Below are positions 1 to 42,460 of a stretch of 42,460 nucleotides of DNA, in pieces (position 1 is the first letter of the stretch; every line of letters begins with the position of its first letter). The translations under genes were made by a program, and so were the position numbers. The stretch lies in the IMG/VR virus record IMGVR_UViG_3300049381_000006, positions 1 through 42,460 of that record; one strand, given 5' to 3'. The notes beneath the pieces are model-generated. The model was not told the origin of the DNA and made no database searches. It was given only the letters and a program-made list of their open reading frames with translations. The DNA comes from a virus (lineage: Duplodnaviria; Caudoviricetes).

Positions 1-49
1 GACAGCCGGGCCGCGTCCCGCCCACTCCTCCGAAAGGAGAACCACGAGC

Positions 50-1375
50 ATGGCACGAATTCACAACATCCGAATCGCGAGCCTGGTGGGACACCGGATC
101 CACCTCCACACCGCCGAGACGCCCGACACCATCACCGAGGGCGGCGAGCACGAGCCCGTCGCGGTCCTCGACCCGACCGGCACCATCGCCCGCGCCGGAT
201 ACATCGAGATCAGCGACCCCTACGTGGCCCCCGGGCTGCCTGGCGTAGAGCTCGTCGACATCCTGCCCGGGCCCACGACCGGGCTCCCCGCTCCTGCGGC
301 CGGGACGCTGCACCTGGTGTCGTGGCCCGCCGCGCAGGCCGCGCCGGATCGCAGCGACCTGATCGTCAACCTCCGGCATGTCCGCGACAGCACTGGACGC
401 GAGGTCGGCGCCAGGCGCCTCGGCCGGGTACTGCCCGCCCTCGGCGTCGCCGGCGAGCACCGCGCTGGCCGCGCCACCATCATCATGGGGCTGCCGGGCT
501 CCGGGAAGTCGTATCTGGCCGAGCAGATCACCACCGCCGACCCCGAAGCGCGCGAGCTTTGCCGCGACACCATCCGCGACGAACTGGTGGCCGCCGGCTA
601 CTGGCACGGCACCGACAAATGGGCCTTCGACGCCCGGGACGAGCAGCTCGTCACCGCCGTGCAGACCCGCCGCATGATCGGATACCTCGTCGAGGGGCGG
701 CATGTGGTCGTCTCCGACATGAACCTCCGGCCCGAGTACGTCACCCGACTCGTCGCCATCGCCCGATCGGTCGGCGCGGAGTGGGAGCTGATCGACCTCA
801 CCAGCGTCGACATCGACCTCTGCGTCGCTCGCGACGCCGCGCGGACCGTCGACAAGGTCGGCGAGGACAAGATCCGGTTGCTCGCGGCCGAAGCCGGGAT
901 CGGCGTACACATCTCCACGATGCCCACCCCGACCGGGCGTATCCCGGGGATTATCGTCGACGTCGACGGAACCGTAGCCAGGATCCCCGTCGACGCCGAC
1001 GGCAAGCGGACGCGCAGTCCCTACGTCGACGGCGAGCACCTGGTGGGCGCCGACCTACCCGTGCTCCCGGTCATCACCGCGGTGCGCGCCATGCACACGG
1101 CCGGCCACGCCGTCATCGTCACGTCCGGCCGCACCCGCGGATGCGAGCAGGAGACCCGCCGGTGGCTCGACGAGCACCTCGGCGTCCCCTACGCGCTGCA
1201 CATGCGGCCGGTGGGCGACCGACGCCACGACTACCTCATCAAGCGCGAGATTTACATCGACCACATCCACGCCCGGTACGACGTCCTCGCTGTATTCGAT
1301 GACCGCGACCAGGTCGTCAGCGAGTGGCGGCGGCTGGGCCTGACCGTGTTCCAGGTCGCCGAGGGGGGCTTCTGA
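50..1375 (+). CDS. Polynucleotide 5'-kinase/3'-phosphatase (T4 PseT/Pnkp-like) with an extra ~130-aa N-terminal domain
   Basis: P-loop GLPGSGKS, RD motif (CRDTIRD), HAD motif DVDGT, SGR and FDDRDQVV...FQVAEGGF end typical of phage Pnkp; RBS AAAGGAG upstream. Confidence 0.9.
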   Translation: MARIHNIRIASLVGHRIHLHTAETPDTITEGGEHEPVAVLDPTGTIARAGYIEISDPYVAPGLPGVELVDILPGPTTGLPAPAAGTLHLVSWPAAQAAPDRSDLIVNLRHVRDSTGREVGARRLGRVLPALGVAGEHRAGRATIIMGLPGSGKSYLAEQITTADPEARELCRDTIRDELVAAGYWHGTDKWAFDARDEQLVTAVQTRRMIGYLVEGRHVVVSDMNLRPEYVTRLVAIARSVGAEWELIDLTSVDIDLCVARDAARTVDKVGEDKIRLLAAEAGIGVHISTMPTPTGRIPGIIVDVDGTVARIPVDADGKRTRSPYVDGEHLVGADLPVLPVITAVRAMHTAGHAVIVTSGRTRGCEQETRRWLDEHLGVPYALHMRPVGDRRHDYLIKREIYIDHIHARYDVLAVFDDRDQVVSEWRRLGLTVFQVAEGGF

Positions 1376-1671
1376 TGCAGACGGTAATCATTACCGGCGC
1401 TGCTGCTCGCGCCCTGATGGCCCCCTACCTGGGCAACGCCGAGGTGGAGCTGGCCCTGGACTCGCCGTGCGCGGACGAGCCGGGCAAGGTCTGGCTCGTC
1501 GCAACGCTCAGCGGGCTGGTCGCCGGCTGGTCCGCCGCCGTGCCAGACGGCGACCAGCTCAAGCGCCGGGCGGAGGAGGACGAGATCGAAGAGACCCCCA
1601 CGCCGTTCTGGGAACAGCACGACGCACGGCCCCCGAAGGCGGGCCGCGAAGGCCGAACCCGGAACCCGTAG
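1375..1671 (+). CDS. Hypothetical protein (~98 aa)
   Basis: ATG overlaps the Pnkp stop (TGATG), indicating translational coupling. Confidence 0.6.
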   Translation: MQTVIITGAAARALMAPYLGNAEVELALDSPCADEPGKVWLVATLSGLVAGWSAAVPDGDQLKRRAEEDEIEETPTPFWEQHDARPPKAGREGRTRNP

Positions 1672-1736
1672 CAGCCGAAGGCGCCCCAACCACCAGGGCG
1701 GGGCGCCCACCTCCCTCACTCACCAGAGGAGCAGCA

Positions 1737-2084
1737 ATGGACGACCTGACGCGAGTGATGGCGACGTTCACCGGAGACTACGAGGGGCTGCTGAAGTTCG
1801 GCGCCTACCTCGGAATCTTCCAGGGCCTCGCCACCCAGCTCAAGGACGTGGGCATGGCGCACGAGTGGTACCTGATGGGCGTGACCGCTGAGGATGCCGC
1901 GAAGTGGGCCAACGGCGGGAGCACCCCGACGGGCGCGAAGCCGCTGATCGCGGCAGGCATCACCCCGGAGATGGAAGCCGACGCCGACGAAGCCGGCGGG
2001 AGCGTCCTGGAGCGGATCGCCCGGCTCGCCGACGCGGGCATCGACACCAAGGGCGCCGACCTCAGCGCCCTGGACGAGAAGTAG
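1737..2084 (+). CDS. Hypothetical protein (115 aa)
   Basis: AGAGGAG RBS before ATG 1737; globular composition; ends just before a strong hairpin. Confidence 0.7.
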   Translation: MDDLTRVMATFTGDYEGLLKFGAYLGIFQGLATQLKDVGMAHEWYLMGVTAEDAAKWANGGSTPTGAKPLIAAGITPEMEADADEAGGSVLERIARLADAGIDTKGADLSALDEK

Positions 2085-2087
2085 ACG

Positions 2088-2124
2088 ACAGTGACCCCGC
2101 CAACCGAACTGGCGGGGTCACTGT
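2088..2124 (+). terminator. Intrinsic terminator-like hairpin
   Basis: Perfect 15-bp inverted repeat ACAGTGACCCCGCCA / TGGCGGGGTCACTGT with a 7-nt loop, just after the stop at 2084. Confidence 0.8.
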
Positions 2125-2188
2125 GTTCCCGCCCAGGATTGGTGGGCAGGACGGCCCGAGACTACCCAACACGAGAGGATGAAAAGAC

Positions 2189-2488
2189 ATGGACACCACC
2201 GCGCTCCCCCCGCTCACCGGCCCCAGCGACTACCACATCACCACAGCCGAGACCGACCGGCTGAGCATGCTGGACCAGATCTCCCGGGAGATCACCGCAA
2301 GAACAGCCGACGTCCCGTCGGCCCTCGCGGCCGAAATGGTCGCGCTCTTCCACGAGGTCGCACTCCGCCACACCGACGCGACGTGGTGGCTTAACAACAA
2401 CCATGCCCACTCGCTCACCCAGGTCCTCGCCCGGGAGTTCACCGACGAGGACAAGGCACGACACACGGAGATCCGCACACGCCGCTGA
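2189..2488 (+). CDS. Hypothetical protein (99 aa)
   Basis: GAGAGG RBS; GC3-biased codons; helical composition. Confidence 0.7.
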   Translation: MDTTALPPLTGPSDYHITTAETDRLSMLDQISREITARTADVPSALAAEMVALFHEVALRHTDATWWLNNNHAHSLTQVLAREFTDEDKARHTEIRTRR

Positions 2489-2628
2489 CCGAGTGGTAAC
2501 CTGCTTACCTGCGCCTCACCATGGTGGAGCGCCTGCGTCCCACCCCCGGTGGGCGAGGATCTCAACAACAACGACATCGCTTCCTCCCTGCGTTTACGCC
2601 TGCCACAGGCCTACCCCCGGGAGTCGAC

Positions 2629-2880
2629 ATGCGCATCGTCCAGCACACCGAAGACATCGCCTATAACAGCAACTGCTCCGGCCCGGAATGCAAGGCTGGT
2701 AAGCAGCGATACTGGACTGCCCGCCGCGAGGCGATCCAGGCCGGCCGGGCAACCGTCAAACACCACGGTGTCGGGGGCTACCGGCAGGGCTGCCGCTGTG
2801 AGATCTGCCGCGATGCGATGCGGGTCCGCAATGCCGATCTCCGGCATCGTGCAGACTCGCCGCATGACAACCGTGCCTGA
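2629..2880 (+). CDS. Small Cys/His zinc-binding protein
   Basis: HG..GY..GCRCxxCR motif, common in actinophage small proteins, preceded by a degenerate copy (YNSNCSGPECK). Confidence 0.6.
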   Translation: MRIVQHTEDIAYNSNCSGPECKAGKQRYWTARREAIQAGRATVKHHGVGGYRQGCRCEICRDAMRVRNADLRHRADSPHDNRA

Positions 2881-3049
2881 CTCTCAGCCCGCTGTGCCCG
2901 CCGCGCCCGTCTGCTGCGGTAGGCAGCTTGCCGGGACGTGGCTGCCGCGCAAGGGCGAGCCGCAGGTGCACGCGTGCCAGCTGTACCCGTGCTCGGGGCC
3001 GGACCGGTACTGGCGGGACCAGGAGTGGGCGGCGGCAGACCGCGGCTAG
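2864..3049 (+). CDS. Small Cys-rich hypothetical protein
   Basis: ATG 2864 overlaps the previous gene; CCG...ACQLYPC motif. Confidence 0.45.
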   Translation: MTTVPDSQPAVPAAPVCCGRQLAGTWLPRKGEPQVHACQLYPCSGPDRYWRDQEWAAADRG

Positions 3050-3079
3050 AGGCGCGCACCCCATATCCTCACCGATGTG

Positions 3080-3586
3080 ATGTGGCAGGAGATCCTCGTT
3101 CCCCTCGGTGCGGCCGCACTCGGTGCCTTCGTCGGCCCGCTGCTGGCCAACACCAAAGATCGTCGTGCCGCACGGTCCGCCGTCTACACCTCGCTACACA
3201 AGACCACCCGGGCGTGGCAGCCGGACAACTGGGAGGTACTGGAGGGCGAGCTCCCGCACACCGAGATGGAGCGGGAGATGGCCGAGTTCGGCGCGCTGGC
3301 CATCATCGCCCGCGTGCCCCGGGCGCGGGTTGAGCGGTACACCAAGGCGCAACGGGACGCGTACAACGACTGCGAGCTGGATACCAGTGGACGCATCTCC
3401 ACGGCCAGAACGCCGGAACGCCACCTCCTGGAGATCAGCGAAGCGCAACGCGCAATCGTCGGCCACCTGTGGCACCCCTGGCTCTACCCGGTCGGCGCGG
3501 CGATGGCCGCGATGTGGCGTCGGCTTGCGGCTGCTGCCAAGGGTTTCTGGGACGTCCCGACGCAGAAAAGCCCCTCCCTGAAGTGA
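3080..3586 (+). CDS. Membrane-anchored hypothetical (moron-like) protein
   Basis: N-terminal TM helix ILVPLGAAALGAFVGPLLA; last + strand gene before the convergent hairpin. Confidence 0.65.
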   Translation: MWQEILVPLGAAALGAFVGPLLANTKDRRAARSAVYTSLHKTTRAWQPDNWEVLEGELPHTEMEREMAEFGALAIIARVPRARVERYTKAQRDAYNDCELDTSGRISTARTPERHLLEISEAQRAIVGHLWHPWLYPVGAAMAAMWRRLAAAAKGFWDVPTQKSPSLK

Positions 3587-3630
3587 CGGGCTGAACGTAG
3601 GGCCGACCCGTGCAGCGGCCGAATACGATG

Positions 3631-3673
3631 ACGACGCCCCGGGCCGGTCGTGAGACCAGCGCCGGGGCGTCGT
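3631..3673. terminator. Putative bidirectional terminator between convergent transcription units
   Basis: 12-bp inverted repeat ACGACGCCCCGG / CCGGGGCGTCGT with inner GGTC-GTGA-GACC stem-loop, between stops at 3586 (+) and 3712 (-). Confidence 0.7.
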
Positions 3674-3711
3674 TGCTCCCATGGATGGGAGATGGTGGGA
3701 CTTGGGTGGGA

Positions 3712-4047
3712 TCAGGGGGACGGGGTCGCCTCGATCCAGCCGCAGGCGCAATACCTGAACGGGTTCCCGTGGCTTCCAGGGCTCGGGCAGTCCGACGAGC
3801 CAGGATGCTCAGGCTGCGGCTCAGCGGCATGGAAGGCGAGCGCCGCGCGATGCCTCTCGCCGTTCTCGCCCCGACCGCTCACCGACGCGACGATCGACGC
3901 CCACGAGCTGGCGTCGAGCACCAACCCGCGGATCGGTTGAGCATCGGCCTGCGGGCCATCCATGATGGAGATCCGCACCCGGCCATCGGCCTCGCGCCTG
4001 AAGTACCAGCCGTCATGGGCGTGGAAGCCCAGGGACTCTTCAGACAT
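3712..4047 (-). CDS. Hypothetical protein downstream of holin (111 aa)
   Basis: Overlaps the holin end; C-terminal C..H..CxC motif. Confidence 0.65.
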   Translation of the reverse strand: MSEESLGFHAHDGWYFRREADGRVRISIMDGPQADAQPIRGLVLDASSWASIVASVSGRGENGERHRAALAFHAAEPQPEHPGSSDCPSPGSHGNPFRYCACGWIEATPSP

Positions 4048-4303
4048 GGCTGCTCCGTTCGGGTTGGGAGTTCGGGTCGGTCAGCTTCGCGACCGACGCC
4101 GGGGAGTACACGCGCGACCGGGTCAGCCAGCCCGACACCAGCGGCGCCAGGATGGCCACCACGCCGGTCACAGCGGCGGCCTGCTCGGCGGTCAGGCCCA
4201 GGCCGAACGACGCCAGCAGCGCCAGTGCGGCGGACACCGCCGAAGTCGCGACGCCCACCGACAGGGCAGGCTCAGTCGACGCAGGATCAGGCGTGGCGCT
4301 CAC
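4040..4303 (-). CDS. Putative holin
   Basis: 87 aa with two hydrophobic helices; EPAL...FGL.LT.EQ.AA...TRSRV.P pattern of actinophage holins; lies in the lysis cassette. Confidence 0.75.
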   Translation of the reverse strand: MSATPDPASTEPALSVGVATSAVSAALALLASFGLGLTAEQAAAVTGVVAILAPLVSGWLTRSRVYSPASVAKLTDPNSQPERSSHV

Positions 4304-4623
4304 CGGGCAGCCTCCTTCACCTCAGGCGCGGGGACCGTGTGCACCTCGATACGGTCCACCGCGTCCCGGAGACTTGCCCCGGAGTTCGGTTTCAGCTCAT
4401 GCGTCACCGTGCTCACCTGCTCTTCCAGCGACACGAGGCGCTCCATCACGCCCGGCCGTTTGTGGTAGCCCGGGCGGGCTTCTTCGCCCCGCCAGTCCTC
4501 CAAAAACTCGCGGACCATGTTCAACGTCGAGAACACCCACCTGACTCCTTTTCCTATGACGACGAGCGCGGCGGCCAGCAGGACCAGAGCCCCGGCGGCT
4601 GGCAGCACCCAACTGAAGTCCAT
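4300..4623 (-). CDS. Lysis-cassette membrane protein (single TM plus coiled coil)
   Basis: N-terminal TM; FLEDWRGEEARPG...PGVMERL...ELKPNSGASLRDAVDRIE pattern typical of genes next to actinophage lysins. Confidence 0.75.
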   Translation of the reverse strand: MDFSWVLPAAGALVLLAAALVVIGKGVRWVFSTLNMVREFLEDWRGEEARPGYHKRPGVMERLVSLEEQVSTVTHELKPNSGASLRDAVDRIEVHTVPAPEVKEAAR

Positions 4624-4695
4624 CCTGTACCTCTACCTGTGTCGGTCTGTCCCACGCGGGTCTGGGCGCGGGTCACACGGTGGTGCGTGGTGCGG

Positions 4696-5655
4696 TTAGG
4701 CGGGCGACGCGTCGAGTTCGTCCGCCTGCGCCCGCAGCCCGGCCGCTTCCGCGTCGCGGTACGCCTCCACCTGCGCGCGCAGCGCCGCGTTGTCCGCATC
4801 CAGTTCGGCGATCCTCGCGCCGAGTTCGTCGCCGACCCGGTTCACCGCAGCGACGATCGGGGCTGCGTCGGCACCGCCGAGGTCGGCGAGCGCCTGGACC
4901 GCCGCGGCGAGCGCGGACTCCCGCGCAGCGGACTGGGTCAGTGCGGCCTCGATCCGGCGCAGTGTCCGCGCCAGCTCGTTGGGCTCCTTGGGGTTGTTGA
5001 CGTGGTTGTCGATGGTGTCGCTCATGGCCTGCATGCCGTAGACGCGGAACATCAGGGCGCGGGCGTCGTTGTCGTCTCTGAAAGCCATGTCGTCTCCTAG
5101 TCCGATCTCGGTGAGCCAGCGCGCGAAGTGGTCGCGCAGTGTTGTCCGCCCGGCCTTGGTGGCGTCGCGGTACTGGCTGTAGTGGTTGTGCCATCGGTGG
5201 TTGTCGGCCGGGATCCGTTCCGCCGGTTTCGAGGTGATGCCGCGTTCCCGGTCGTAGCGGAACACCCGCACACCGTCGGGGCTGTAGATGACCTCCCGGA
5301 TGTCGCGGGTATCAGGGTGGTTGGCCTGGCATTGCGCCACGGACCACAGTGCGAGGTCCCGGTGTGTGAACGTGCCCTTCGGGGTGGTGACCTTGAACTC
5401 GCCGACGTCGACCGCGCTCGCGGCGTCCGTGAGCCCGGCCCCGTCCCGGGTCGTGCGTGCCGAATAGGCGTCGGCACGGAGCTGGTCCTTGCCGAGGTGG
5501 TATGAGGTGCCGACCTCGGCGTGCGGGGCGTCGGCGACGATCCCGACCTCGCCCGGGTCCAGGTCTGCTGGGTACGAGCCTGACCCCGGGTGCATGTCGA
5601 GTTCGGCCAGGAGCAGGTTCCGGGCCGCTTTGAGTTCACCGGTTGCGTACGTCAT
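4696..5655 (-). CDS. Putative endolysin (Zn-peptidase/M15-like N-terminal domain, helical C-terminus)
   Basis: Located between the last tail gene and the holin; YH...A.D...HRWHNHYS metal-ligand pattern; fold assignment is inference. Confidence 0.65.
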   Translation of the reverse strand: MTYATGELKAARNLLLAELDMHPGSGSYPADLDPGEVGIVADAPHAEVGTSYHLGKDQLRADAYSARTTRDGAGLTDAASAVDVGEFKVTTPKGTFTHRDLALWSVAQCQANHPDTRDIREVIYSPDGVRVFRYDRERGITSKPAERIPADNHRWHNHYSQYRDATKAGRTTLRDHFARWLTEIGLGDDMAFRDDNDARALMFRVYGMQAMSDTIDNHVNNPKEPNELARTLRRIEAALTQSAARESALAAAVQALADLGGADAAPIVAAVNRVGDELGARIAELDADNAALRAQVEAYRDAEAAGLRAQADELDASPA

Positions 5656-5665
5656 CGATGTTCCC

Positions 5666-6382
5666 CTATACGAAAGTGGTTATGATGACAACCCCGTCGG
5701 CGCCTGCGCCGCCCGTACGGGCCGAACCCTGCGACGCACTGTTCGCCGCACCGCCACCACCACCCCCGTAGTCCTTGCCCGCGTTCCCGACCCCGTTCAA
5801 CGACTCCGTCACACCACCACCCAAAACCGTGATACCGCCGTCACCGGCACGCACACCCGTCGTCGTCGAGTTGATGGCGATACCCACACCGCCAGGCGAC
5901 CCCGCCACCCGCACCGTCCCACCAGTACCACCGGTACCACCGATCCGGGCCTGCGTGTTCGCCGAATAGTTCGCCGTCGACCCGACCGCCCGGATACTCC
6001 CGCCGCCGCCGCCGACCGCGGTGATGTGCGCCCCGAACGACGACGTCACACCCGTGGCGCCGCCCGCAGCGGACGCACCCGCACCACCGGTCCCGACCGT
6101 CACCGTCACCGTCGCCGCAAGCGACGACGCCGCGAACCACCCCGCCGCGTACTCCCCGGCGCCACCGCCGTCACCGAACGACCACTGGCCGGCGCCAGTG
6201 ATGTCCGCACCGCCCCCCGCGCCACCGCCACCGACGACCTGCACGTACACGTACTGCGCGCCGTCGGGTTTGCTCCACGTCCCGGACGCGTCGAACACCT
6301 GCTCGTCGATGCTGGCGAAGAACGCGCCCCTGGTCAGGGAGCCGATGGTTTTCGCCCCGCCGACAACATCACTGATAGCCAT
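5666..6382 (-). CDS. Glycine-rich minor tail/fibre protein
   Basis: VFDASGTWSKPDGA..V.VVGGGGAGG...G.G.DGVVIIT glycine-rich domain; start at MAISDVV. Confidence 0.8.
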   Translation of the reverse strand: MAISDVVGGAKTIGSLTRGAFFASIDEQVFDASGTWSKPDGAQYVYVQVVGGGGAGGGADITGAGQWSFGDGGGAGEYAAGWFAASSLAATVTVTVGTGGAGASAAGGATGVTSSFGAHITAVGGGGGSIRAVGSTANYSANTQARIGGTGGTGGTVRVAGSPGGVGIAINSTTTGVRAGDGGITVLGGGVTESLNGVGNAGKDYGGGGGGAANSASQGSARTGGAGADGVVIITTFV

Positions 6383-6390
6383 TGATTTCC

Positions 6391-9279
6391 TCAGATTCCC
6401 CACGTGCCGGTGTCGGTGACCGTCACCGGGGCGCCGGCCGCATGCGGCTTGTCGGTCGCCAACCGGGTCACGGTGAACGTGTACGGATCGTTGATGCGGA
6501 TGTTGTCGAACTCGACCAGCAGCGGCAACACGTTGCTGTTCGAGCTGTTGATGAAGGTCCGCACCCCGAACTGTGTGCCGGGCGGGACACCGGTCGCGCC
6601 GCCGATCTGGGTCGTGAGGCGGGCCGGTTCGTCGGTGATGGCGCCGACCCAGCATTTGCCGTACATGTCGTCGCCGTCGAGCCGCAGCCGCAGCCACACC
6701 ACATCGGACGCCCCGTACGTGAACGGGAAGATCGTGTAGTCGAAGTTGGTTTGCGCCCCGGAGATCGCCCGCCGGTGCCGGGCCGCGAGGACCCCGGACG
6801 TGCGGAACTCGACATCCCACCGCGCCCACGACGACGAACTCCCGCTCGACCTGGTCTCGATCGCCACCCGGAAATCGGCGCCGGTCGCCACGACACCCGG
6901 CCGGATCGGCAGGGTGATGTCGTTCGGGCCGGACGCGACCCCGAGGGTTGCTGCGTCGATCAGCCCGGTGTAGTTGACGTTGCGGGTGGCCATGTTGTGC
7001 TGCGCCCGCGACGACGCCACCGAGTGATCAGCCGCCGTACCCGACACGACGGACCAGGTGAGGCCGGTACCCGGGTCGGTGCCCCAACTGTCCGCAACCG
7101 TGCGGTCGAACCCGTCGAACAGGACCCCTGCGATGGACGTGCACGCGTACGTCAACCCGCCGATGTCAACATCCAGGGGGAAGTTGACGGTGTCGGTGCC
7201 CGTGTCCCCGGTGACCCACGGCTCGCCGGGCGCGGTCACCGTTAACGCGGTGGCCGTGTCGGAGACGGCGGTGACGAGCGTCGAGTTGTTGACACCCCAC
7301 CGGGACTCGGTGTTGCTGCCGGTGTCGTCGCCCCACACCCCGACCGTGTGGGTCGACGCCGGGGTGGTGTTCATGCGCGCGGTCCACTGCTTGCTGTTCC
7401 AGTGCTCGGTGCGGCCCTCCCGGATCGCGTCGATCACATCGACGCCGACCTCCTCGTGCGGGTTGGTGACCTGGACCCGGCCGCCGAACGGCATTCCCGT
7501 CCACTGCGGGATGAGCTCCGGGTGGTTCGCGAGGTTGACCGCTAGCATCGGCCACCGGTCCTCGTCGACGGTGCCCTTGTGGACCTCCCACCCGGCGATG
7601 TCCGGCAACTGCCCGTCCGTCTCCACGTTGTACGTGTCGCCGCCCGCGAACAGGGCGTCACCGGCAACGTATGCCGGGTCCCGGTAGGTGGACGACGACC
7701 CGTCGGTGCGTTTCGCGGTCCACTGGTTCACCATCACCTGGTCGTCGTCGTCGGCCTCGACGTACTCCGCGAGCTGCCCTTGCGCCTGGTCGACGGCGAA
7801 ATGTACGGGCTGGTTGTTGTAGTCGCGCGGAGACTTGTACGCCAACCCGAACTCGTGCTCGTACACGACACCGCGGCCGGCTTTCTCCGCATCAGCGAGC
7901 ACAGCCGACGTGGAACCCGTCGGCTGCGGGCCGAGCGTCGCGGCTTCGTCGCCTGCGTAGGCCGCGAACGGGATGCCCTCCTCCCGGCAGACCCGGGCCA
8001 GCCGGTCGGTGAGGCGCTCGGTGTCCCAGGCGCCCATCGCCTCTGCGGCCGTGGCACCGCTGGTGTCCTTATCCCAGGCGGCGTCGGCGAATACCTGCAG
8101 GTGGCCGAGCGCCATCCCGCTGTAGTTGTGGAGCAGGCCTCCCGGGCTGGCACTGACGACCTTCCCGTAGCGGCCCGCCCCGGCGTTGTAGTCGTAGGAG
8201 AAGACGATGTCGCCGCTGCTGTTGAGGATCCGGGTGTAGAAGTAGTCGTCGGTGCCGGACGCGTCGTCGACCGCCGTGATCACATAGGACAGGCTCTGGT
8301 CCAGGATCAGGTCTGCGTCGACGGCGGGGGTGTCTATGTCGAGGACCGTCCCGGACAGGTCTCTGATGACTATGGTGATGCTGGTGCCAGCCATGTTCGG
8401 GCCGACGGTGATGTCCCCGGCAGCGTGGAAGACGCGGACCACGCCCGAAGATGAGACCCCCCCGTTGGTCGGCATGTGCGACGCGATCTGGACCGCCCAC
8501 CGGCCGACGTCGGTGTGCGCGGGGACCCGGGCACGTGTGACGGCGCCCTCGGGCCAGACCGGCAACGGCTGCGACCCGGGGAACAGGTCGCTCACGGCCA
8601 GGGCCGTCACCCCGCCGAGGACCGCCGTTTCACCGCCCGGGAGCGCCGACGCGAACTGGGTGGCGTTCGCCCCGTCCTCCATCGGCCAGTACCCGATCGG
8701 GGTGATGCCCTCAGCGGTGGGGCCGGCGCAGGTGCGGGCCATCGGCGACTTCTCGACGTCGTCGCTGTCGAGGCGTCGTTTGATGCCGCCGATGCTGACC
8801 GGGACCACGGAGTCGGTGCCGGTGGTGTCCCATCGTTTCGGCCACGCGTTGATGTACCCGTGCAACCGGTCGTACCAGCCGGACCCGGGGTTGACCTGCG
8901 CCCAGACCGGGGTGTTGCGGGTCAGGAACCCGTAATACGGGGAGAACGGGTTGCGGCGGGAGAACCTGCCGTCGTTCTCCAACACCATGCTGGCGTTGAT
9001 CGTCGACACGGTGCCCGACTCGTCGCGGCGGCCGTCCGTAACCGTGATACCCGGGTCCCAGCGCACGTACTCGGTGATGTTCGCCCAACCCCACTGCCAC
9101 CACGGCAACGTGTAGTCCGGGGTCAGGGCGATCCACACCCGGCACTGCAGATCCGTCGCCGGGAACGTGTCGGCGGGCGGAACTGGGCCCGCAGTGGAGG
9201 CGGCAGGGACAGCACCGAACCGGCCGGCGTGGCGTTCCCACGCGGCCCATCTGGCGGCGACCCTCCTCCTCGTGATCAT
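6391..9279 (-). CDS. Large minor tail/baseplate protein (962 aa)
   Basis: W.NITEYVR..I.VTDGRRDE...LENDGRFS..NP.SPYY tail motif; GYWPMEDG LamG-like segment; position after the tape measure gene. Confidence 0.85.
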   Translation of the reverse strand: MITRRRVAARWAAWERHAGRFGAVPAASTAGPVPPADTFPATDLQCRVWIALTPDYTLPWWQWGWANITEYVRWDPGITVTDGRRDESGTVSTINASMVLENDGRFSRRNPFSPYYGFLTRNTPVWAQVNPGSGWYDRLHGYINAWPKRWDTTGTDSVVPVSIGGIKRRLDSDDVEKSPMARTCAGPTAEGITPIGYWPMEDGANATQFASALPGGETAVLGGVTALAVSDLFPGSQPLPVWPEGAVTRARVPAHTDVGRWAVQIASHMPTNGGVSSSGVVRVFHAAGDITVGPNMAGTSITIVIRDLSGTVLDIDTPAVDADLILDQSLSYVITAVDDASGTDDYFYTRILNSSGDIVFSYDYNAGAGRYGKVVSASPGGLLHNYSGMALGHLQVFADAAWDKDTSGATAAEAMGAWDTERLTDRLARVCREEGIPFAAYAGDEAATLGPQPTGSTSAVLADAEKAGRGVVYEHEFGLAYKSPRDYNNQPVHFAVDQAQGQLAEYVEADDDDQVMVNQWTAKRTDGSSSTYRDPAYVAGDALFAGGDTYNVETDGQLPDIAGWEVHKGTVDEDRWPMLAVNLANHPELIPQWTGMPFGGRVQVTNPHEEVGVDVIDAIREGRTEHWNSKQWTARMNTTPASTHTVGVWGDDTGSNTESRWGVNNSTLVTAVSDTATALTVTAPGEPWVTGDTGTDTVNFPLDVDIGGLTYACTSIAGVLFDGFDRTVADSWGTDPGTGLTWSVVSGTAADHSVASSRAQHNMATRNVNYTGLIDAATLGVASGPNDITLPIRPGVVATGADFRVAIETRSSGSSSSWARWDVEFRTSGVLAARHRRAISGAQTNFDYTIFPFTYGASDVVWLRLRLDGDDMYGKCWVGAITDEPARLTTQIGGATGVPPGTQFGVRTFINSSNSNVLPLLVEFDNIRINDPYTFTVTRLATDKPHAAGAPVTVTDTGTWGI

Positions 9280-9791
9280 TCAGACCAGGTCACCCAACAG
9301 CGAAGATCAACAGCCGTCGTCGGGGTAGTCGCCCGCACCCGAAGAAACCGCGACACGGCAATGATCGGCCGCTCATCGGGCATGAACTGGTAGGCGTACA
9401 CCATCCCCGCAGCCGCCTCAGCCGACACCGACGACATCGACACCACGTCATGCACCCGCGCGGCCGTCGTCGAACCCTCAGCCGTCGCCGTGTAGCCCGT
9501 CGCCGACGTACCCAGCGTCATCAACGATGCTGGCGCTCCGGGCATCAGCGGCTGCACGCCCGCAGCAACGTGTGCCGTGACCGTCGCCGCGACGTCGGTG
9601 TCGAGTAGTTCGAACACGGCATCAGCACCGGGCGGGTCGTCGATCGAGAAGCCCCACGACATGACGGTGAGTTGCCGTGTCGACGGCGTCGCGATCTGGA
9701 GCATGGTCTTGATGGCTGTTCCGGTGGTCACCGAAGCCTGCGCGGCGGTAGTTGCCATCGCCGAATTCCATGTCTTGTATAGATGTCCCAC
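9276..9791 (-). CDS. Small tail-associated beta-rich protein
   Basis: GGAG RBS and GTG start; between tape measure and large minor tail genes; Thr/Ala/Val-rich. Confidence 0.7.
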   Translation of the reverse strand: MGHLYKTWNSAMATTAAQASVTTGTAIKTMLQIATPSTRQLTVMSWGFSIDDPPGADAVFELLDTDVAATVTAHVAAGVQPLMPGAPASLMTLGTSATGYTATAEGSTTAARVHDVVSMSSVSAEAAAGMVYAYQFMPDERPIIAVSRFLRVRATTPTTAVDLRCWVTWSE

Positions 9792-9799
9792 TATTTCTC

Positions 9800-12073
9800 C
9801 TAGCCCTTCCCGAATGCGGTCTGCACGTTGCCGCCGCCCTCAATGCGGACCCATTTGCGGATCACGCGTTTCATCTCCTCGTCGGCGCCGGTGATGTCGA
9901 AGACCACCCGGACCGCCTGCGAGCCCCCGCCGCCCGACAACATGGCTTCCGTCGCACCGTTGGGATGCACGGTCGAGCCCTGCGGCAGGGCGAGCAGCAT
10001 CCCGCCGCCAGGTGTGGAGATCGCCTCACGCGACCGCTCGGCGACAGACACGAGCCCGCCAGCAATGCCGCCATGGTCAAACCGGTCGATATTCGGGGTG
10101 TCGAGTGATCTGCCGCCGATGGTGGTGCCGAACATTTCTATGGACGGCAGCCTGAACGAGAGCCCGTTCCACCGGTCGATGACCCAGTTCAGGGCGGCCT
10201 TGAACGCGTCCTTGACGCCGTCGAACATGCCCGCCGAGGCGCGTTTGATCAGACGGGGCAGCCAGGTCCACGCATCGATAAAACCGCCGATCGACGACGT
10301 CCACTCGTCGATGCGGTCGACGATCCCGATGACCTTGTCCGTGGTCTCGCCGAGCCCGTCACCCATGTCCTGCAGGCCTGCGATCCAGTCCTGGATCTTC
10401 GTCTGGTTCTCCGGGTTATCCAGCCACGCCTGGACCTCTTCCAGGTTCGCGAGAGCCGTGTCCAAGAAGCCCTCGGACTCGCGCTTGCTCCCCGGGAACA
10501 GGATCTTCACAATCGTCCCGAGGATCGATATCGCGGTACCGCCGACATCACGGAGCGTCCCCAAGCTCTCGGCGGCGTCCTCGAAGAACGTCTTCAACCG
10601 GCCGTCCTTGTCAGCGGCCTCGATCTTGTCGGAGAACTTCTCGATCCACCCCAACGCCATATCCGACAGCTCTTCCCAGAACGGGATCGACGCCCGCGCC
10701 AACGTCCCGATCGCACCGAGGAGCTTCGGCAGCGTCTTCTCGCCGATCCGGTCCAACGTCCGGTCGAACGCCCCTGCCGCCGCCCCGACGTCCTTCAAAA
10801 ACTTCGGGTCGCCGAGCGCCTCCATCGCACCCTTCGCGAGCCCGTTCAGCGACGTGGCGGTGCTGCCGAGGATGGTCCGCAGCGTCGGGAACGAGCGGTT
10901 CGCGAGCCGCATCACCGACCTGTCCAAACCATCGAACAGCTTGTCTTGCGTCTCCCGTTTGATCCCCGCGAACTGGTCCCGCAACGCCAGCAGCGTGAGC
11001 AGGAACGCCTGCGCGTTCGGGGACAACTTCGCCATCGCCTCCGCGAAAGCGTCCACCCCACCACCCGCACCGCGCTGCGCCTGCGCCAGCGCGTACGTGG
11101 CTGCGGTGATCTGCCGCTGCGCCATCTCCTGACGGCGCAAAGCGGCCTGCACCCGGTCCGAGCCTTCAACGCCTTTGCGGGACGCGTCGTCCTGCTCGGC
11201 GCCGAGGTCCCCTACCCTGTCCCGGACCTCCTCCAGGGTTTGCTTCGACTGCCGCAGCGCCAGTTCCGCCTCCCGGTAGTCCAAAGCGGACCCGCCGTTG
11301 CGGCGTGCGTCCCGCAACCGGATCTCCGCCCGCTGCACGGCGAGGATCGCGCCCTCCTCGTCCAGGCGGGCACCGGCGAGGGACCGGGTGAGGTCCTCGA
11401 GGCGTTCCTGCTCGTCCATCCGGGCACGGGTCACCGCCTCCTGCGCGGTGACGGCTTCGCGCTGCGCGTCCGCGAGCGCGAGCGTCGCCATCCGCACCTG
11501 ATGCGCGGCATCAGCCGCGGACCGGCCGCCGCCGCCGGACTTCTGCCCCGCAGCGGACCATGCGTCGCCCATGCCGCCCAACCCGACAACCAGCGTCGCC
11601 AAGGTTGCGGCGAGTCCGACAGCCAGGGTGTTCGTCGCCCCGAACGCACCACCCACCAGGTATACGGCCGGCGCGAGGACGATCAACCCCGCGACCGCCA
11701 CCGCAGCAGCAGCGACCAAAGCCAGCAACGCCAGCACCAGCAGGTTGATACCGCCCGTCGCCACAGTCGACGCCGCGAGCCCCGACAGCGCTACCGGGAT
11801 CTGCGCCAACGACTTCCCCACCGCGTCTGCCGCGTTCGACGCCTGGTCGGCAACCCCGTCGAACAGTCGGCCGAAGAACCCGCGGCCCTTCTCCGCGCCG
11901 TCGCCCAAGCGGCGGGACATGCCCCGCTCGAACCCGTCGCCCGCACGCTCGCCGGCGCGGGAGAGCTCGCGGGCGATGTGGTCGCCGGTGTCCTTGGCCT
12001 GGCGTTTCACGGCGTCGAGGCCGCGGCTCGCGTTGTCCTTGATCGAAACGCGGATCTCGATGTCCTCGCTCAC
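9800..12073 (-). CDS. Tape measure protein
   Basis: 757 aa helical Ala/Gly-rich protein with hydrophobic segment, coiled coil and C-terminal FDHGG...VAERSRE motif; follows the tail chaperone. Confidence 0.9.
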   Translation of the reverse strand: MSEDIEIRVSIKDNASRGLDAVKRQAKDTGDHIARELSRAGERAGDGFERGMSRRLGDGAEKGRGFFGRLFDGVADQASNAADAVGKSLAQIPVALSGLAASTVATGGINLLVLALLALVAAAAVAVAGLIVLAPAVYLVGGAFGATNTLAVGLAATLATLVVGLGGMGDAWSAAGQKSGGGGRSAADAAHQVRMATLALADAQREAVTAQEAVTRARMDEQERLEDLTRSLAGARLDEEGAILAVQRAEIRLRDARRNGGSALDYREAELALRQSKQTLEEVRDRVGDLGAEQDDASRKGVEGSDRVQAALRRQEMAQRQITAATYALAQAQRGAGGGVDAFAEAMAKLSPNAQAFLLTLLALRDQFAGIKRETQDKLFDGLDRSVMRLANRSFPTLRTILGSTATSLNGLAKGAMEALGDPKFLKDVGAAAGAFDRTLDRIGEKTLPKLLGAIGTLARASIPFWEELSDMALGWIEKFSDKIEAADKDGRLKTFFEDAAESLGTLRDVGGTAISILGTIVKILFPGSKRESEGFLDTALANLEEVQAWLDNPENQTKIQDWIAGLQDMGDGLGETTDKVIGIVDRIDEWTSSIGGFIDAWTWLPRLIKRASAGMFDGVKDAFKAALNWVIDRWNGLSFRLPSIEMFGTTIGGRSLDTPNIDRFDHGGIAGGLVSVAERSREAISTPGGGMLLALPQGSTVHPNGATEAMLSGGGGSQAVRVVFDITGADEEMKRVIRKWVRIEGGGNVQTAFGKG

Positions 12074-12143
12074 GGTCCACTCTCCAGGTAGTGGAGAGCG
12101 GCAAGAACCGGATGGCGCCTGGCGGTACGGAATGGCTTCGTTG

Positions 12144-12724
12144 TCACTGTTCGGGCACCTCCTCCGGTTTTCCCAGGTCCACGATGTTGATCAGGCGTAG
12201 TAGTTCGGTGTCCTCACGCAGCACCTGCGACGGCAGGCAGCGGAACCTGTCGCACAGGGCGAGAACCGTCTCGGCATGAATCAGCTCGGCGGGCTTTCGG
12301 GCAGCAGGACGTCCATCGGTATCGACTCCTCCACGGACGGCTCGCCACCGGAGGATGTCGGACCTAAAGGGCCGCTCACGCCCGTGGTCGCGCCCTGCAG
12401 CGCGTCGATGATCGCCACCAGCAGCGCCAAGTCCTGGTCGGCGATCGTGTCGGCGGTCACCGGGACCTTCTGGGTCGGCCCGTCGGGGTCGTCGGGGTCG
12501 ACGGGCTCTTCGAGGTTCCACGACGTGATGACCTTCGAGAGCGCCTGGAACACCTGCTGGAGGCCTTCCTCGACCTTCGAGTCGTCGTCCTTCAACCCCG
12601 CCAGGTGGCGGAGCTTTGACAGCTCAAGAAGCTGTCCAATGTTCAGCCGTTTCGCCCGGACCACGAAGTCGGCGAGCTCCGGGTCGTCGAAGGTGAGCTT
12701 CAGGTGCGCGCGTACGTAGCCCAT
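12144..12724 (-). CDS. Tail assembly chaperone, long (G-T) form produced by -1 frameshift
   Basis: The -1 frame is open from the slippery site to 12144 and encodes LCDRFRCLPSQVLRED, typical of the chaperone second part. Confidence 0.75.
12281..12724 (-). CDS. Tail assembly chaperone, short (G) form
   Basis: Acidic 147-aa protein with ITSWNL motif, between the tail tube and tape measure genes. Confidence 0.85.
   Translation of the reverse strand: MGYVRAHLKLTFDDPELADFVVRAKRLNIGQLLELSKLRHLAGLKDDDSKVEEGLQQVFQALSKVITSWNLEEPVDPDDPDGPTQKVPVTADTIADQDLALLVAIIDALQGATTGVSGPLGPTSSGGEPSVEESIPMDVLLPESPPS
12365..12371 (-). other. -1 programmed frameshift slippery heptamer C CCT TTA
   Basis: X XXY YYZ in the correct phase (GGC CCT TTA GGT) near the 3' end of the chaperone gene. 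Confidence 0.8.
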
Positions 12725-12759
12725 GGTCAGATCTCCGGTGGTTGGTGGGCGGATGGTTC

Positions 12760-12787
12760 ATGGGCGGGGCTCGGGGGCACCCGCCCA
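12760..12787 (-). terminator. Hairpin downstream of the tail tube gene
   Basis: TGGGCGGG / CCCGCCCA inverted repeat in the intergenic space. Confidence 0.45.
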
Positions 12788-12803
12788 ACTACCCGCATGT
12801 CCG

Positions 12804-13211
12804 TTATGACCATGTAGGTACGGTTCCGTCCGAAAGGACACCAGGTGCGGTAAAAGTGAGTTCACCCGAAGCCGCCCGGGTCAGCGCGTAGTCGGTGAAC
12901 ATGCACTCGTTCGCCAACGTCTGACCGGAGTGGGCCAGCGTCACCGTCCGTGCCACGCTCGTCGACGGCACCGTCTTGAACACGTCGTGCTCCTGGTCTG
13001 CGGCGTCGTTGAAGACCCCGTTGAGGGTGATGGAGAAGTCGGCGAGCAGCAGCAGCCGCTCGAATGCCGACTTGTCCACACCGGTGACGTCCTGGACGCC
13101 GCGCGGTGTGGCGAACTGGAAGTTCGTGATGTCGTTCTTGATGGCCTTGGCGGTGCCGCTGGAGTTGTCGACCGATAGGGTCGTAATGCCCAATCCGGAC
13201 TCTTTCGCCAT
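12804..13211 (-). CDS. Tail tube (major tail) protein, 135 aa
   Basis: Directly upstream of the chaperone; DVTGVDKSAFERL..LADFSITLNGVF tube-type beta pattern. Confidence 0.75.
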   Translation of the reverse strand: MAKESGLGITTLSVDNSSGTAKAIKNDITNFQFATPRGVQDVTGVDKSAFERLLLLADFSITLNGVFNDAADQEHDVFKTVPSTSVARTVTLAHSGQTLANECMFTDYALTRAASGELTFTAPGVLSDGTVPTWS

Positions 13212-13252
13212 GACTTATGCCCTTCTGTCCGTATTGCTCGTTTGGTTGGTTG

Positions 13253-13711
13253 TCATCCCTGCCCCAGCCGGTCCGCAAGCCGCTGCTGGTGCCCCGCGAA
13301 GTCATCCACCCAGTCATCGCCACTGCGGTGGCGCATTTGCGTACCGCGCGGATTCCCCCGCCAGTCGCCGCCGGTCACGTAGTAGAGCGCCGGACGCTCC
13401 AGCGGCAGACGGTGCTCGGCGGACCGGAAGCACGTCTGTCCGGCGGGGAACGTGAACACCGTCGGCGACCACTCCGCGTCCTTCGTTTCGGTGAACCGGC
13501 GTCCGGACTGCTTGCGGATGTAGTACGCCTGCCCCTGCCCCAGGTCGGTGCGCTCGTCGATGCTGGTGCTCCACCCGGCGTTGTGGGCCGGGCAGTTCAC
13601 CTCCGCGCACGTGGCCTTGCGCCAGTGGGTGGCGATCGGCGACACGATCGAGTACGTCTTCATGGCGTGCGCCGGCAGTTGCGGCGGGCTCCGGAAAATG
13701 GGACGCGTCAT
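13253..13711 (-). CDS. Hypothetical Cys/His-containing protein in the tail module
   Basis: ATCAEVNC...CF...H motifs; co-oriented and tightly packed. Confidence 0.7.
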   Translation of the reverse strand: MTRPIFRSPPQLPAHAMKTYSIVSPIATHWRKATCAEVNCPAHNAGWSTSIDERTDLGQGQAYYIRKQSGRRFTETKDAEWSPTVFTFPAGQTCFRSAEHRLPLERPALYYVTGGDWRGNPRGTQMRHRSGDDWVDDFAGHQQRLADRLGQG

Positions 13712-13721
13712 AGCCGTATCC

Positions 13722-14477
13722 TTAGAAGACTGTCGATGTTTCGTTGCGGCAGACCATGACTGCGAAGACCAGCGACGAGAACCCGCCGGTGGTGACGGTG
13801 GTGACCCGCAGGTACCGCTCGACGGTCAGCACCGCAGACGCGGCGATCCGCTCCGATGTGGGACCGGATGTGATCTGCGTGAACCCGCCGCCCGTCACGT
13901 CCGCGTAGGGGTCGCCGACGGCATCGTCCGAAGACTCCTGGATCTTGACGGTGGCGTCGGTGCCGGTGAACGAGAAGACGTGGAGCCATGCCTGCAACCC
14001 GAAGCTCGTCGACCCGGTGCCGAAATCGACGCCAGTACCGGTCGTGGCGCCCGTATCCGTGCGCTTGCCTGCAGTGAGCTGCTTGCCCCACTCGAGGCCG
14101 TACCCGTTGGCGAGGGTCTGGCAGGCGAACGTGAACGACCCGTCCTGGTTCCTGGTGCCGTCGTAGTTGGACTGCTTCGCGACCAGCGACGCGGCAGGGT
14201 TGCCGAGGGTCGTACCCCGGCAGTACGTCGAGATCACGTCCGTGGTCGGCAGCGATGACAGGCGCGGGTGTGCCCGCCCGGCTGCGTCGTTGAAGTAGGA
14301 GACGAAGGCCATGCCGCCGTCGCGTCGCCCGCCGATGCGTTCGAACGCGGACTTGTCGATGCCGGTGGTTTCGATGGGCGCGTTGCCGCCGCCGATCCGG
14401 CCGAGGCTGTTGATGTCCCCGCTCAGGTCGTAACCGGACAAATAGTAGTTGTCACCCATGCCCGAGGTCTTTGCCAT
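13722..14477 (-). CDS. Second tail-tube-like protein with C-terminal beta domain
   Basis: N-terminal half resembles 12804..13211 (MAKTSGMG vs MAKESGLG; TGIDKSAFER vs TGVDKSAFER; FND; GSFTF vs GELTF). Confidence 0.75.
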   Translation of the reverse strand: MAKTSGMGDNYYLSGYDLSGDINSLGRIGGGNAPIETTGIDKSAFERIGGRRDGGMAFVSYFNDAAGRAHPRLSSLPTTDVISTYCRGTTLGNPAASLVAKQSNYDGTRNQDGSFTFACQTLANGYGLEWGKQLTAGKRTDTGATTGTGVDFGTGSTSFGLQAWLHVFSFTGTDATVKIQESSDDAVGDPYADVTGGGFTQITSGPTSERIAASAVLTVERYLRVTTVTTGGFSSLVFAVMVCRNETSTVF

Positions 14478-14479
14478 GG

Positions 14480-14938
14480 CTACGCGGCCTCCGTCCACAA
14501 ATCGTTAACTACCAATGGAAGAGCGATCGTGTAGACGCGGTACACGGCCGCGTCGATCTGCTGATAGCCCGCCCGCCCCGACAGCGGTTTGCCCTTCGCG
14601 CCGCGCACATCGACCATCCGCACAAGGCCGCCGAGGGTGAAGTCACCGATATACGCGGCGAACAGCAAATCCAGGGCCTTGACCATCTGCGGGTCGAGGG
14701 TTTCCGGCGCGAGGTTGTTGACCGGCAGGTACATGCGCACGTTGAGCAGCAGCACCATGGACGTCGACGCAAGCCCAGACCCGGTCAGGTCCGGGCTGAT
14801 CTCCTGCACCCAGCACGCACCCGTCAACCCGTTCCCGGGCGCGTTCTCCGGCTCGGCACCGTTGAACCGCTCGAACACACCCAACGTCTGCGCGTGGGAC
14901 GTGACCTGCGCGAGGATGCTGTCGATGTCGACGGTCAT
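14480..14938 (-). CDS. Putative tail terminator/completion protein
   Basis: Size, position and D.TLGGLV motif. Confidence 0.65.
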   Translation of the reverse strand: MTVDIDSILAQVTSHAQTLGVFERFNGAEPENAPGNGLTGACWVQEISPDLTGSGLASTSMVLLLNVRMYLPVNNLAPETLDPQMVKALDLLFAAYIGDFTLGGLVRMVDVRGAKGKPLSGRAGYQQIDAAVYRVYTIALPLVVNDLWTEAA

Positions 14939-14939
14939 G

Positions 14940-15326
14940 TCACGTCACCGCCTTGAGGTGACGGCTGATGACCTGCTCGGCGATCGGCTTCGCGGCCTTC
15001 TGTAGCAACTGGGCGACGGTCCGCCAGTTGCGGTAGCCCTTGAACCGGGTCACCGGGTAGTTCCGGGAGCCGACGTCTTCCAACCAGGCGCCGTAGATGA
15101 CGTCGTTGTCGTGGATGACCGCGAGCTCATCGGACACCCGGTCCGCTTCGGTCTTCGACTCGTAGTAGCCGGTCGGGTTTTTGAACGTCTTGATGTACTC
15201 GACACCGAGCATGCCGCGCCCGACCTTCGCGACCTCCCACACCGCGTCAGCCATCCCGGCCCGGAGCGCGGCCTCGGTGCGGCCGTCGAACAGCGGCCCG
15301 CTCACATCAACATCGACCTGGTACAC
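14940..15326 (-). CDS. Head-tail joining protein (HK97 gp10-like)
   Basis: PTGYY.S...YGAWLE.G pattern and position; GTG start just after the adaptor stop. Confidence 0.65.
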   Translation of the reverse strand: MYQVDVDVSGPLFDGRTEAALRAGMADAVWEVAKVGRGMLGVEYIKTFKNPTGYYESKTEADRVSDELAVIHDNDVIYGAWLEDVGSRNYPVTRFKGYRNWRTVAQLLQKAAKPIAEQVISRHLKAVT

Positions 15327-15328
15327 GG

Positions 15329-16396
15329 CTACACCGCCCGCAATCTGGCCCTGCGCCCGTACGCGTTGCGGGCGTCGTCGCGGATCTGCCGCAGTCCGCG
15401 ACCGGACGCCTCGCGCTGGTTCTCGCCCGAGCCGACCGTCCGCGCGTACCCGGACCGCTCCTGCATCAAGTGGTTGAGCGCCTCCGCGACGCACAGCTCC
15501 TGCACCAGGCCGGGGAAGACATGCCGGGTGATGGCGGTGGTGTCGGCATGGGTGGCGGCGGTGGTGCCTAGGGCCCCGCGGGTGACGGTCAGCCGGCGGG
15601 GCGCGTAGATGTCCGCGTTCGCGGCATGTGTCGCGAGGACCGTGCCGTCCCAGGGGCGTTTCACGGTGAGGACCGATCCGGCGATGTCGACGACGAGCAT
15701 CCGCTCCGAGTCGATGAGGATGACCTCGTCGACGACGGGGGCGCTAGTGGTGGTGGACATGGTGATCGACACGTCGGAGTTGAGTGCGGTGAGGCTGTCG
15801 GCGGCGTCGATGTTCACGCCGGTGTCCATCATGGTTTTCCCGGTGACGATCATCCGCTCCGATTCGACCTTGATGATCGACCCGACGCCGATGGTCGACG
15901 AGTCCGACACGTCGACAGCGGTCTCTGACGCGTCCAGCGCCTCGGCGAGGGTGCCCGCTGTCGCGTCGTCGGCGCTGAACCCGTACACGCCGAGGATGCT
16001 GATGGACCTCTGGTGGGTGTCGCCTGCACTGAACGCGGCCGACGAGTCGAGGTCGATCTCGATGTGGGTGTACGGCGGGCCGGAGTCGGGGCGCAGGAAG
16101 TAGTCCGTTGCCGCGATCGTCGTGCCGCCAGCCGTGACGGTGGTGGCGGAGATGAGTTCGTTGGCGTCCAACCAGAGCCGCCACGGACGGGCGTACTGGT
16201 TGTTGGGCCAGTCGAACGTCATGGTCCGCAGTTCGGGGTAGAAGCGGCGGAGCAGGAGCCCGCTGCCGGGCCTGCTGCCGTCGATCATCCGGGACGCGGA
16301 TTCGATGGCACGGTCGATCTGCGCGTTGCTGCGCGCCGTGTCCTTGGCGTCGAGCGCCCGCTGGACGTCTTCCCTGGTCGCGTACCAAATTCCCAC
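15329..16396 (-). CDS. Head-tail adaptor with inserted beta domains
   Basis: YATREDV...AIESASRMID...RRFY N-terminus and P.LV..LC C-terminus of gp6/gp15-like adaptors. Confidence 0.75.
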   Translation of the reverse strand: MGIWYATREDVQRALDAKDTARSNAQIDRAIESASRMIDGSRPGSGLLLRRFYPELRTMTFDWPNNQYARPWRLWLDANELISATTVTAGGTTIAATDYFLRPDSGPPYTHIEIDLDSSAAFSAGDTHQRSISILGVYGFSADDATAGTLAEALDASETAVDVSDSSTIGVGSIIKVESERMIVTGKTMMDTGVNIDAADSLTALNSDVSITMSTTTSAPVVDEVILIDSERMLVVDIAGSVLTVKRPWDGTVLATHAANADIYAPRRLTVTRGALGTTAATHADTTAITRHVFPGLVQELCVAEALNHLMQERSGYARTVGSGENQREASGRGLRQIRDDARNAYGRRARLRAV

Positions 16397-16414
16397 CGTG
16401 CCACCTCCTCCCTG

Positions 16415-17026
16415 TTACTTGTCAGACCCGGAAGTCGTCGTCGGTTCGACCACAAAACCGGCAGTGGAGTCCGCCTCGGGGTCCTGCGGTGAGGGGTTCC
16501 CCGTCGAACGGGCACGCCGTCGGCCGTTCGGTTTCGGCTCGGCGGAACTCGTCCGCCGCTTCCTTGGCGATGTCGAGGAGCTGGTACCAGGAGATGGCTG
16601 CTCGCCTCCCTCGGGTTCGGACACTGCCGGCTCTTCGGCGGCGTCCGGGTCGGTGGCATCGGGGTCGGTTCCGCCCCCAGCGGTGATGAGGTCGCCGAAC
16701 GACGACCGCTCGGCCCCGTCGGGGAGGGCCGCGGTGCCGCTGTCGCTGAGCGGCGGCTCTGTGCCCGCATCAGCGACGGGCCCGTCGCCTTCGACGTGCG
16801 CCGGCTCGGAGTTCGCCTCGACCGGTGCCTCGCCGGTCTCCGCCGGGACGACGTCGGCCGGGACCGGTTCGACCTGGGGCAGCTGCGGTGCGGGAGCCTC
16901 GTCGACGGGCAGGGGCGCCTGCCCGATGCGGGCGGCGGCGAGCGCCTCACCGAACGAGCGGCGGGACGGCTTCGGCGGGTCGCCCTTGTGGGACGGGCCG
17001 CCGTGGACCGTGTTCTTAGGGGACAT
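16415..17026 (-). CDS. Acidic Pro-rich, probably disordered protein
   Basis: GAGGAG RBS, start MSPKNTVHGGPS; low-complexity P/E/A/D sequence. Confidence 0.6.
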   Translation of the reverse strand: MSPKNTVHGGPSHKGDPPKPSRRSFGEALAAARIGQAPLPVDEAPAPQLPQVEPVPADVVPAETGEAPVEANSEPAHVEGDGPVADAGTEPPLSDSGTAALPDGAERSSFGDLITAGGGTDPDATDPDAAEEPAVSEPEGGEQPSPGTSSSTSPRKRRTSSAEPKPNGRRRARSTGNPSPQDPEADSTAGFVVEPTTTSGSDK

Positions 17027-17186
17027 CGGGGGTCTCCTCCGAGGTTTCGGGAGCCGCGACCCGTGCGGGAGCCAGCGTCGGGTCATCCTTCGAGCCCTGC
17101 TCGGCGTGCTTTCTCGACCCGCACTGAGGGCAGGCCGGGGCACCGACCGAGTAGGCGGTCGTGCAGGCTTTGCAGATCCACAGCAC
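17016..17186 (-). CDS. Small zinc-ribbon protein
   Basis: WICKAC...ACPQCGS; GTG overlaps the upstream TAG. Confidence 0.7.
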   Translation of the reverse strand: MLWICKACTTAYSVGAPACPQCGSRKHAEQGSKDDPTLAPARVAAPETSEETPDVP

Positions 17187-17965
17187 TACGCCACCCCCAC
17201 CATCGGGGCGGTGTACCCGTACAGGGCCGTGACCTCGGCTGCGGTCAGGGCTTTGCCGGTGACGAACGGGAGCGCGATGCGGCCGTGGAACTCGTTCACC
17301 GGGGTCGCGGTCACGCCGGAGCAGCCCACCGTGAGCGGGGTCGCGGTGTCCTCCATCGCCGTGTACGCACCGGCCTCGACCGTCGTGCCGTCGTTGGCCA
17401 GGGCGCCGTTGACGTACAGGTTCACCACGGGCGCCGTCTCGTCGCCGTCGTAGGTGGCCACGGCATGGACCCACTGCCCTGCCGTCAAAGCGGCGGTGGA
17501 CGCCGCGATCTCCGTGCCGTCAGCCGACTCGTCGTAGAGCTCGAGGTCGAGCTTCCCTGATGCGTCGATCCAGAACCGCCACTCGCGGACCGTCGCGGAG
17601 TACTTCGCGACGATCGTGTTCGAGGCGATCGCGTTCGGGCGGATCCAAGCGCCGACGGAGAACGCCGAGTCGATGCTGCCGTCGCCGAACGTGTAGTTCG
17701 CCGAGTCGATCCCGGCCAGGTGGTGGTCTCCCGTCGGGTGGAAGTGGTACGAGTGCAGGCCGCACGGCAGTACTGCGGGCGCGAAGTCGTCCTCCAGGGC
17801 CTCGGCTGCGCCGGCGGTCTCCGACGGGATCAGGTCCCCGACGCCGATGCCGGAGACCAGCACGCCGGTCTTCTCCCAGCACGGCCACAGGGACGGTTTG
17901 GTGGTGCCGAGGACAGACAGGATGTCGTTCAGCCTGCCCTCGGTGCCGCGGATGTAGACCGTCAT
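17186..17965 (-). CDS. LamG/ConA-like jelly-roll virion protein
   Basis: FSVGAWIRP, GQWVHAVATYD, LYVNG, ALTAAEV..LY hallmarks. Confidence 0.85.
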   Translation of the reverse strand: MTVYIRGTEGRLNDILSVLGTTKPSLWPCWEKTGVLVSGIGVGDLIPSETAGAAEALEDDFAPAVLPCGLHSYHFHPTGDHHLAGIDSANYTFGDGSIDSAFSVGAWIRPNAIASNTIVAKYSATVREWRFWIDASGKLDLELYDESADGTEIAASTAALTAGQWVHAVATYDGDETAPVVNLYVNGALANDGTTVEAGAYTAMEDTATPLTVGCSGVTATPVNEFHGRIALPFVTGKALTAAEVTALYGYTAPMVGVA

Positions 17966-18900
17966 CAGGCTGCTGCCGATGCGGTCAGGGAGCTGCCGCC
18001 CTTCTCGCCTGCCAGGTTGACGACCAGCGGGTTGAACCAGGCCGCCGCTGCGCCGACGAACGCGAGGTTGAAACCGTCGGCGTCGTTGGTCGCCGACCGG
18101 GTCACCGGGTTGATGATCATCCCGGTGGTGCTGGCGCCCAGCACGATCCCGCCGTCCTGCGTCGCGTGCAGGTTCCGGGTCACCGAGTCCTTGATCAGCA
18201 TCCGCAGGTTCGCAGCCGTGGTCTCGATGCAACCGGCGGCCAGGGTTCCCTCAACCCAGGGGCTGTGGAGCTCCACCTCGTTGGCGACCGCAGTGACCTG
18301 GATACCGGACTGGCCTGCGTCGCCGGCTGCGCCGATGAACTTCGCCCGCACCACCTTGCACCGGTCTGCGCCGGTGCTGATGCCGAGCCAGTCGACGAAC
18401 TGCTTTGTCGTCCCGTCTTCGCGGCCCTCGATGTCGATGAGGGTGCAGTCCGCGCCGGTGACGATGATGCCCGACACGACGTCGACGGCGGTGTTCGCGA
18501 CGTGTAGGAGGTTGACCCACTTGGTGCTGGCTGCGCTGATCAGGATCGTGGCGTCGGTGGTCGTCGAGTTGAACGTCGGCCGGGCCGCGCCCGTGCCGAG
18601 GCCGATGACGGTGACGCCGGCGATGTCGGCGGTGATCGCACCGGCCGATCCGATCGTCTCGGTGTGGCCGGGCATCACGTACACGACGTCGCCGGAAGAG
18701 AGCACGTCGGACGAGTAGGCGTAGCCGAGCGTCGCGAACGGCGAGTCCGGGGACTGCCCGCGCCCGCTGGCGTTGGCCGCGCCCGTGGCGGTGGAACTGA
18801 CGAACCACACCTTGCCCGGGGTCTGGTCGATGCCCTGGATCGTGTAGATACCGCCCGGGGTGCGGCGGGAGAACAGCGACGAGAAAGCGCCCTGTGCCAT
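17965..18900 (-). CDS. Pectin-lyase-like right-handed beta-helix virion protein
   Basis: WFVSS...G.SPDSPFATL...GDVVYVMPGH.E cap followed by beta-helix-like repeats. Confidence 0.75.
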   Translation of the reverse strand: MAQGAFSSLFSRRTPGGIYTIQGIDQTPGKVWFVSSTATGAANASGRGQSPDSPFATLGYAYSSDVLSSGDVVYVMPGHTETIGSAGAITADIAGVTVIGLGTGAARPTFNSTTTDATILISAASTKWVNLLHVANTAVDVVSGIIVTGADCTLIDIEGREDGTTKQFVDWLGISTGADRCKVVRAKFIGAAGDAGQSGIQVTAVANEVELHSPWVEGTLAAGCIETTAANLRMLIKDSVTRNLHATQDGGIVLGASTTGMIINPVTRSATNDADGFNLAFVGAAAAWFNPLVVNLAGEKGGSSLTASAAA

Positions 18901-18944
18901 GTCTGGTGCTCCTTTTCGGGATTCGAACCCTTGTTGGATCGGGT

Positions 18945-18976
18945 GGGCGGAGCCGGTGTCGAGCCCGGCCCCGCCC
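18945..18976 (-). terminator. GC-rich intergenic hairpin
   Basis: GGGCGGAGCCGG / CCGGCCCCGCCC; one mismatch, which is a G-U pair on the - strand. Confidence 0.5.
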
Positions 18977-18991
18977 GAGAGCAGTAGGGGG

Positions 18992-19507
18992 TCAGCTCAG
19001 GGGTGCGACGAGGTTCACGGGGCTGCGCTGAACGGCGAGGTCGCGCAGCAGGTAGATACACGTCGACAGCTGCGCGTTGGAGCCCTCGCCGCCGGAGTTG
19101 AGCGAGATGTAGTCGTAGCCGTCCGACAGCTGCCGGGCGTCGACCTCGATGACGAGGATCTGCTCGTGCTCCGCCGACGTGCCAGCGGCACCGGCTTCGG
19201 TGATCTCCGAGGCGACGGTCTGGGTGAGCTTCGACCAGGTCTCGTCGCCGTCGAGGGTCACCTCGTCCTTGAGGTGGTACGAGGTGATGATGTCGAGGTC
19301 AGCGGTCGTGCCGCCCGAAGACGCGGTGTGCTGCTGCAGGTCGTAGGAGTGGTCGTCGCCTGCGGTGCCGGCGGCCTTGATGACGAGGATCGTGCAGCCG
19401 CCCGCGTTGCGGAGGCTGACCCGCTTGCCGGTCTGCGCGGTCTGCGCGTCGACCGGCGACCAGCCGATGCTCACGTCGAACAGCCGCCCGAGTGCGTCCT
19501 GTGCCAT
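18992..19507 (-). CDS. Putative capsid decoration/cement protein
   Basis: AAGGA RBS; beta-rich 171 aa two genes after the capsid gene; VIEVDA.QLSDGYDYISL pattern. Confidence 0.65.
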   Translation of the reverse strand: MAQDALGRLFDVSIGWSPVDAQTAQTGKRVSLRNAGGCTILVIKAAGTAGDDHSYDLQQHTASSGGTTADLDIITSYHLKDEVTLDGDETWSKLTQTVASEITEAGAAGTSAEHEQILVIEVDARQLSDGYDYISLNSGGEGSNAQLSTCIYLLRDLAVQRSPVNLVAPLS

Positions 19508-19563
19508 GGGTTCCTTCTTTCGTCTGGGTGCCTTGCCAGGGCGACACTGCTGGCCTGGGTGGT

Positions 19564-19597
19564 GGCGGGCCGCCGGGGTTGATTGCGGCGGCCCGCC
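19564..19597 (-). terminator. Hairpin downstream of the capsid genes
   Basis: Perfect 12-bp inverted repeat GGCGGGCCGCCG / CGGCGGCCCGCC with a 10-nt loop. Confidence 0.65.
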
Positions 19598-19604
19598 CGG
19601 GTTG

Positions 19605-19892
19605 TCAGCTCTCCGGAGGCCAGTACGCCGCGGTGAACACGTACTCGGCCCCGGTCGGGACTTCGGCATCCCGTTTGGCCTTCGCCGCGTCGAGTGCATC
19701 CCGGTCCGGGTACAGGGCCACGGACGTTTTGGCCTGGGTGCCGTTGTGGCCGTCGAGCTGCACGGCGACGTTGACCAGGACCTCGGACCACACGCGGGTG
19801 ATGACCGCCGGCGCGGTGTCGGTCCCGTTGTTCGTGGTCGGGTGAACCGTGACGAGCACGGTCTGCCCGAGGCTCGGCGTCTGCTGGCCCAT
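19605..19892 (-). CDS. Small conserved phage protein
   Basis: PSLGQTV...APAVITRVWS..VNV.V pattern; coupled to the capsid stop. Confidence 0.75.
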   Translation of the reverse strand: MGQQTPSLGQTVLVTVHPTTNNGTDTAPAVITRVWSEVLVNVAVQLDGHNGTQAKTSVALYPDRDALDAAKAKRDAEVPTGAEYVFTAAYWPPES

Positions 19893-21349
19893 CAGCTCCG
19901 CGTCTCAATCTCGACGAAGGCGCTGAGGGTGTCTCCGCTGTTGGCGGGGGTGATGGCCGACTGGAGCCAGGGGCGGCCGTCGACGCGCTGCAGGATCCGG
20001 TACGCGGTCTGGTCGTTCGCGAACCGGTAGTCCGTGGACTGGTCCATCGACATCATCTGGCGGTCGCCGATGAGGTAGTAGTCGAGGTCGGCGAAGACCA
20101 GGTCGCCGCGGGTGCCGAGCTGCGACGCCTTCTCGGTGATGACCAGGGGCCGTCCGAGGATCGTCATCGGGCCGGGGCCGGCGATGTTGAGGAGCATGAC
20201 GGGCGCACCACCGGTGCCGACGCTGACGGACAGCGTGTACAGCTGGACCAGGGTTTCCGGCGACGCGTACCACACGGCCCGGTTCAGCGACGCCGGGAAC
20301 ATCCGCGAGTACATGTTGATCACGTTCTCGGTGGTGATGGTGTTGGCGAGCTGCCCCGCGTCCTTCGTGATCGCGATGGCCGCGCTGTTGGCCGCGCCGA
20401 TGAACCCGAGCGGCTCACCGGCACCGGTGCCGGTCATGTAGGCGAGGTCCTCGAAGAACGCGAGCGCCTTCGGCCACAGGCCCTCGACGAGCGCAGTGAA
20501 CGACAGGAACGAGTCCTGGAGCAGCTCGTTGGGCACCAGCGCGAACCCGGTGAGCTTCTTGGCGTCGAGGACGGCGCGGCCGAACTTCGGCGACGACTCG
20601 GTGAACGCGGCGGATTCCTCGCCCCAGTAGGCGATCATGCCGCCGAACACGGAACCCGCGTTCGTCGTCGAGTCGATCATGGGGAACGGGACGCGCGGCG
20701 CCTCCATCGGCACCACCGTCGCCCGCGGGCGCACCACGCTCGTCTCCAGCGACAGCTGCAGCAGCTGCGACCGGAACACCTCCGGCACCAGGAACCCGCC
20801 CTCGGACGGCACGACGGAGCTCGTCGCGTTGCGGATCTGCGCGATCTTCTCCGTCGCGGCCTCGGACTGGTTGCGGTGCCACGTGGCCCGCACGAAGTCC
20901 TCGAAGCTGCCGAAGATGTTGTCGAGCGGGGCACCAGCGGCGCGCGGGTTGTGCCGGGTGGCCTGCCGGTGCGAGTTCGACATGCCCGTCGGGCGGTGCT
21001 GCGGGTCCAGGTTGAGACGCCGGATCGAGTCCTTGACGTCCTTCTGGTCGTTGTCGCGGAGCATCTGCGCGAGGCCCCGCTGGACGCCCTCGTCGATCTG
21101 ACGGGCCAGGTCCGTGTCCGGCGCCTGCTGCGCGGCGGCGTAGTTGACGACGAACTCGGTCAGCGCTTCGGGGCTGCCGACGATGTCCTTGGCCCGGGCC
21201 GGGTCCGCGATCATCTCCGCGAGCTCGGTGGCGTTCTTCGGGACCGGCAGGGCGACCCTGTTGTAGACGCGGCCGAACCGTGCCCGGTTGATACCGGAGC
21301 AGGCCAGCTTGTGCCGCAGCCCGGGGCTGAGGTGGATGGTGCCCTTCAC
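19892..21349 (-). CDS. HK97-fold major capsid protein with N-terminal scaffold (delta) domain
   Basis: EGGFLVPE, WGEE, KKLTG...ELLQDS, GTGAGEPLG, TILGRPL, RVDG motifs; GGAGG RBS with GTG 21349. Confidence 0.95.
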   Translation of the reverse strand: MKGTIHLSPGLRHKLACSGINRARFGRVYNRVALPVPKNATELAEMIADPARAKDIVGSPEALTEFVVNYAAAQQAPDTDLARQIDEGVQRGLAQMLRDNDQKDVKDSIRRLNLDPQHRPTGMSNSHRQATRHNPRAAGAPLDNIFGSFEDFVRATWHRNQSEAATEKIAQIRNATSSVVPSEGGFLVPEVFRSQLLQLSLETSVVRPRATVVPMEAPRVPFPMIDSTTNAGSVFGGMIAYWGEESAAFTESSPKFGRAVLDAKKLTGFALVPNELLQDSFLSFTALVEGLWPKALAFFEDLAYMTGTGAGEPLGFIGAANSAAIAITKDAGQLANTITTENVINMYSRMFPASLNRAVWYASPETLVQLYTLSVSVGTGGAPVMLLNIAGPGPMTILGRPLVITEKASQLGTRGDLVFADLDYYLIGDRQMMSMDQSTDYRFANDQTAYRILQRVDGRPWLQSAITPANSGDTLSAFVEIETRS

Positions 21350-24300
21350 TTGGTTGCCTCCTGGGCAGTGGGGTCGTCCGGGGTGGACGGCTCGGGGGTC
21401 GTGAGGCCGCTGACGAGGCTTCGCCACGGGTCGGCTGGTGTGGTGGTCCATGCGGGTGCCGCCCATGTGGCCGACGGCGCGGTGACGGGCGTGGTCGGTT
21501 CCGGGGCCGGTTCCGCATCAGGCGTGCCGGTGCCGGTATCCGGTGCTTCGCCAGCCAGTTCGGCATCGTGTTCGGCGACGGGTTCCGTATCTGCGGCTTC
21601 CGCCGGTGCCGTCTCGGCCACGTCTGCGGGCGTACCGTCGAGCTCCGGTCCGTCCGTCACCGCCACGGCCATTGCCACTGGCATGAGGACCGGGGTGGGT
21701 GCCCGGTCGCGGCCCGCGAACGCGAACACGGACAGGTCCCACGCTGATTTCACCGGCCGTGCCGGGGCGAGGACGTCGCCGCCGATGTCGTCGGCGAGCC
21801 CGAACTGAACGGCTTCGTCGGCGTTGAACCACGTCTCGGCCTTCATCAGCCCGCGCCACGTCTCGGCGTCGCCGCCGGCACGTTGGCTGTAGATGGCGGC
21901 GATGGTCGCGGAGGTGCGTTCGAGGAGGTCGGCTTGTTTGCGGAGCTGCTCGGCGTTGCCGTACGCGTCGGACCACGCTTCGTGGATCATCATCTGCGCG
22001 TAGCGCATGATCGTGATCCGGTCCCCGGCGCACGCGATGAACGACGCGGCGCTCGCCGCCATCCCGTCGATGGTGACGTTGATCGTGGCGTGGTGTTCGC
22101 GGAGCGCCCCGTAGATCGCGACGCCTTCGTGTACCTGCCCGCCGGGTGAGTTGATGTGCAGGTTGATCGTGGACGCTTTGACCTGGCGGAGTTCTTCGCA
22201 GAAGTCCGCCGCGGTGACACCGAAGTAACCAACCTCCCCGTACAGGTAGATGTCGGCGACGCCCGCCTTGTTCTCGATCCGGAACCATTTCCGTTTGGCT
22301 TGGACCCGCAGCCGGGTGCGTGCCGCGCGGGCTTCTGTTCTGGCGCCCACGGGACGGCCTCCTTTGTGGTTGATCGGCTCGGTGAACGCGCGGATCGGCA
22401 GCAACCGGCGCCTGTTGGCTGCGGGTCGCGTTTTCGCGGTCGTGTTGGACGGCCCGAGCGCGGGCTCACCGGGCGGCGCGGTCGGCTTGCCAGGGGCGGC
22501 CAGCGGGATGTCGACGGCGTCGCCTGCGAACGCGACCCGGATCCGGTCGAAGGTGACCGGGCCGAGCCGGGCCACGAGGTCCTTCAGCAGGGCGGGGTCG
22601 GCGGAGTACGCGACGCAGATATGCGGCTGCCACGGGGTGTGCTGCGGCGGGACGTCGAGTGCGATCCCGCCGTCATGCCACGCCTCGGACATCGTTTCCC
22701 GGTAGACCGCAAGGGTGTCCTGACCGGTGGGGCGTTCGTCTGCGGGGAGGTCTCCGACGCCGAGGACCCAGGCGGGCTTGTCGCTGTCGGCGTTCCACAG
22801 GTCCGCTCCGAACACCCGCGCCTCGACGGGCGGGAGCTCGCGCCGTTCGACCATCGACCGGACTGCGGTCACCAGTGCTGTGCGGGTCTCCGCGCTGATC
22901 GCTGCGGCGTCGCCGAGGTACCACAAGGTCAGATGCAGTTCGCCGACTGGTTCGCCGCCGTCCACGGCGAGACGTGCGGCATCGGCGTCGGTGGGGATCA
23001 GGGCGACCATCGCCCCAGTCGCAGTGTCGGCGGCGTTGTTGCGCGGGGGCGCCGTTCCGGGGTTGTTTTCGACCAGCGGCATCGCCTGTGCGGCGGCTGC
23101 CGCGAACGTGTCCTCTGCAACGCCAGCAGGCACGGCGTTCTCCGGTTCCGGCGATGCCTTCACGACCAGGTCATTGAGGTGCCGCAGGAACCTGGGCATG
23201 TCCGAGGCGCCGAGATCCGCCATAAGCGCCGGATACTCCTGGCTCAGACCCAACTCGTCGTTGTTTGGGAACGTCCACCCGACGGCATCTGCCGGACGTA
23301 CGGCGATTTCGAACCGCCAACCCGCCTCGCCGTCCTCCACGCCCCACATCTGGTAGGCCAGGTCGCCCCACTCACCGGCAGGGATCGTCCCCTCGCTGAT
23401 GATGTCGTCGATCTCCGAAGAGTGGCCGTTGAAGCCGCGCATCCGGTCATCCCACTCGGCCAACTCGGCGAGCCGAGCCGCTTGGGCGTCGTTGAGCGGG
23501 CCTTCGTCGCGCGCGTCCTCAAGGCGCTCCATCTCCGACCAGTGCTTCTTGATCTCCACGCGGCGGGCTTTGGCCACCACCCCTTCGGCCTCGAACGCGG
23601 CGCTGATCCGCTCGACATCGGCGGGACGGAGCTTGAGCGTTCCCCCAAGATTTGCGGCAGACCATTTCCGCTCGTCGTCGTGGTAGACGATGCCGAGCCT
23701 GACCTCAGGTCCCGTCTGCGTGGAGATCGCTGCACCGAGCGGTACGGTCTCGGAGTTGCCGTCGACGGGCAGCTTCCGGCTCGCGCGTAGCACTTCGCCG
23801 TCGCCGAGCTGAATCCGCTTCGCGAGCTTCAGCTTGTCGCCGGGGATACCGTCGGACCACTGCCCGTCGTCGTCGCGTTTCTGCCCGGGGTTGTACTTCC
23901 CGCGCGGCGCCCGCCTGGTACGACGAGCAGCCGTCGCCGACGGACCGGGCTCGTCGTCCCCGACCACCCACTCGATGCCGTCGTCGTCTTCGGCGGCGTC
24001 TTCGGCGGCGTTGGCCATCTCGAAGATCGCCTCAGCCAGTTCGTACGCCTGGTCCTGGCTCATGTCCGCCGCAGCGTCGGCGAGGTCGCCGTTCTCGTCG
24101 ACTTCGTGGATGCCGACGTTGCCCGCGCCGTCCACGGCGACGGCCCACCCGTTGCCGAGGTCGCTGTAGTCGTATACGTCGGCGTCGGCGTCGGCGGGAA
24201 CGTCTACGGTGGCGGCCCACCTCAGTTCGTGCGCGACGCGGCGCATGTCTGCCGGGTCGTCGAACTCGACGAGCACCTCGTGCTTGTCGATGCCGTCGTC

Positions 24301-24537
24301 CTCTTCGTTGTGGTCGACGACGAGGTGTGCGCTGCCGTCTTCGAACACGCGGACGCTGACCATGCCGATCTCGTCGCTGCCCGTGCGGTCGTCGTAGACG
24401 TCGCCGTACGCCGACTGGTAGAAGTCGGCGTCGAAGATCCCGCCATCGGGGGTTTCGGCGAAGCGGCCTCTGCCGTCGCGGATGTAGCGGCGGCTGACGA
24501 CGACCGGTGCGGGCGCGTGGAGGAGGGTGGCGGTCAT
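21346..24537 (-). CDS. Multidomain protein: two unknown acidic domains + 2H phosphoesterase + ClpP-type prohead protease
   Basis: ClpP motifs INSPGG, DGMAASAAS, MMIHEA, ETWFNADEAVQFGLAD (about 21770-22290); 2H motifs HLTL and HICV (about 22500-23020); ATG overlaps the portal stop. Confidence 0.9.
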   Translation of the reverse strand: MTATLLHAPAPVVVSRRYIRDGRGRFAETPDGGIFDADFYQSAYGDVYDDRTGSDEIGMVSVRVFEDGSAHLVVDHNEEDDGIDKHEVLVEFDDPADMRRVAHELRWAATVDVPADADADVYDYSDLGNGWAVAVDGAGNVGIHEVDENGDLADAAADMSQDQAYELAEAIFEMANAAEDAAEDDDGIEWVVGDDEPGPSATAARRTRRAPRGKYNPGQKRDDDGQWSDGIPGDKLKLAKRIQLGDGEVLRASRKLPVDGNSETVPLGAAISTQTGPEVRLGIVYHDDERKWSAANLGGTLKLRPADVERISAAFEAEGVVAKARRVEIKKHWSEMERLEDARDEGPLNDAQAARLAELAEWDDRMRGFNGHSSEIDDIISEGTIPAGEWGDLAYQMWGVEDGEAGWRFEIAVRPADAVGWTFPNNDELGLSQEYPALMADLGASDMPRFLRHLNDLVVKASPEPENAVPAGVAEDTFAAAAAQAMPLVENNPGTAPPRNNAADTATGAMVALIPTDADAARLAVDGGEPVGELHLTLWYLGDAAAISAETRTALVTAVRSMVERRELPPVEARVFGADLWNADSDKPAWVLGVGDLPADERPTGQDTLAVYRETMSEAWHDGGIALDVPPQHTPWQPHICVAYSADPALLKDLVARLGPVTFDRIRVAFAGDAVDIPLAAPGKPTAPPGEPALGPSNTTAKTRPAANRRRLLPIRAFTEPINHKGGRPVGARTEARAARTRLRVQAKRKWFRIENKAGVADIYLYGEVGYFGVTAADFCEELRQVKASTINLHINSPGGQVHEGVAIYGALREHHATINVTIDGMAASAASFIACAGDRITIMRYAQMMIHEAWSDAYGNAEQLRKQADLLERTSATIAAIYSQRAGGDAETWRGLMKAETWFNADEAVQFGLADDIGGDVLAPARPVKSAWDLSVFAFAGRDRAPTPVLMPVAMAVAVTDGPELDGTPADVAETAPAEAADTEPVAEHDAELAGEAPDTGTGTPDAEPAPEPTTPVTAPSATWAAPAWTTTPADPWRSLVSGLTTPEPSTPDDPTAQEATK

Positions 24538-26582
24538 GTGCCCGCCGCCGGGTTCCAGGTGGCGGTCACGGTTCCGCGGCAGCGCCACCGGCCGAGGCAC
24601 AGGTGGTAGGGGCCGCCTGCGTATGCCTGCCATGCGTCTAGCCAGGTGTCGAACACGGTGCCGTGGATCTTCCGACAATTGACACAGGTAAATTTGTCGA
24701 GGACTTCCGTCGCCGTGTAGATCGTCTGTGGGACGTCGCGGACCGTCTCCAGCCGGCCAATGTTCTGCGCCCGGGTCAGCGCCGCACCGAGCTGCTCCCG
24801 CAGATGCGCAGGCGACAGCCCGTCGAGGTGCTTACGGACATCCGCCGTCACCTGCTCGGCGGGGACACCGGGCGCGTACACGCGTAGCGCTTCCCTGCCT
24901 GCGGACTGCGCCAGTCCGTCACCGAGAAGCCTCGCGACCACCTCAGCGACCGGCACCATGTCCGGCGGGGTGTCCGGGACGGGGATCGTCCGGCCCTGGG
25001 CGGCGGCCTCGCGGGCCATCTGCCTCGCGGCGGTCATGCCCATGTCCACCATCGCGGCGGTGAGCACCGCGACTGCGGCGGTTGTGGTGACGGTCAGCGC
25101 GGCGAGTGCGGCCACGGTGCCCGCCGCGATCGCTGCGGTGATCTGGGCGAGGAGTTCGGCCTGCTGTGCGGCGGTGATCCCCGCCCACACCAGGAGGAGC
25201 GCGGCGAGCGCGGCCTCCCAGTCGGCCTGCACCTGCTGGAGTTCCTCGTCGACTGGTGGGGGTTCGCCGGGGTCGGCGGGTGCGGCGTTGAGCCACGACA
25301 GGGCCGCGAGCGTCGACTGCGGCTTCGGGGCGGGGTTCTTCAGCCCTCCGCTCGGCGGTGCCGCCGGCGGGGTGGGTGGTTCGGGTTTCTTCCACACCAT
25401 GCCCTCGGGCAGGCCCAGCGGTTTGATCAGCGAATTGCCGTCAACACCGGCCTGCACGTAGGACACGAACGCGGACGCCTTCGACGTGCGCTCCCGGTCA
25501 CGTGCTGCGGCGTCCGGCGGCACCGGGTCGTCGTGGTCCCACTCCAAACCCTCACCGGTCGGCCCGTAGAGGGGCAGGAGCTGGAAGTTCAGCATGTCCT
25601 TGAGCCGGTCCAGGCGCGGCACCGTCACGTATTCCGCGAACATGACCTTGCCGCTCTCGGCGATGGCCCGGTTCGCGCCCTCCGTCAAACCGAGCATCGT
25701 CTTGGAGACACCGAACGCGACGAACAGTTTGTCGTCGCCGATCCGGGCCAACTCGACGAACTGCATGTCCCGCATGGAGTACTTGCGGTCGACCCACTTC
25801 ATCTTGTTTTCCAAGATGGCGACCCGGTGCGCGTTGTCGATGCCCTGGTGCGCTTCGGCCCACCTGTCTCGGAACTCGTTGAACTCGTCGTCGGACAGGC
25901 GCTCTTCGACCTCGATGATCCCGCCCGGCTCGGCACCGTTGGTGAAGAAGTTCCGGTTCCACTCCTCCGCGTACCTTTGCGCGTCCAAGGTGCGCATCGA
26001 CGCCTGCACGGGTCCGAGGCCGCGGTACGGGTTGTCGGGGTCGGGGCGGCGCATCGGGATCACGTCGTCGATCTCGAGCGGGATCTCCTCCCCGTCGGGG
26101 GAGGTGTAGATGTAGCCGATCAGGTATTCGGTCGGGGACACGACGGGACGCATCCGGTGCGGCGGCACAGGCCACAGCTCAAGCGGGATCTTGAACCGTT
26201 TGTTGCGGGCGACGACGATCCAGCCCTCACCGGTGAGGTCGAGGTGCTGCTGCTCGGTTTCGATGAAAAGTCTCTGGGTGAAGAACTTGTTGGGCCGGTT
26301 CCACAGGTCGAGGCACGCGTGTTCGGTGACTTCGACCCGGTCTTCTTTCAGCCCGGATTTCGCTTTGCGGTACAGGTGCCAGCCGACCGCAGCTGTTGCG
26401 GTCGAGGTTCGGTCGACGATGCCGAACAGGGTTCCGTTGCTGCCGTATGCCCGGAGTTGCGCCTGCTGGCCGCGTGGTGCCGCGTAGTGTCGGCCCCCGC
26501 CGACGGCGGCAGACCGCGATACGAGCGGGACAGGCGACGCGTTCCGGACAGCGGCGGCGAGTGTCGAGATCAAGTCCCTCAC
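24534..26582 (-). CDS. HK97-family portal protein fused to a MuF-like head morphogenesis domain
   Basis: RPN, YRGLGPV, FFTNGAEPGG, AFGV portal motifs; C-terminal A.N.GR...LD..TC..C...C.GR.RCRG MuF-like motif; GTG overlaps the upstream TGA. Confidence 0.92.
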   Translation of the reverse strand: MRDLISTLAAAVRNASPVPLVSRSAAVGGGRHYAAPRGQQAQLRAYGSNGTLFGIVDRTSTATAAVGWHLYRKAKSGLKEDRVEVTEHACLDLWNRPNKFFTQRLFIETEQQHLDLTGEGWIVVARNKRFKIPLELWPVPPHRMRPVVSPTEYLIGYIYTSPDGEEIPLEIDDVIPMRRPDPDNPYRGLGPVQASMRTLDAQRYAEEWNRNFFTNGAEPGGIIEVEERLSDDEFNEFRDRWAEAHQGIDNAHRVAILENKMKWVDRKYSMRDMQFVELARIGDDKLFVAFGVSKTMLGLTEGANRAIAESGKVMFAEYVTVPRLDRLKDMLNFQLLPLYGPTGEGLEWDHDDPVPPDAAARDRERTSKASAFVSYVQAGVDGNSLIKPLGLPEGMVWKKPEPPTPPAAPPSGGLKNPAPKPQSTLAALSWLNAAPADPGEPPPVDEELQQVQADWEAALAALLLVWAGITAAQQAELLAQITAAIAAGTVAALAALTVTTTAAVAVLTAAMVDMGMTAARQMAREAAAQGRTIPVPDTPPDMVPVAEVVARLLGDGLAQSAGREALRVYAPGVPAEQVTADVRKHLDGLSPAHLREQLGAALTRAQNIGRLETVRDVPQTIYTATEVLDKFTCVNCRKIHGTVFDTWLDAWQAYAGGPYHLCLGRWRCRGTVTATWNPAAGT

Positions 26583-26863
26583 CGGCGCCCGTCCGGCGGT
26601 GTGTCGGAGAGCAGGAAGTTGAGGAAGAAGCACGCGACGCCCGCCACGGCCATTCCCGCGCCGATGCCCCACTCCACCCACGCGCCTGCGGTCATCCCGG
26701 CGAGGCCTGCGGTTTGGAGGATGAACGCGCGGATGCCCTTGGACTGCCGCCGTAGCGCTATCGCACCCGACGCGACGGCCGAGACGGCCCGGCGGGCCGC
26801 ATGACTGAGAGCGGCGAACGACACTCGGGATGCCTGGGGTGCGGCGTGCGCGGCGGTGGTCAT
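26579..26863 (-). CDS. Small membrane protein upstream of portal
   Basis: Two C-terminal hydrophobic helices; coupled on both sides. Confidence 0.75.
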   Translation of the reverse strand: MTTAAHAAPQASRVSFAALSHAARRAVSAVASGAIALRRQSKGIRAFILQTAGLAGMTAGAWVEWGIGAGMAVAGVACFFLNFLLSDTPPDGRR

Positions 26864-27075
26864 GCGGTGTCCGGGCGGACGACGGTGACCGTGATGTCGT
26901 CTTCGAGGACCGCGAACTTGACGCCCTCAGGCATGACCGGGCAGAGGTACTTAGTCATCTCGTCGCGTTCGGCATCCGACAGGCATCGCCCGACCGAGAC
27001 GAGCAGTGTTTCCCCTGGGCGGACCACGGCCACGCGGACGCGGTCGAGCGCGGCGGCAAGGCCCGGGGAGGTCAT
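26860..27075 (-). CDS. Small protein resembling a stand-alone portal clip domain
   Basis: PGETLLVSVGRCLSDAERDEM...FAVLED vs portal PGGIIEVEERLSDDEFNEF...VAILEN. Confidence 0.6.
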   Translation of the reverse strand: MTSPGLAAALDRVRVAVVRPGETLLVSVGRCLSDAERDEMTKYLCPVMPEGVKFAVLEDDITVTVVRPDTA

Positions 27076-27186
27076 GCCCCAAGGGGAACCGATTCCACCG
27101 TGTTTGATCCACTAGGCGGCGGGGTCACGTGGAGCGCAGTGCGACGCGCGCAACGCAATGCGCGGTAAGTGATCCACTTTGCAAGG

Positions 27187-28662
27187 TTAGGTCGAACGGA
27201 TCTGCGGTCGCCCCTTCGCGAGCAGGCGGTGAAGCGCTTGGCTCATCGCATCAACTTGATCATCGTTCGCGCCGTTCGGAAAGCTCGCTGTTTCCTCTAC
27301 AAAGGCGCCGACCCACGGCGCTAGCGCCGCAGCCGGTAGGACGACGTTCCCGGCCTCGACGTACACGGCGATTGCCGACGCGCGGGCTTCCTTCGAGTCC
27401 TTCGGCGTGTACGCGATGACGCCCGGGACCTTCTTCCGGAGCTGCGAGATGATCGCCGGACCGTTGGCTTTGTCCTCGATCACCTTCGCGCGGGCCTGCG
27501 GCCACTTCGCCGCCAACTGCTCCAGCTTCGTACAGGTGACGGTGAAGTCCATCCGGTCGCGGACCTGGTCCAGCAGCCACGCGTTCACCCCGTTGGACGC
27601 CCACGCCTGCATGACGACGAAGTCGGAGTCCTTCGTGTCCTTGAACGCGGCATCGACGTGGATCTCGATGGTGACGGCGCCAGGGACGAACATCGTGCCG
27701 TCATCGCGTTGGACCGCTCGCGGGGTGTCGTAGTACTGCCACCAGTCCCGTTCGAAGATGCCGCCGCCGTCAGGGCTGGGCCGGCCTTGATAGAGAGCGT
27801 TCCACGCCCGCGGCCCTGCCGTCTTTTTGCGGTCCACCCACTCGTCGTGGGTTCGGCCGCGGGCGGACACCATGAACTCGCCGGGCTGGCGGCCGAGGAT
27901 GTCGAAGCCGAGGCAGCCGTCTTTGCCCGCGCATTTACACTCGGCGCCTTTTGCGGGATCGTGTTCGGCTTCGGCGGGGATGTTGATGAAGCGCCACTTG
28001 CCGGGGGCGTCTTCAACTAGCCGCCCGACGAGGTCTGCTTCGTGCCATCGGGTCATGATGACGACGACGATCGCACCGGGACCGAGGCGTGCGGAGCCGA
28101 CTTCTGTCCACCAGTCCCAGCAGCGTTTCCGGTACTTCTCCGAGTCGGCTTCCTGCCGGTCTTTGAGCGGATCATCTATCAGGAGCACGTCTACGGGACG
28201 TCCGGCTAGTCCGGAGCCGATACCGGCGGCGATCATGCCGCCGTCGAAGCCCTCCAGGCGCCACTCGCCGCCGGCACGGGTGTCCCGGCGTACGGCGATG
28301 CCCAGGTCCGGGTTTGATTCGATGTCGTTGCGGACGAGTTTGGCTGAGGTTAGCGCCAGGTCCTGCGCGTAGGAGACGACGGCGATGCGGAGGTGCGGGT
28401 TGCGTTGCAGCAGCCATGCTGGGAACGTTCGGGAGACGCGGGACGTTTTCCCTTCCTGTGGCGCGCAGGTGATGATCAGCCATGGCGAGACGCCGTTGAC
28501 AGCATCCACGAGCGCAGCGTCGATGATGTCCAACGCCGGGGTTTGGACTGTCCGCGCGTCCACGTACTTCGCCAACGCGCCGGGTGTCGCGAGCGTCAGC
28601 TTCTTCTTGTTCTGCTCCTCGCCGAGCCTGTCCCGGACCAGCCCGAGAACACGCGTGTTCAC
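27187..28662 (-). CDS. terL: Terminase large subunit
   Basis: Walker A APQEGKT, Walker B LLIDDP, TRWHEADL, LYQGRP, nuclease VDAAF, IEDKANG, FPNGANDDQVDA. Confidence 0.95.
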   Translation of the reverse strand: MNTRVLGLVRDRLGEEQNKKKLTLATPGALAKYVDARTVQTPALDIIDAALVDAVNGVSPWLIITCAPQEGKTSRVSRTFPAWLLQRNPHLRIAVVSYAQDLALTSAKLVRNDIESNPDLGIAVRRDTRAGGEWRLEGFDGGMIAAGIGSGLAGRPVDVLLIDDPLKDRQEADSEKYRKRCWDWWTEVGSARLGPGAIVVVIMTRWHEADLVGRLVEDAPGKWRFINIPAEAEHDPAKGAECKCAGKDGCLGFDILGRQPGEFMVSARGRTHDEWVDRKKTAGPRAWNALYQGRPSPDGGGIFERDWWQYYDTPRAVQRDDGTMFVPGAVTIEIHVDAAFKDTKDSDFVVMQAWASNGVNAWLLDQVRDRMDFTVTCTKLEQLAAKWPQARAKVIEDKANGPAIISQLRKKVPGVIAYTPKDSKEARASAIAVYVEAGNVVLPAAALAPWVGAFVEETASFPNGANDDQVDAMSQALHRLLAKGRPQIRST

Positions 28663-28877
28663 CGGGGCGCCTCGTGGTCGCAGTCGCCGTCGTCTCCGAA
28701 CGCGCATTGGTGCACGTCCTCCCACGGACATCGCGAGCAGCACCGGATGACGGTCTGACCGATGTGTACACCGCCACGGTCCTTGGGTCCGCTCCACAGC
28801 GGCGATATGTGGGTGCGCACGTCGTGCGGTGGGCAGTCGGACGCGACAACTTCATGGCCCGCGTCAGTGCTCTCCAT
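28659..28877 (-). CDS. Small Cys/His-rich hypothetical protein
   Basis: Coupled to terL; CPPH...CCSRC...C..C.H. Confidence 0.55.
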   Translation of the reverse strand: MESTDAGHEVVASDCPPHDVRTHISPLWSGPKDRGGVHIGQTVIRCCSRCPWEDVHQCAFGDDGDCDHEAPR

Positions 28878-28879
28878 GC

Positions 28880-29215
28880 CTAACCCCGCCTCGCAGACCA
28901 CGCCTGTGTCGGGCGCAGGTGAAGGGTCATCGTGTCGCCGTCCATTCCGGTGATCTCGTAGATGACCGGGTGGTCGTATACGTCGTTGCCGACGTGTAGC
29001 CCGCTACCCGCATATCCGAGGTGGAGGCGCCGCATGTCGGCGAGCGTCATCGTCGTCCGCTGGGGCGCGATGATGACCCTTCCTTGGTTTCCGTGGGGCG
29101 GTTTCGTCCAGGTGATGCCACCTATGGTCAGGGTCAGGTGTGCGGGCGGAGGTTCGGGTCGGGGCTCGAACACCAGCCGGTTCCACAGGTCGACGATGCG
29201 GGTCAGGGGGGTCAT
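28880..29215 (-). CDS. Hypothetical protein
   Basis: ATGA coupling with the upstream gene. Confidence 0.65.
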   Translation of the reverse strand: MTPLTRIVDLWNRLVFEPRPEPPPAHLTLTIGGITWTKPPHGNQGRVIIAPQRTTMTLADMRRLHLGYAGSGLHVGNDVYDHPVIYEITGMDGDTMTLHLRPTQAWSARRG

Positions 29216-29853
29216 GCGGATGGCCCTGCGGCGAGCTCGTCAAGGGCGGCCAGGATCAGCTTGTCGCCGAGGTCGGTGTCGCATTCTTCGCAGTAACCGT
29301 CCTCGTCGCGGACGTACCGGATGTGCCCGGCATCGCCGAGCGCGGCGTACACCTCGTACCGCCAACTGCTGCTGCCGAAGGGGCGTTTGCCGCTGAACTC
29401 GCCGTCTGTCCAGGCGCCGCGTGCGAGGGCGGCGAGGTATTCGCGGATGGTGGTGGCGTCGGCGTCGTTTTCGCCCATCGGGGTGGCGAGGATCTGCGCG
29501 GGGGTGGGCGCGGTCGAGGTAGATGCCGTCCTCTCAGAGATCACCACCGTGACGTTTCTCGGGTTGAGAGGGGTTTCCTCGCCGGTGAGGGGGTTGCGGT
29601 AAACGTAGCCAGTTCCATAGGCGTGCGCAGTGCGTATCAGTAGACGTCGATGCAGAACGGAGAGACCATCGAGTGCGGCGAGTTCGTTGATCCGGGCAAG
29701 CAGAGCAACCAGGACGGGTCGCTGGTGGCAGTAGCCGTGCGGGTCTTCCTTGTAGGACCACTCCTTGACGGCTTCCTCGGCTGCCGACCGGGCGGTGTCG
29801 TAGTTCAGGGCGTATCTCGTTTCCGCCTGCCCGGCCGTGAAGTGGGCACTCAT
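29212..29853 (-). CDS. Mosaic hypothetical protein with a portal-like internal segment
   Basis: ATGA coupling; C-terminal NDADATTIREYL...FSGKRPFG domain; internal YGTGYVY...PLNPRNVTV. Confidence 0.7.
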   Translation of the reverse strand: MSAHFTAGQAETRYALNYDTARSAAEEAVKEWSYKEDPHGYCHQRPVLVALLARINELAALDGLSVLHRRLLIRTAHAYGTGYVYRNPLTGEETPLNPRNVTVVISERTASTSTAPTPAQILATPMGENDADATTIREYLAALARGAWTDGEFSGKRPFGSSSWRYEVYAALGDAGHIRYVRDEDGYCEECDTDLGDKLILAALDELAAGPSA

Positions 29854-30215
29854 CGGGGCTCCAGTCTGGGCTTGTCCGCTGTTTCGTCGATGACGACTGG
29901 CACGCCGAACAGCGTCGGCGTGCGCCCGCCCCGGTAGATGCCGTTCCGCTGGTGGCGTTGGTGCAGCCACCGCGCGAACGCCCGATGCTCGCTGGACATC
30001 ACCGCCCGGTACTCGCCTGCGGGTCGTTCGGCGACTTGGGCGATGAACGCGCGCATCATCGTCTCGAACTCCTGCTCGGCACGCATCCGGGCGATGGCGT
30101 CGCGGGCTTCGTCGTCGGTCACGATGTGCCCGTCTCCGATCATCGCGTCGTCGAGGCGCTGCATGTAGCCGCGCGTCAGCTCCAGTTGGATCGTGGTGGC
30201 GAAGTCGTTGCTCAT
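29850..30215 (-). CDS. Hypothetical protein ending in an HK97 capsid A-domain-like segment
   Basis: AVMSS...NGIY...PTLFGVPVVIDET. Confidence 0.7.
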   Translation of the reverse strand: MSNDFATTIQLELTRGYMQRLDDAMIGDGHIVTDDEARDAIARMRAEQEFETMMRAFIAQVAERPAGEYRAVMSSEHRAFARWLHQRHQRNGIYRGGRTPTLFGVPVVIDETADKPRLEPR

Positions 30216-30850
30216 GCCGTGCCGTCCGGGTCGTCGCGTAGCCAGTTCTTGCCTTTGTCGGTCAGGAACGCGCGCCGTAATGCGACCCCGAAGTTGAGCA
30301 GCCCTCGATCAAGGTCGCGGTTGTAGGCGGCAAGCACGACTTTCGCGGGGAACCGCCGACATAGGTGCTCCCACGCGTAGGTGTCGTGTTCTTTGATGTG
30401 TTGGAGCAGCATGCGGGTGGTGACGTCGGATCGTTTCCACCTGCGGTGGAGGGGTTCGAGCCTCGGGACGGACACCGTTTCGTCGATCTTGATGGGGAGC
30501 GCGAAGATCTGGGCCAGGTTGCCAAACGCAGGCGGAGAGGACATCACCTCTCGGACCGCGTCAGCGAGACGGACCGCGTCCAGGTGCTTCGACGACATGA
30601 CGATCTTCATCGGCTCAGCCCTCGGCAGATCCCGGAACCTCGCCAACGTCTCCCGGATGGTCGCCGGTGGTGGCGGCGGCGGCGGCACGGCGAAGGCGTA
30701 CGCGCCCTCCTCCTGCCGCTCCGGCGGCCCCAAAATCCGCCTCATCGCGGCGGATATGGCGTCCGACGGTGTCCACAGGAACACGTCGACCATGCGCCGC
30801 TCCAGCCCGGCGATGCGCGTGAAGTCCTCGGACCGCAGCATGCCGCTCAC
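30212..30850 (-). CDS. Hypothetical protein: capsid A-domain-like segment plus C-terminal winged-helix-like domain
   Basis: IVMSSKH...QIFALPIKIDET..PRLEP; C-terminal RGLL.FG....FLTDKG. Confidence 0.7.
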   Translation of the reverse strand: MSGMLRSEDFTRIAGLERRMVDVFLWTPSDAISAAMRRILGPPERQEEGAYAFAVPPPPPPPATIRETLARFRDLPRAEPMKIVMSSKHLDAVRLADAVREVMSSPPAFGNLAQIFALPIKIDETVSVPRLEPLHRRWKRSDVTTRMLLQHIKEHDTYAWEHLCRRFPAKVVLAAYNRDLDRGLLNFGVALRRAFLTDKGKNWLRDDPDGTA

Positions 30851-31302
30851 CGGTCCCTCCACGTGACCTGGTGGTCGATCCCGTGATGCAGCACCGCTGG
30901 GCCGAGCCTGCATGTCATCTCCGGTGCGGCCGGGTAGGCGCGGAACCGCCGCAGGTCCACCGACAGGGTGACGTCGGTGCGCCGGGCGGTCGACGTCACC
31001 GGAGGGCGGCGGCGGACCAACCAACCGAGCCACCATGTGCCTGCGTAGGCTTCCTTGAAGTGCTGCCACCACGACGCGGGCGCGGTGACCGTGAACGTGC
31101 GCGTGGTCTCGAAGTGCTCCGGCGGCAGGTCTTCCGTCCACACCTGCGTGCTGAGTTCTAGGAGCATGTCGTCCGCGTAGAAGTCGATACCGGGCTCGGC
31201 GCTGAACCGTAGGCGTGCGGCCATCTCGCCGCTGATCCGCCTGGTCGCACCGAGTTTCCGCAGATCGATCAGTGCCTCGGTGAAGGTTCCCTCGGATCTC
31301 AC
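30847..31302 (-). CDS. Hypothetical phage protein
   Basis: PASWWQHFK...WL.RR.P pattern; coupled overlaps. Confidence 0.7.
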   Translation of the reverse strand: MRSEGTFTEALIDLRKLGATRRISGEMAARLRFSAEPGIDFYADDMLLELSTQVWTEDLPPEHFETTRTFTVTAPASWWQHFKEAYAGTWWLGWLVRRRPPVTSTARRTDVTLSVDLRRFRAYPAAPEMTCRLGPAVLHHGIDHQVTWRDR

Positions 31303-31922
31303 TGCGCTGCTCCCGCCGGGACGAGGGTCAGGTGCCCGCGCATGACCTCACGCGCCCGGACGGCTGCAGGCCCGGCGACGCCGGCTGAGGCGAGCCCGGC
31401 TTCCATGGCCCGGATGACCATGGCTGCGGTGGCTTCGTCGATCGCGGCCAACCGTTCGTCGATCTTCAGCTTCGCGATGTTCACCAACACCGTGTTGCAG
31501 CGGTCCATCGCCCGTTCCAGCAGTTGTACTTCGCCGCGGATCTGCTCGGTGTCGATGTTCGACGCGTACCGGAGCTTTTGTAGGTCGACCCTGTCTGCGA
31601 GCGCGTTCTTCCATGCGACGACTTCGCCGGCCAGCTGCTGCAACGCGCGCAGCGGGTCGCCGATCGGTGGCGCGTCGAGGATCTGCACTGCTTCGGTGAT
31701 TTCGCGGCGTGCCAGTTCGGCTCGGGCGGCTTTGCGTGCTTGTGGTGCTCTCCCGCCGTGGGAGTCGCATACCTTCAGCCCGTGTATGGGGTATTTCTTG
31801 CACGGCACGAGTTCGCCGTGTTCGAGGTCCCGGTGGCTGGTGCATTTGCGGGGGTCGTGGGGTTTGTCGCACCGGCCTTTGGGGCAGGGGATGGTGGCGG
31901 GTTTCGGTGCGGCGGCGGTCAA
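31299..31922 (-). CDS. Putative terminase small subunit (HGG-motif zinc finger plus helical domain)
   Basis: C...PC....G..VC..HGG.APQ motif, then an oligomerisation-type helical region; GGAGG RBS and TTG start overlapping the upstream TGA. Confidence 0.65.
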   Translation of the reverse strand: MTAAAPKPATIPCPKGRCDKPHDPRKCTSHRDLEHGELVPCKKYPIHGLKVCDSHGGRAPQARKAARAELARREITEAVQILDAPPIGDPLRALQQLAGEVVAWKNALADRVDLQKLRYASNIDTEQIRGEVQLLERAMDRCNTVLVNIAKLKIDERLAAIDEATAAMVIRAMEAGLASAGVAGPAAVRAREVMRGHLTLVPAGAAQ

Positions 31923-32107
31923 CGGTCGGCCCTCCAGGTTTTGACCGCGATGGGGCCGAGGTGCCAGTTCCAGCCTTCGGTCGCGTGGTTGTACTGGGCG
32001 CCGATGAGCCAGGTGCGACGGAATGCGCCGAGCACGAACTGGCGGGAGCCGATCCGGAATCGGCAGTCGGCGCGGAGCCAGCGGCGGAACCGGGCGAGGC
32101 CGGTCAC
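31919..32107 (-). CDS. Small Trp/Arg-rich hypothetical protein
   Basis: Coupled overlaps at both ends. Confidence 0.55.
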   Translation of the reverse strand: MTGLARFRRWLRADCRFRIGSRQFVLGAFRRTWLIGAQYNHATEGWNWHLGPIAVKTWRADR

Positions 32108-32358
32108 GGCGCTTCCGCCCGTGTGGGGTGGTCGTCCCCGTCGTCGGCCTGTGTCGTCTCCGTGCAGGCTGCCGTGAAGGCGCGCATCTTGGGCACCCAC
32201 TCATCGGCGAGACGGGTCAGTCGTTCAGGGACGCCGTCCAGCAGGACGCCGGACACGGTGACGTCGGCGTCATGGAACTCCAAACCTTCACCGGCGGCAC
32301 CGTATAGCGGCAGGAACTGGTGGTTTAGCAGGTCGAACCAGTCCGTGGCGTCGGGCAT
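32104..32358 (-). CDS. Small protein containing a near-copy of a portal segment
   Basis: DLLNHQFLPLYGAAGEGLE vs portal DMLNFQLLPLYGPTGEGLE (14/19 identical); start could alternatively be 32391. Confidence 0.7.
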   Translation of the reverse strand: MPDATDWFDLLNHQFLPLYGAAGEGLEFHDADVTVSGVLLDGVPERLTRLADEWVPKMRAFTAACTETTQADDGDDHPTRAEAP

Positions 32359-32366
32359 GTTATCGG

Positions 32367-32609
32367 TCACGACGACTGCCTTTTGTGCCATGTCCGCAGG
32401 TCGGTGAGCCCGATCCACAGCAGGACCTTGTTGAGGTTGTGCACGTCGGGCAGGCGCCCACGGCCGAGGTTCGTGTACACGTGCGTGGAGTGGAGGTCGG
32501 CTTGTTCGGCGGCTTTGCGCCAGGAGATGCGTAGGCCGCGTCGTTTCTGGTCGGCGGCGTGGTAGATCGCTTCGGGGTCGAGCGTTGGTGGGCGGGTTGT
32601 GGTTGCCAC
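32367..32609 (-). CDS. HTH (XRE-like) DNA-binding protein
   Basis: RR...ISWRKAAEQADL....TNLGRGRLPDV...LLWIG. Confidence 0.75.
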   Translation of the reverse strand: MATTTRPPTLDPEAIYHAADQKRRGLRISWRKAAEQADLHSTHVYTNLGRGRLPDVHNLNKVLLWIGLTDLRTWHKRQSS

Positions 32610-32716
32610 GGGTCCCCCCTGTTCGTGCGGGTCGGGCGATTTGATCAGTACACCATAATGTTCGCAGTGCGCGGTATGGAGCCCACGTCGATCAGCCGCG
32701 TGGGGATGGTGTCGGC

Positions 32717-33016
32717 TTACGGTGCGTGCAAGTGCGACACCATCGTTAGATGAACACCGATATCCGCCACGCCGCTCGCGAGCACCCGACCAGCGGCATC
32801 AACAACCTGCCACGCACCCGGCTTCAGCGGGTAGACGCGGTGAACGGGGATGCCGAACAGCGTCGGGTTGAGCAGCCGTTTTCCCTCCGCGATCGGGTCG
32901 AGCACGTCGGGGCTGCCCTCGAACCGCATGCCCCACGGCGGGTCGTACTGGTGTTGGGCTGCGATCCGGCTGACCGGTTCCAGGATCAGCAGCCCGATCT
33001 CGGCGCGCTCGCTCAT
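32717..33016 (-). CDS. Small protein resembling the HK97 capsid A-domain
   Basis: RFEGSPDVL...PTLFGIPVHRVYPLKPGAWQVVD. Confidence 0.65.
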   Translation of the reverse strand: MSERAEIGLLILEPVSRIAAQHQYDPPWGMRFEGSPDVLDPIAEGKRLLNPTLFGIPVHRVYPLKPGAWQVVDAAGRVLASGVADIGVHLTMVSHLHAP

Positions 33017-33264
33017 GCCGCCCACTCGTCTTCCGCGCGCAGTTCGTGACGCTTGGTCAGCTCGGCGAGCGCGTGCAGCGCCTCGTCGACGAGGCGCCCC
33101 AACGCCGCGACCGCTTCTTCGTGCGTGACGCCGGTGTAGTCATCGCCAGCGACCTTCCACCGGTCGCATTGGTGGGGGAGGCTGACCTGCCATAGGTCGG
33201 CGGGGTTGTCGAACTCGTCGTCGGTTTGCTTGACCCGGAATCCGAACGGCTCGCGGTCGCTCAT
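33013..33264 (-). CDS. Hypothetical protein
   Basis: GGAGG RBS, ATGA coupling. Confidence 0.7.
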   Translation of the reverse strand: MSDREPFGFRVKQTDDEFDNPADLWQVSLPHQCDRWKVAGDDYTGVTHEEAVAALGRLVDEALHALAELTKRHELRAEDEWAA

Positions 33265-33674
33265 GCCACACCTCCGGCCTTGCTGCGTTCGCGCACCGCT
33301 TGTGCCCGCTGCCGATCAGCGGGCGCGAGCGGCGTCGGCATTCCTATGGCCTCGTGGATGCGTTCGTAGACGCCGTCAAGCGTCAGGTCGACCGAGACGT
33401 GCTCCCACGACAGCGGTCCGATGAGCCGGGTAAGGCCGATGATGCGGCCGACTATGCCGTCACACTGGATTGACCAGGTTCCGTCGGCCGAGTGTCTCCG
33501 CGCTTCTGCCAGGTCCGTCCACGCCAGTTCGAGCAGCCATCGCAGGGCCGCGTCGGGTGTGGCGTATTCCTCGGTCTGGCCGGCTTGGGTGACGGCTTCG
33601 TCGACGGATTCGAGGGTGGTCCGCTTGCGCCAGCGGTGCGCCAGTTCGGACGCGCTCAGCTCCTGCTCGCTCAT
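33261..33674 (-). CDS. Hypothetical protein
   Basis: ATGA coupling; GC3 bias. Confidence 0.7.
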   Translation of the reverse strand: MSEQELSASELAHRWRKRTTLESVDEAVTQAGQTEEYATPDAALRWLLELAWTDLAEARRHSADGTWSIQCDGIVGRIIGLTRLIGPLSWEHVSVDLTLDGVYERIHEAIGMPTPLAPADRQRAQAVRERSKAGGVA

Positions 33675-33946
33675 GCCGCCCAGTCCTCTCGCCAGTCCGG
33701 GTGAGACCGGTACACGGACGCGAGCAGCCGCTCTACCTGATGGAGCAGGCCCTTCATCGCCAGCGCATCGCCGAGCAGTCCGGGATTGTCGATCGCCCCC
33801 GCGCAGTGCTCCAGGATCGCGTGCCTGGCATCGATCTCGGCCAAGGCACGTTCGGCATCGCCTGTTGCACCGGGCCGCATCGCCTGGTGCGTGTCTTCGG
33901 TGTGCCGGTCCGCGAGGAACGCGACCAGGCCGTTGGTGTCCGTCAT
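33671..33946 (-). CDS. DUF6221-like protein (short form)
   Basis: LVAFLADR.ED...RALAEIDAR..IL...LLASVYRSHPDWREDW. Confidence 0.75.
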   Translation of the reverse strand: MTDTNGLVAFLADRHTEDTHQAMRPGATGDAERALAEIDARHAILEHCAGAIDNPGLLGDALAMKGLLHQVERLLASVYRSHPDWREDWAA

Positions 33947-34269
33947 GCCGCAGCCTGCCCGCTCGCGAGGATCGCCGCCGCGAACCGGGGGCAGCTCATC
34001 AGGTACTTCCGGTCGCAGCCACAACCCTCACTGTCGTGGATCTTCGTCGCCTTCTCAAGCAGGTCGGCCCGCTCGATCACCGACTCGCCTACCGGCGCCC
34101 GGTCGAGGCGGTCAAGCACCCCGGCTGCCGCGAGCGCGTCAGCGGCCGTACCGATGACGATCGCGGTGTGGCGCTGTTCAGGGGTGCGGCCGGGCACGGC
34201 TTCATCCGCGTCGGTCGCCGTGGTGAACTTCCCGTGCTCGTCGCGCACCCGTTCGTCCCTGTTCGTCAT
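33943..34269 (-). CDS. Hypothetical protein with N-terminal RDEHGKF motif
   Basis: ATGA coupling; C-terminal H...CGC....C cluster. Confidence 0.65.
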   Translation of the reverse strand: MTNRDERVRDEHGKFTTATDADEAVPGRTPEQRHTAIVIGTAADALAAAGVLDRLDRAPVGESVIERADLLEKATKIHDSEGCGCDRKYLMSCPRFAAAILASGQAAA

Positions 34270-34655
34270 GTCGCGTCGCTTCCGTCGTTGATGAGCCCGT
34301 CGTGCCTCGCAACCGCCGCATAGCGGCCGGCCTCCGGCATGGCGTTGAGCAGCGCCGCCAGCTCGTCACAGATCTGCCGCGTGCTCCGTCCGAGCCCTTC
34401 GGTGACCGCCGGCGCTTCGGGTGGCAGGCCCGCGATCGGCCGACCCTCGAAGTAGGGCGCGTCCAAGTCGGCGTCCGACCATCCGTTGTAGTACGGCTCA
34501 ATCACGCCGTTGAGGTTGTAGTCGTCGATCACGGCGTGCAGCGGCCCGCCCGTCGGGTGGATGGCGTACAACTCACCGATCAGCTCGACTGCCCGTTTGA
34601 CCTGCTCGTTCCAGGTGGTCGGCGAGCCCGCGTTCTCCCAGCACTCAACGCACAT
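34266..34655 (-). CDS. Hypothetical phage protein
   Basis: MCVECW...GGPLHAVIDDYNL motif. Confidence 0.7.
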   Translation of the reverse strand: MCVECWENAGSPTTWNEQVKRAVELIGELYAIHPTGGPLHAVIDDYNLNGVIEPYYNGWSDADLDAPYFEGRPIAGLPPEAPAVTEGLGRSTRQICDELAALLNAMPEAGRYAAVARHDGLINDGSDAT

Positions 34656-35091
34656 CGGTCGCCCATTCCTCTTGCCGGCCCGGATGCGCCCGGTAGACGC
34701 CCGTGATGTCCCGGACGTCCGCGCAGGGCCACGCCTGGCCGTGGCAGCGGTTGCAGACCAGCGTGCCCCAGTGTGGCGCCTCGCAGGTGCGACACCCGCC
34801 CATCGCGTGCGGGCTATGCCGGGCGATGATCGCCCGCTTCGCCCCGACCTCCGCCAGCACCCGAGCCGGGTCGTGGCGTGCGATGTGCTCGACCAAGCCC
34901 GGTGCGAACTCTCGGCCCTCGTGCGGGTAGGCGAGGCACCACCCGTTGCGAGTACCGAGCGCGTGCGCGTCTCGAACGATCCATTCGCCGGTCCACGGCG
35001 GGCTGTTGTCATCCACGGCCCGCGCGGTCGCCTCGTCCTCGGCCAGCCGCACGGTGAGAAATTCGACGATCTCCATATTCTCGCCGCTCAC
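34645..35091 (-). CDS. DUF6221-like protein
   Basis: IVEFL..RLAEDE..A...HIARHDPARVLAEV.AKR.II...WPC...VY..HPG.QEEW. Confidence 0.8.
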   Translation of the reverse strand: MSGENMEIVEFLTVRLAEDEATARAVDDNSPPWTGEWIVRDAHALGTRNGWCLAYPHEGREFAPGLVEHIARHDPARVLAEVGAKRAIIARHSPHAMGGCRTCEAPHWGTLVCNRCHGQAWPCADVRDITGVYRAHPGRQEEWATDVR

Positions 35092-35471
35092 AGTTCGATT
35101 CCGTATCCGTCGGACAGCAAGAGCAGTGTCGGGCACGGGTACGCCGACTCAGCGTAGAGGTGGCTCCCCTCCAGGCACGTCTGGCAGATCGGGTCGCCCG
35201 CGACCGCGACATACGGGGCGTGCAGGTCGAGGATCTTCCGGTGCGCGGCGACCATCCGCAGCGTCCGGACGGGGCAGGTTGCCACGATGTGCGCGGCCGT
35301 CGCCCGGGTCTGGTTCGAGCTCAGCGCGAACGCGTCGGCGACCGTCACACCGTCGACCGCGATAACCTCGTCTTGCTCCGGGTTCGCCGACCACGGTCCG
35401 GGGCTCGCGGCGAGCGCTATCCGCTCCGCCTCGTCGATCGCCTCACGCAGTCTCGTGATCAAGTCGCTCAT
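35088..35471 (-). CDS. DUF6221-like protein
   Basis: RLREAIDEAERIA.AA.PGPW...AAHIV...P.R.LR.VAAHRKIL.LH...C.TC...YPCPTL. Confidence 0.75.
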   Translation of the reverse strand: MSDLITRLREAIDEAERIALAASPGPWSANPEQDEVIAVDGVTVADAFALSSNQTRATAAHIVATCPVRTLRMVAAHRKILDLHAPYVAVAGDPICQTCLEGSHLYAESAYPCPTLLLLSDGYGIEL

Positions 35472-35959
35472 TCGCTGGTCACTCCATAGGCCTCGATCAT
35501 CAGTTGGAACACGTCGGCCATCAGCCACGCCCTCGCCTCAGCCTCAGCGTTCTCGTACTGTTTACCGACCACCTGCCCGCACATGTCCACGAGCTTCCGG
35601 TCGACCGCGCACCGCCGCAGGACCTTCGCCGGGTCATGCCTGACGATGTGGACCGCCGCAGCAGCCTTCACCTCCTCGGCGCTGCCGCCAGGGAACGACG
35701 GCAGCCCTCGGACATCCCAGCTCAACTGGTACCGCTCCTCGCTGCGCAGGGACACCCCGACGGAACCGCACACCGGGCACTCCACGAACTCGTCGACGAC
35801 CGGATCGGGCTCGATCACGGTGTCGCACTCGCAACACTCCCAGCGCCAGTGCTCACCCGTCGGAGTGCCCGGTTCGCTCGTCTGCGATGCGGCAACCGCC
35901 CACGCCGCAGTCTCGTCGATCGCCGCCCGAAGCCGGTCGATGCGCCTCATCTCGCTCAC
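35468..35959 (-). CDS. DUF6221-like protein with inserted zinc ribbon
   Basis: RLRAAIDE...CCEC...CPVCGS...HIVRHDPAKVLRRC..DRK. Confidence 0.75.
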   Translation of the reverse strand: MSEMRRIDRLRAAIDETAAWAVAASQTSEPGTPTGEHWRWECCECDTVIEPDPVVDEFVECPVCGSVGVSLRSEERYQLSWDVRGLPSFPGGSAEEVKAAAAVHIVRHDPAKVLRRCAVDRKLVDMCGQVVGKQYENAEAEARAWLMADVFQLMIEAYGVTSE

Positions 35960-36213
35960 CACGGGTGCACCTCCACGGTCATCTTCGCCTTGTCGAACGC
36001 CGAACCCAACACGGGCGGTTGCAGGTCGCGCCACGCCTTCGCCAGCAACGGCCGGACGACCGCCCGCATGCTCGCGCCGTCGATCCGGTCCTCCCGGGTG
36101 AGCCGACACCTGTTGATCATGATCTCCGGGTGCGTCTCGAAGTCGAGCAGAACCAACCCGAACGGGTCATCCTTGAGCCGCTCCCGAAGCCGCTCAAGCT
36201 CCACCCCGTTCAT
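35956..36213 (-). CDS. Hypothetical protein
   Basis: ATGA/GTGA coupling on both sides. Confidence 0.6.
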   Translation of the reverse strand: MNGVELERLRERLKDDPFGLVLLDFETHPEIMINRCRLTREDRIDGASMRAVVRPLLAKAWRDLQPPVLGSAFDKAKMTVEVHPW

Positions 36214-36608
36214 ACCGGGTTGACCCATCCCGTGAGCAGCGGAACCGCACCCGGGCTGCCGTGGACCGGGCAACCCGCCGAACTGCCGGGCAGGTAAACC
36301 CTCTTGCCGGCCGCGAGCTCGGCCATCGACGTCACCTCCAACATTGGGCAGGTGCAGCCGTCGCTTTCCCCAGGTCTGACGGGTCCCGTGGGCTGTGACC
36401 CGCCTGACGGGTTGACGCACACGCTGCCGTCGGCATGGGTCATCGTCGCCAGGTTGATCGCCGCGTCGCTGGCGCACAGGGCTCGCATGCACCGCACGCA
36501 GCTGAGTGTCGTCCACCGGCCGCAGCCGTCGCCCTGGCACGGCTTCTTCAGGCTGGGTGCGGATCTGACCGGTCGTGTGTGCCAGGCCTCGTCGCGTGGG
36601 TGGCTCAT
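36210..36608 (-). CDS. Cys-rich hypothetical protein
   Basis: Multiple Cys clusters (C...C, CVRC, CTCP, CPVH); AAGGAG RBS. Confidence 0.65.
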   Translation of the reverse strand: MSHPRDEAWHTRPVRSAPSLKKPCQGDGCGRWTTLSCVRCMRALCASDAAINLATMTHADGSVCVNPSGGSQPTGPVRPGESDGCTCPMLEVTSMAELAAGKRVYLPGSSAGCPVHGSPGAVPLLTGWVNPV

Positions 36609-37048
36609 GTCTGGGTCTCCTTGCCGGTGACGGGGTCGATGACGTCGATCAGGTATGCGGTGTTGCCCTGGTACACCCGCTCCCACGCGGCCTTGAACGC
36701 GGCGAACTCCTCGGCGGTGAGCGGTTCGGTGGTGGAGATGAGCCCGGTGGGGTTGGGCTGCCAACTCATGCCGCAGGCGCAGTCGTGCGAGGTGTGTTTG
36801 GTGGCCCGGTGGGTGCACCGGTGCTCGTGCTTGCCGGGTGCGAAGAAGTCCACCGGCGGGAAGGTCTCCTCGCACGGGCCGGGGTCGTGGTGGGTGAGCC
36901 ACCTGTGGACGGGAATCCAGATCGCGACGGCAGCGAGAGCGAGGATCGCGGCGTGGAGCCCGTTGGGTTCGCCGAGGATTTCGGCAGGAGTGTAGAGCGC
37001 GGCGTAGATCCCAAGCGTGCCAATGAACCAGCCCAGCATGGACTTCAC
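36605..37048 (-). CDS. Two-TM protein with a Cys/His finger and a C-terminal portal-clip-like segment
   Basis: Two N-terminal TMs; H.C.H...H..H.C.C; PTGLISTTEPLTAEEFAAFKAAWERVYQG; GGAGG RBS. Confidence 0.7.
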   Translation of the reverse strand: MKSMLGWFIGTLGIYAALYTPAEILGEPNGLHAAILALAAVAIWIPVHRWLTHHDPGPCEETFPPVDFFAPGKHEHRCTHRATKHTSHDCACGMSWQPNPTGLISTTEPLTAEEFAAFKAAWERVYQGNTAYLIDVIDPVTGKETQT

Positions 37049-37437
37049 GGCTTGCCGCCTCCCTTCGCTTTGACGTGGGCTTGCATGGCGAGCAGGAGTT
37101 CGAACGGGTTGTCGGAGCGGAGTTGCCCGGCGAAGTCGGCTCGGGCGGTGGCGATCGCCCGGGTCATCTCGGTCTGGACCCGGTCGAGGGCTGCGACCGT
37201 GTAGAGCCAGGTGGTGATCGCCGCACCTCGGATGAGGGTTTCGTCGGAGGGTCGGAGTTCGGCGGGTGCGCCTTTGGGGATCTCGCCGCCGAGGAGGATC
37301 CGGGCGACCGCGAGTTGTGCGGCGTCGGCGGCGATGGCGGCGAGCTGGTCGAGGTGGACGGTGTCGTCGGTGAGGTCGGGCCACGCTTCGGTAAGCGCGG
37401 CTTTGACGGCGTCGACGACGCGGGAGTCTGCGCTCAT
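37045..37437 (-). CDS. Hypothetical protein
   Basis: Coupled overlaps; helical. Confidence 0.65.
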   Translation of the reverse strand: MSADSRVVDAVKAALTEAWPDLTDDTVHLDQLAAIAADAAQLAVARILLGGEIPKGAPAELRPSDETLIRGAAITTWLYTVAALDRVQTEMTRAIATARADFAGQLRSDNPFELLLAMQAHVKAKGGGKP

Positions 37438-37754
37438 CGCGGGCTGCCGTTGATGAGTGCCTCGATGAGCCGGTCGACGCGTCCGCGCTCATGCAGGTAG
37501 TCCTCGCGGATGCCGCGTACAGCGTTGGTGCCGCCGTAGTGGTCGGCAAGGGCGTCGAGGAGCGCGCGCGCCATGCCGTCGGTGAGACGGAGGCACGGCT
37601 CGGTGTCGACACCCTCAGGTGCGGGGGTGATGGTGAGCTGCATGGGCTGGACGGTGCCGAATACGCCGGCTCCGTTTTCCATGCCGAGTCGGATGGCGAC
37701 ACCTGCGCGGACGAAGTCGGGTTCGATGCTGGCACGGTACGGCGTGGCGGTCAT
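37434..37754 (-). CDS. Hypothetical protein
   Basis: GGAG RBS, ATGA coupling. Confidence 0.7.
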   Translation of the reverse strand: MTATPYRASIEPDFVRAGVAIRLGMENGAGVFGTVQPMQLTITPAPEGVDTEPCLRLTDGMARALLDALADHYGGTNAVRGIREDYLHERGRVDRLIEALINGSPR

Positions 37755-38473
37755 TTGGCTGCTCCGGGGTGTTGTGGGCGGCGGGGTCGGATCGGCCACG
37801 ACCCGTCTTCGTCGTCGAGCGGGTCGCCGATCTTGCGTCGGTACGCGGCGAAGCTGGCGGTTTGCTCGGCCGCCCACCGGACCTGCCGTGCGTGGAGTTC
37901 ATGCGGGTCGATCTGCAGTTCCGGGTACCGTGCTGCGATCTTGTACGCGACCCGTAGCGCGCCCAACGCGTCGGAGGTGGATTCGTGGGCGTTGTCGATC
38001 CGCGCCCCGTAGCGGGCGCACAGGTCGGTGAGCTTCCGGCCGCCGCGCCGGTACTGGTCGACGACCTTGTCGAGGACCCGGACGTCGATGACCGGCCGCA
38101 GTTCCATGCCACTGCTGAACGGCATCCAGTGCGACAGCGGCGGGTGCCCGTGCCGGGTCAGTTCCCGGTCGAGCATGGTGATGTCGAACGGCGCGTTCAT
38201 CATGACGATGGGTGTGCCGGCGGCCACGATGTCGGCGAGGATCTGCGTGATCTCGGCGACGGCGGTGGCGCCTTCGGGGATGTGGACGCCGGGGTTGACG
38301 AGCCATTCGCGGGTGTCGACTGCGCGTGCCGTGCCTTCAGCAGCCGGGGTGATGGTGATGATGCTCGCGGTGACGATGCGGTCTTGTTCGGTGTCGACCC
38401 CGGTGGTTTCGAGGTCGAGGCTGGCGAGGGGTCCTTTGTGCCAGGCGATGCGGGGTGGGGCGATTGTCGTCAT
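37751..38473 (-). CDS. DnaQ-like DEDDh 3'-5' exonuclease (apparent internal deletion)
   Basis: ExoI LDLETTG, ExoII NAPFD, ExoIII AHESTSD. Confidence 0.9.
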   Translation of the reverse strand: MTTIAPPRIAWHKGPLASLDLETTGVDTEQDRIVTASIITITPAAEGTARAVDTREWLVNPGVHIPEGATAVAEITQILADIVAAGTPIVMMNAPFDITMLDRELTRHGHPPLSHWMPFSSGMELRPVIDVRVLDKVVDQYRRGGRKLTDLCARYGARIDNAHESTSDALGALRVAYKIAARYPELQIDPHELHARQVRWAAEQTASFAAYRRKIGDPLDDEDGSWPIRPRRPQHPGAAK

Positions 38474-38643
38474 CGTGCGCTCGCTTCCTCGGGTTCGGTG
38501 CCGGGATTCGGCTTGGACGGTGACCGTCGCGTGGTCGGTGTGGTGTCGGTGTGCTTGGGCAGGCTGGCGGCAGCGAGGTAAAGCGGCACCCCGTACCAGG
38601 CGACGATGAACGCGGTGAGCCCCGCCGTCTCCCAGCCGCTCAC
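38470..38643 (-). CDS. Small single-TM protein (57 aa; not in the ORF track)
   Basis: MSGWETAGLTAFIVAWYGVPLYLAAASL...; GTGA and ATGA overlaps with neighbours. Confidence 0.6.
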   Translation of the reverse strand: MSGWETAGLTAFIVAWYGVPLYLAAASLPKHTDTTPTTRRSPSKPNPGTEPEEASAR

Positions 38644-38942
38644 TTCGGCTCTCCGGTGATGTCCTCGGCAGCGCGTCCGGCCTGCTGTTTGACCCAGGTC
38701 CCGGCCCAGTGCATCCCGGACCGGAACAGTCCTTGGTCCTGCCGTGATGCGAGGTCGAGGACTTCGCCGGCAACGACCAGCCGCTCATCCCGCGCGATGA
38801 TCGGCCGCATGGCGTCGTACGCGGCGGCGGCCATGTCCGGCCAGTCGGCTTCGTAGTTGCTGGCGGCAGCGGCCTCGCCGATCGCGCGCCCGCCCGCCTC
38901 GATGGCCTCGGACCTGACCGCCTCGTTCTCGGTGCCGCTCAT
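38640..38942 (-). CDS. Hypothetical protein
   Basis: GGAGG RBS, ATGA coupling. Confidence 0.65.
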   Translation of the reverse strand: MSGTENEAVRSEAIEAGGRAIGEAAAASNYEADWPDMAAAAYDAMRPIIARDERLVVAGEVLDLASRQDQGLFRSGMHWAGTWVKQQAGRAAEDITGEPK

Positions 38943-39313
38943 CGGTTCCTCCAAACGTGGACCTCGTCGATGACCGTCAGGTGCGGTTCGGCACCCCGCA
39001 TCTCGATGCTGCTCACATGCGGCGTGACGTCGACTCCGCCGATCCGGACCTGCGTCGGCGTGAACCGGGCGCGGGTGTTGTCGAGCACGAAGGCCCACGC
39101 CTCGTCGGTGGTGATCCAGGGCGACCCTGCGGTTCGGGTCTGCCCGTCGTCGGGTGTCCACCGCATGGCGTCGCCGCTGACGGCGTAGTCCTCGATCGCG
39201 CCGTCGATGAGCGCGAGGATGTCGGCCTCAGCCACAACGGCCCCGCCGCCTACCGCCATTTCGTCCCCAGAGCCCCCACGGCCCTCGTGCGTGGAATTCG
39301 GCGTCTGGCTCAC
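38939..39313 (-). CDS. Mosaic hypothetical protein
   Basis: GGAGG RBS; SGDAMRWTP motif; ends RGAEPHLTVIDEVHVW. Confidence 0.65.
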   Translation of the reverse strand: MSQTPNSTHEGRGGSGDEMAVGGGAVVAEADILALIDGAIEDYAVSGDAMRWTPDDGQTRTAGSPWITTDEAWAFVLDNTRARFTPTQVRIGGVDVTPHVSSIEMRGAEPHLTVIDEVHVWRNR

Positions 39314-39852
39314 TTCGCGACCTCCTGGACGCTCTCAGCGGGTTTCGGGTTGGTCACGACCGTCAGCCGGTCCTCGATCAGCTTGAGCCGCACGGCCGGG
39401 CTGGTGCCGAGGACGCTGTCGGGGCGGATCTCCCGGCACAGGGCGAGCACGTCGGCCACCTGCTCGCGGAGGGCTGCGGCCGTGGCCCGCAGCGAGTCGG
39501 CAGCCGCCATGACGCCTTCGGCGAACGCCTTCTGGTCGTCGAGCCGCACCCGGACCTCGGCGGTCTCCCGCTGGGCGTCCCGTGCCTGCCGCGCGAACTG
39601 GTCCTTGATCGCGTGGAGCAGCGCGACGTCCTCGGGCGACTCCCACCCGAGTTCGCGGAGGCAGGTGACGGCGGCCTGCGCGTCGTCCTCGATGCGCGAG
39701 CGCGGCCCGGGGTAGAGCGATCCGAGGCTCGCCCCGCCCAGCGCCCGTGCGATCGCTTCGGCAACCGCCTCGACGGGACCGGCGCCAACCGGAGTTGCAG
39801 CGTCGGCCATCGGTTCCAAGCCGATGGCCGGTTTCGTTGGAAGGTCGCTCAT
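39310..39852 (-). CDS. Coiled-coil hypothetical protein
   Basis: VEAVAEAIAR...heptad region; coupled. Confidence 0.65.
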   Translation of the reverse strand: MSDLPTKPAIGLEPMADAATPVGAGPVEAVAEAIARALGGASLGSLYPGPRSRIEDDAQAAVTCLRELGWESPEDVALLHAIKDQFARQARDAQRETAEVRVRLDDQKAFAEGVMAAADSLRATAAALREQVADVLALCREIRPDSVLGTSPAVRLKLIEDRLTVVTNPKPAESVQEVAK

Positions 39853-40022
39853 GCCTTCGCCGCCTTTCGCTCCACGCCCGTGACGTGCCGTGCAGCCCAC
39901 GCCTCCGCGTCCGCCCGACCCAGGTACACGCGGCCCCGCTTGCCGCAGTCGCACAGCCACCGGTGTCCGTTGAGTCCGCCGGTGGTGGTGCCGGGCTTGA
40001 CGCGGGTCACGTGGGCGGTCAC
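39849..40022 (-). CDS. Small zinc-finger-like protein (57 aa; not in the ORF track)
   Basis: H...HRWLCDCGKRG...A...AARH; fills the gap with GTGA/ATGA overlaps. Confidence 0.6.
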   Translation of the reverse strand: MTAHVTRVKPGTTTGGLNGHRWLCDCGKRGRVYLGRADAEAWAARHVTGVERKAAKA

Positions 40023-40225
40023 CGGATCACGTCCAGGTCCACGGCGGGCAGCCCTTCGGCCGCGAGTTCGGCCGCTTTCGCGAGAGCCTTGCGCGCCTCG
40101 TGGCCGTAGAAGCGCGGGCTGTCGTGGGTCGAGTGGTTGTGGACCCAGGTGGCAGTGATGGGCGAGGACGCGGTTCGGATGCCGCCCTCGGTCTCGACGG
40201 TGATGGTGACGCGGATCGTGCTCAT
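40019..40225 (-). CDS. Hypothetical protein
   Basis: GGAG RBS, ATGA coupling. Confidence 0.6.
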   Translation of the reverse strand: MSTIRVTITVETEGGIRTASSPITATWVHNHSTHDSPRFYGHEARKALAKAAELAAEGLPAVDLDVIR

Positions 40226-40362
40226 CGAGGTGGCTCCAAGGTTTCGGGCTTGAGCGGTGGGCAGGTGTCGTGCGGGTGCGGGCACGGCGGGTCGTGCGGG
40301 TCGTGGCCGTGGTCGAGCAGGAACCGGGCGGCCACCCAGGCCTCGCAGGCGGCGAAGGTCAC
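40222..40362 (-). CDS. Small His/Pro-rich protein (46 aa)
   Basis: GTGA overlap with the methyltransferase stop. Confidence 0.45.
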   Translation of the reverse strand: MTFAACEAWVAARFLLDHGHDPHDPPCPHPHDTCPPLKPETLEPPR

Positions 40363-41114
40363 GGCGTCACCGCGAGCGGGAGCATCTGCTCCTGCAGCCG
40401 GGTCGCGATCCGCTCGCAGTACGCCTCGTCGGCCTCGATGAGCACGGCGCGACGCCCCGACAGTCGGCACGCGACGGCGGTCGACCCGGAACCCGCGAAC
40501 GGGTCAAGCACGGTCCCGCCGGGCGGGCAGGCGTAGCGGATCAGTGGGTCGAGGAGGCCGACGGGCTTCTCGGTCGGGTGGATGGCCTTGTGGTGCATGG
40601 ACCGGACGCTGATGATCGATGTCTGGAGGCGGGTCCCGTCATCGGTCCAGTCGCCGCCCTTAGCTGTCCCGCGCTGGGCGTTGGCTCTGTTGCCCTGCTT
40701 GATGACGCGCCCGCGATAGACGACTCCGGTGGTGACGCGCTGCGCCTCGTGGTGAGTGTCCCGCCACCGCCCCCGATACCAGTGGAGGGCGTACTCGTGG
40801 ATACGGCGGAACCGGTCGGCATCGGGACCGGTCGGGTTGTGCTTCTCCCAGATCACATCCTGGGAGAGCTTCCAGCCCGCGAACTGCTCGCTGCGGGCGA
40901 GGTACATCCGCATCGACCCGAAGCACCACAGCGACGAGGCGACGGTGGCGGCGACGTCGGGCCACCCGTCGGGCCATCGGTCCCAGGCCAGGTTGGTCTC
41001 CTGGTAGGGCGGGTCGGCGAGCACGAGGTCGGCGGTGAGGCCGAGCGCGGGGATCAGCTCCCGCATGTCGCCCAGGTGGAGCGTCACCGTGTCGTCGGCG
41101 TAGTAAGCGCTCAC
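40359..41114 (-). CDS. Orphan N4-C/N6-A DNA methyltransferase (beta class)
   Basis: DPPY before HPTEKP and VLDPFAGSGST; GAGGAG RBS. Confidence 0.93.
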   Translation of the reverse strand: MSAYYADDTVTLHLGDMRELIPALGLTADLVLADPPYQETNLAWDRWPDGWPDVAATVASSLWCFGSMRMYLARSEQFAGWKLSQDVIWEKHNPTGPDADRFRRIHEYALHWYRGRWRDTHHEAQRVTTGVVYRGRVIKQGNRANAQRGTAKGGDWTDDGTRLQTSIISVRSMHHKAIHPTEKPVGLLDPLIRYACPPGGTVLDPFAGSGSTAVACRLSGRRAVLIEADEAYCERIATRLQEQMLPLAVTP

Positions 41115-41193
41115 GGCGTCTCCTCGGTCGTGTGGCTGTCGCGGAGGCCGGACGTCATCGCGACGTCCACGTCGGTGAAGCGGGGCAGGGCGG

Positions 41194-41493
41194 TCACGAC
41201 GCCACGCATCCGCAGGTCGTGCAGCGGAAGCCTGCCGGCGGCTCGCCCTTGCACGCCTCGCACTGGAACGGCGCGAGCAGTGTCGTCGGCGGCACCCCGA
41301 ATGCCTCGGCCACGGCCACGAGGAGGTCGATCCCCGGGTCGACACGGTGGCCCGTTTCGAGGACCGCGAGCCCGGCGCGGCTCATCGAGCACCCCGCCTC
41401 GGTGATCATGTTGGCCAAGGTCGCCTGGGTCAGGCCGCGTGCCGCGCGCAGTTGGCGGACGTTCGCGGTGAAGATCTCGCTGGGCTTGAGCAT
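41194..41493 (-). CDS. XRE-family HTH regulator with C-terminal zinc ribbon
   Basis: VRQLRAARGLTQATLA...LETG...A.AFGV; CEAC...CTTC. Confidence 0.88.
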   Translation of the reverse strand: MLKPSEIFTANVRQLRAARGLTQATLANMITEAGCSMSRAGLAVLETGHRVDPGIDLLVAVAEAFGVPPTTLLAPFQCEACKGEPPAGFRCTTCGCVAS

Positions 41494-42254
41494 CAGGACT
41501 CCTTCGGGGTGCGACGACGGTCAACGCCGGCCAGCACGACACGGCGGCAGCACTCGACGAGGCGGGAAGCGATCCGGTCGCCGACGGCATCGCGGAGCGC
41601 GCTCGGGTCGAGGTTGGTGGTGAAGATCGTCGGGAGCATCGCCTCGTACCGGGCGTTGATCAGCCGGTACAGGTGGTCCTCGACCCACTCCGACGACCGG
41701 GCCGCCCCGAGGTCGTCGAGGACGAACAGCTCGACGGAGCGGTTGAGTTTGAGCGTGGCCTCCGGGTCGCGGTCGCCACCGGGGCGCATCTCCGCGTTGA
41801 GGTCGGCCATCGTCATCGCCCGCCACCGCGGCGTCGACCACGAATCGGTCTCCTCGTCGTGGCGGGCCTCGGTGACGGCGGCCCGGAGCGCCCCGTACGC
41901 CTGGTACGTCTTGCCGGTGCCGGTCTTGCCGAGCAGGAGCAGGCCTTCCGCCTCGTCGCCGCGCTCCCGCTTCAGGAAGCCCTCGACCCACGCCAGGACC
42001 TCGGGCAGGTCGGCGACGGCGTTGCGGTACCGGACCGGGAATTCCTGGTCGCAGCGGCGGTTCGCCGTGCCGACCTCGTAGGCGTGCCGACGGGCACGGT
42101 CGTCGGCGACGACGGCATCGCGGCACGGTGTGCAGAACCCGACCTTCTCGCCGGGGTGGGTGTCGCAGCCCGGCGCTTCGGCCATGCGGGCAAGGCGGTC
42201 GGCAGCCATGCGCTGGAGGCGCTCGCTGAACGGGGTTGCCAATGCTGTTTCCAT
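41493..42254 (-). CDS. DnaC/IstB-like AAA+ helicase loader
   Basis: GKTGTGKT, LFVLDDLGA, INARY...PTIFTTN, GDRIASRL, G.DRR. Confidence 0.92.
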   Translation of the reverse strand: METALATPFSERLQRMAADRLARMAEAPGCDTHPGEKVGFCTPCRDAVVADDRARRHAYEVGTANRRCDQEFPVRYRNAVADLPEVLAWVEGFLKRERGDEAEGLLLLGKTGTGKTYQAYGALRAAVTEARHDEETDSWSTPRWRAMTMADLNAEMRPGGDRDPEATLKLNRSVELFVLDDLGAARSSEWVEDHLYRLINARYEAMLPTIFTTNLDPSALRDAVGDRIASRLVECCRRVVLAGVDRRRTPKES

Positions 42255-42256
42255 GA

Positions 42257-42460
42257 TCAGAGATCTCCGTAATAGACCGAGTCGTCTTCGGGGTTCTTGA
42301 AGGCTTGGTGTCCGCTCGGCGACACGCGGGCTGCGGAATCGGTGGGCTTGAGCCCGTCCTTCCACCGGTGCTGGTTGAGCCAGGTCGCGAAGTACGGGAT
42401 GAACTTGGGCTGGGTGCCGCGGGCCTTCTCGTAGGCGAGGTAGGCGCGGATCGCGGCGAG
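42257..42460 (-). CDS. C-terminal part of a phage replication initiator (partial, runs off the window)
   Basis: Translates LAAIRAYLAYEKARGTQPKFIPYFATWLNQHRWKD...; P..ATWLN..RW.D motif; lies upstream of the DnaC-like gene. Confidence 0.8.
   Translation of the reverse strand, partial: LAAIRAYLAYEKARGTQPKFIPYFATWLNQHRWKDGLKPTDSAARVSPSGHQAFKNPEDDSVYYGDL

What the first reader, a model, noticed from the sequence alone, without database searches (positions are those of the whole stretch)
21346..24537. Prohead protease as a cargo polyprotein: two tagged unknown domains + 2H phosphoesterase + ClpP
One uninterrupted 1063-codon ORF places about 750 aa in front of a normal ClpP-type maturation protease. 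The order is [RYIRDGRGRF + acidic domain]-[YNPGQKRDDDGQW + second domain]-[2H]-[ClpP]-[Pro/acidic tail], separated by low-complexity linkers. Established: prohead proteases are incorporated into procapsids and process head proteins. Inference: the passengers are packaged, cut free and possibly ejected with the DNA as immediate anti-defence effectors, comparable to MuF-fused effectors but using the protease as carrier.
Basis: partly seen in the sequence, partly recalled or inferred. Interest (0 to 1): 0.82.

Follow-up and report, generated by a model that had tools for sequence, protein, structure and literature searches.

The report
Head protease with swappable tagged cargo
A soil phage fuses its capsid-maturation protease to three passenger domains (a predicted nucleotide phosphoesterase and two domains with a predicted PUR/Whirly fold, each opened by a short recurring peptide tag) that relatives swap like cassettes, so the protease likely carries them into the virus head and cuts them free; the carrier idea is already predicted in print, but the tag and these folds were not found there.

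Summary
Observation confirmed (minus strand). The 1063-codon ORF lies between portal-MuF and HK97 capsid genes: tag+domain A, tag+domain B, 2H phosphoesterase, ClpP-type head protease, Pro/acidic tail. One separately assembled contig spans it without a difference, and 20 other ClpP proteases carry the same passengers, 12 arrangements in all. A phage with a 94% identical capsid has different cargo in this gene. Domains A and B model as PUR/Whirly folds but are acidic. The tag ([YF][DN]PxQxRDxxG[RKQ][WF]) recurs in portal, MuF, S78- and Mu-gpI-protease fusions and solo head-module genes. After domain B the linker follows the phage's protease class (Asn 5/5 ClpP; xxAA 14/14 gpI/assemblin; basic 5/6 S78), and Asn marks the capsid delta junction in 39/45 ClpP phages, which supports release by cutting. 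The A|B linker has no Asn. A strong internal ribosome site (GTG 22350) likely also makes a plain 334-aa protease. Packaging, cutting, ejection and anti-defence are inferred, not shown. Effector fusions to head proteases are already predicted in print, so this is a new variant of a known kind; the tag is the most novel part.

The parts
21346..24537 (-). Cargo-protease polyprotein ORF, 1063 aa (P0001); ATG overlaps the portal stop (ATGA), and its stop overlaps the capsid start (GTGA)
   Evidence: spanned by one contig
24460..24489 (-). Tag 1 (RYIRDGRGRF, residues 17-26)
23989..24429 (-). Domain A (about residues 37-183): predicted tandem beta-sheet/helix repeat, PUR/Whirly/SsgA-like fold; strongly acidic (net -36)
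   Evidence: AF2 single-sequence model, mean pLDDT 60.6; VIA top five all PUR/Whirly fold, Pur-alpha Z 9.3, rmsd 4.4 over 128; charge
23899..23988 (-). A|B linker, acidic then basic; contains no Asn
23857..23895 (-). Tag 2 (YNPGQKRDDDGQW, residues 215-227)
23158..23844 (-). Domain B (about residues 232-460): predicted PUR repeat I-II fold with an inserted helical hairpin; net -14
   Evidence: AF2 with 30-sequence alignment, pLDDT 87.3; Foldseek Pur-alpha E 1.8e-4; VIA Z 9.9, rmsd 4.5 over 144
23023..23157 (-). B|2H linker with five Asn (467, 491, 492, 500, 501): candidate self-cleavage sites (inferred)
22498..23022 (-). 2H phosphoesterase domain (about residues 506-680), motifs HLT 535 and HIC 639
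22351..22497 (-). 2H|ClpP linker with Asn 698, 708, 723 and a conserved LLPIRxFTxP motif
22348..22365 (-). Internal Shine-Dalgarno AAAGGAGG, 7-nt spacer and GTG (V730): likely start of a 334-aa plain protease
21763..22302 (-). ClpP-type head maturation protease core; S829, H852 and E901 invariant in 9 aligned relatives (assignment as the catalytic triad recalled from ClpP)
21349..21702 (-). Pro/acidic tail ending in a conserved Trp-containing motif (PAWxxxPADPWxxLV); role in procapsid binding inferred only
24534..26681 (-). Upstream portal gene with a C-terminal MuF/SPP1 gp7-like domain (about 24645-24869) and no toxin after it
   Evidence: TIGR01641 E 1.2e-3
19892..21349 (-). HK97-fold major capsid gene (GTG 21349, SD AGGAGG); predicted delta-domain junction IRN|ATS near 20830

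Best explanation
This is an in-frame fusion of a ClpP-type prohead protease to three swappable passenger domains, and the protease likely carries them into the procapsid, cuts them free after Asn residues and leaves them to be ejected with the DNA as early-acting effectors. Shown: the ORF, domain order, intact-looking protease, cassette-like cargo variation, the recurring tag, and protease-class-specific linker motifs. Predicted: PUR/Whirly folds for A and B. Inferred steps: (1) the long form is made at low level by ATGA coupling to the portal gene, while the strong internal site at 22350 makes a more abundant 334-aa protease; (2) both forms enter the prohead through the shared protease/tail part; (3) the protease cuts after Asn, as at the capsid junction IRN|A, freeing 2H on both sides and B at its C-end, with A probably still joined to B; (4) the RDxxG[RKQ][WF] tag, left near the N-end of freed cargo, keeps it in the head or on the DNA for ejection; (5) in the new cell the 2H hydrolyses cyclic-phosphate RNA ends or cyclic oligonucleotide signals, and the acidic PUR-fold domains more likely bind or decoy a host protein than bind nucleic acid.
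For: Position between portal-MuF and capsid, overlapping both. 12 of 97 long ClpP hits have more than 150 aa of N-terminal cargo and 4 more have C-terminal tagged cargo; 5 further ClpP fusions came from the A+B profile. The quick tree puts four arrangements in one five-member clade (SH-aLRT 99) and cargo-bearing proteases in several places among solo ones. L152: portal 83%, MuF 72%, capsid 94% identical, yet the cargo is 2H (43%) plus another tagged domain; DNA similarity stops at about 24528 and resumes at 22287 apart from short patches. 39 of 136 scanned A/B homologues are fused to a head protein: ClpP 5, S78 7, Mu gpI 12, portal 11, MuF 4. At least 30 of 35 viral loci found by the tag pattern have a head gene in the ORF or within 6 kb, with InPase, ART, LPD3, Zeta, PI3/4-kinase-like, Nudix or PG-binding domains after the tag. 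Asn sits 10 residues before the capsid GGxxVP motif in 39 of 45 distinct ClpP-locus capsids. In 25 aa after domain B: Asn 5/5 ClpP against 2/20 others; xxAA 14/14 gpI/assemblin; xR[RSK] 5/6 S78. Pooled over five domains: Asn 28/37 against 18/51, p 2e-4; xxAA 37/43 against 12/37, p 9e-7. Prior predictions of head-packaged effectors on MuF, portal and peptidase (PMC5512222, PMC9503650; passages read).
Against: No virion, cleavage or delivery data. The Asn test was not significant in two earlier forms (11/19 against 10/32, p 0.08; 24/33 against 16/31, p 0.12); motifs were chosen after seeing the data, the S78 pattern was widened, and rows are related. Domain A is followed by Asn in only 2 of 8 ClpP cases and not here; P0029 and P0030 have no Asn in the 70 aa before the protease core. 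Asn specificity of phage ClpP proteases was not found in print and the capsid junction is a predicted site. The internal SD is strong here, kept in X2 and L147, weak (AGGA) in L152 and absent in L099, L100, L104 and L112. Cargo is dispensable: only 5 of 113 ClpP loci had a credible N-terminal extension. A third tag occurs in a 108-aa ORF outside the head module. Proteases and scaffolds often leave or are degraded during head maturation (established knowledge), so fused cargo need not be kept.
Confidence: 0.55

Rival explanations
1. The passengers act late in the producing cell, not in the next one: fusion (or coupling) to the protease gene times and places a signal-degrading 2H and decoy domains where head assembly triggers defence, and nothing is ejected.
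For: A prohead protease scaffold domain can trigger Type I CBASS toxicity (10.1101/2023.05.21.541620, abstract and section 8 read). The 2H profile hits Acb1 structures weakly (E 8e-4). A tagged ORF lies outside the head module.
Against: Late expression needs no fusion, tag or class-matched linker motif. The same domains ride on portal and MuF, which are virion parts. Linkers switch with the protease class.
Confidence: 0.2
2. The cargo is packaged and cut but works inside the head or during ejection (acidic internal/scaffold-like proteins, DNA spacing, or degraded pieces), not as anti-defence effectors.
For: A and its homologues are strongly acidic (net -24 to -36), like scaffold or internal proteins (recalled). 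No enzyme motif in A or B. PG-binding domains, which suggest envelope work, are common co-cargo.
Against: Most relatives lack the cargo, so it is not structural. Rapid swapping and enzyme co-cargo (ART, kinase, Nudix, Zeta) fit host conflict.
Confidence: 0.15
3. Functionally two genes: a tagged cargo gene inserted between portal and protease lost its stop codon; the working protease comes only from GTG 22350 and the tag, not the protease, loads the cargo.
For: Strongest SD in the ORF at the ancestral start; M or V kept at that position in the close relatives; domain B occurs solo, portal-fused or protease-fused in the same portal-protease interval; 26 of 40 short homologues have an N-terminal tag.
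Against: In-frame linkage recurs in several branches and on both ends of ClpP; X2's four linker indels sum to zero; four ClpP genes with another N-terminal domain have no internal SD; predicted protease sites flank the cargo.
Confidence: 0.09
4. Assembly chimera or chance open frame.
For: Uncultured single record at 68% GC, where long open frames arise by chance (several shadow frames).
Against: One 5250-base contig spans it with no difference; coding codon pattern throughout; homologous fusions in other data sets.
Confidence: 0.01

Closest known systems
Phage polyvalent proteins (Iyer et al. 2017, PMC5512222; passages read)
   Same: Several unrelated domains in one late-gene polypeptide, variable among orthologues, predicted to be packaged, processed and injected; assemblin-like head peptidases at C-termini of such proteins and 2H fused to MuF or portal are described.
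   Different: The carrier here is ClpP-type ('ClpP' has 0 occurrences in that paper's main text); PUR/Whirly-fold cargo and the tag are not in the passages seen (whirly 0, ssga 0, pc4 0). Its FTP supplements were not seen and may list such architectures.
Effector fusions to head proteins incl. the capsid-processing serine peptidase (Iyer et al. 2022, PMC9503650; passages read)
   Same: States that Nudix proteins are fused to MuF, portal and the capsid-processing serine peptidase, and 2H to MuF/portal, and predicts packaging and injection.
   Different: Prediction only; no processing sites, tag, internal start or ClpP class mentioned in the passages seen.
'Capsid maturation protease and MuF-like fusion protein' / 'RNA ligase' genes of cultured actinophages (e.g. 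Streptomyces phage TurkishDelight gp15, Gordonia phage Zitch gp20)
   Same: Same 2H family (up to 50% identity; 399 records) inside the protease gene of the head module.
   Different: Those two have no ClpP-type protease by inspection and resemble the MuF/assemblin-type group; domain B has no match in 50,697 cultured phage records and no cultured record covers 80% of the protein.
MuF polymorphic toxins (recalled; also PMC7302621 passages on MuF-VIP2 fusions)
   Same: Head-associated carrier with variable cargo.
   Different: MuF here ends the portal gene with no cargo; the cargo is N-terminal on the protease; no immunity gene follows.
Phage T4 internal proteins/Alt with the capsid-targeting sequence (recalled)
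   Same: Short N-terminal signal plus cleavage by the prohead protease; solo tagged genes here often have a short leader ending in a class-matched motif.
   Different: T4's signal is removed; here the conserved tag lies after the predicted cut and would stay on the cargo, and it recurs inside polyproteins.
PUR/Whirly/SsgA-fold proteins, incl. jumbo-phage ChmC (PMC11077065; passages read)
   Same: Predicted tandem beta-sheet/helix fold.
   Different: No sequence similarity detected; A and B are net acidic, whereas ChmC binds RNA through Lys/Arg patches and is not described as head cargo in the passages seen.

Membership tests
ClpP-related head maturation protease (NF045542) | Profile score above the curated cut-off | tested here: met
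   192.8 bits against 120, residues 761-918
ClpP-related head maturation protease (NF045542) | Catalytic Ser (AAS) and His intact; gene between portal and capsid | tested here: met
   S829 and H852 invariant in 9 sequences; neighbours
ClpP-related head maturation protease (NF045542) | Cleaves the capsid precursor | not testable with these tools
   Site predicted only
2H phosphoesterase superfamily | Two Hx[T/S] motifs | tested here: met
   Both His invariant in 8 aligned sequences; HLT 535 canonical, second motif is the variant HIC 639 (HxT/HxS in most relatives)
2H phosphoesterase superfamily | Similarity to solved 2H enzymes | tested here: met
   Profile A5 hits LigT-like 1iuh E 2e-6, 1vdx E 2e-4; the single sequence gave no real hit
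Acb1 (anti-CBASS 2H) | Closer to Acb1 than to LigT-like enzymes; cleaves cyclic oligonucleotides | tested here: inconclusive
   Acb1 9q2g E 8e-4 and 7t26 E 0.25, weaker than LigT-like hits; activity untested
Polyvalent proteins (Iyer 2017) | Two or more disparate domains in one polypeptide, encoded among virion genes | tested here: met
Polyvalent proteins (Iyer 2017) | Architecture varies among orthologues | tested here: met
   12 arrangements in 21 ClpP proteins
Polyvalent proteins (Iyer 2017) | Packaged and delivered with the DNA | not testable with these tools
   Inference only
MuF polymorphic toxins | MuF domain with a C-terminal toxin in the same chain | tested here: not met
   No MuF hit in P0001; the MuF-like domain ends the portal ORF
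MuF polymorphic toxins | Small immunity gene directly downstream (recalled feature) | tested here: not met
   The capsid start overlaps the stop codon
PUR/Whirly fold | Tandem (beta)3-4-alpha repeat superposable on Pur-alpha/Whirly | tested here: met
   B: Foldseek E 1.8e-4, VIA Z 9.9; A: VIA Z 9.3 on a lower-confidence model, Foldseek E 0.1
PUR/Whirly fold | Basic/aromatic sheet binding single-stranded nucleic acid | tested here: inconclusive
   Net charge -36 (A) and -14 (B) argues against; surface patches were not computed
T4-type capsid-targeting sequence | N-terminal signal sufficient for packaging and removed by the protease | not testable with these tools
   The tag is N-terminal in 26 of 40 short homologues but lies after the predicted cut

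The most novel reading that the evidence does not exclude
The [YF][DN]PxQxRDxxG[RKQ][WF] peptide is a portable, lineage-crossing head-cargo signal: placed behind whatever cut site the phage's own protease reads (Asn for ClpP, VxA for gpI/assemblin, Arg/Lys for S78), it loads and ejects any attached domain with the genome, giving a one-line rule to find injected phage effectors, among them a new family of acidic PUR/Whirly-fold decoys.
Probability: 0.3. Interest if true: 0.82.

Novelty: new variant of a known kind. Interest (0 to 1): 0.58.

Why it matters
Proteins injected with phage DNA act before any phage gene is expressed, and in small tailed phages they are mostly predicted, not demonstrated. 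This gene and its relatives form a natural swap series on one carrier, with testable cut sites (Asn), a testable two-product gene, and a short tag that marks cargo across portal, MuF and three protease classes. If the tag is a loading or ejection signal it would let such effectors be listed by sequence and offer a handle for loading proteins into actinophage heads. If not, the finding is one more instance of an already predicted theme, with two newly assigned folds.

Tried and rejected
Assembly error: rejected. ESM Atlas gave no usable hit for A or B, and Pfam, PHROGs and NCBIfam none; the tag peptides had no Pfam hit at E 10 (6 of 6). A and B are not detectably related in sequence (hhalign probability 0.1). 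The genome-contig scan gave one unrelated locus; the domain-B protein scan of viral contigs gave none and the B alignment was too divergent to scan; P0039's own contig was not recovered. No RNA holder listed, so nothing on expression. Single-sequence search of the 2H against solved structures gave only spurious gasdermin hits. The first tag regex missed Thr variants (corrected); domain-B ends were misplaced (one row, dropped before pooling) and redone. The careful tree did not finish, so only the quick tree is cited. L004, L017 and L018 have long open frames before ClpP but a non-coding GC pattern and were not counted as fusions. A recalled likeness of the tag to DNA-binding RDxxGRF motifs of small terminases was not supported by any hit. 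No complex prediction was run. Literature searches that found no description of the tag, of Asn specificity or of PUR-fold head cargo: (open-licence library only; a motif shown only in a figure or supplement would be missed).
Full report
OBSERVATION. The window is an IMG/VR virus record, 68% GC, with a tailed-phage late operon on the minus strand: terminase, portal, the ORF in question, HK97-fold capsid, tail genes. The ORF runs 24537 to 21346 on the minus strand, 1063 aa without a stop, with a coding codon pattern in all 11 bins. Its ATG overlaps the portal stop (ATGA) and has no SD match; its stop overlaps the capsid GTG. The ClpP-related head protease domain passes the NCBIfam cut-off. The 2H domain is supported by PHROGs 2659 and 18402, two invariant His motifs and a profile hit to LigT-like structures. 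A 5250-base Logan contig spans 20489-25737 with no difference (this may be the source sample).

RELATIVES. Of 97 ClpP-like proteins of 584-1861 aa, 12 have more than 150 aa before the protease and 4 more carry tagged domains after it. A profile of domains A and B found 544 representatives at E 1e-3; 150 were listed and 136 of the 145 new ones were scanned with Pfam: 5 are fused to ClpP, 7 to S78 protease, 12 to Mu gpI-type protease/scaffold, 11 to portal and 4 to MuF; 40 of the 145 are under 400 aa, 26 of them with a tag in the first 110 aa. Together 21 ClpP proteins show 12 arrangements of 2H, A, B and a further domain C. On a quick tree of 50 protease cores (the careful search did not finish) the five closest, SH-aLRT 99, have four arrangements, and cargo-bearing proteases occur in several places among solo ones. 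L152 has portal, MuF and capsid 83%, 72% and 94% identical to the window's, the same ATGA coupling, but 2H (43%) plus tagged domain C as cargo; DNA similarity runs to about 24528 and resumes at 22287 with only short patches between. The fusion is uncommon: of 113 ClpP loci fetched without regard to cargo, one has a 2H fusion and four another N-terminal domain.

THE UNKNOWN DOMAINS. Domain B, folded with 30 sequences (pLDDT 87.3), matches Pur-alpha repeats I-II (Foldseek E 1.8e-4; VIA Z 9.9, then StWhy2 8.1 and PBF-2 7.6). Domain A was folded without an alignment (mean pLDDT 60.6); its five best VIA hits are Pur-alpha 9.3, an SsgA-like protein 7.7, MRP1/2 7.5, StWhy2 7.2 and PBF-2 6.8, while Foldseek gave PURA only at E 0.1, so this assignment is weaker. 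A and B show no sequence relation. Both are acidic (net -36 and -14; homologues -24 to -33 and -6 to -11), unlike the RNA-binding phage Whirly protein ChmC (PMC11077065, passages). A shared fold shows no function; a decoy or protein-binding role is my inference.

THE TAG. Consensus [YF][DN]PxQxRDxxG[RKQ][WF][TAS]D from 184 regex instances. A loose form occurs in 106 of 145 A/B homologues (partly circular, as the profile included it), in 197 of 2900 shuffles and in 1 of 81 control ClpP or ClpP-capsid proteins. A DNA pattern for one variant gave 35 viral loci (several are the same or similar phages). At least 30 have a terminase, portal, MuF, head protease or capsid gene in the ORF or within 6 kb, 3 had none detected, and 2 were not tested separately. 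Domains behind it include InPase, ART, ART-PolyVal, LPD3, Zeta, PI3/4-kinase-like, Nudix and PG-binding. A second pattern for domain B gave 13 loci; in most, B lies between portal and protease as a portal tail, a solo gene or a protease head. The window has a third tag at the N-end of a 108-aa ORF (33943-34269) outside the head module, which tempers the claim that the tag is head-specific.

PROCESSING. In 45 distinct capsids from ClpP loci the residue 10 before GGxxVP is Asn in 39 and Ala in 5; here IRN|ATS. That this is the cut site is inferred from HK97-type delta domains (recalled). Before tags, S78 fusions end in basic residues (7/7) and gpI fusions in VxAA-like motifs (21/25), whereas Asn for ClpP was inconclusive (11/19 against 10/32, p 0.08). 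In 25 aa after domain ends, one search gave Asn 24/33 against 16/31 (p 0.12) with domain B mis-detected. With B fixed, B is followed by Asn in 5/5 ClpP proteins and 2/20 others, by xxAA in 14/14 gpI/assemblin-type and by xR[RSK] in 5/6 S78 proteins; pooled, Asn 28/37 against 18/51 (p 2e-4) and xxAA 37/43 against 12/37 (p 9e-7). Motifs were chosen after inspection and rows are related, so the p values overstate. In this protein the B|2H linker has five Asn, the 2H|ClpP linker three and the A|B linker none.

INTERNAL START. V730 is the only one of 47 in-frame start codons with a strong SD and lies 21 codons before the first conserved Trp, in the range where stand-alone ClpP genes start. A relative in run X2 keeps the GTG and an AGGAGG (spacer 4 nt), and its four nearby indels sum to zero. 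L147 has GGAGG-8-GTG at the equivalent place and a second internal SD before its scaffold part. L152 has only AGGA, and the four genes with another N-terminal domain have none. A two-product gene is likely here but is not general.

MECHANISM (0.55). Low-level long form by coupling to portal, abundant short protease from 22350; both enter the prohead; Asn-directed cuts free 2H and an A-B or B piece; tagged pieces are kept and ejected; the 2H removes cyclic-phosphate ends or nucleotide signals; A and B act as decoys or binders. Every step after translation is inferred. Rivals: late action in the producing cell (0.2; a prohead protease scaffold can trigger CBASS, 10.1101/2023.05.21.541620, abstract and section 8), an internal-head role (0.15), functionally two genes with tag-only loading (0.09), artefact (0.01).

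WHAT IS KNOWN. PMC5512222 (passages) describes 2H fused to MuF/portal and assemblin-like peptidases ending polyvalent proteins. PMC9503650 (passages) names fusions of Nudix to the capsid-processing serine peptidase and predicts injection. PMC7302621 (passages) reports MuF-protease and MuF-VIP2 fusions. PMC13728456 (passages) added nothing on cargo. The same 2H family is in 399 cultured phage records, often annotated as protease or protease-MuF fusion. Earlier AI notes of this scan report like cases in other genomes; they are not independent support. My searches found no description of the tag, of Asn specificity or of PUR-fold head cargo; supplements of the Iyer papers were not seen and may bear on this. 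Verdict: it works like a polyvalent/MuF-type cargo protein and meets the testable features of polyvalent proteins; it is not a MuF toxin. New variant of a known kind, interest 0.58.

Noticed in passing
window 33943-34269 (-): 108-aa ORF outside the head module that begins MTN-RDERVRDEHGKF: a third tag, with Asn shortly before it, and a Cys/His-rich C-end; no Pfam hit and only E 0.25 in PHROGs. Possibly a solo tagged cargo.
   Followed up: partly
window 50-1375 (+): Polynucleotide kinase (AAA_33) plus HAD phosphatase with an extra N-terminal region: an RNA-end repair enzyme that could pair with the 2H activity.
   Followed up: no
window 24534-26681 (-): Portal fused to a MuF/SPP1 gp7-like domain with no cargo after it; similar C-terminal regions are in 14 other ClpP loci.
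   Followed up: partly
window 33671-35528 (-): Three paralogous ORFs of PHROG 6326 (unknown function) close together.
   Followed up: no
L099, L100, L104, L112; P0032, P0016, P0020, P0142, P0146: A roughly 100-aa His/Trp-rich domain (HHT..WDGP..YCHAW..FPHH..GPAN) fused to ClpP, gpI/assemblin-type and S78 proteases; followed by Asn in 5/5 ClpP cases and by xxAA in 3/3 gpI/assemblin cases.
   Followed up: partly
P0031 222-490; P0032, P0033, P0035, P0039, P0069, P0078, P0255: Domain C, a second tagged acidic cargo on either end of ClpP; by eye it may hold four beta-sheet/helix repeats, not folded here.
   Followed up: no
L142:43-1314: The same 2H lies upstream of the MuF-like region, on the portal side, with a solo ClpP downstream: the 2H moves between head genes.
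   Followed up: partly
L147 ORF residue 466; P0034, P0093, P0107, P0114: 2H-ClpP proteins ending in a Mu gpI-type scaffold with its own internal SD and GTG: a ClpP core in a gpI/gpZ-like gene layout.
   Followed up: partly
L046:3519-7170: Tagged ART-PolyVal/ART protein next to a topoisomerase IB gene, with no head gene detected nearby.
   Followed up: no

Follow-up and report, generated by a model that had tools for sequence, protein, structure and literature searches.

A soil phage of the Caudoviricetes carries eight small genes in which short pieces resembling head and packaging proteins lie within otherwise unrelated proteins, and which may act as decoys for bacterial sensors. As judged from their sequences, the resemblance to portal, capsid or terminase is clear in four of these mini-genes and weak in the other four. 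The in-frame recurrence of portal clip and capsid A-domain pieces among related phages, along with swaps of the proteins that carry them, supports the original prediction that such segments are grafted onto unrelated carriers, which moreover look exchangeable. Most of the pieces are not copied from this phage's own genes, and some of their donors belong to foreign lineages. Common membership of the eight genes in one system is only a candidate reading.

Results

The phage's own head genes and the eight mini-genes

The window analyzed here is the whole stretch of 42,460 nucleotides of the virus record IMGVR_UViG_3300049381_000006. The record is 81% complete, and the head and tail gene sets of the phage are themselves complete. 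Among sequencing runs, a single soil metagenome, the probable source, was listed for it, and no RNA data set. The head and packaging genes used for comparison are:

24534..26582, minus strand: portal of the HK97 type with a long C-terminal extension (PF04860, E 6e-57; phrog_2662/phrog_12); the clip covers about 25809-25928 and the late segment 25521-25598
27187..28662, minus strand: large terminase (terL) of the phrog_38 type (E 1e-101)
19892..21466, minus strand: ORF of the major capsid protein (PF05065, E 5e-51; phrog_10), with the true start probably near 21349
31299..31922, minus strand: probable small terminase (terS), so assigned because its relatives in L081 and L084 lie upstream of terL; it has no family name, phrog_3678 being listed as unknown

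The mini-genes are:

26860..27075, minus strand: 71-aa stand-alone beta-alpha-beta protein of a 'VVRPGDTL' family, between terL and portal; piece aligning to the portal clip at residues 19-59 (26899-27021)
29212..29853, minus strand: 213-aa fusion of a portal-wing-like piece (residues 79-102, 29548-29619) and a carrier (residues 114-210, phrog_15618)
29850..30215, minus strand: 121-aa protein with a predicted A-domain-like C-half (about residues 49-121) behind an unrelated helical hairpin
30212..30850, minus strand: 212-aa protein with an A-domain-like piece (residues 76-133, 30452-30625), then a putative winged-helix-like part (residues 140-211)
32104..32370, minus strand: 88-aa orphan ORF with a late portal segment of ~26-33 residues at 32260-32358
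32717..33016, minus strand: 99-aa ORF in which residues 50-70 (32807-32869) resemble the latter half of a capsid A-domain motif
36605..37048, minus strand: 147-aa protein with a hydrophobic N-terminus, a Cys/His-rich middle and a portal clip piece (residues 100-138, 36635-36751)
38939..39313, minus strand: 124-aa ORF with a 'DAMRW' N-terminal module (39146-39223) and a Walker-B-like tail (residues 105-122, 38948-39001)

All eight ORFs are intact, with stop codons at the predicted positions and a coding-type composition (GC3 0.79-0.89 versus GC2 0.44-0.53). The translational coupling proposed for them is seen at the start of seven, where (A/G)TGA links the start codon to the overlapping stop of the preceding gene, but the 26860 ORF is coupled at its 3' end only. 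Their placement upstream of the structural operon was partly right: 26860 occupies the gap between terL and portal, and 29212, 29850 and 30212 lie in that between the probable terS and terL. A scan for promoters and terminators gave no more signal than shuffled sequence.

At E 0.1, Pfam and PHROGs contain no model of portal, capsid or terminase that matches any of the eight proteins as a whole; nor do these libraries, which cover part of the known anti-defence families, give an anti-defence match. The mini-genes hold only 18-70 residues of their donor families (PF04860, PF05065, phrog_9), far below the family cut-offs. No small ORF encodes a full portal with wing, stem, clip and crown, the best segment scoring 13.1 bits over 32 of 321 positions against a PF04860 cut-off of 39.1 bits. 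Likewise, members of the 29850 family, at 96-173 aa, fall short of a complete HK97 capsid fold (N-arm, E-loop, P- and A-domain) at the PF05065 cut-off, and 38939 has just an 18-residue Walker-B-like tail in place of the Walker A, Walker B and nuclease of a complete terminase. The single PF05065 match in the window is the true capsid gene. In six-frame Pfam searches of 21 records, capsid models recovered true genes only, and portal models one additional small-ORF clip (G004, E 3e-4).

We compared 37 small ORFs with three proteins of the phage itself, namely portal, capsid and terminase, using 300 shuffles for each pair. Only 32104 and 36605 exceeded all their shuffles. The other six mini-genes are not significant against their claimed own donors (29212 at p 0.027; 26860, 29850, 30212, 32717 and 38939 at p > 0.2), and gain support only via their families or foreign donors. 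The phage's own A-domain motif (about 20117-20179) is unlike those in the small ORFs. Loci G110, G040 and G142, from genomes marked unpublished, were excluded from every alignment, and no claim depends on them.

Pieces of the portal

Local homology to the portal clip or late segment is present in 32104, 36605 and the 26860 family, with the wing piece of 29212 giving a moderate match. In 32104, 59 nt are 83% identical to 25541-25598 of the portal gene (E 4e-8), and the protein scores 80 in the shuffle test (z 9.6) and E 2e-7 against a portal window HMM. The predicted late segment thus stands, but the coupled start of the ORF is 32370 rather than 32358. Sequence searches returned no true relatives or orthologs of 32104, including tblastn of 50,697 annotated phages at E 1.

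The clip piece predicted in 36605 was recovered both against the phage's own portal (score 62, z 6.4) and with a three-sequence profile of its group against portals (E 4e-8), and Phage_portal is the sole Pfam match of the segment (E 0.056). Akin pieces occur on other carriers in L086, L087, L094 and L183; tblastn of the 50,697 phages found no match to 36605 at E 1. The LFGxP motif by itself is not enriched (14 occurrences versus 12 in reversed sequences; shuffle mean 8.4). Inhibition of RelA/SpoT, a role of the T7 portal, was considered for the clip pieces and rejected; as described, the T7 case needs an intact ring and the clip is dispensable (PMC13483052).

The 26860 protein belongs to an unnamed family of ~70 aa with at least 269 relatives at E<=0.01. 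An alignment of 120 members matches the portal clip in hhalign (E 3.4e-5, prob 72, 38 columns), with unrelated targets at E>=0.058, so that the predicted clip piece is supported at the level of the family but not in the pairwise test against the phage's own portal; no member of the 120 has a Pfam portal match. In 7 of the 10 viral records inspected, the family sits directly in the terL-portal gap, next to terminases of three unrelated families. It is present in 4 of 13 records chosen by portal relatedness and absent from the other nine, and hence is not a core packaging factor; among 301 bacterial genomes it occurs in three, in one of which the match is not a small ORF. Complex prediction with the phage's own TerL scored 0.00, which counts neither for nor against an interaction.

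A pair profile raises the weak wing match claimed for 29212 to a moderate one against a diverse set of portals (E 1.1e-3, versus E>=0.19 for 16 other targets), but the match to the phage's own portal is not significant. Its carrier is a separate gene of ~104 aa in G001 and G015, and the wing piece rides another carrier in G001; exchange of carriers is thereby demonstrated for this gene.

Pieces of the capsid A-domain and the terminase

The 29850 protein has an unnamed family of 14 members (96-173 aa), three of which match Pfam Phage_capsid (best E 1.1e-4); the family profile matches capsid at E 0.0087. Single-sequence AlphaFold gave a poor model (pLDDT 53), whose viral fold search was empty at E<=0.001, versus pLDDT 88.4 for the AF2 model. 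In the latter, the predicted fold of the C-half resembles the A-domain of the HK97 capsid: HK97 shells make up 13 of the 15 VIA rows for residues 49-121 (best Z 5.7, rmsd 3.4, 71 residues), with tied scores for RNase E (Z 5.1) and FliH (Z 4.7). Foldseek of the good model against the PDB returned nothing at E<=0.001. In the Atlas, feature matches are <0.9, and the structure rows, which show capsids or small proteins of viruses, have TM values of 0.43-0.49, below the tool's bar. The predicted A-domain thus draws on the Pfam matches and shell-rich rows, against a pairwise p >0.2 with the phage's own capsid and Z <=5.7. Profiles of the 29850 and 26860 families found no capsid and no portal among PDB sequences, and tblastn of the 50,697 phages with 29850 gave only chance-level rows at E 10. 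The 29850 family has no member in 301 bacterial genomes and no full match in 15 further records, one of which holds a weak, stop-containing match.

The A-domain assignment of 30212 is indirect. Its piece is paralogous to that of 29850 (blastp E 1.8e-4) and matches the family HMM at E 1e-7 with empty controls, but direct comparison with capsid gave no match (E 0.19) and the Atlas no capsid row. Atlas rows at TM about 0.3 offer a lead only for a winged-helix-like C-terminal part. The assignment of 32717 is likewise indirect: its sole viral relative found is a full-length 386-aa capsid protein, with nine identical residues at the A-domain motif, but its profile reaches only E 0.054 against diverse capsids.

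The Walker B predicted in 38939 receives moderate support, but the terminases that it resembles belong to a different family from that of this phage. The tail scores 15.7 bits against windows of 26 phrog_9-type terminases, exceeding all 1,480 shuffles, and phrog_9 is the sole match in the PHROG search (E 0.3), whereas the phage's own TerL gives no match. The DAMRW module is common to other viral ORFs, which suggests carrier exchange here too; terminase-like motifs in the other DAMRW proteins reach p 0.008-0.03 only (4-5 of 16), with no library match. Visual inspection of 38939 had suggested a tail-tube-like hairpin, which the comparisons did not support.

Recurrence and evolution among related phages

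We compared 1,354 small genes of related phages with windows of the portal (about 36) and of other genes. Eight gave portal-like matches at E<0.05, seven of them in a single clip window and representing about three lineages rather than seven; reversed and shuffled controls gave none. Windows of terminase, protease, connector, exonuclease and amidase recovered true, truncated or frameshifted genes and chance-level matches. Short-window tests yield false positives, as seen for the HTH protein 41194 against a portal window (p 0.0014).

Some pieces have low dN/dS, namely 0.26 over 50 codons of the wing piece, 0.40 in 29850 and 0.37 in its A-domain. Others are higher: the GC-biased and noisy estimates are 0.86 over 37 clip codons of the closest carrier pair (L087 vs L183) and 0.52-0.82 for 26860 pairs, and 32104 has no ortholog to compare. 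Close orthologs are on record as proteins of 68-80% identity (P0002, P0003, P0021-P0023). The patchy presence of the 26860 and 29850 families is as expected for accessory conflict genes.

Discussion

Our preferred reading, possible but held tentatively, is that the mini-genes would be competitive mimics occupying host sensors of head proteins without switching them on. The pieces would have arisen by non-homologous recombination out of structural genes, both of this phage's lineage and of others, and would be made with the late genes, as suggested by their place in the same co-directional gene chain. They would be retained because an incomplete surface could engage a sensor, of the Avs/STAND type or one reading short motifs, yet fail to activate it. 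Avs/STAND sensors are described as recognizing portal, terminase and capsid, i.e. proteins that a phage cannot give up. According to the published accounts, Avs7/8/10 bind the capsid at its A-domain, which fits the decoy reading of the A-domain pieces; we did not find the portal surface bound by Avs4 or Avs11 described in the accounts consulted. In the same direction point the concentration in the clip, the dN/dS of 0.26-0.40, the patchiness, the carrier exchange, the foreign donors and the precedent of DSAD1. The anti-DSR2 protein DSAD1 of phi3T/SPbeta blocks a structural-protein sensor by competing for its trigger site (PMC11087589). It is thus a small phage protein with the mode of action proposed here, but its function is proven and its description does not mention an origin as a tube-gene excerpt.

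Against the decoy reading stand the dN/dS of the clip pair and of 26860, the lack of a relative for 32104, the tied fold scores of 29850 and the unenriched LFGxP motif. Avs sensors wrap extended folds, the Avs2-terminase interface covering 2,833 A2, and excerpts of 20-40 residues may be too small to reproduce such interfaces. By analogy, an accessory protein could even be a trigger: vs.8 of T4-like phages, a stand-alone terminase-ATPase homologue, activates Avs2 and is toxic with it (PMC13601566). It is an accessory gene homologous to a single packaging-protein domain, which it spans in full, Walker A and B included, whereas the terminase-like piece of 38939 is about 18 residues long and joined to an unrelated carrier. 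The 26860 family, fixed beside terL and portal, fits the decoy reading least and may instead tune packaging.

Chance alignment of short motifs is highly improbable as a general explanation. It would account for the six ORFs without pairwise significance, the absence of whole-protein matches and the false positive in 41194, but the DNA match of 32104 (E 4e-8) and the profile matches of the 36605 group and the 26860 family (4e-8 and 3e-5) refute it for these three, and the Pfam capsid matches in the 29850 family and the fall of matches where predicted argue against it; it is possible for 29212, 32717 and 38939 taken singly. Alternatively, the pieces might be debris or reused parts that non-homologous recombination keeps shuffling into the accessory region, where those that fold (the clip beta-alpha-beta, the A-domain) would become scaffolds for jobs other than mimicry and some, such as 32104, would be recent and neutral. 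The orphan status and 83% nucleotide identity of 32104, the clip dN/dS of 0.86 and the frequent shortness of the pieces relative to a whole binding surface agree with this, and the clip concentration may partly reflect detection of only the best-conserved motifs. We regard it as on the unlikely side, given that about 35 other portal windows yield one match and non-structural genes no comparable pieces, that the diverged families of 269 and 14 members stay in frame, and that the wing and A-domain dN/dS is 0.26-0.40.

The portal clip binds terminase and adaptor, and the capsid A-domain forms capsomers. Pieces of them could therefore cap the heads of co-infecting phages in a dominant-negative manner or regulate the phage's own packaging, which we judge unlikely from the sequences. 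The position of the 26860 family beside three unrelated terminase families and the foreign origin of several pieces are in keeping with it, but pieces co-expressed late from one gene chain would put assembly of the phage itself at risk, no immunity partner was seen, and the 26860 family is missing from nine of the 13 related-portal records. There are precedents on mobile elements. SaPIbov5 Ccm is capsid-gene derived and used for interference with phage assembly, but is a capsid homologue that a satellite incorporates into shells, not a short excerpt in a full phage (PMC8569155); the Tai proteins block assembly, but target the tail and are not described as an excerpt panel (PMC11364771). Stand-alone A-domains of ~100 aa are known from the Family 4 'A-domain encapsulins' (PF08967; PF0899/2PK8), described from enzyme operons of thermophilic archaea and Bacteroidetes (PMC8346489). 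2PK8 superposes on residues 49-121 of 29850 (Z 4.4, rmsd 4.7, 69 residues), but 29850 is phage-borne, lies in a packaging gene chain and is fused to other parts, and the 14 family members, which match 18 Pfam families at E<=1, give no match to PF08967.

A broader version of the decoy reading, which the sequences make conceivable but which we consider rather doubtful, is that actinophages maintain a modular 'epitope library' of small, fast-shuffled genes displaying the best-conserved portal, capsid and terminase surfaces against pattern-recognition immunity. Surfaces from their own and foreign lineages would be joined to tags that can be swapped, of which the DAMRW module and a membrane anchor are examples. 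Literature searches gave us no account of such a gene class.

Conclusions

This work defines two unnamed families, of at least 269 and of 14 members, both open to direct testing. If the mini-genes are decoys, they would represent a general and previously unnamed form of counter-defence, and provide ready reagents of 70-120 aa for mapping sensor epitopes. As agents of assembly interference they would instead amount to a new phage-versus-phage weapon. Even if they are neutral, they account for where some of the 'hypothetical' small ORFs crowding actinophage genomes come from. Were the epitope library real, its excerpts would chart the surfaces that bacterial sensors read.

Small ORFs with pieces of the phage's own portal

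On the minus strand of this phage a DnaC-like gene, an HTH gene, a methylase and about 30 small genes are followed by a probable terS, terL, portal, a Clp-type protease, capsid and tail genes. Eight small ORFs, each named here by one coordinate, had been proposed to carry excerpts of head proteins. All eight are intact with base use of the coding type, and the translational coupling ascribed to them holds as start-stop coupling at the 5' end for seven, the remaining one being the exception. None of the eight whole ORFs matches a structural family. In Smith-Waterman searches of 37 small ORFs against the phage's own portal, capsid and terminase (300 shuffles each), there were two real matches, both to the portal. 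ORF 32104, predicted to hold a late portal segment, matches portal residues 362-387 (z 9.6), a similarity detectable even in DNA (59 nt, 83%, E 4e-8), and ORF 36605, predicted to hold the portal clip, matches residues 252-291 (z 6.4). The other six gave no real match in this test. ORF 32104 has no relative, its two metagenome matches being spurious frames. The segment names clip and wing follow the original prediction.

Features referred to below are:

39146-39223, minus strand, DAMRW module at the N-terminus of ORF 38939, motif end DAMRW[TS]P
27187-28662, minus strand, terL
26579-26863, small membrane protein (phrog_502, E 2e-4), immediately preceding the portal, likewise in many relatives
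24534-26582, minus strand, portal

The portal has a C-terminal extension of ~280 aa (24534-25400), presumably resembling a fused minor head protein (MuF-like). The head protease (21346-24537; ~1,060 aa) is fused to two preceding parts, an RNA-ligase-like domain (phrog_2659) and an extended acidic N-terminal region.

Portal clip pieces in other phages

A portal profile built from 43 relatives was used to find small clip-bearing ORFs in other phages, and these form two groups, namely the 26860 family and clip pieces on other carriers. The former comprises 269 proteins of 36-140 aa (E<=0.01), and it is through this family that ORF 26860 is borne out as a portal clip: a 120-member profile aligns over 38 columns (probability 72, E 3.4e-5), reaching E 1e-4 with a more diverse portal set against at least 0.058 with 17 unrelated or reversed targets, while none of the 120 members has a Pfam portal match. 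In seven of ten viral records examined, with differing terminase families, a member occupies the position right between terL and portal; it is immediately before portal in one and elsewhere in two, and only 4 of 13 portal-selected records contain one. The second group consists of 36605 and ORFs of loci L086, L087, L094 and L183; a hydrophobic N-terminus precedes the clip in 36605, L087 and L183, and a three-sequence profile matches portals with E 4e-8.

Capsid A-domain pieces

There are 13 relatives of ORF 29850, with identities of 33-79% and lengths of 96-173 aa. Its assignment to the capsid A-domain is partly upheld: Pfam Phage_capsid is matched by 3 of the 14 family members (best E 1.1e-4) and phrog_212 by two (E 0.049), and the family profile over residues 71-113 reaches E 0.0087 with diverse capsids against at least 0.2 with non-capsid targets, but the match to the phage's own capsid is not significant. 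For an AlphaFold model built with the alignment (pLDDT 88), HK97-fold shells make up 13 of the 15 VIA rows over residues 49-121; another row is PF0899, an A-domain that stands alone, and the best Z is 5.7. In a second fold comparison RNase E and FliH score equally high, so the modeled fold alone does not decide this identity. The piece in ORF 30212 is paralogous to that of 29850 (E 1e-7 with the 29850 family HMM) but has no direct capsid match, and ORF 32717 shares nine identical residues with the A-domain motif of a full-length capsid protein, the sole viral relative returned for it, but does not match the phage's own capsid. As all three pieces are unlike the own capsid motif, they would come from another lineage or reflect an old divergence. 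A-domain-like sequence was also seen, by eye or with a weak HMM, in ORFs L092:2241-2738, L099:2546-3079, L265:4217-4642 and L183:2087-2374, none of which has a library match.

Wing, Walker B and exchangeable carriers

ORF 29212 is a fusion, whose C-terminal half is a separate gene in the phage records G001 and G015 and whose N-terminal piece sits on a different carrier in G001. This piece, predicted to be the portal wing, matches portals with E 1.1e-3 and 16 other targets with E of at least 0.19, but failed the own-portal test. Residues 105-122 of ORF 38939, the supposed terminase Walker B, reach 15.7 bits with windows from 26 terminases of the phrog_9 type, exceeding all 1,480 shuffles, and do not match the phage's own terminase family; 38939 alone among 37 ORFs falls under p 0.05, and the window tests gave one false positive, an HTH protein (p 0.0014). 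The DAMRW module heads 16 other distinct ORFs with >40 residues after it and very different C-parts, that of L270 having a weakly matching A-domain-like piece (p 0.003). Several C-parts of DAMRW ORFs (L267-L299) look terminase-, capsid- or portal-like by eye, statistically only weakly, and a second DAMRW group has the motif close to the C-end. Four DUF6221 (PF19730) paralogs, several also present in related phages, lie within the accessory genes (33671-35962).

Recurrence and selection

We scanned 1,354 small genes, drawn from 91 loci rich in GC, with 40-column windows of nine families, of unmatched information content. Portal windows gave eight matches at E<0.05, seven to the clip window, representing about three lineages, and one being 32104 itself; reversed and shuffled gene sets gave none. 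The 29850 family HMM found eight matches at E<0.5 and none in both controls. Strong matches of other families are, by inspection, true, edge-cut or frameshifted genes, besides one unexplained match (E 1e-4) in a 107-aa ORF (L095:2594-2917), to a capsid window other than that of the pieces above. The observation is partly confirmed, with support that is strong for 32104, 36605 and the 26860 family, good for 29850, and indirect or moderate for 30212, 32717, 29212 and 38939.

Pairwise Nei-Gojobori dN/dS, GC-biased and from one pair each, is 0.40 for 29850, 0.37 for its A-domain and 0.26 for the wing, beside 0.22 for portal and 0.18 for capsid as controls; it is 0.52 and 0.82 for 26860, and the clip of L087 versus L183, at 0.86, is nearer the value of 1 anticipated for debris. 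From these values, the families and the lack of a relative for 32104, it follows that some pieces are old, conserved families and one may be recent debris.

Possible functions

The small ORFs might act as decoys of head-protein sensors, a role inferred at every functional step, which we rank first, if tentatively, because the donors are proteins read by Avs sensors and DSAD1, a phage inhibitor of the DSR2 sensor, provides a precedent; competition for the trigger site is proven for DSAD1 (PMC11087589), and another report has the A-domain capsomer interface bound by three sensor families (10.64898/2026.01.04.697583). Two points speak against such decoys: the surfaces that Avs sensors bind are extensive, and Avs2 is switched on by vs.8, a homologue of the terminase ATPase that exists as a protein by itself (PMC13601566). 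A close rival, though itself rather unlikely, is that the pieces are recycled or neutral parts; slightly less probable again, and also close, is interference with or tuning of assembly, which fits the 26860 family best. One common job for all eight genes is not needed.

Host, relatives and known systems

The record (42,460 bases, ~68% GC, estimated 81% complete) is contained in a sole sequencing run, a soil metagenome that is probably its source, and portal relatives in Catellatospora and Nonomuraea genomes point to an actinomycete host. Among the comparison records G000-G018, portals that are near relatives of each other occur together with at least three distinct large-terminase families, which indicates frequent terminase exchange. 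On the opposite strand, past the lysis genes, a polynucleotide kinase/phosphatase with an additional N-terminal domain (50-1375) is a possible RNA-repair counter-defence gene.

In the literature covered, with most subscription papers outside its scope, no account was found of accessory genes that a phage has assembled from head-protein excerpts, and the accessible part of a November 2026 counter-defence review (PMC13728456) mentions none under decoy, portal, mimic or capsid. The nearest systems, as far as their accessible descriptions go, are vs.8, family 4 A-domain encapsulins (PMC8346489), Ccm (PMC8569155), Tai (PMC11364771) and DSAD1, each of which lacks a defining feature or is at most a putative counterpart. 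These mosaic mini-genes, whose roles above are candidates, form a genuine class that recurs and has apparently not been described before.

Follow-up and report, generated by a model that had tools for sequence, protein, structure and literature searches.

A portal-clip module reused in a mosaic membrane-hairpin gene of an uncultured soil actinophage

A 147-residue protein encoded by an uncultured soil actinophage carries, behind a hairpin of predicted membrane helices and a His/Cys-rich finger, a strand and helix that sequence comparison confirms to be homologous to the clip of HK97-type portal proteins. The protein is a mosaic, the clip recurs on unrelated carriers in the records of related phages, and a fragment of another portal region lies elsewhere in the same genome. 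As judged from these alignments, the clip is a repeatedly reused portal module with a putative function. The explanation we favour, to which we give a probability of somewhat more than one in three (about 0.37), is that the clip copy acts as a decoy that would bind a portal-sensing defence protein of the host without activating it.

The window, by which we mean the whole stretch of DNA analysed here, is a record of 42,460 bases with 68% G+C, 81% complete according to the tool's estimate. Its host would be an actinomycete; the nearest cultured-phage relative of its portal is that of Streptomyces phage Dagobah (48%), and comparable portal clips are found in records from Streptomyces, Frankia and Micromonosporaceae among the best 120 of 2695 matches. 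Most genes are on the minus strand, where a replication set (DnaC-like ATPase, methyltransferase, exonuclease) is followed by the gene for the 147-residue protein, three DUF6221 genes, and then terminase, portal, protease, capsid and tail genes (Table 1). The DUF6221 genes are tandem paralogs lying directly downstream at 34645–36109(−). With a GTG start preceded by GGAGG 9 nt upstream, a 4-nt overlap with each neighbour and a third-position GC content of 0.89 (0.86 in the portal), the 147-codon frame looks like a real gene. Contigs of one DNA sequencing run, possibly the source sample, span it without differences, and no RNA sequencing runs are listed as containing it. It is a small accessory gene outside the structural module, patchily distributed among relatives, and no homolog of the whole gene is present in the 43 other records.

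Table 1. Positions of the mosaic gene, the portal, the terminase and the portal fragments in the window.
Feature	Coordinates	Strand	Basis
Mosaic accessory gene (helix hairpin, His/Cys finger, portal-clip copy)	36605–37048	−	Ribosome-binding site, overlaps, codon bias; family searches
Two predicted membrane helices, residues 5–25 and 30–52	36893–37036	−	AlphaFold, hydropathy, alignments; in 10/10 family members
His/Cys-rich finger, residues 53–96	36761–36892	−	phrog_32051 resemblance, alignments; in 4/10 family members
Portal-clip copy, first strand and helix (core 36665–36751), with weaker match to next loop and strand	36635–36751	−	BLAST, shuffles, profiles
HK97-type portal gene (PF04860) with long C-terminal extension	24534–26582	−	PF04860 match
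Portal's own clip segment (strand and helix of the model)	25809–25928	−	Alignment, AlphaFold model
Terminase large subunit, the partner first proposed for the clip copy	27187–28659	−	Family profile matches
Second portal-fragment gene, about 88 residues (core 32275–32334)	32104–32370	−	Profile scan, alignment
Portal segment matched by the second fragment	25539–25598	−	Alignment, model

Among 43 portal-related records, one of which has a 74% identical portal, none contains a homolog of the terminase at E < 1e-8, and the terminase module appears from these comparisons to have been swapped relative to those records. The C-terminal extension of the portal (24534–25400, −), which is common to many related portals, gives a weak MuF-like match (PF04233, E 0.35). 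A very long open frame of 1110 residues (21346–24678, −) ends in a ClpP-like head protease; its large N-terminal part is unassigned and contains two His-containing motifs that we presume to recall 2H phosphoesterases. Three small genes at 29850–30850 and 32717–33025 (−) share similar short end motifs of capsid-like appearance by eye, and capsid profiles did not detect them. On the opposite strand, a 441-residue gene (50–1375, +) combines a kinase-like P-loop region (a weak NCBIfam match) with a probable phosphatase half.

Residues 100–128 of the 147-residue protein align without gaps to residues 228–256 of the portal encoded by the same phage, 11 of the 29 being identical. We reproduce this alignment as reported in the first-pass annotation of the sequence, which also had the match running on beyond these 29 residues; it does so, but more weakly and with one gap. 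BLAST places the protein against its own portal at E 6e-5. Shuffling, named in advance as the check on this alignment, leaves it significant: its score was reached by 1 of 5000 shuffles of the whole protein, by none of 5000 shuffles of the last 50 residues, and by none of 150 shuffled queries run against the window in six-frame translation. The profile built from 118 portal clips, itself free of copies (although the portals had been gathered with a profile that contained copies), scores the protein at 15.0 bits, above 1000 of 1000 shuffles, and a relative, P0004, at 28 bits over 40 residues (0/1000 shuffles). In the reverse direction, a profile of five C-termini from the family ranks the portal first among 776 six-frame segments (E 4.4e-5, with the runner-up at 0.35), and in blind PHROG scans three relatives (P0004, P0013 and P0010) lead to portal families at E 0.025–0.18. 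The agreement of profile, shuffles and PHROG matches establishes that the homology is real.

Library searches with the 147-residue protein itself are less telling. It has no portal family match in Pfam, PHROGs or NCBIfam, and falls below the PF04860 cut-off, over which the true portal is the sole match in the window; no curated family in Pfam, PHROGs, NCBIfam or PADLOC matches it as a whole. Its low-confidence structural model gave no matches at E ≤ 0.001 against viral structures, and the ESM Atlas returned no usable match for the whole protein; for the C-terminus of a relative, all scores were under 0.9, with three portal-family clusters among those listed. One pattern scan recovered four portals and two unrelated matches, another a single copy already known, and a profile search for longer proteins gave only portals among the best 120 of 2695 matches. 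In the AlphaFold model of the portal, the matched segment is a strand (230–233) and a helix (240–252) flanked by two long helices, at pLDDT 40–66. It agrees with the clip as defined in the available text of PMC4493910 (T4) and PMC12847820 (YonE); no residue boundaries of the clip were found in print for the HK97-type portal family of this phage.

Three protein searches and one exhaustive search, from which two long repetitive proteins (P0007 and P0011) were dropped before counting, yielded nine relatives and hence a family of 10. All 10 members share the hairpin; six carry the clip copy (five of the nine relatives), four do not, and six are without the finger. The hairpin stands alone in P0009, P0012 and P0014, precedes another tail in P0008, is joined to the clip in P0006 and P0010, and to both finger and clip in P0003, P0004, P0005 and P0013. 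The finger is similar to phrog_32051, a small family of free-standing proteins (E 0.39 for the window protein, 5.7e-4 for P0004), and the C-terminus of P0013 is a stretch of about 20 residues from the window's next gene downstream (36210–36608, −). The hairpin-only, finger-bearing and clip-less members, together with the phrog_32051 resemblance and the end of P0013, indicate that the 147-residue protein is a three-part mosaic in which the clip is an exchangeable module. The family is rare, nine of its 10 proteins having one or two contigs; scans of viral, metagenome and cultured-phage sequences found no DNA of the relatives, and a genome scan found one relative among 15 candidate stretches. 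This free swapping of modules, the borrowed end of P0013 and the rarity of the family would suit recycling, in which a piece of the portal, acquired on one or a few occasions, spreads by recombination among small mosaic genes as a stable helix, any function being in the hairpin or unrelated to portal recognition. We regard recycling of this kind as possible, if on the unlikely side.

The protein had been described at the outset as two transmembrane helices and a His/Cys finger, of which the second helix and the presence of the finger hold; the first helix is marginal, and the finger is poorly modelled (pLDDT under 50). AlphaFold places the helices at residues 2–22 and 27–49 of a 144-residue form, with pLDDT about 80. 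By hydropathy, helix 2 is clearly hydrophobic (19-residue mean 1.83) and helix 1 weak (1.2), and the latter may be signal-like. Topology was judged from hydropathy and charge bias. The inter-helix loop has no K or R and two D/E, with K or R at both ends, a signal that is weak family-wide; two unrelated anchored copies have four and six K/R just after the helix and none before it. From this placement of charges, a bias that is weak but in the expected direction, the clip of the 147-residue protein would probably lie on the cytoplasmic side.

Related phages were gathered through their portals. Of the 96 records searched, 44 (2.1 Mb) underwent a complete scan at the highest sensitivity; longer records predominate among these, four short ones were added on hints, and frequencies are biased upward. 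Outside the window, eight non-portal genes in 7 of 43 records carry a clip-like piece, five of them firm and three borderline, in a tally based on a profile of the copies and on shuffles. With the portal-only profile, non-portal copies exceed the best reversed decoy (8.9 bits) in five records including this phage. Four firm copies (G001, G003, G009, G011) lie above this reversed maximum, and the fifth (G006a) scores 14.9 bits with the family profile (0/1000 shuffles); the borderline ones are G006tm, G047 and G052. No copy at all was found in 36 of the 44 records. Left out of the count were the weak second matches G001:14335, G028 and G056, and also L300 (12.0 against 9.6 bits); a further candidate, G006c, was rejected when 127 of 1000 shuffles reached its score.

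The carriers of these copies are diverse. They include soluble mini-proteins of 64–75 residues that are mostly clip-like strand-helix-strand (L043 and L045, at G006 23064 and G001 50547), tags at the C-terminus of unrelated proteins, and two membrane proteins with a single helix, unrelated to the hairpin (L013, 5979–6422, −; and L152, in G006 near 46080, −, the latter borderline). The copies lie 1–38 kb from their portal on either strand, four of them on the opposite strand, and the clip helix is the smallest unit that they share. Membrane tethering, which the first-pass annotation had made central, does not follow the clip: four of the 10 family members have the helices without it, six of the eight other clip-bearing genes have no hydrophobic helix, and anchors are not enriched among them (2/8 versus 219/1642 likely small genes, or 13%; p 0.29). 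The tether is incidental. The same survey weighs against simple recycling. When 12 portal windows were scanned, those covering the clip gave three to four gene-like copies each, whereas equally conserved windows elsewhere gave one strong match, described below; the copies moreover persist in frames that are intact and codon-biased (GC3 0.68–0.97), and their carriers number at least nine.

That one match lies in this same phage and is another portal fragment, carried by a gene absent from the first-pass annotation. Its core is a copy of portal residues 338–357, which comprise the last part of the long wing helix plus the strand after it, with 14 of 20 residues and 46 of 60 nucleotides identical, and five synonymous and six non-synonymous codon differences. 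It scores 26.1 bits against a reversed maximum of 11.3 (0/3000 shuffles); its nearest portal of 108 is the phage's own, and the gene's other matches in the 44 records are portals only. The phage thus has two separate portal fragments, of which the wing copy looks recent and the clip copy old. A third portal-like stretch, in ORF 29212–29853, was rejected, its score being reached by 64 of 3000 shuffles. No copies of capsid, protease, tube, neck or tail genes in the window rose convincingly above reversed controls, and this absence of capsid, protease and tail copies is again not what recycling would lead one to expect; terminase fragments in the window were checked by BLAST only.

These results also bear on convergence, in which a common type of capped amphipathic helix would have come to look like the clip by accident. 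In its favour, the pattern is short, the window protein alone has no portal family match in the three libraries, and the scores of three outside copies are at the edge of noise. Chance would, however, have to produce the P0004 score against portal-only clips, the additional match of the strand preceding the helix and of the loop following it, and the bases that the wing copy shares with the portal, while 963 kb around relatives of the terminase gave nothing above the reversed control with the copy profile. We consider convergence highly improbable overall; for the hairpin family it is largely refuted, and it may account for the three borderline copies.

The pattern of residues retained in the copies is informative about possible partners. 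Across 14 copies, the more conserved a column is in portals, the more often it tends to be retained (Spearman 0.68, p 3e-4, 24 columns). Among the profile columns, L22 (10/14), E26 (9/14), W34 (12/14), R33 (7/14) and H38 (5/10) are kept, whereas D24 (5/14 kept), E29 (4/14) and E36 (1/14) are mostly lost, even though they are 98–100% invariant in portals. The window copy keeps E26 and W34, has A at D24 and E29, V at E36 and Y at H38, and so does not carry the subfamily's invariant acidic and His/Gly residues of the clip; its identity is 11/30 to its own portal versus 10/30 to the median portal. The copies thus seem to keep the strand-helix shape more than the specific surface of the portal subfamily, which argues against a faithful imitation meant for terminase, adaptor or ring neighbours. 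This pattern is as consistent with simple structural retention as with a sensor of broad range. L, S/T-x-x-E and W, the residues that survive best, also make up a generic helix cap and amphipathic face, so their conservation may be structural only; kept structural residues and lost surface acids are likewise what a recycled helix would display.

The loss of acidic residues weakens the earlier suggestion that the clip sequesters terminase, and with it the broader possibility that the copy interferes with assembly or packaging by binding terminase, the head-tail adaptor or a portal subunit, thereby delaying the phage's own packaging or poisoning that of a competitor. Precedent for such binding exists: in the available text of PMC4493910, a 24-residue clip peptide of T4 binds terminase and inhibits packaging, and strands of adjacent subunits form the clip sheet, while the text of PMC7296036 has the RcGTA adaptor hooking onto the clip helix. 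Four copies also lie at most 4.3 kb from their portal. Nevertheless, the copies have mostly lost the residues that are invariant in 118 related portals and are likely to contact partners, the sequence of the copy does not follow that of its own portal, and an inhibitor in a lytic operon would presumably also hit the phage's own motor. Modelling the clip copy in complex with the nuclease domain of terminase (score 0.00, mark 0.32) speaks neither for nor against such binding. We hold interference to be unlikely.

We prefer the decoy on four grounds: the homology, the recurrence of the clip, the retention that follows portal conservation, and the identity of the clip helix with the element that SpbK recognises. 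According to the available text of PMC12847820 and PMC11984713, the target of SpbK on the SPbeta portal is the clip helix, in which an escape mutation (A291P) falls, and clustering on the 12-mer activates the sensor; Avs4 reads the portal stem, clip and wing. A lone clip helix made early would occupy a sensor of this kind and leave it inactive. The gene lies among replication genes, 11 kb upstream of the portal on the same strand, and its product would be made before the portal. The clip copy, facing the cytoplasm, would then bind a portal sensor of the host, probably its likeliest partner, and the sensor would stay inactive on a single copy that offers neither the 12-fold ring nor the stem and wing surfaces needed by known sensors. 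The mechanism would not lie in the membrane anchor, which would be just one of several carriers. Against the decoy stand the loss of most portal-invariant surface residues, the 38% identity that is barely above that of the median portal, and the number of copy-free records and clip-less family members. RelA/SpoT is not a candidate target, as the clip is dispensable for the binding of the T7 portal to RelA/SpoT in the available text of PMC13483052.

The combination of a two-helix module with a conserved phage epitope invites an opposite interpretation. Such a fusion matches the sensor-effector architecture of defence proteins, and the clip could be an integrated bait that lures the terminase of a superinfecting phage, whereupon the hairpin damages the membrane in a prophage-encoded abortive infection. 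We think this very unlikely, given that the gene sits within the run from replication to packaging on the lytic strand, that none of six proteins matched PADLOC defence models at E ≤ 1, and that clip-less hairpins and hairpin-less clips both occur.

The decoy can be extended to actinophages more generally. A mobile cassette of about 30 residues carrying a portal epitope, placed on many carriers including three unrelated membrane anchors, might soak up portal-sensing immunity, and the clip and wing fragments of this phage would then map the surfaces that an actinomycete sensor reads; we put this forward as a doubtful generalization. Bacteria read portals as signs of infection, and constraint on these proteins leaves them little freedom to mutate. 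If the decoy is correct, copying the sensed surface and nothing else would be a form of counter-defence for which the literature, as far as its accessible text goes, gave us no description; the copied pieces would then indicate the epitopes and could be used as baits for portal sensors of actinomycetes. Copies that block assembly instead would be natural packaging inhibitors, and copies that are only recycled helices would document phage mini-genes built from pieces of essential genes.

Compared with known systems, the copy is homologous to the first strand and helix of the HK97-type portal clip (PF04860; RcGTA, PDB 6TE8/6TBA), portal P0002 matching that of RcGTA at E 7e-19 across the region. 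It comprises about 30–40 of roughly 350 core residues, fused to helices and finger, and cannot form a portal, as it has no stem, wing or crown. In SpbK–YonE (Bacillus subtilis ICEBs1/SPbeta) and EcAvs4, the clip is an immune epitope, to which Avs4 adds stem and wing (available text of PMC12847820 and PMC11984713); these are, however, sensors in other hosts, where the known counter-defence protein Nip binds SpbK, and neither "mimic" nor "decoy" occurs in the paper concerned. The T4 gp20 peptide 288–311 is, like the copy, a detached part of the clip, which binds terminase and stops packaging (available text of PMC4493910), but it is a laboratory peptide from another portal family and not a gene. 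The EVADES anti-defence mimics (10.1101/2025.06.06.658234) are similarly small accessory imitators, but they imitate DNA; 12 of 23 matching passages of the catalogue mention no copy of a phage's own virion protein, its tables could bear on novelty, and the accessible literature yielded no description of phage genes that copy a portal piece. New relative to these systems are the family of hairpin carriers with a clip that comes and goes, the recurrence of the clip on unrelated carriers in actinophages with HK97-type portals, and the wing copy in the same genome.
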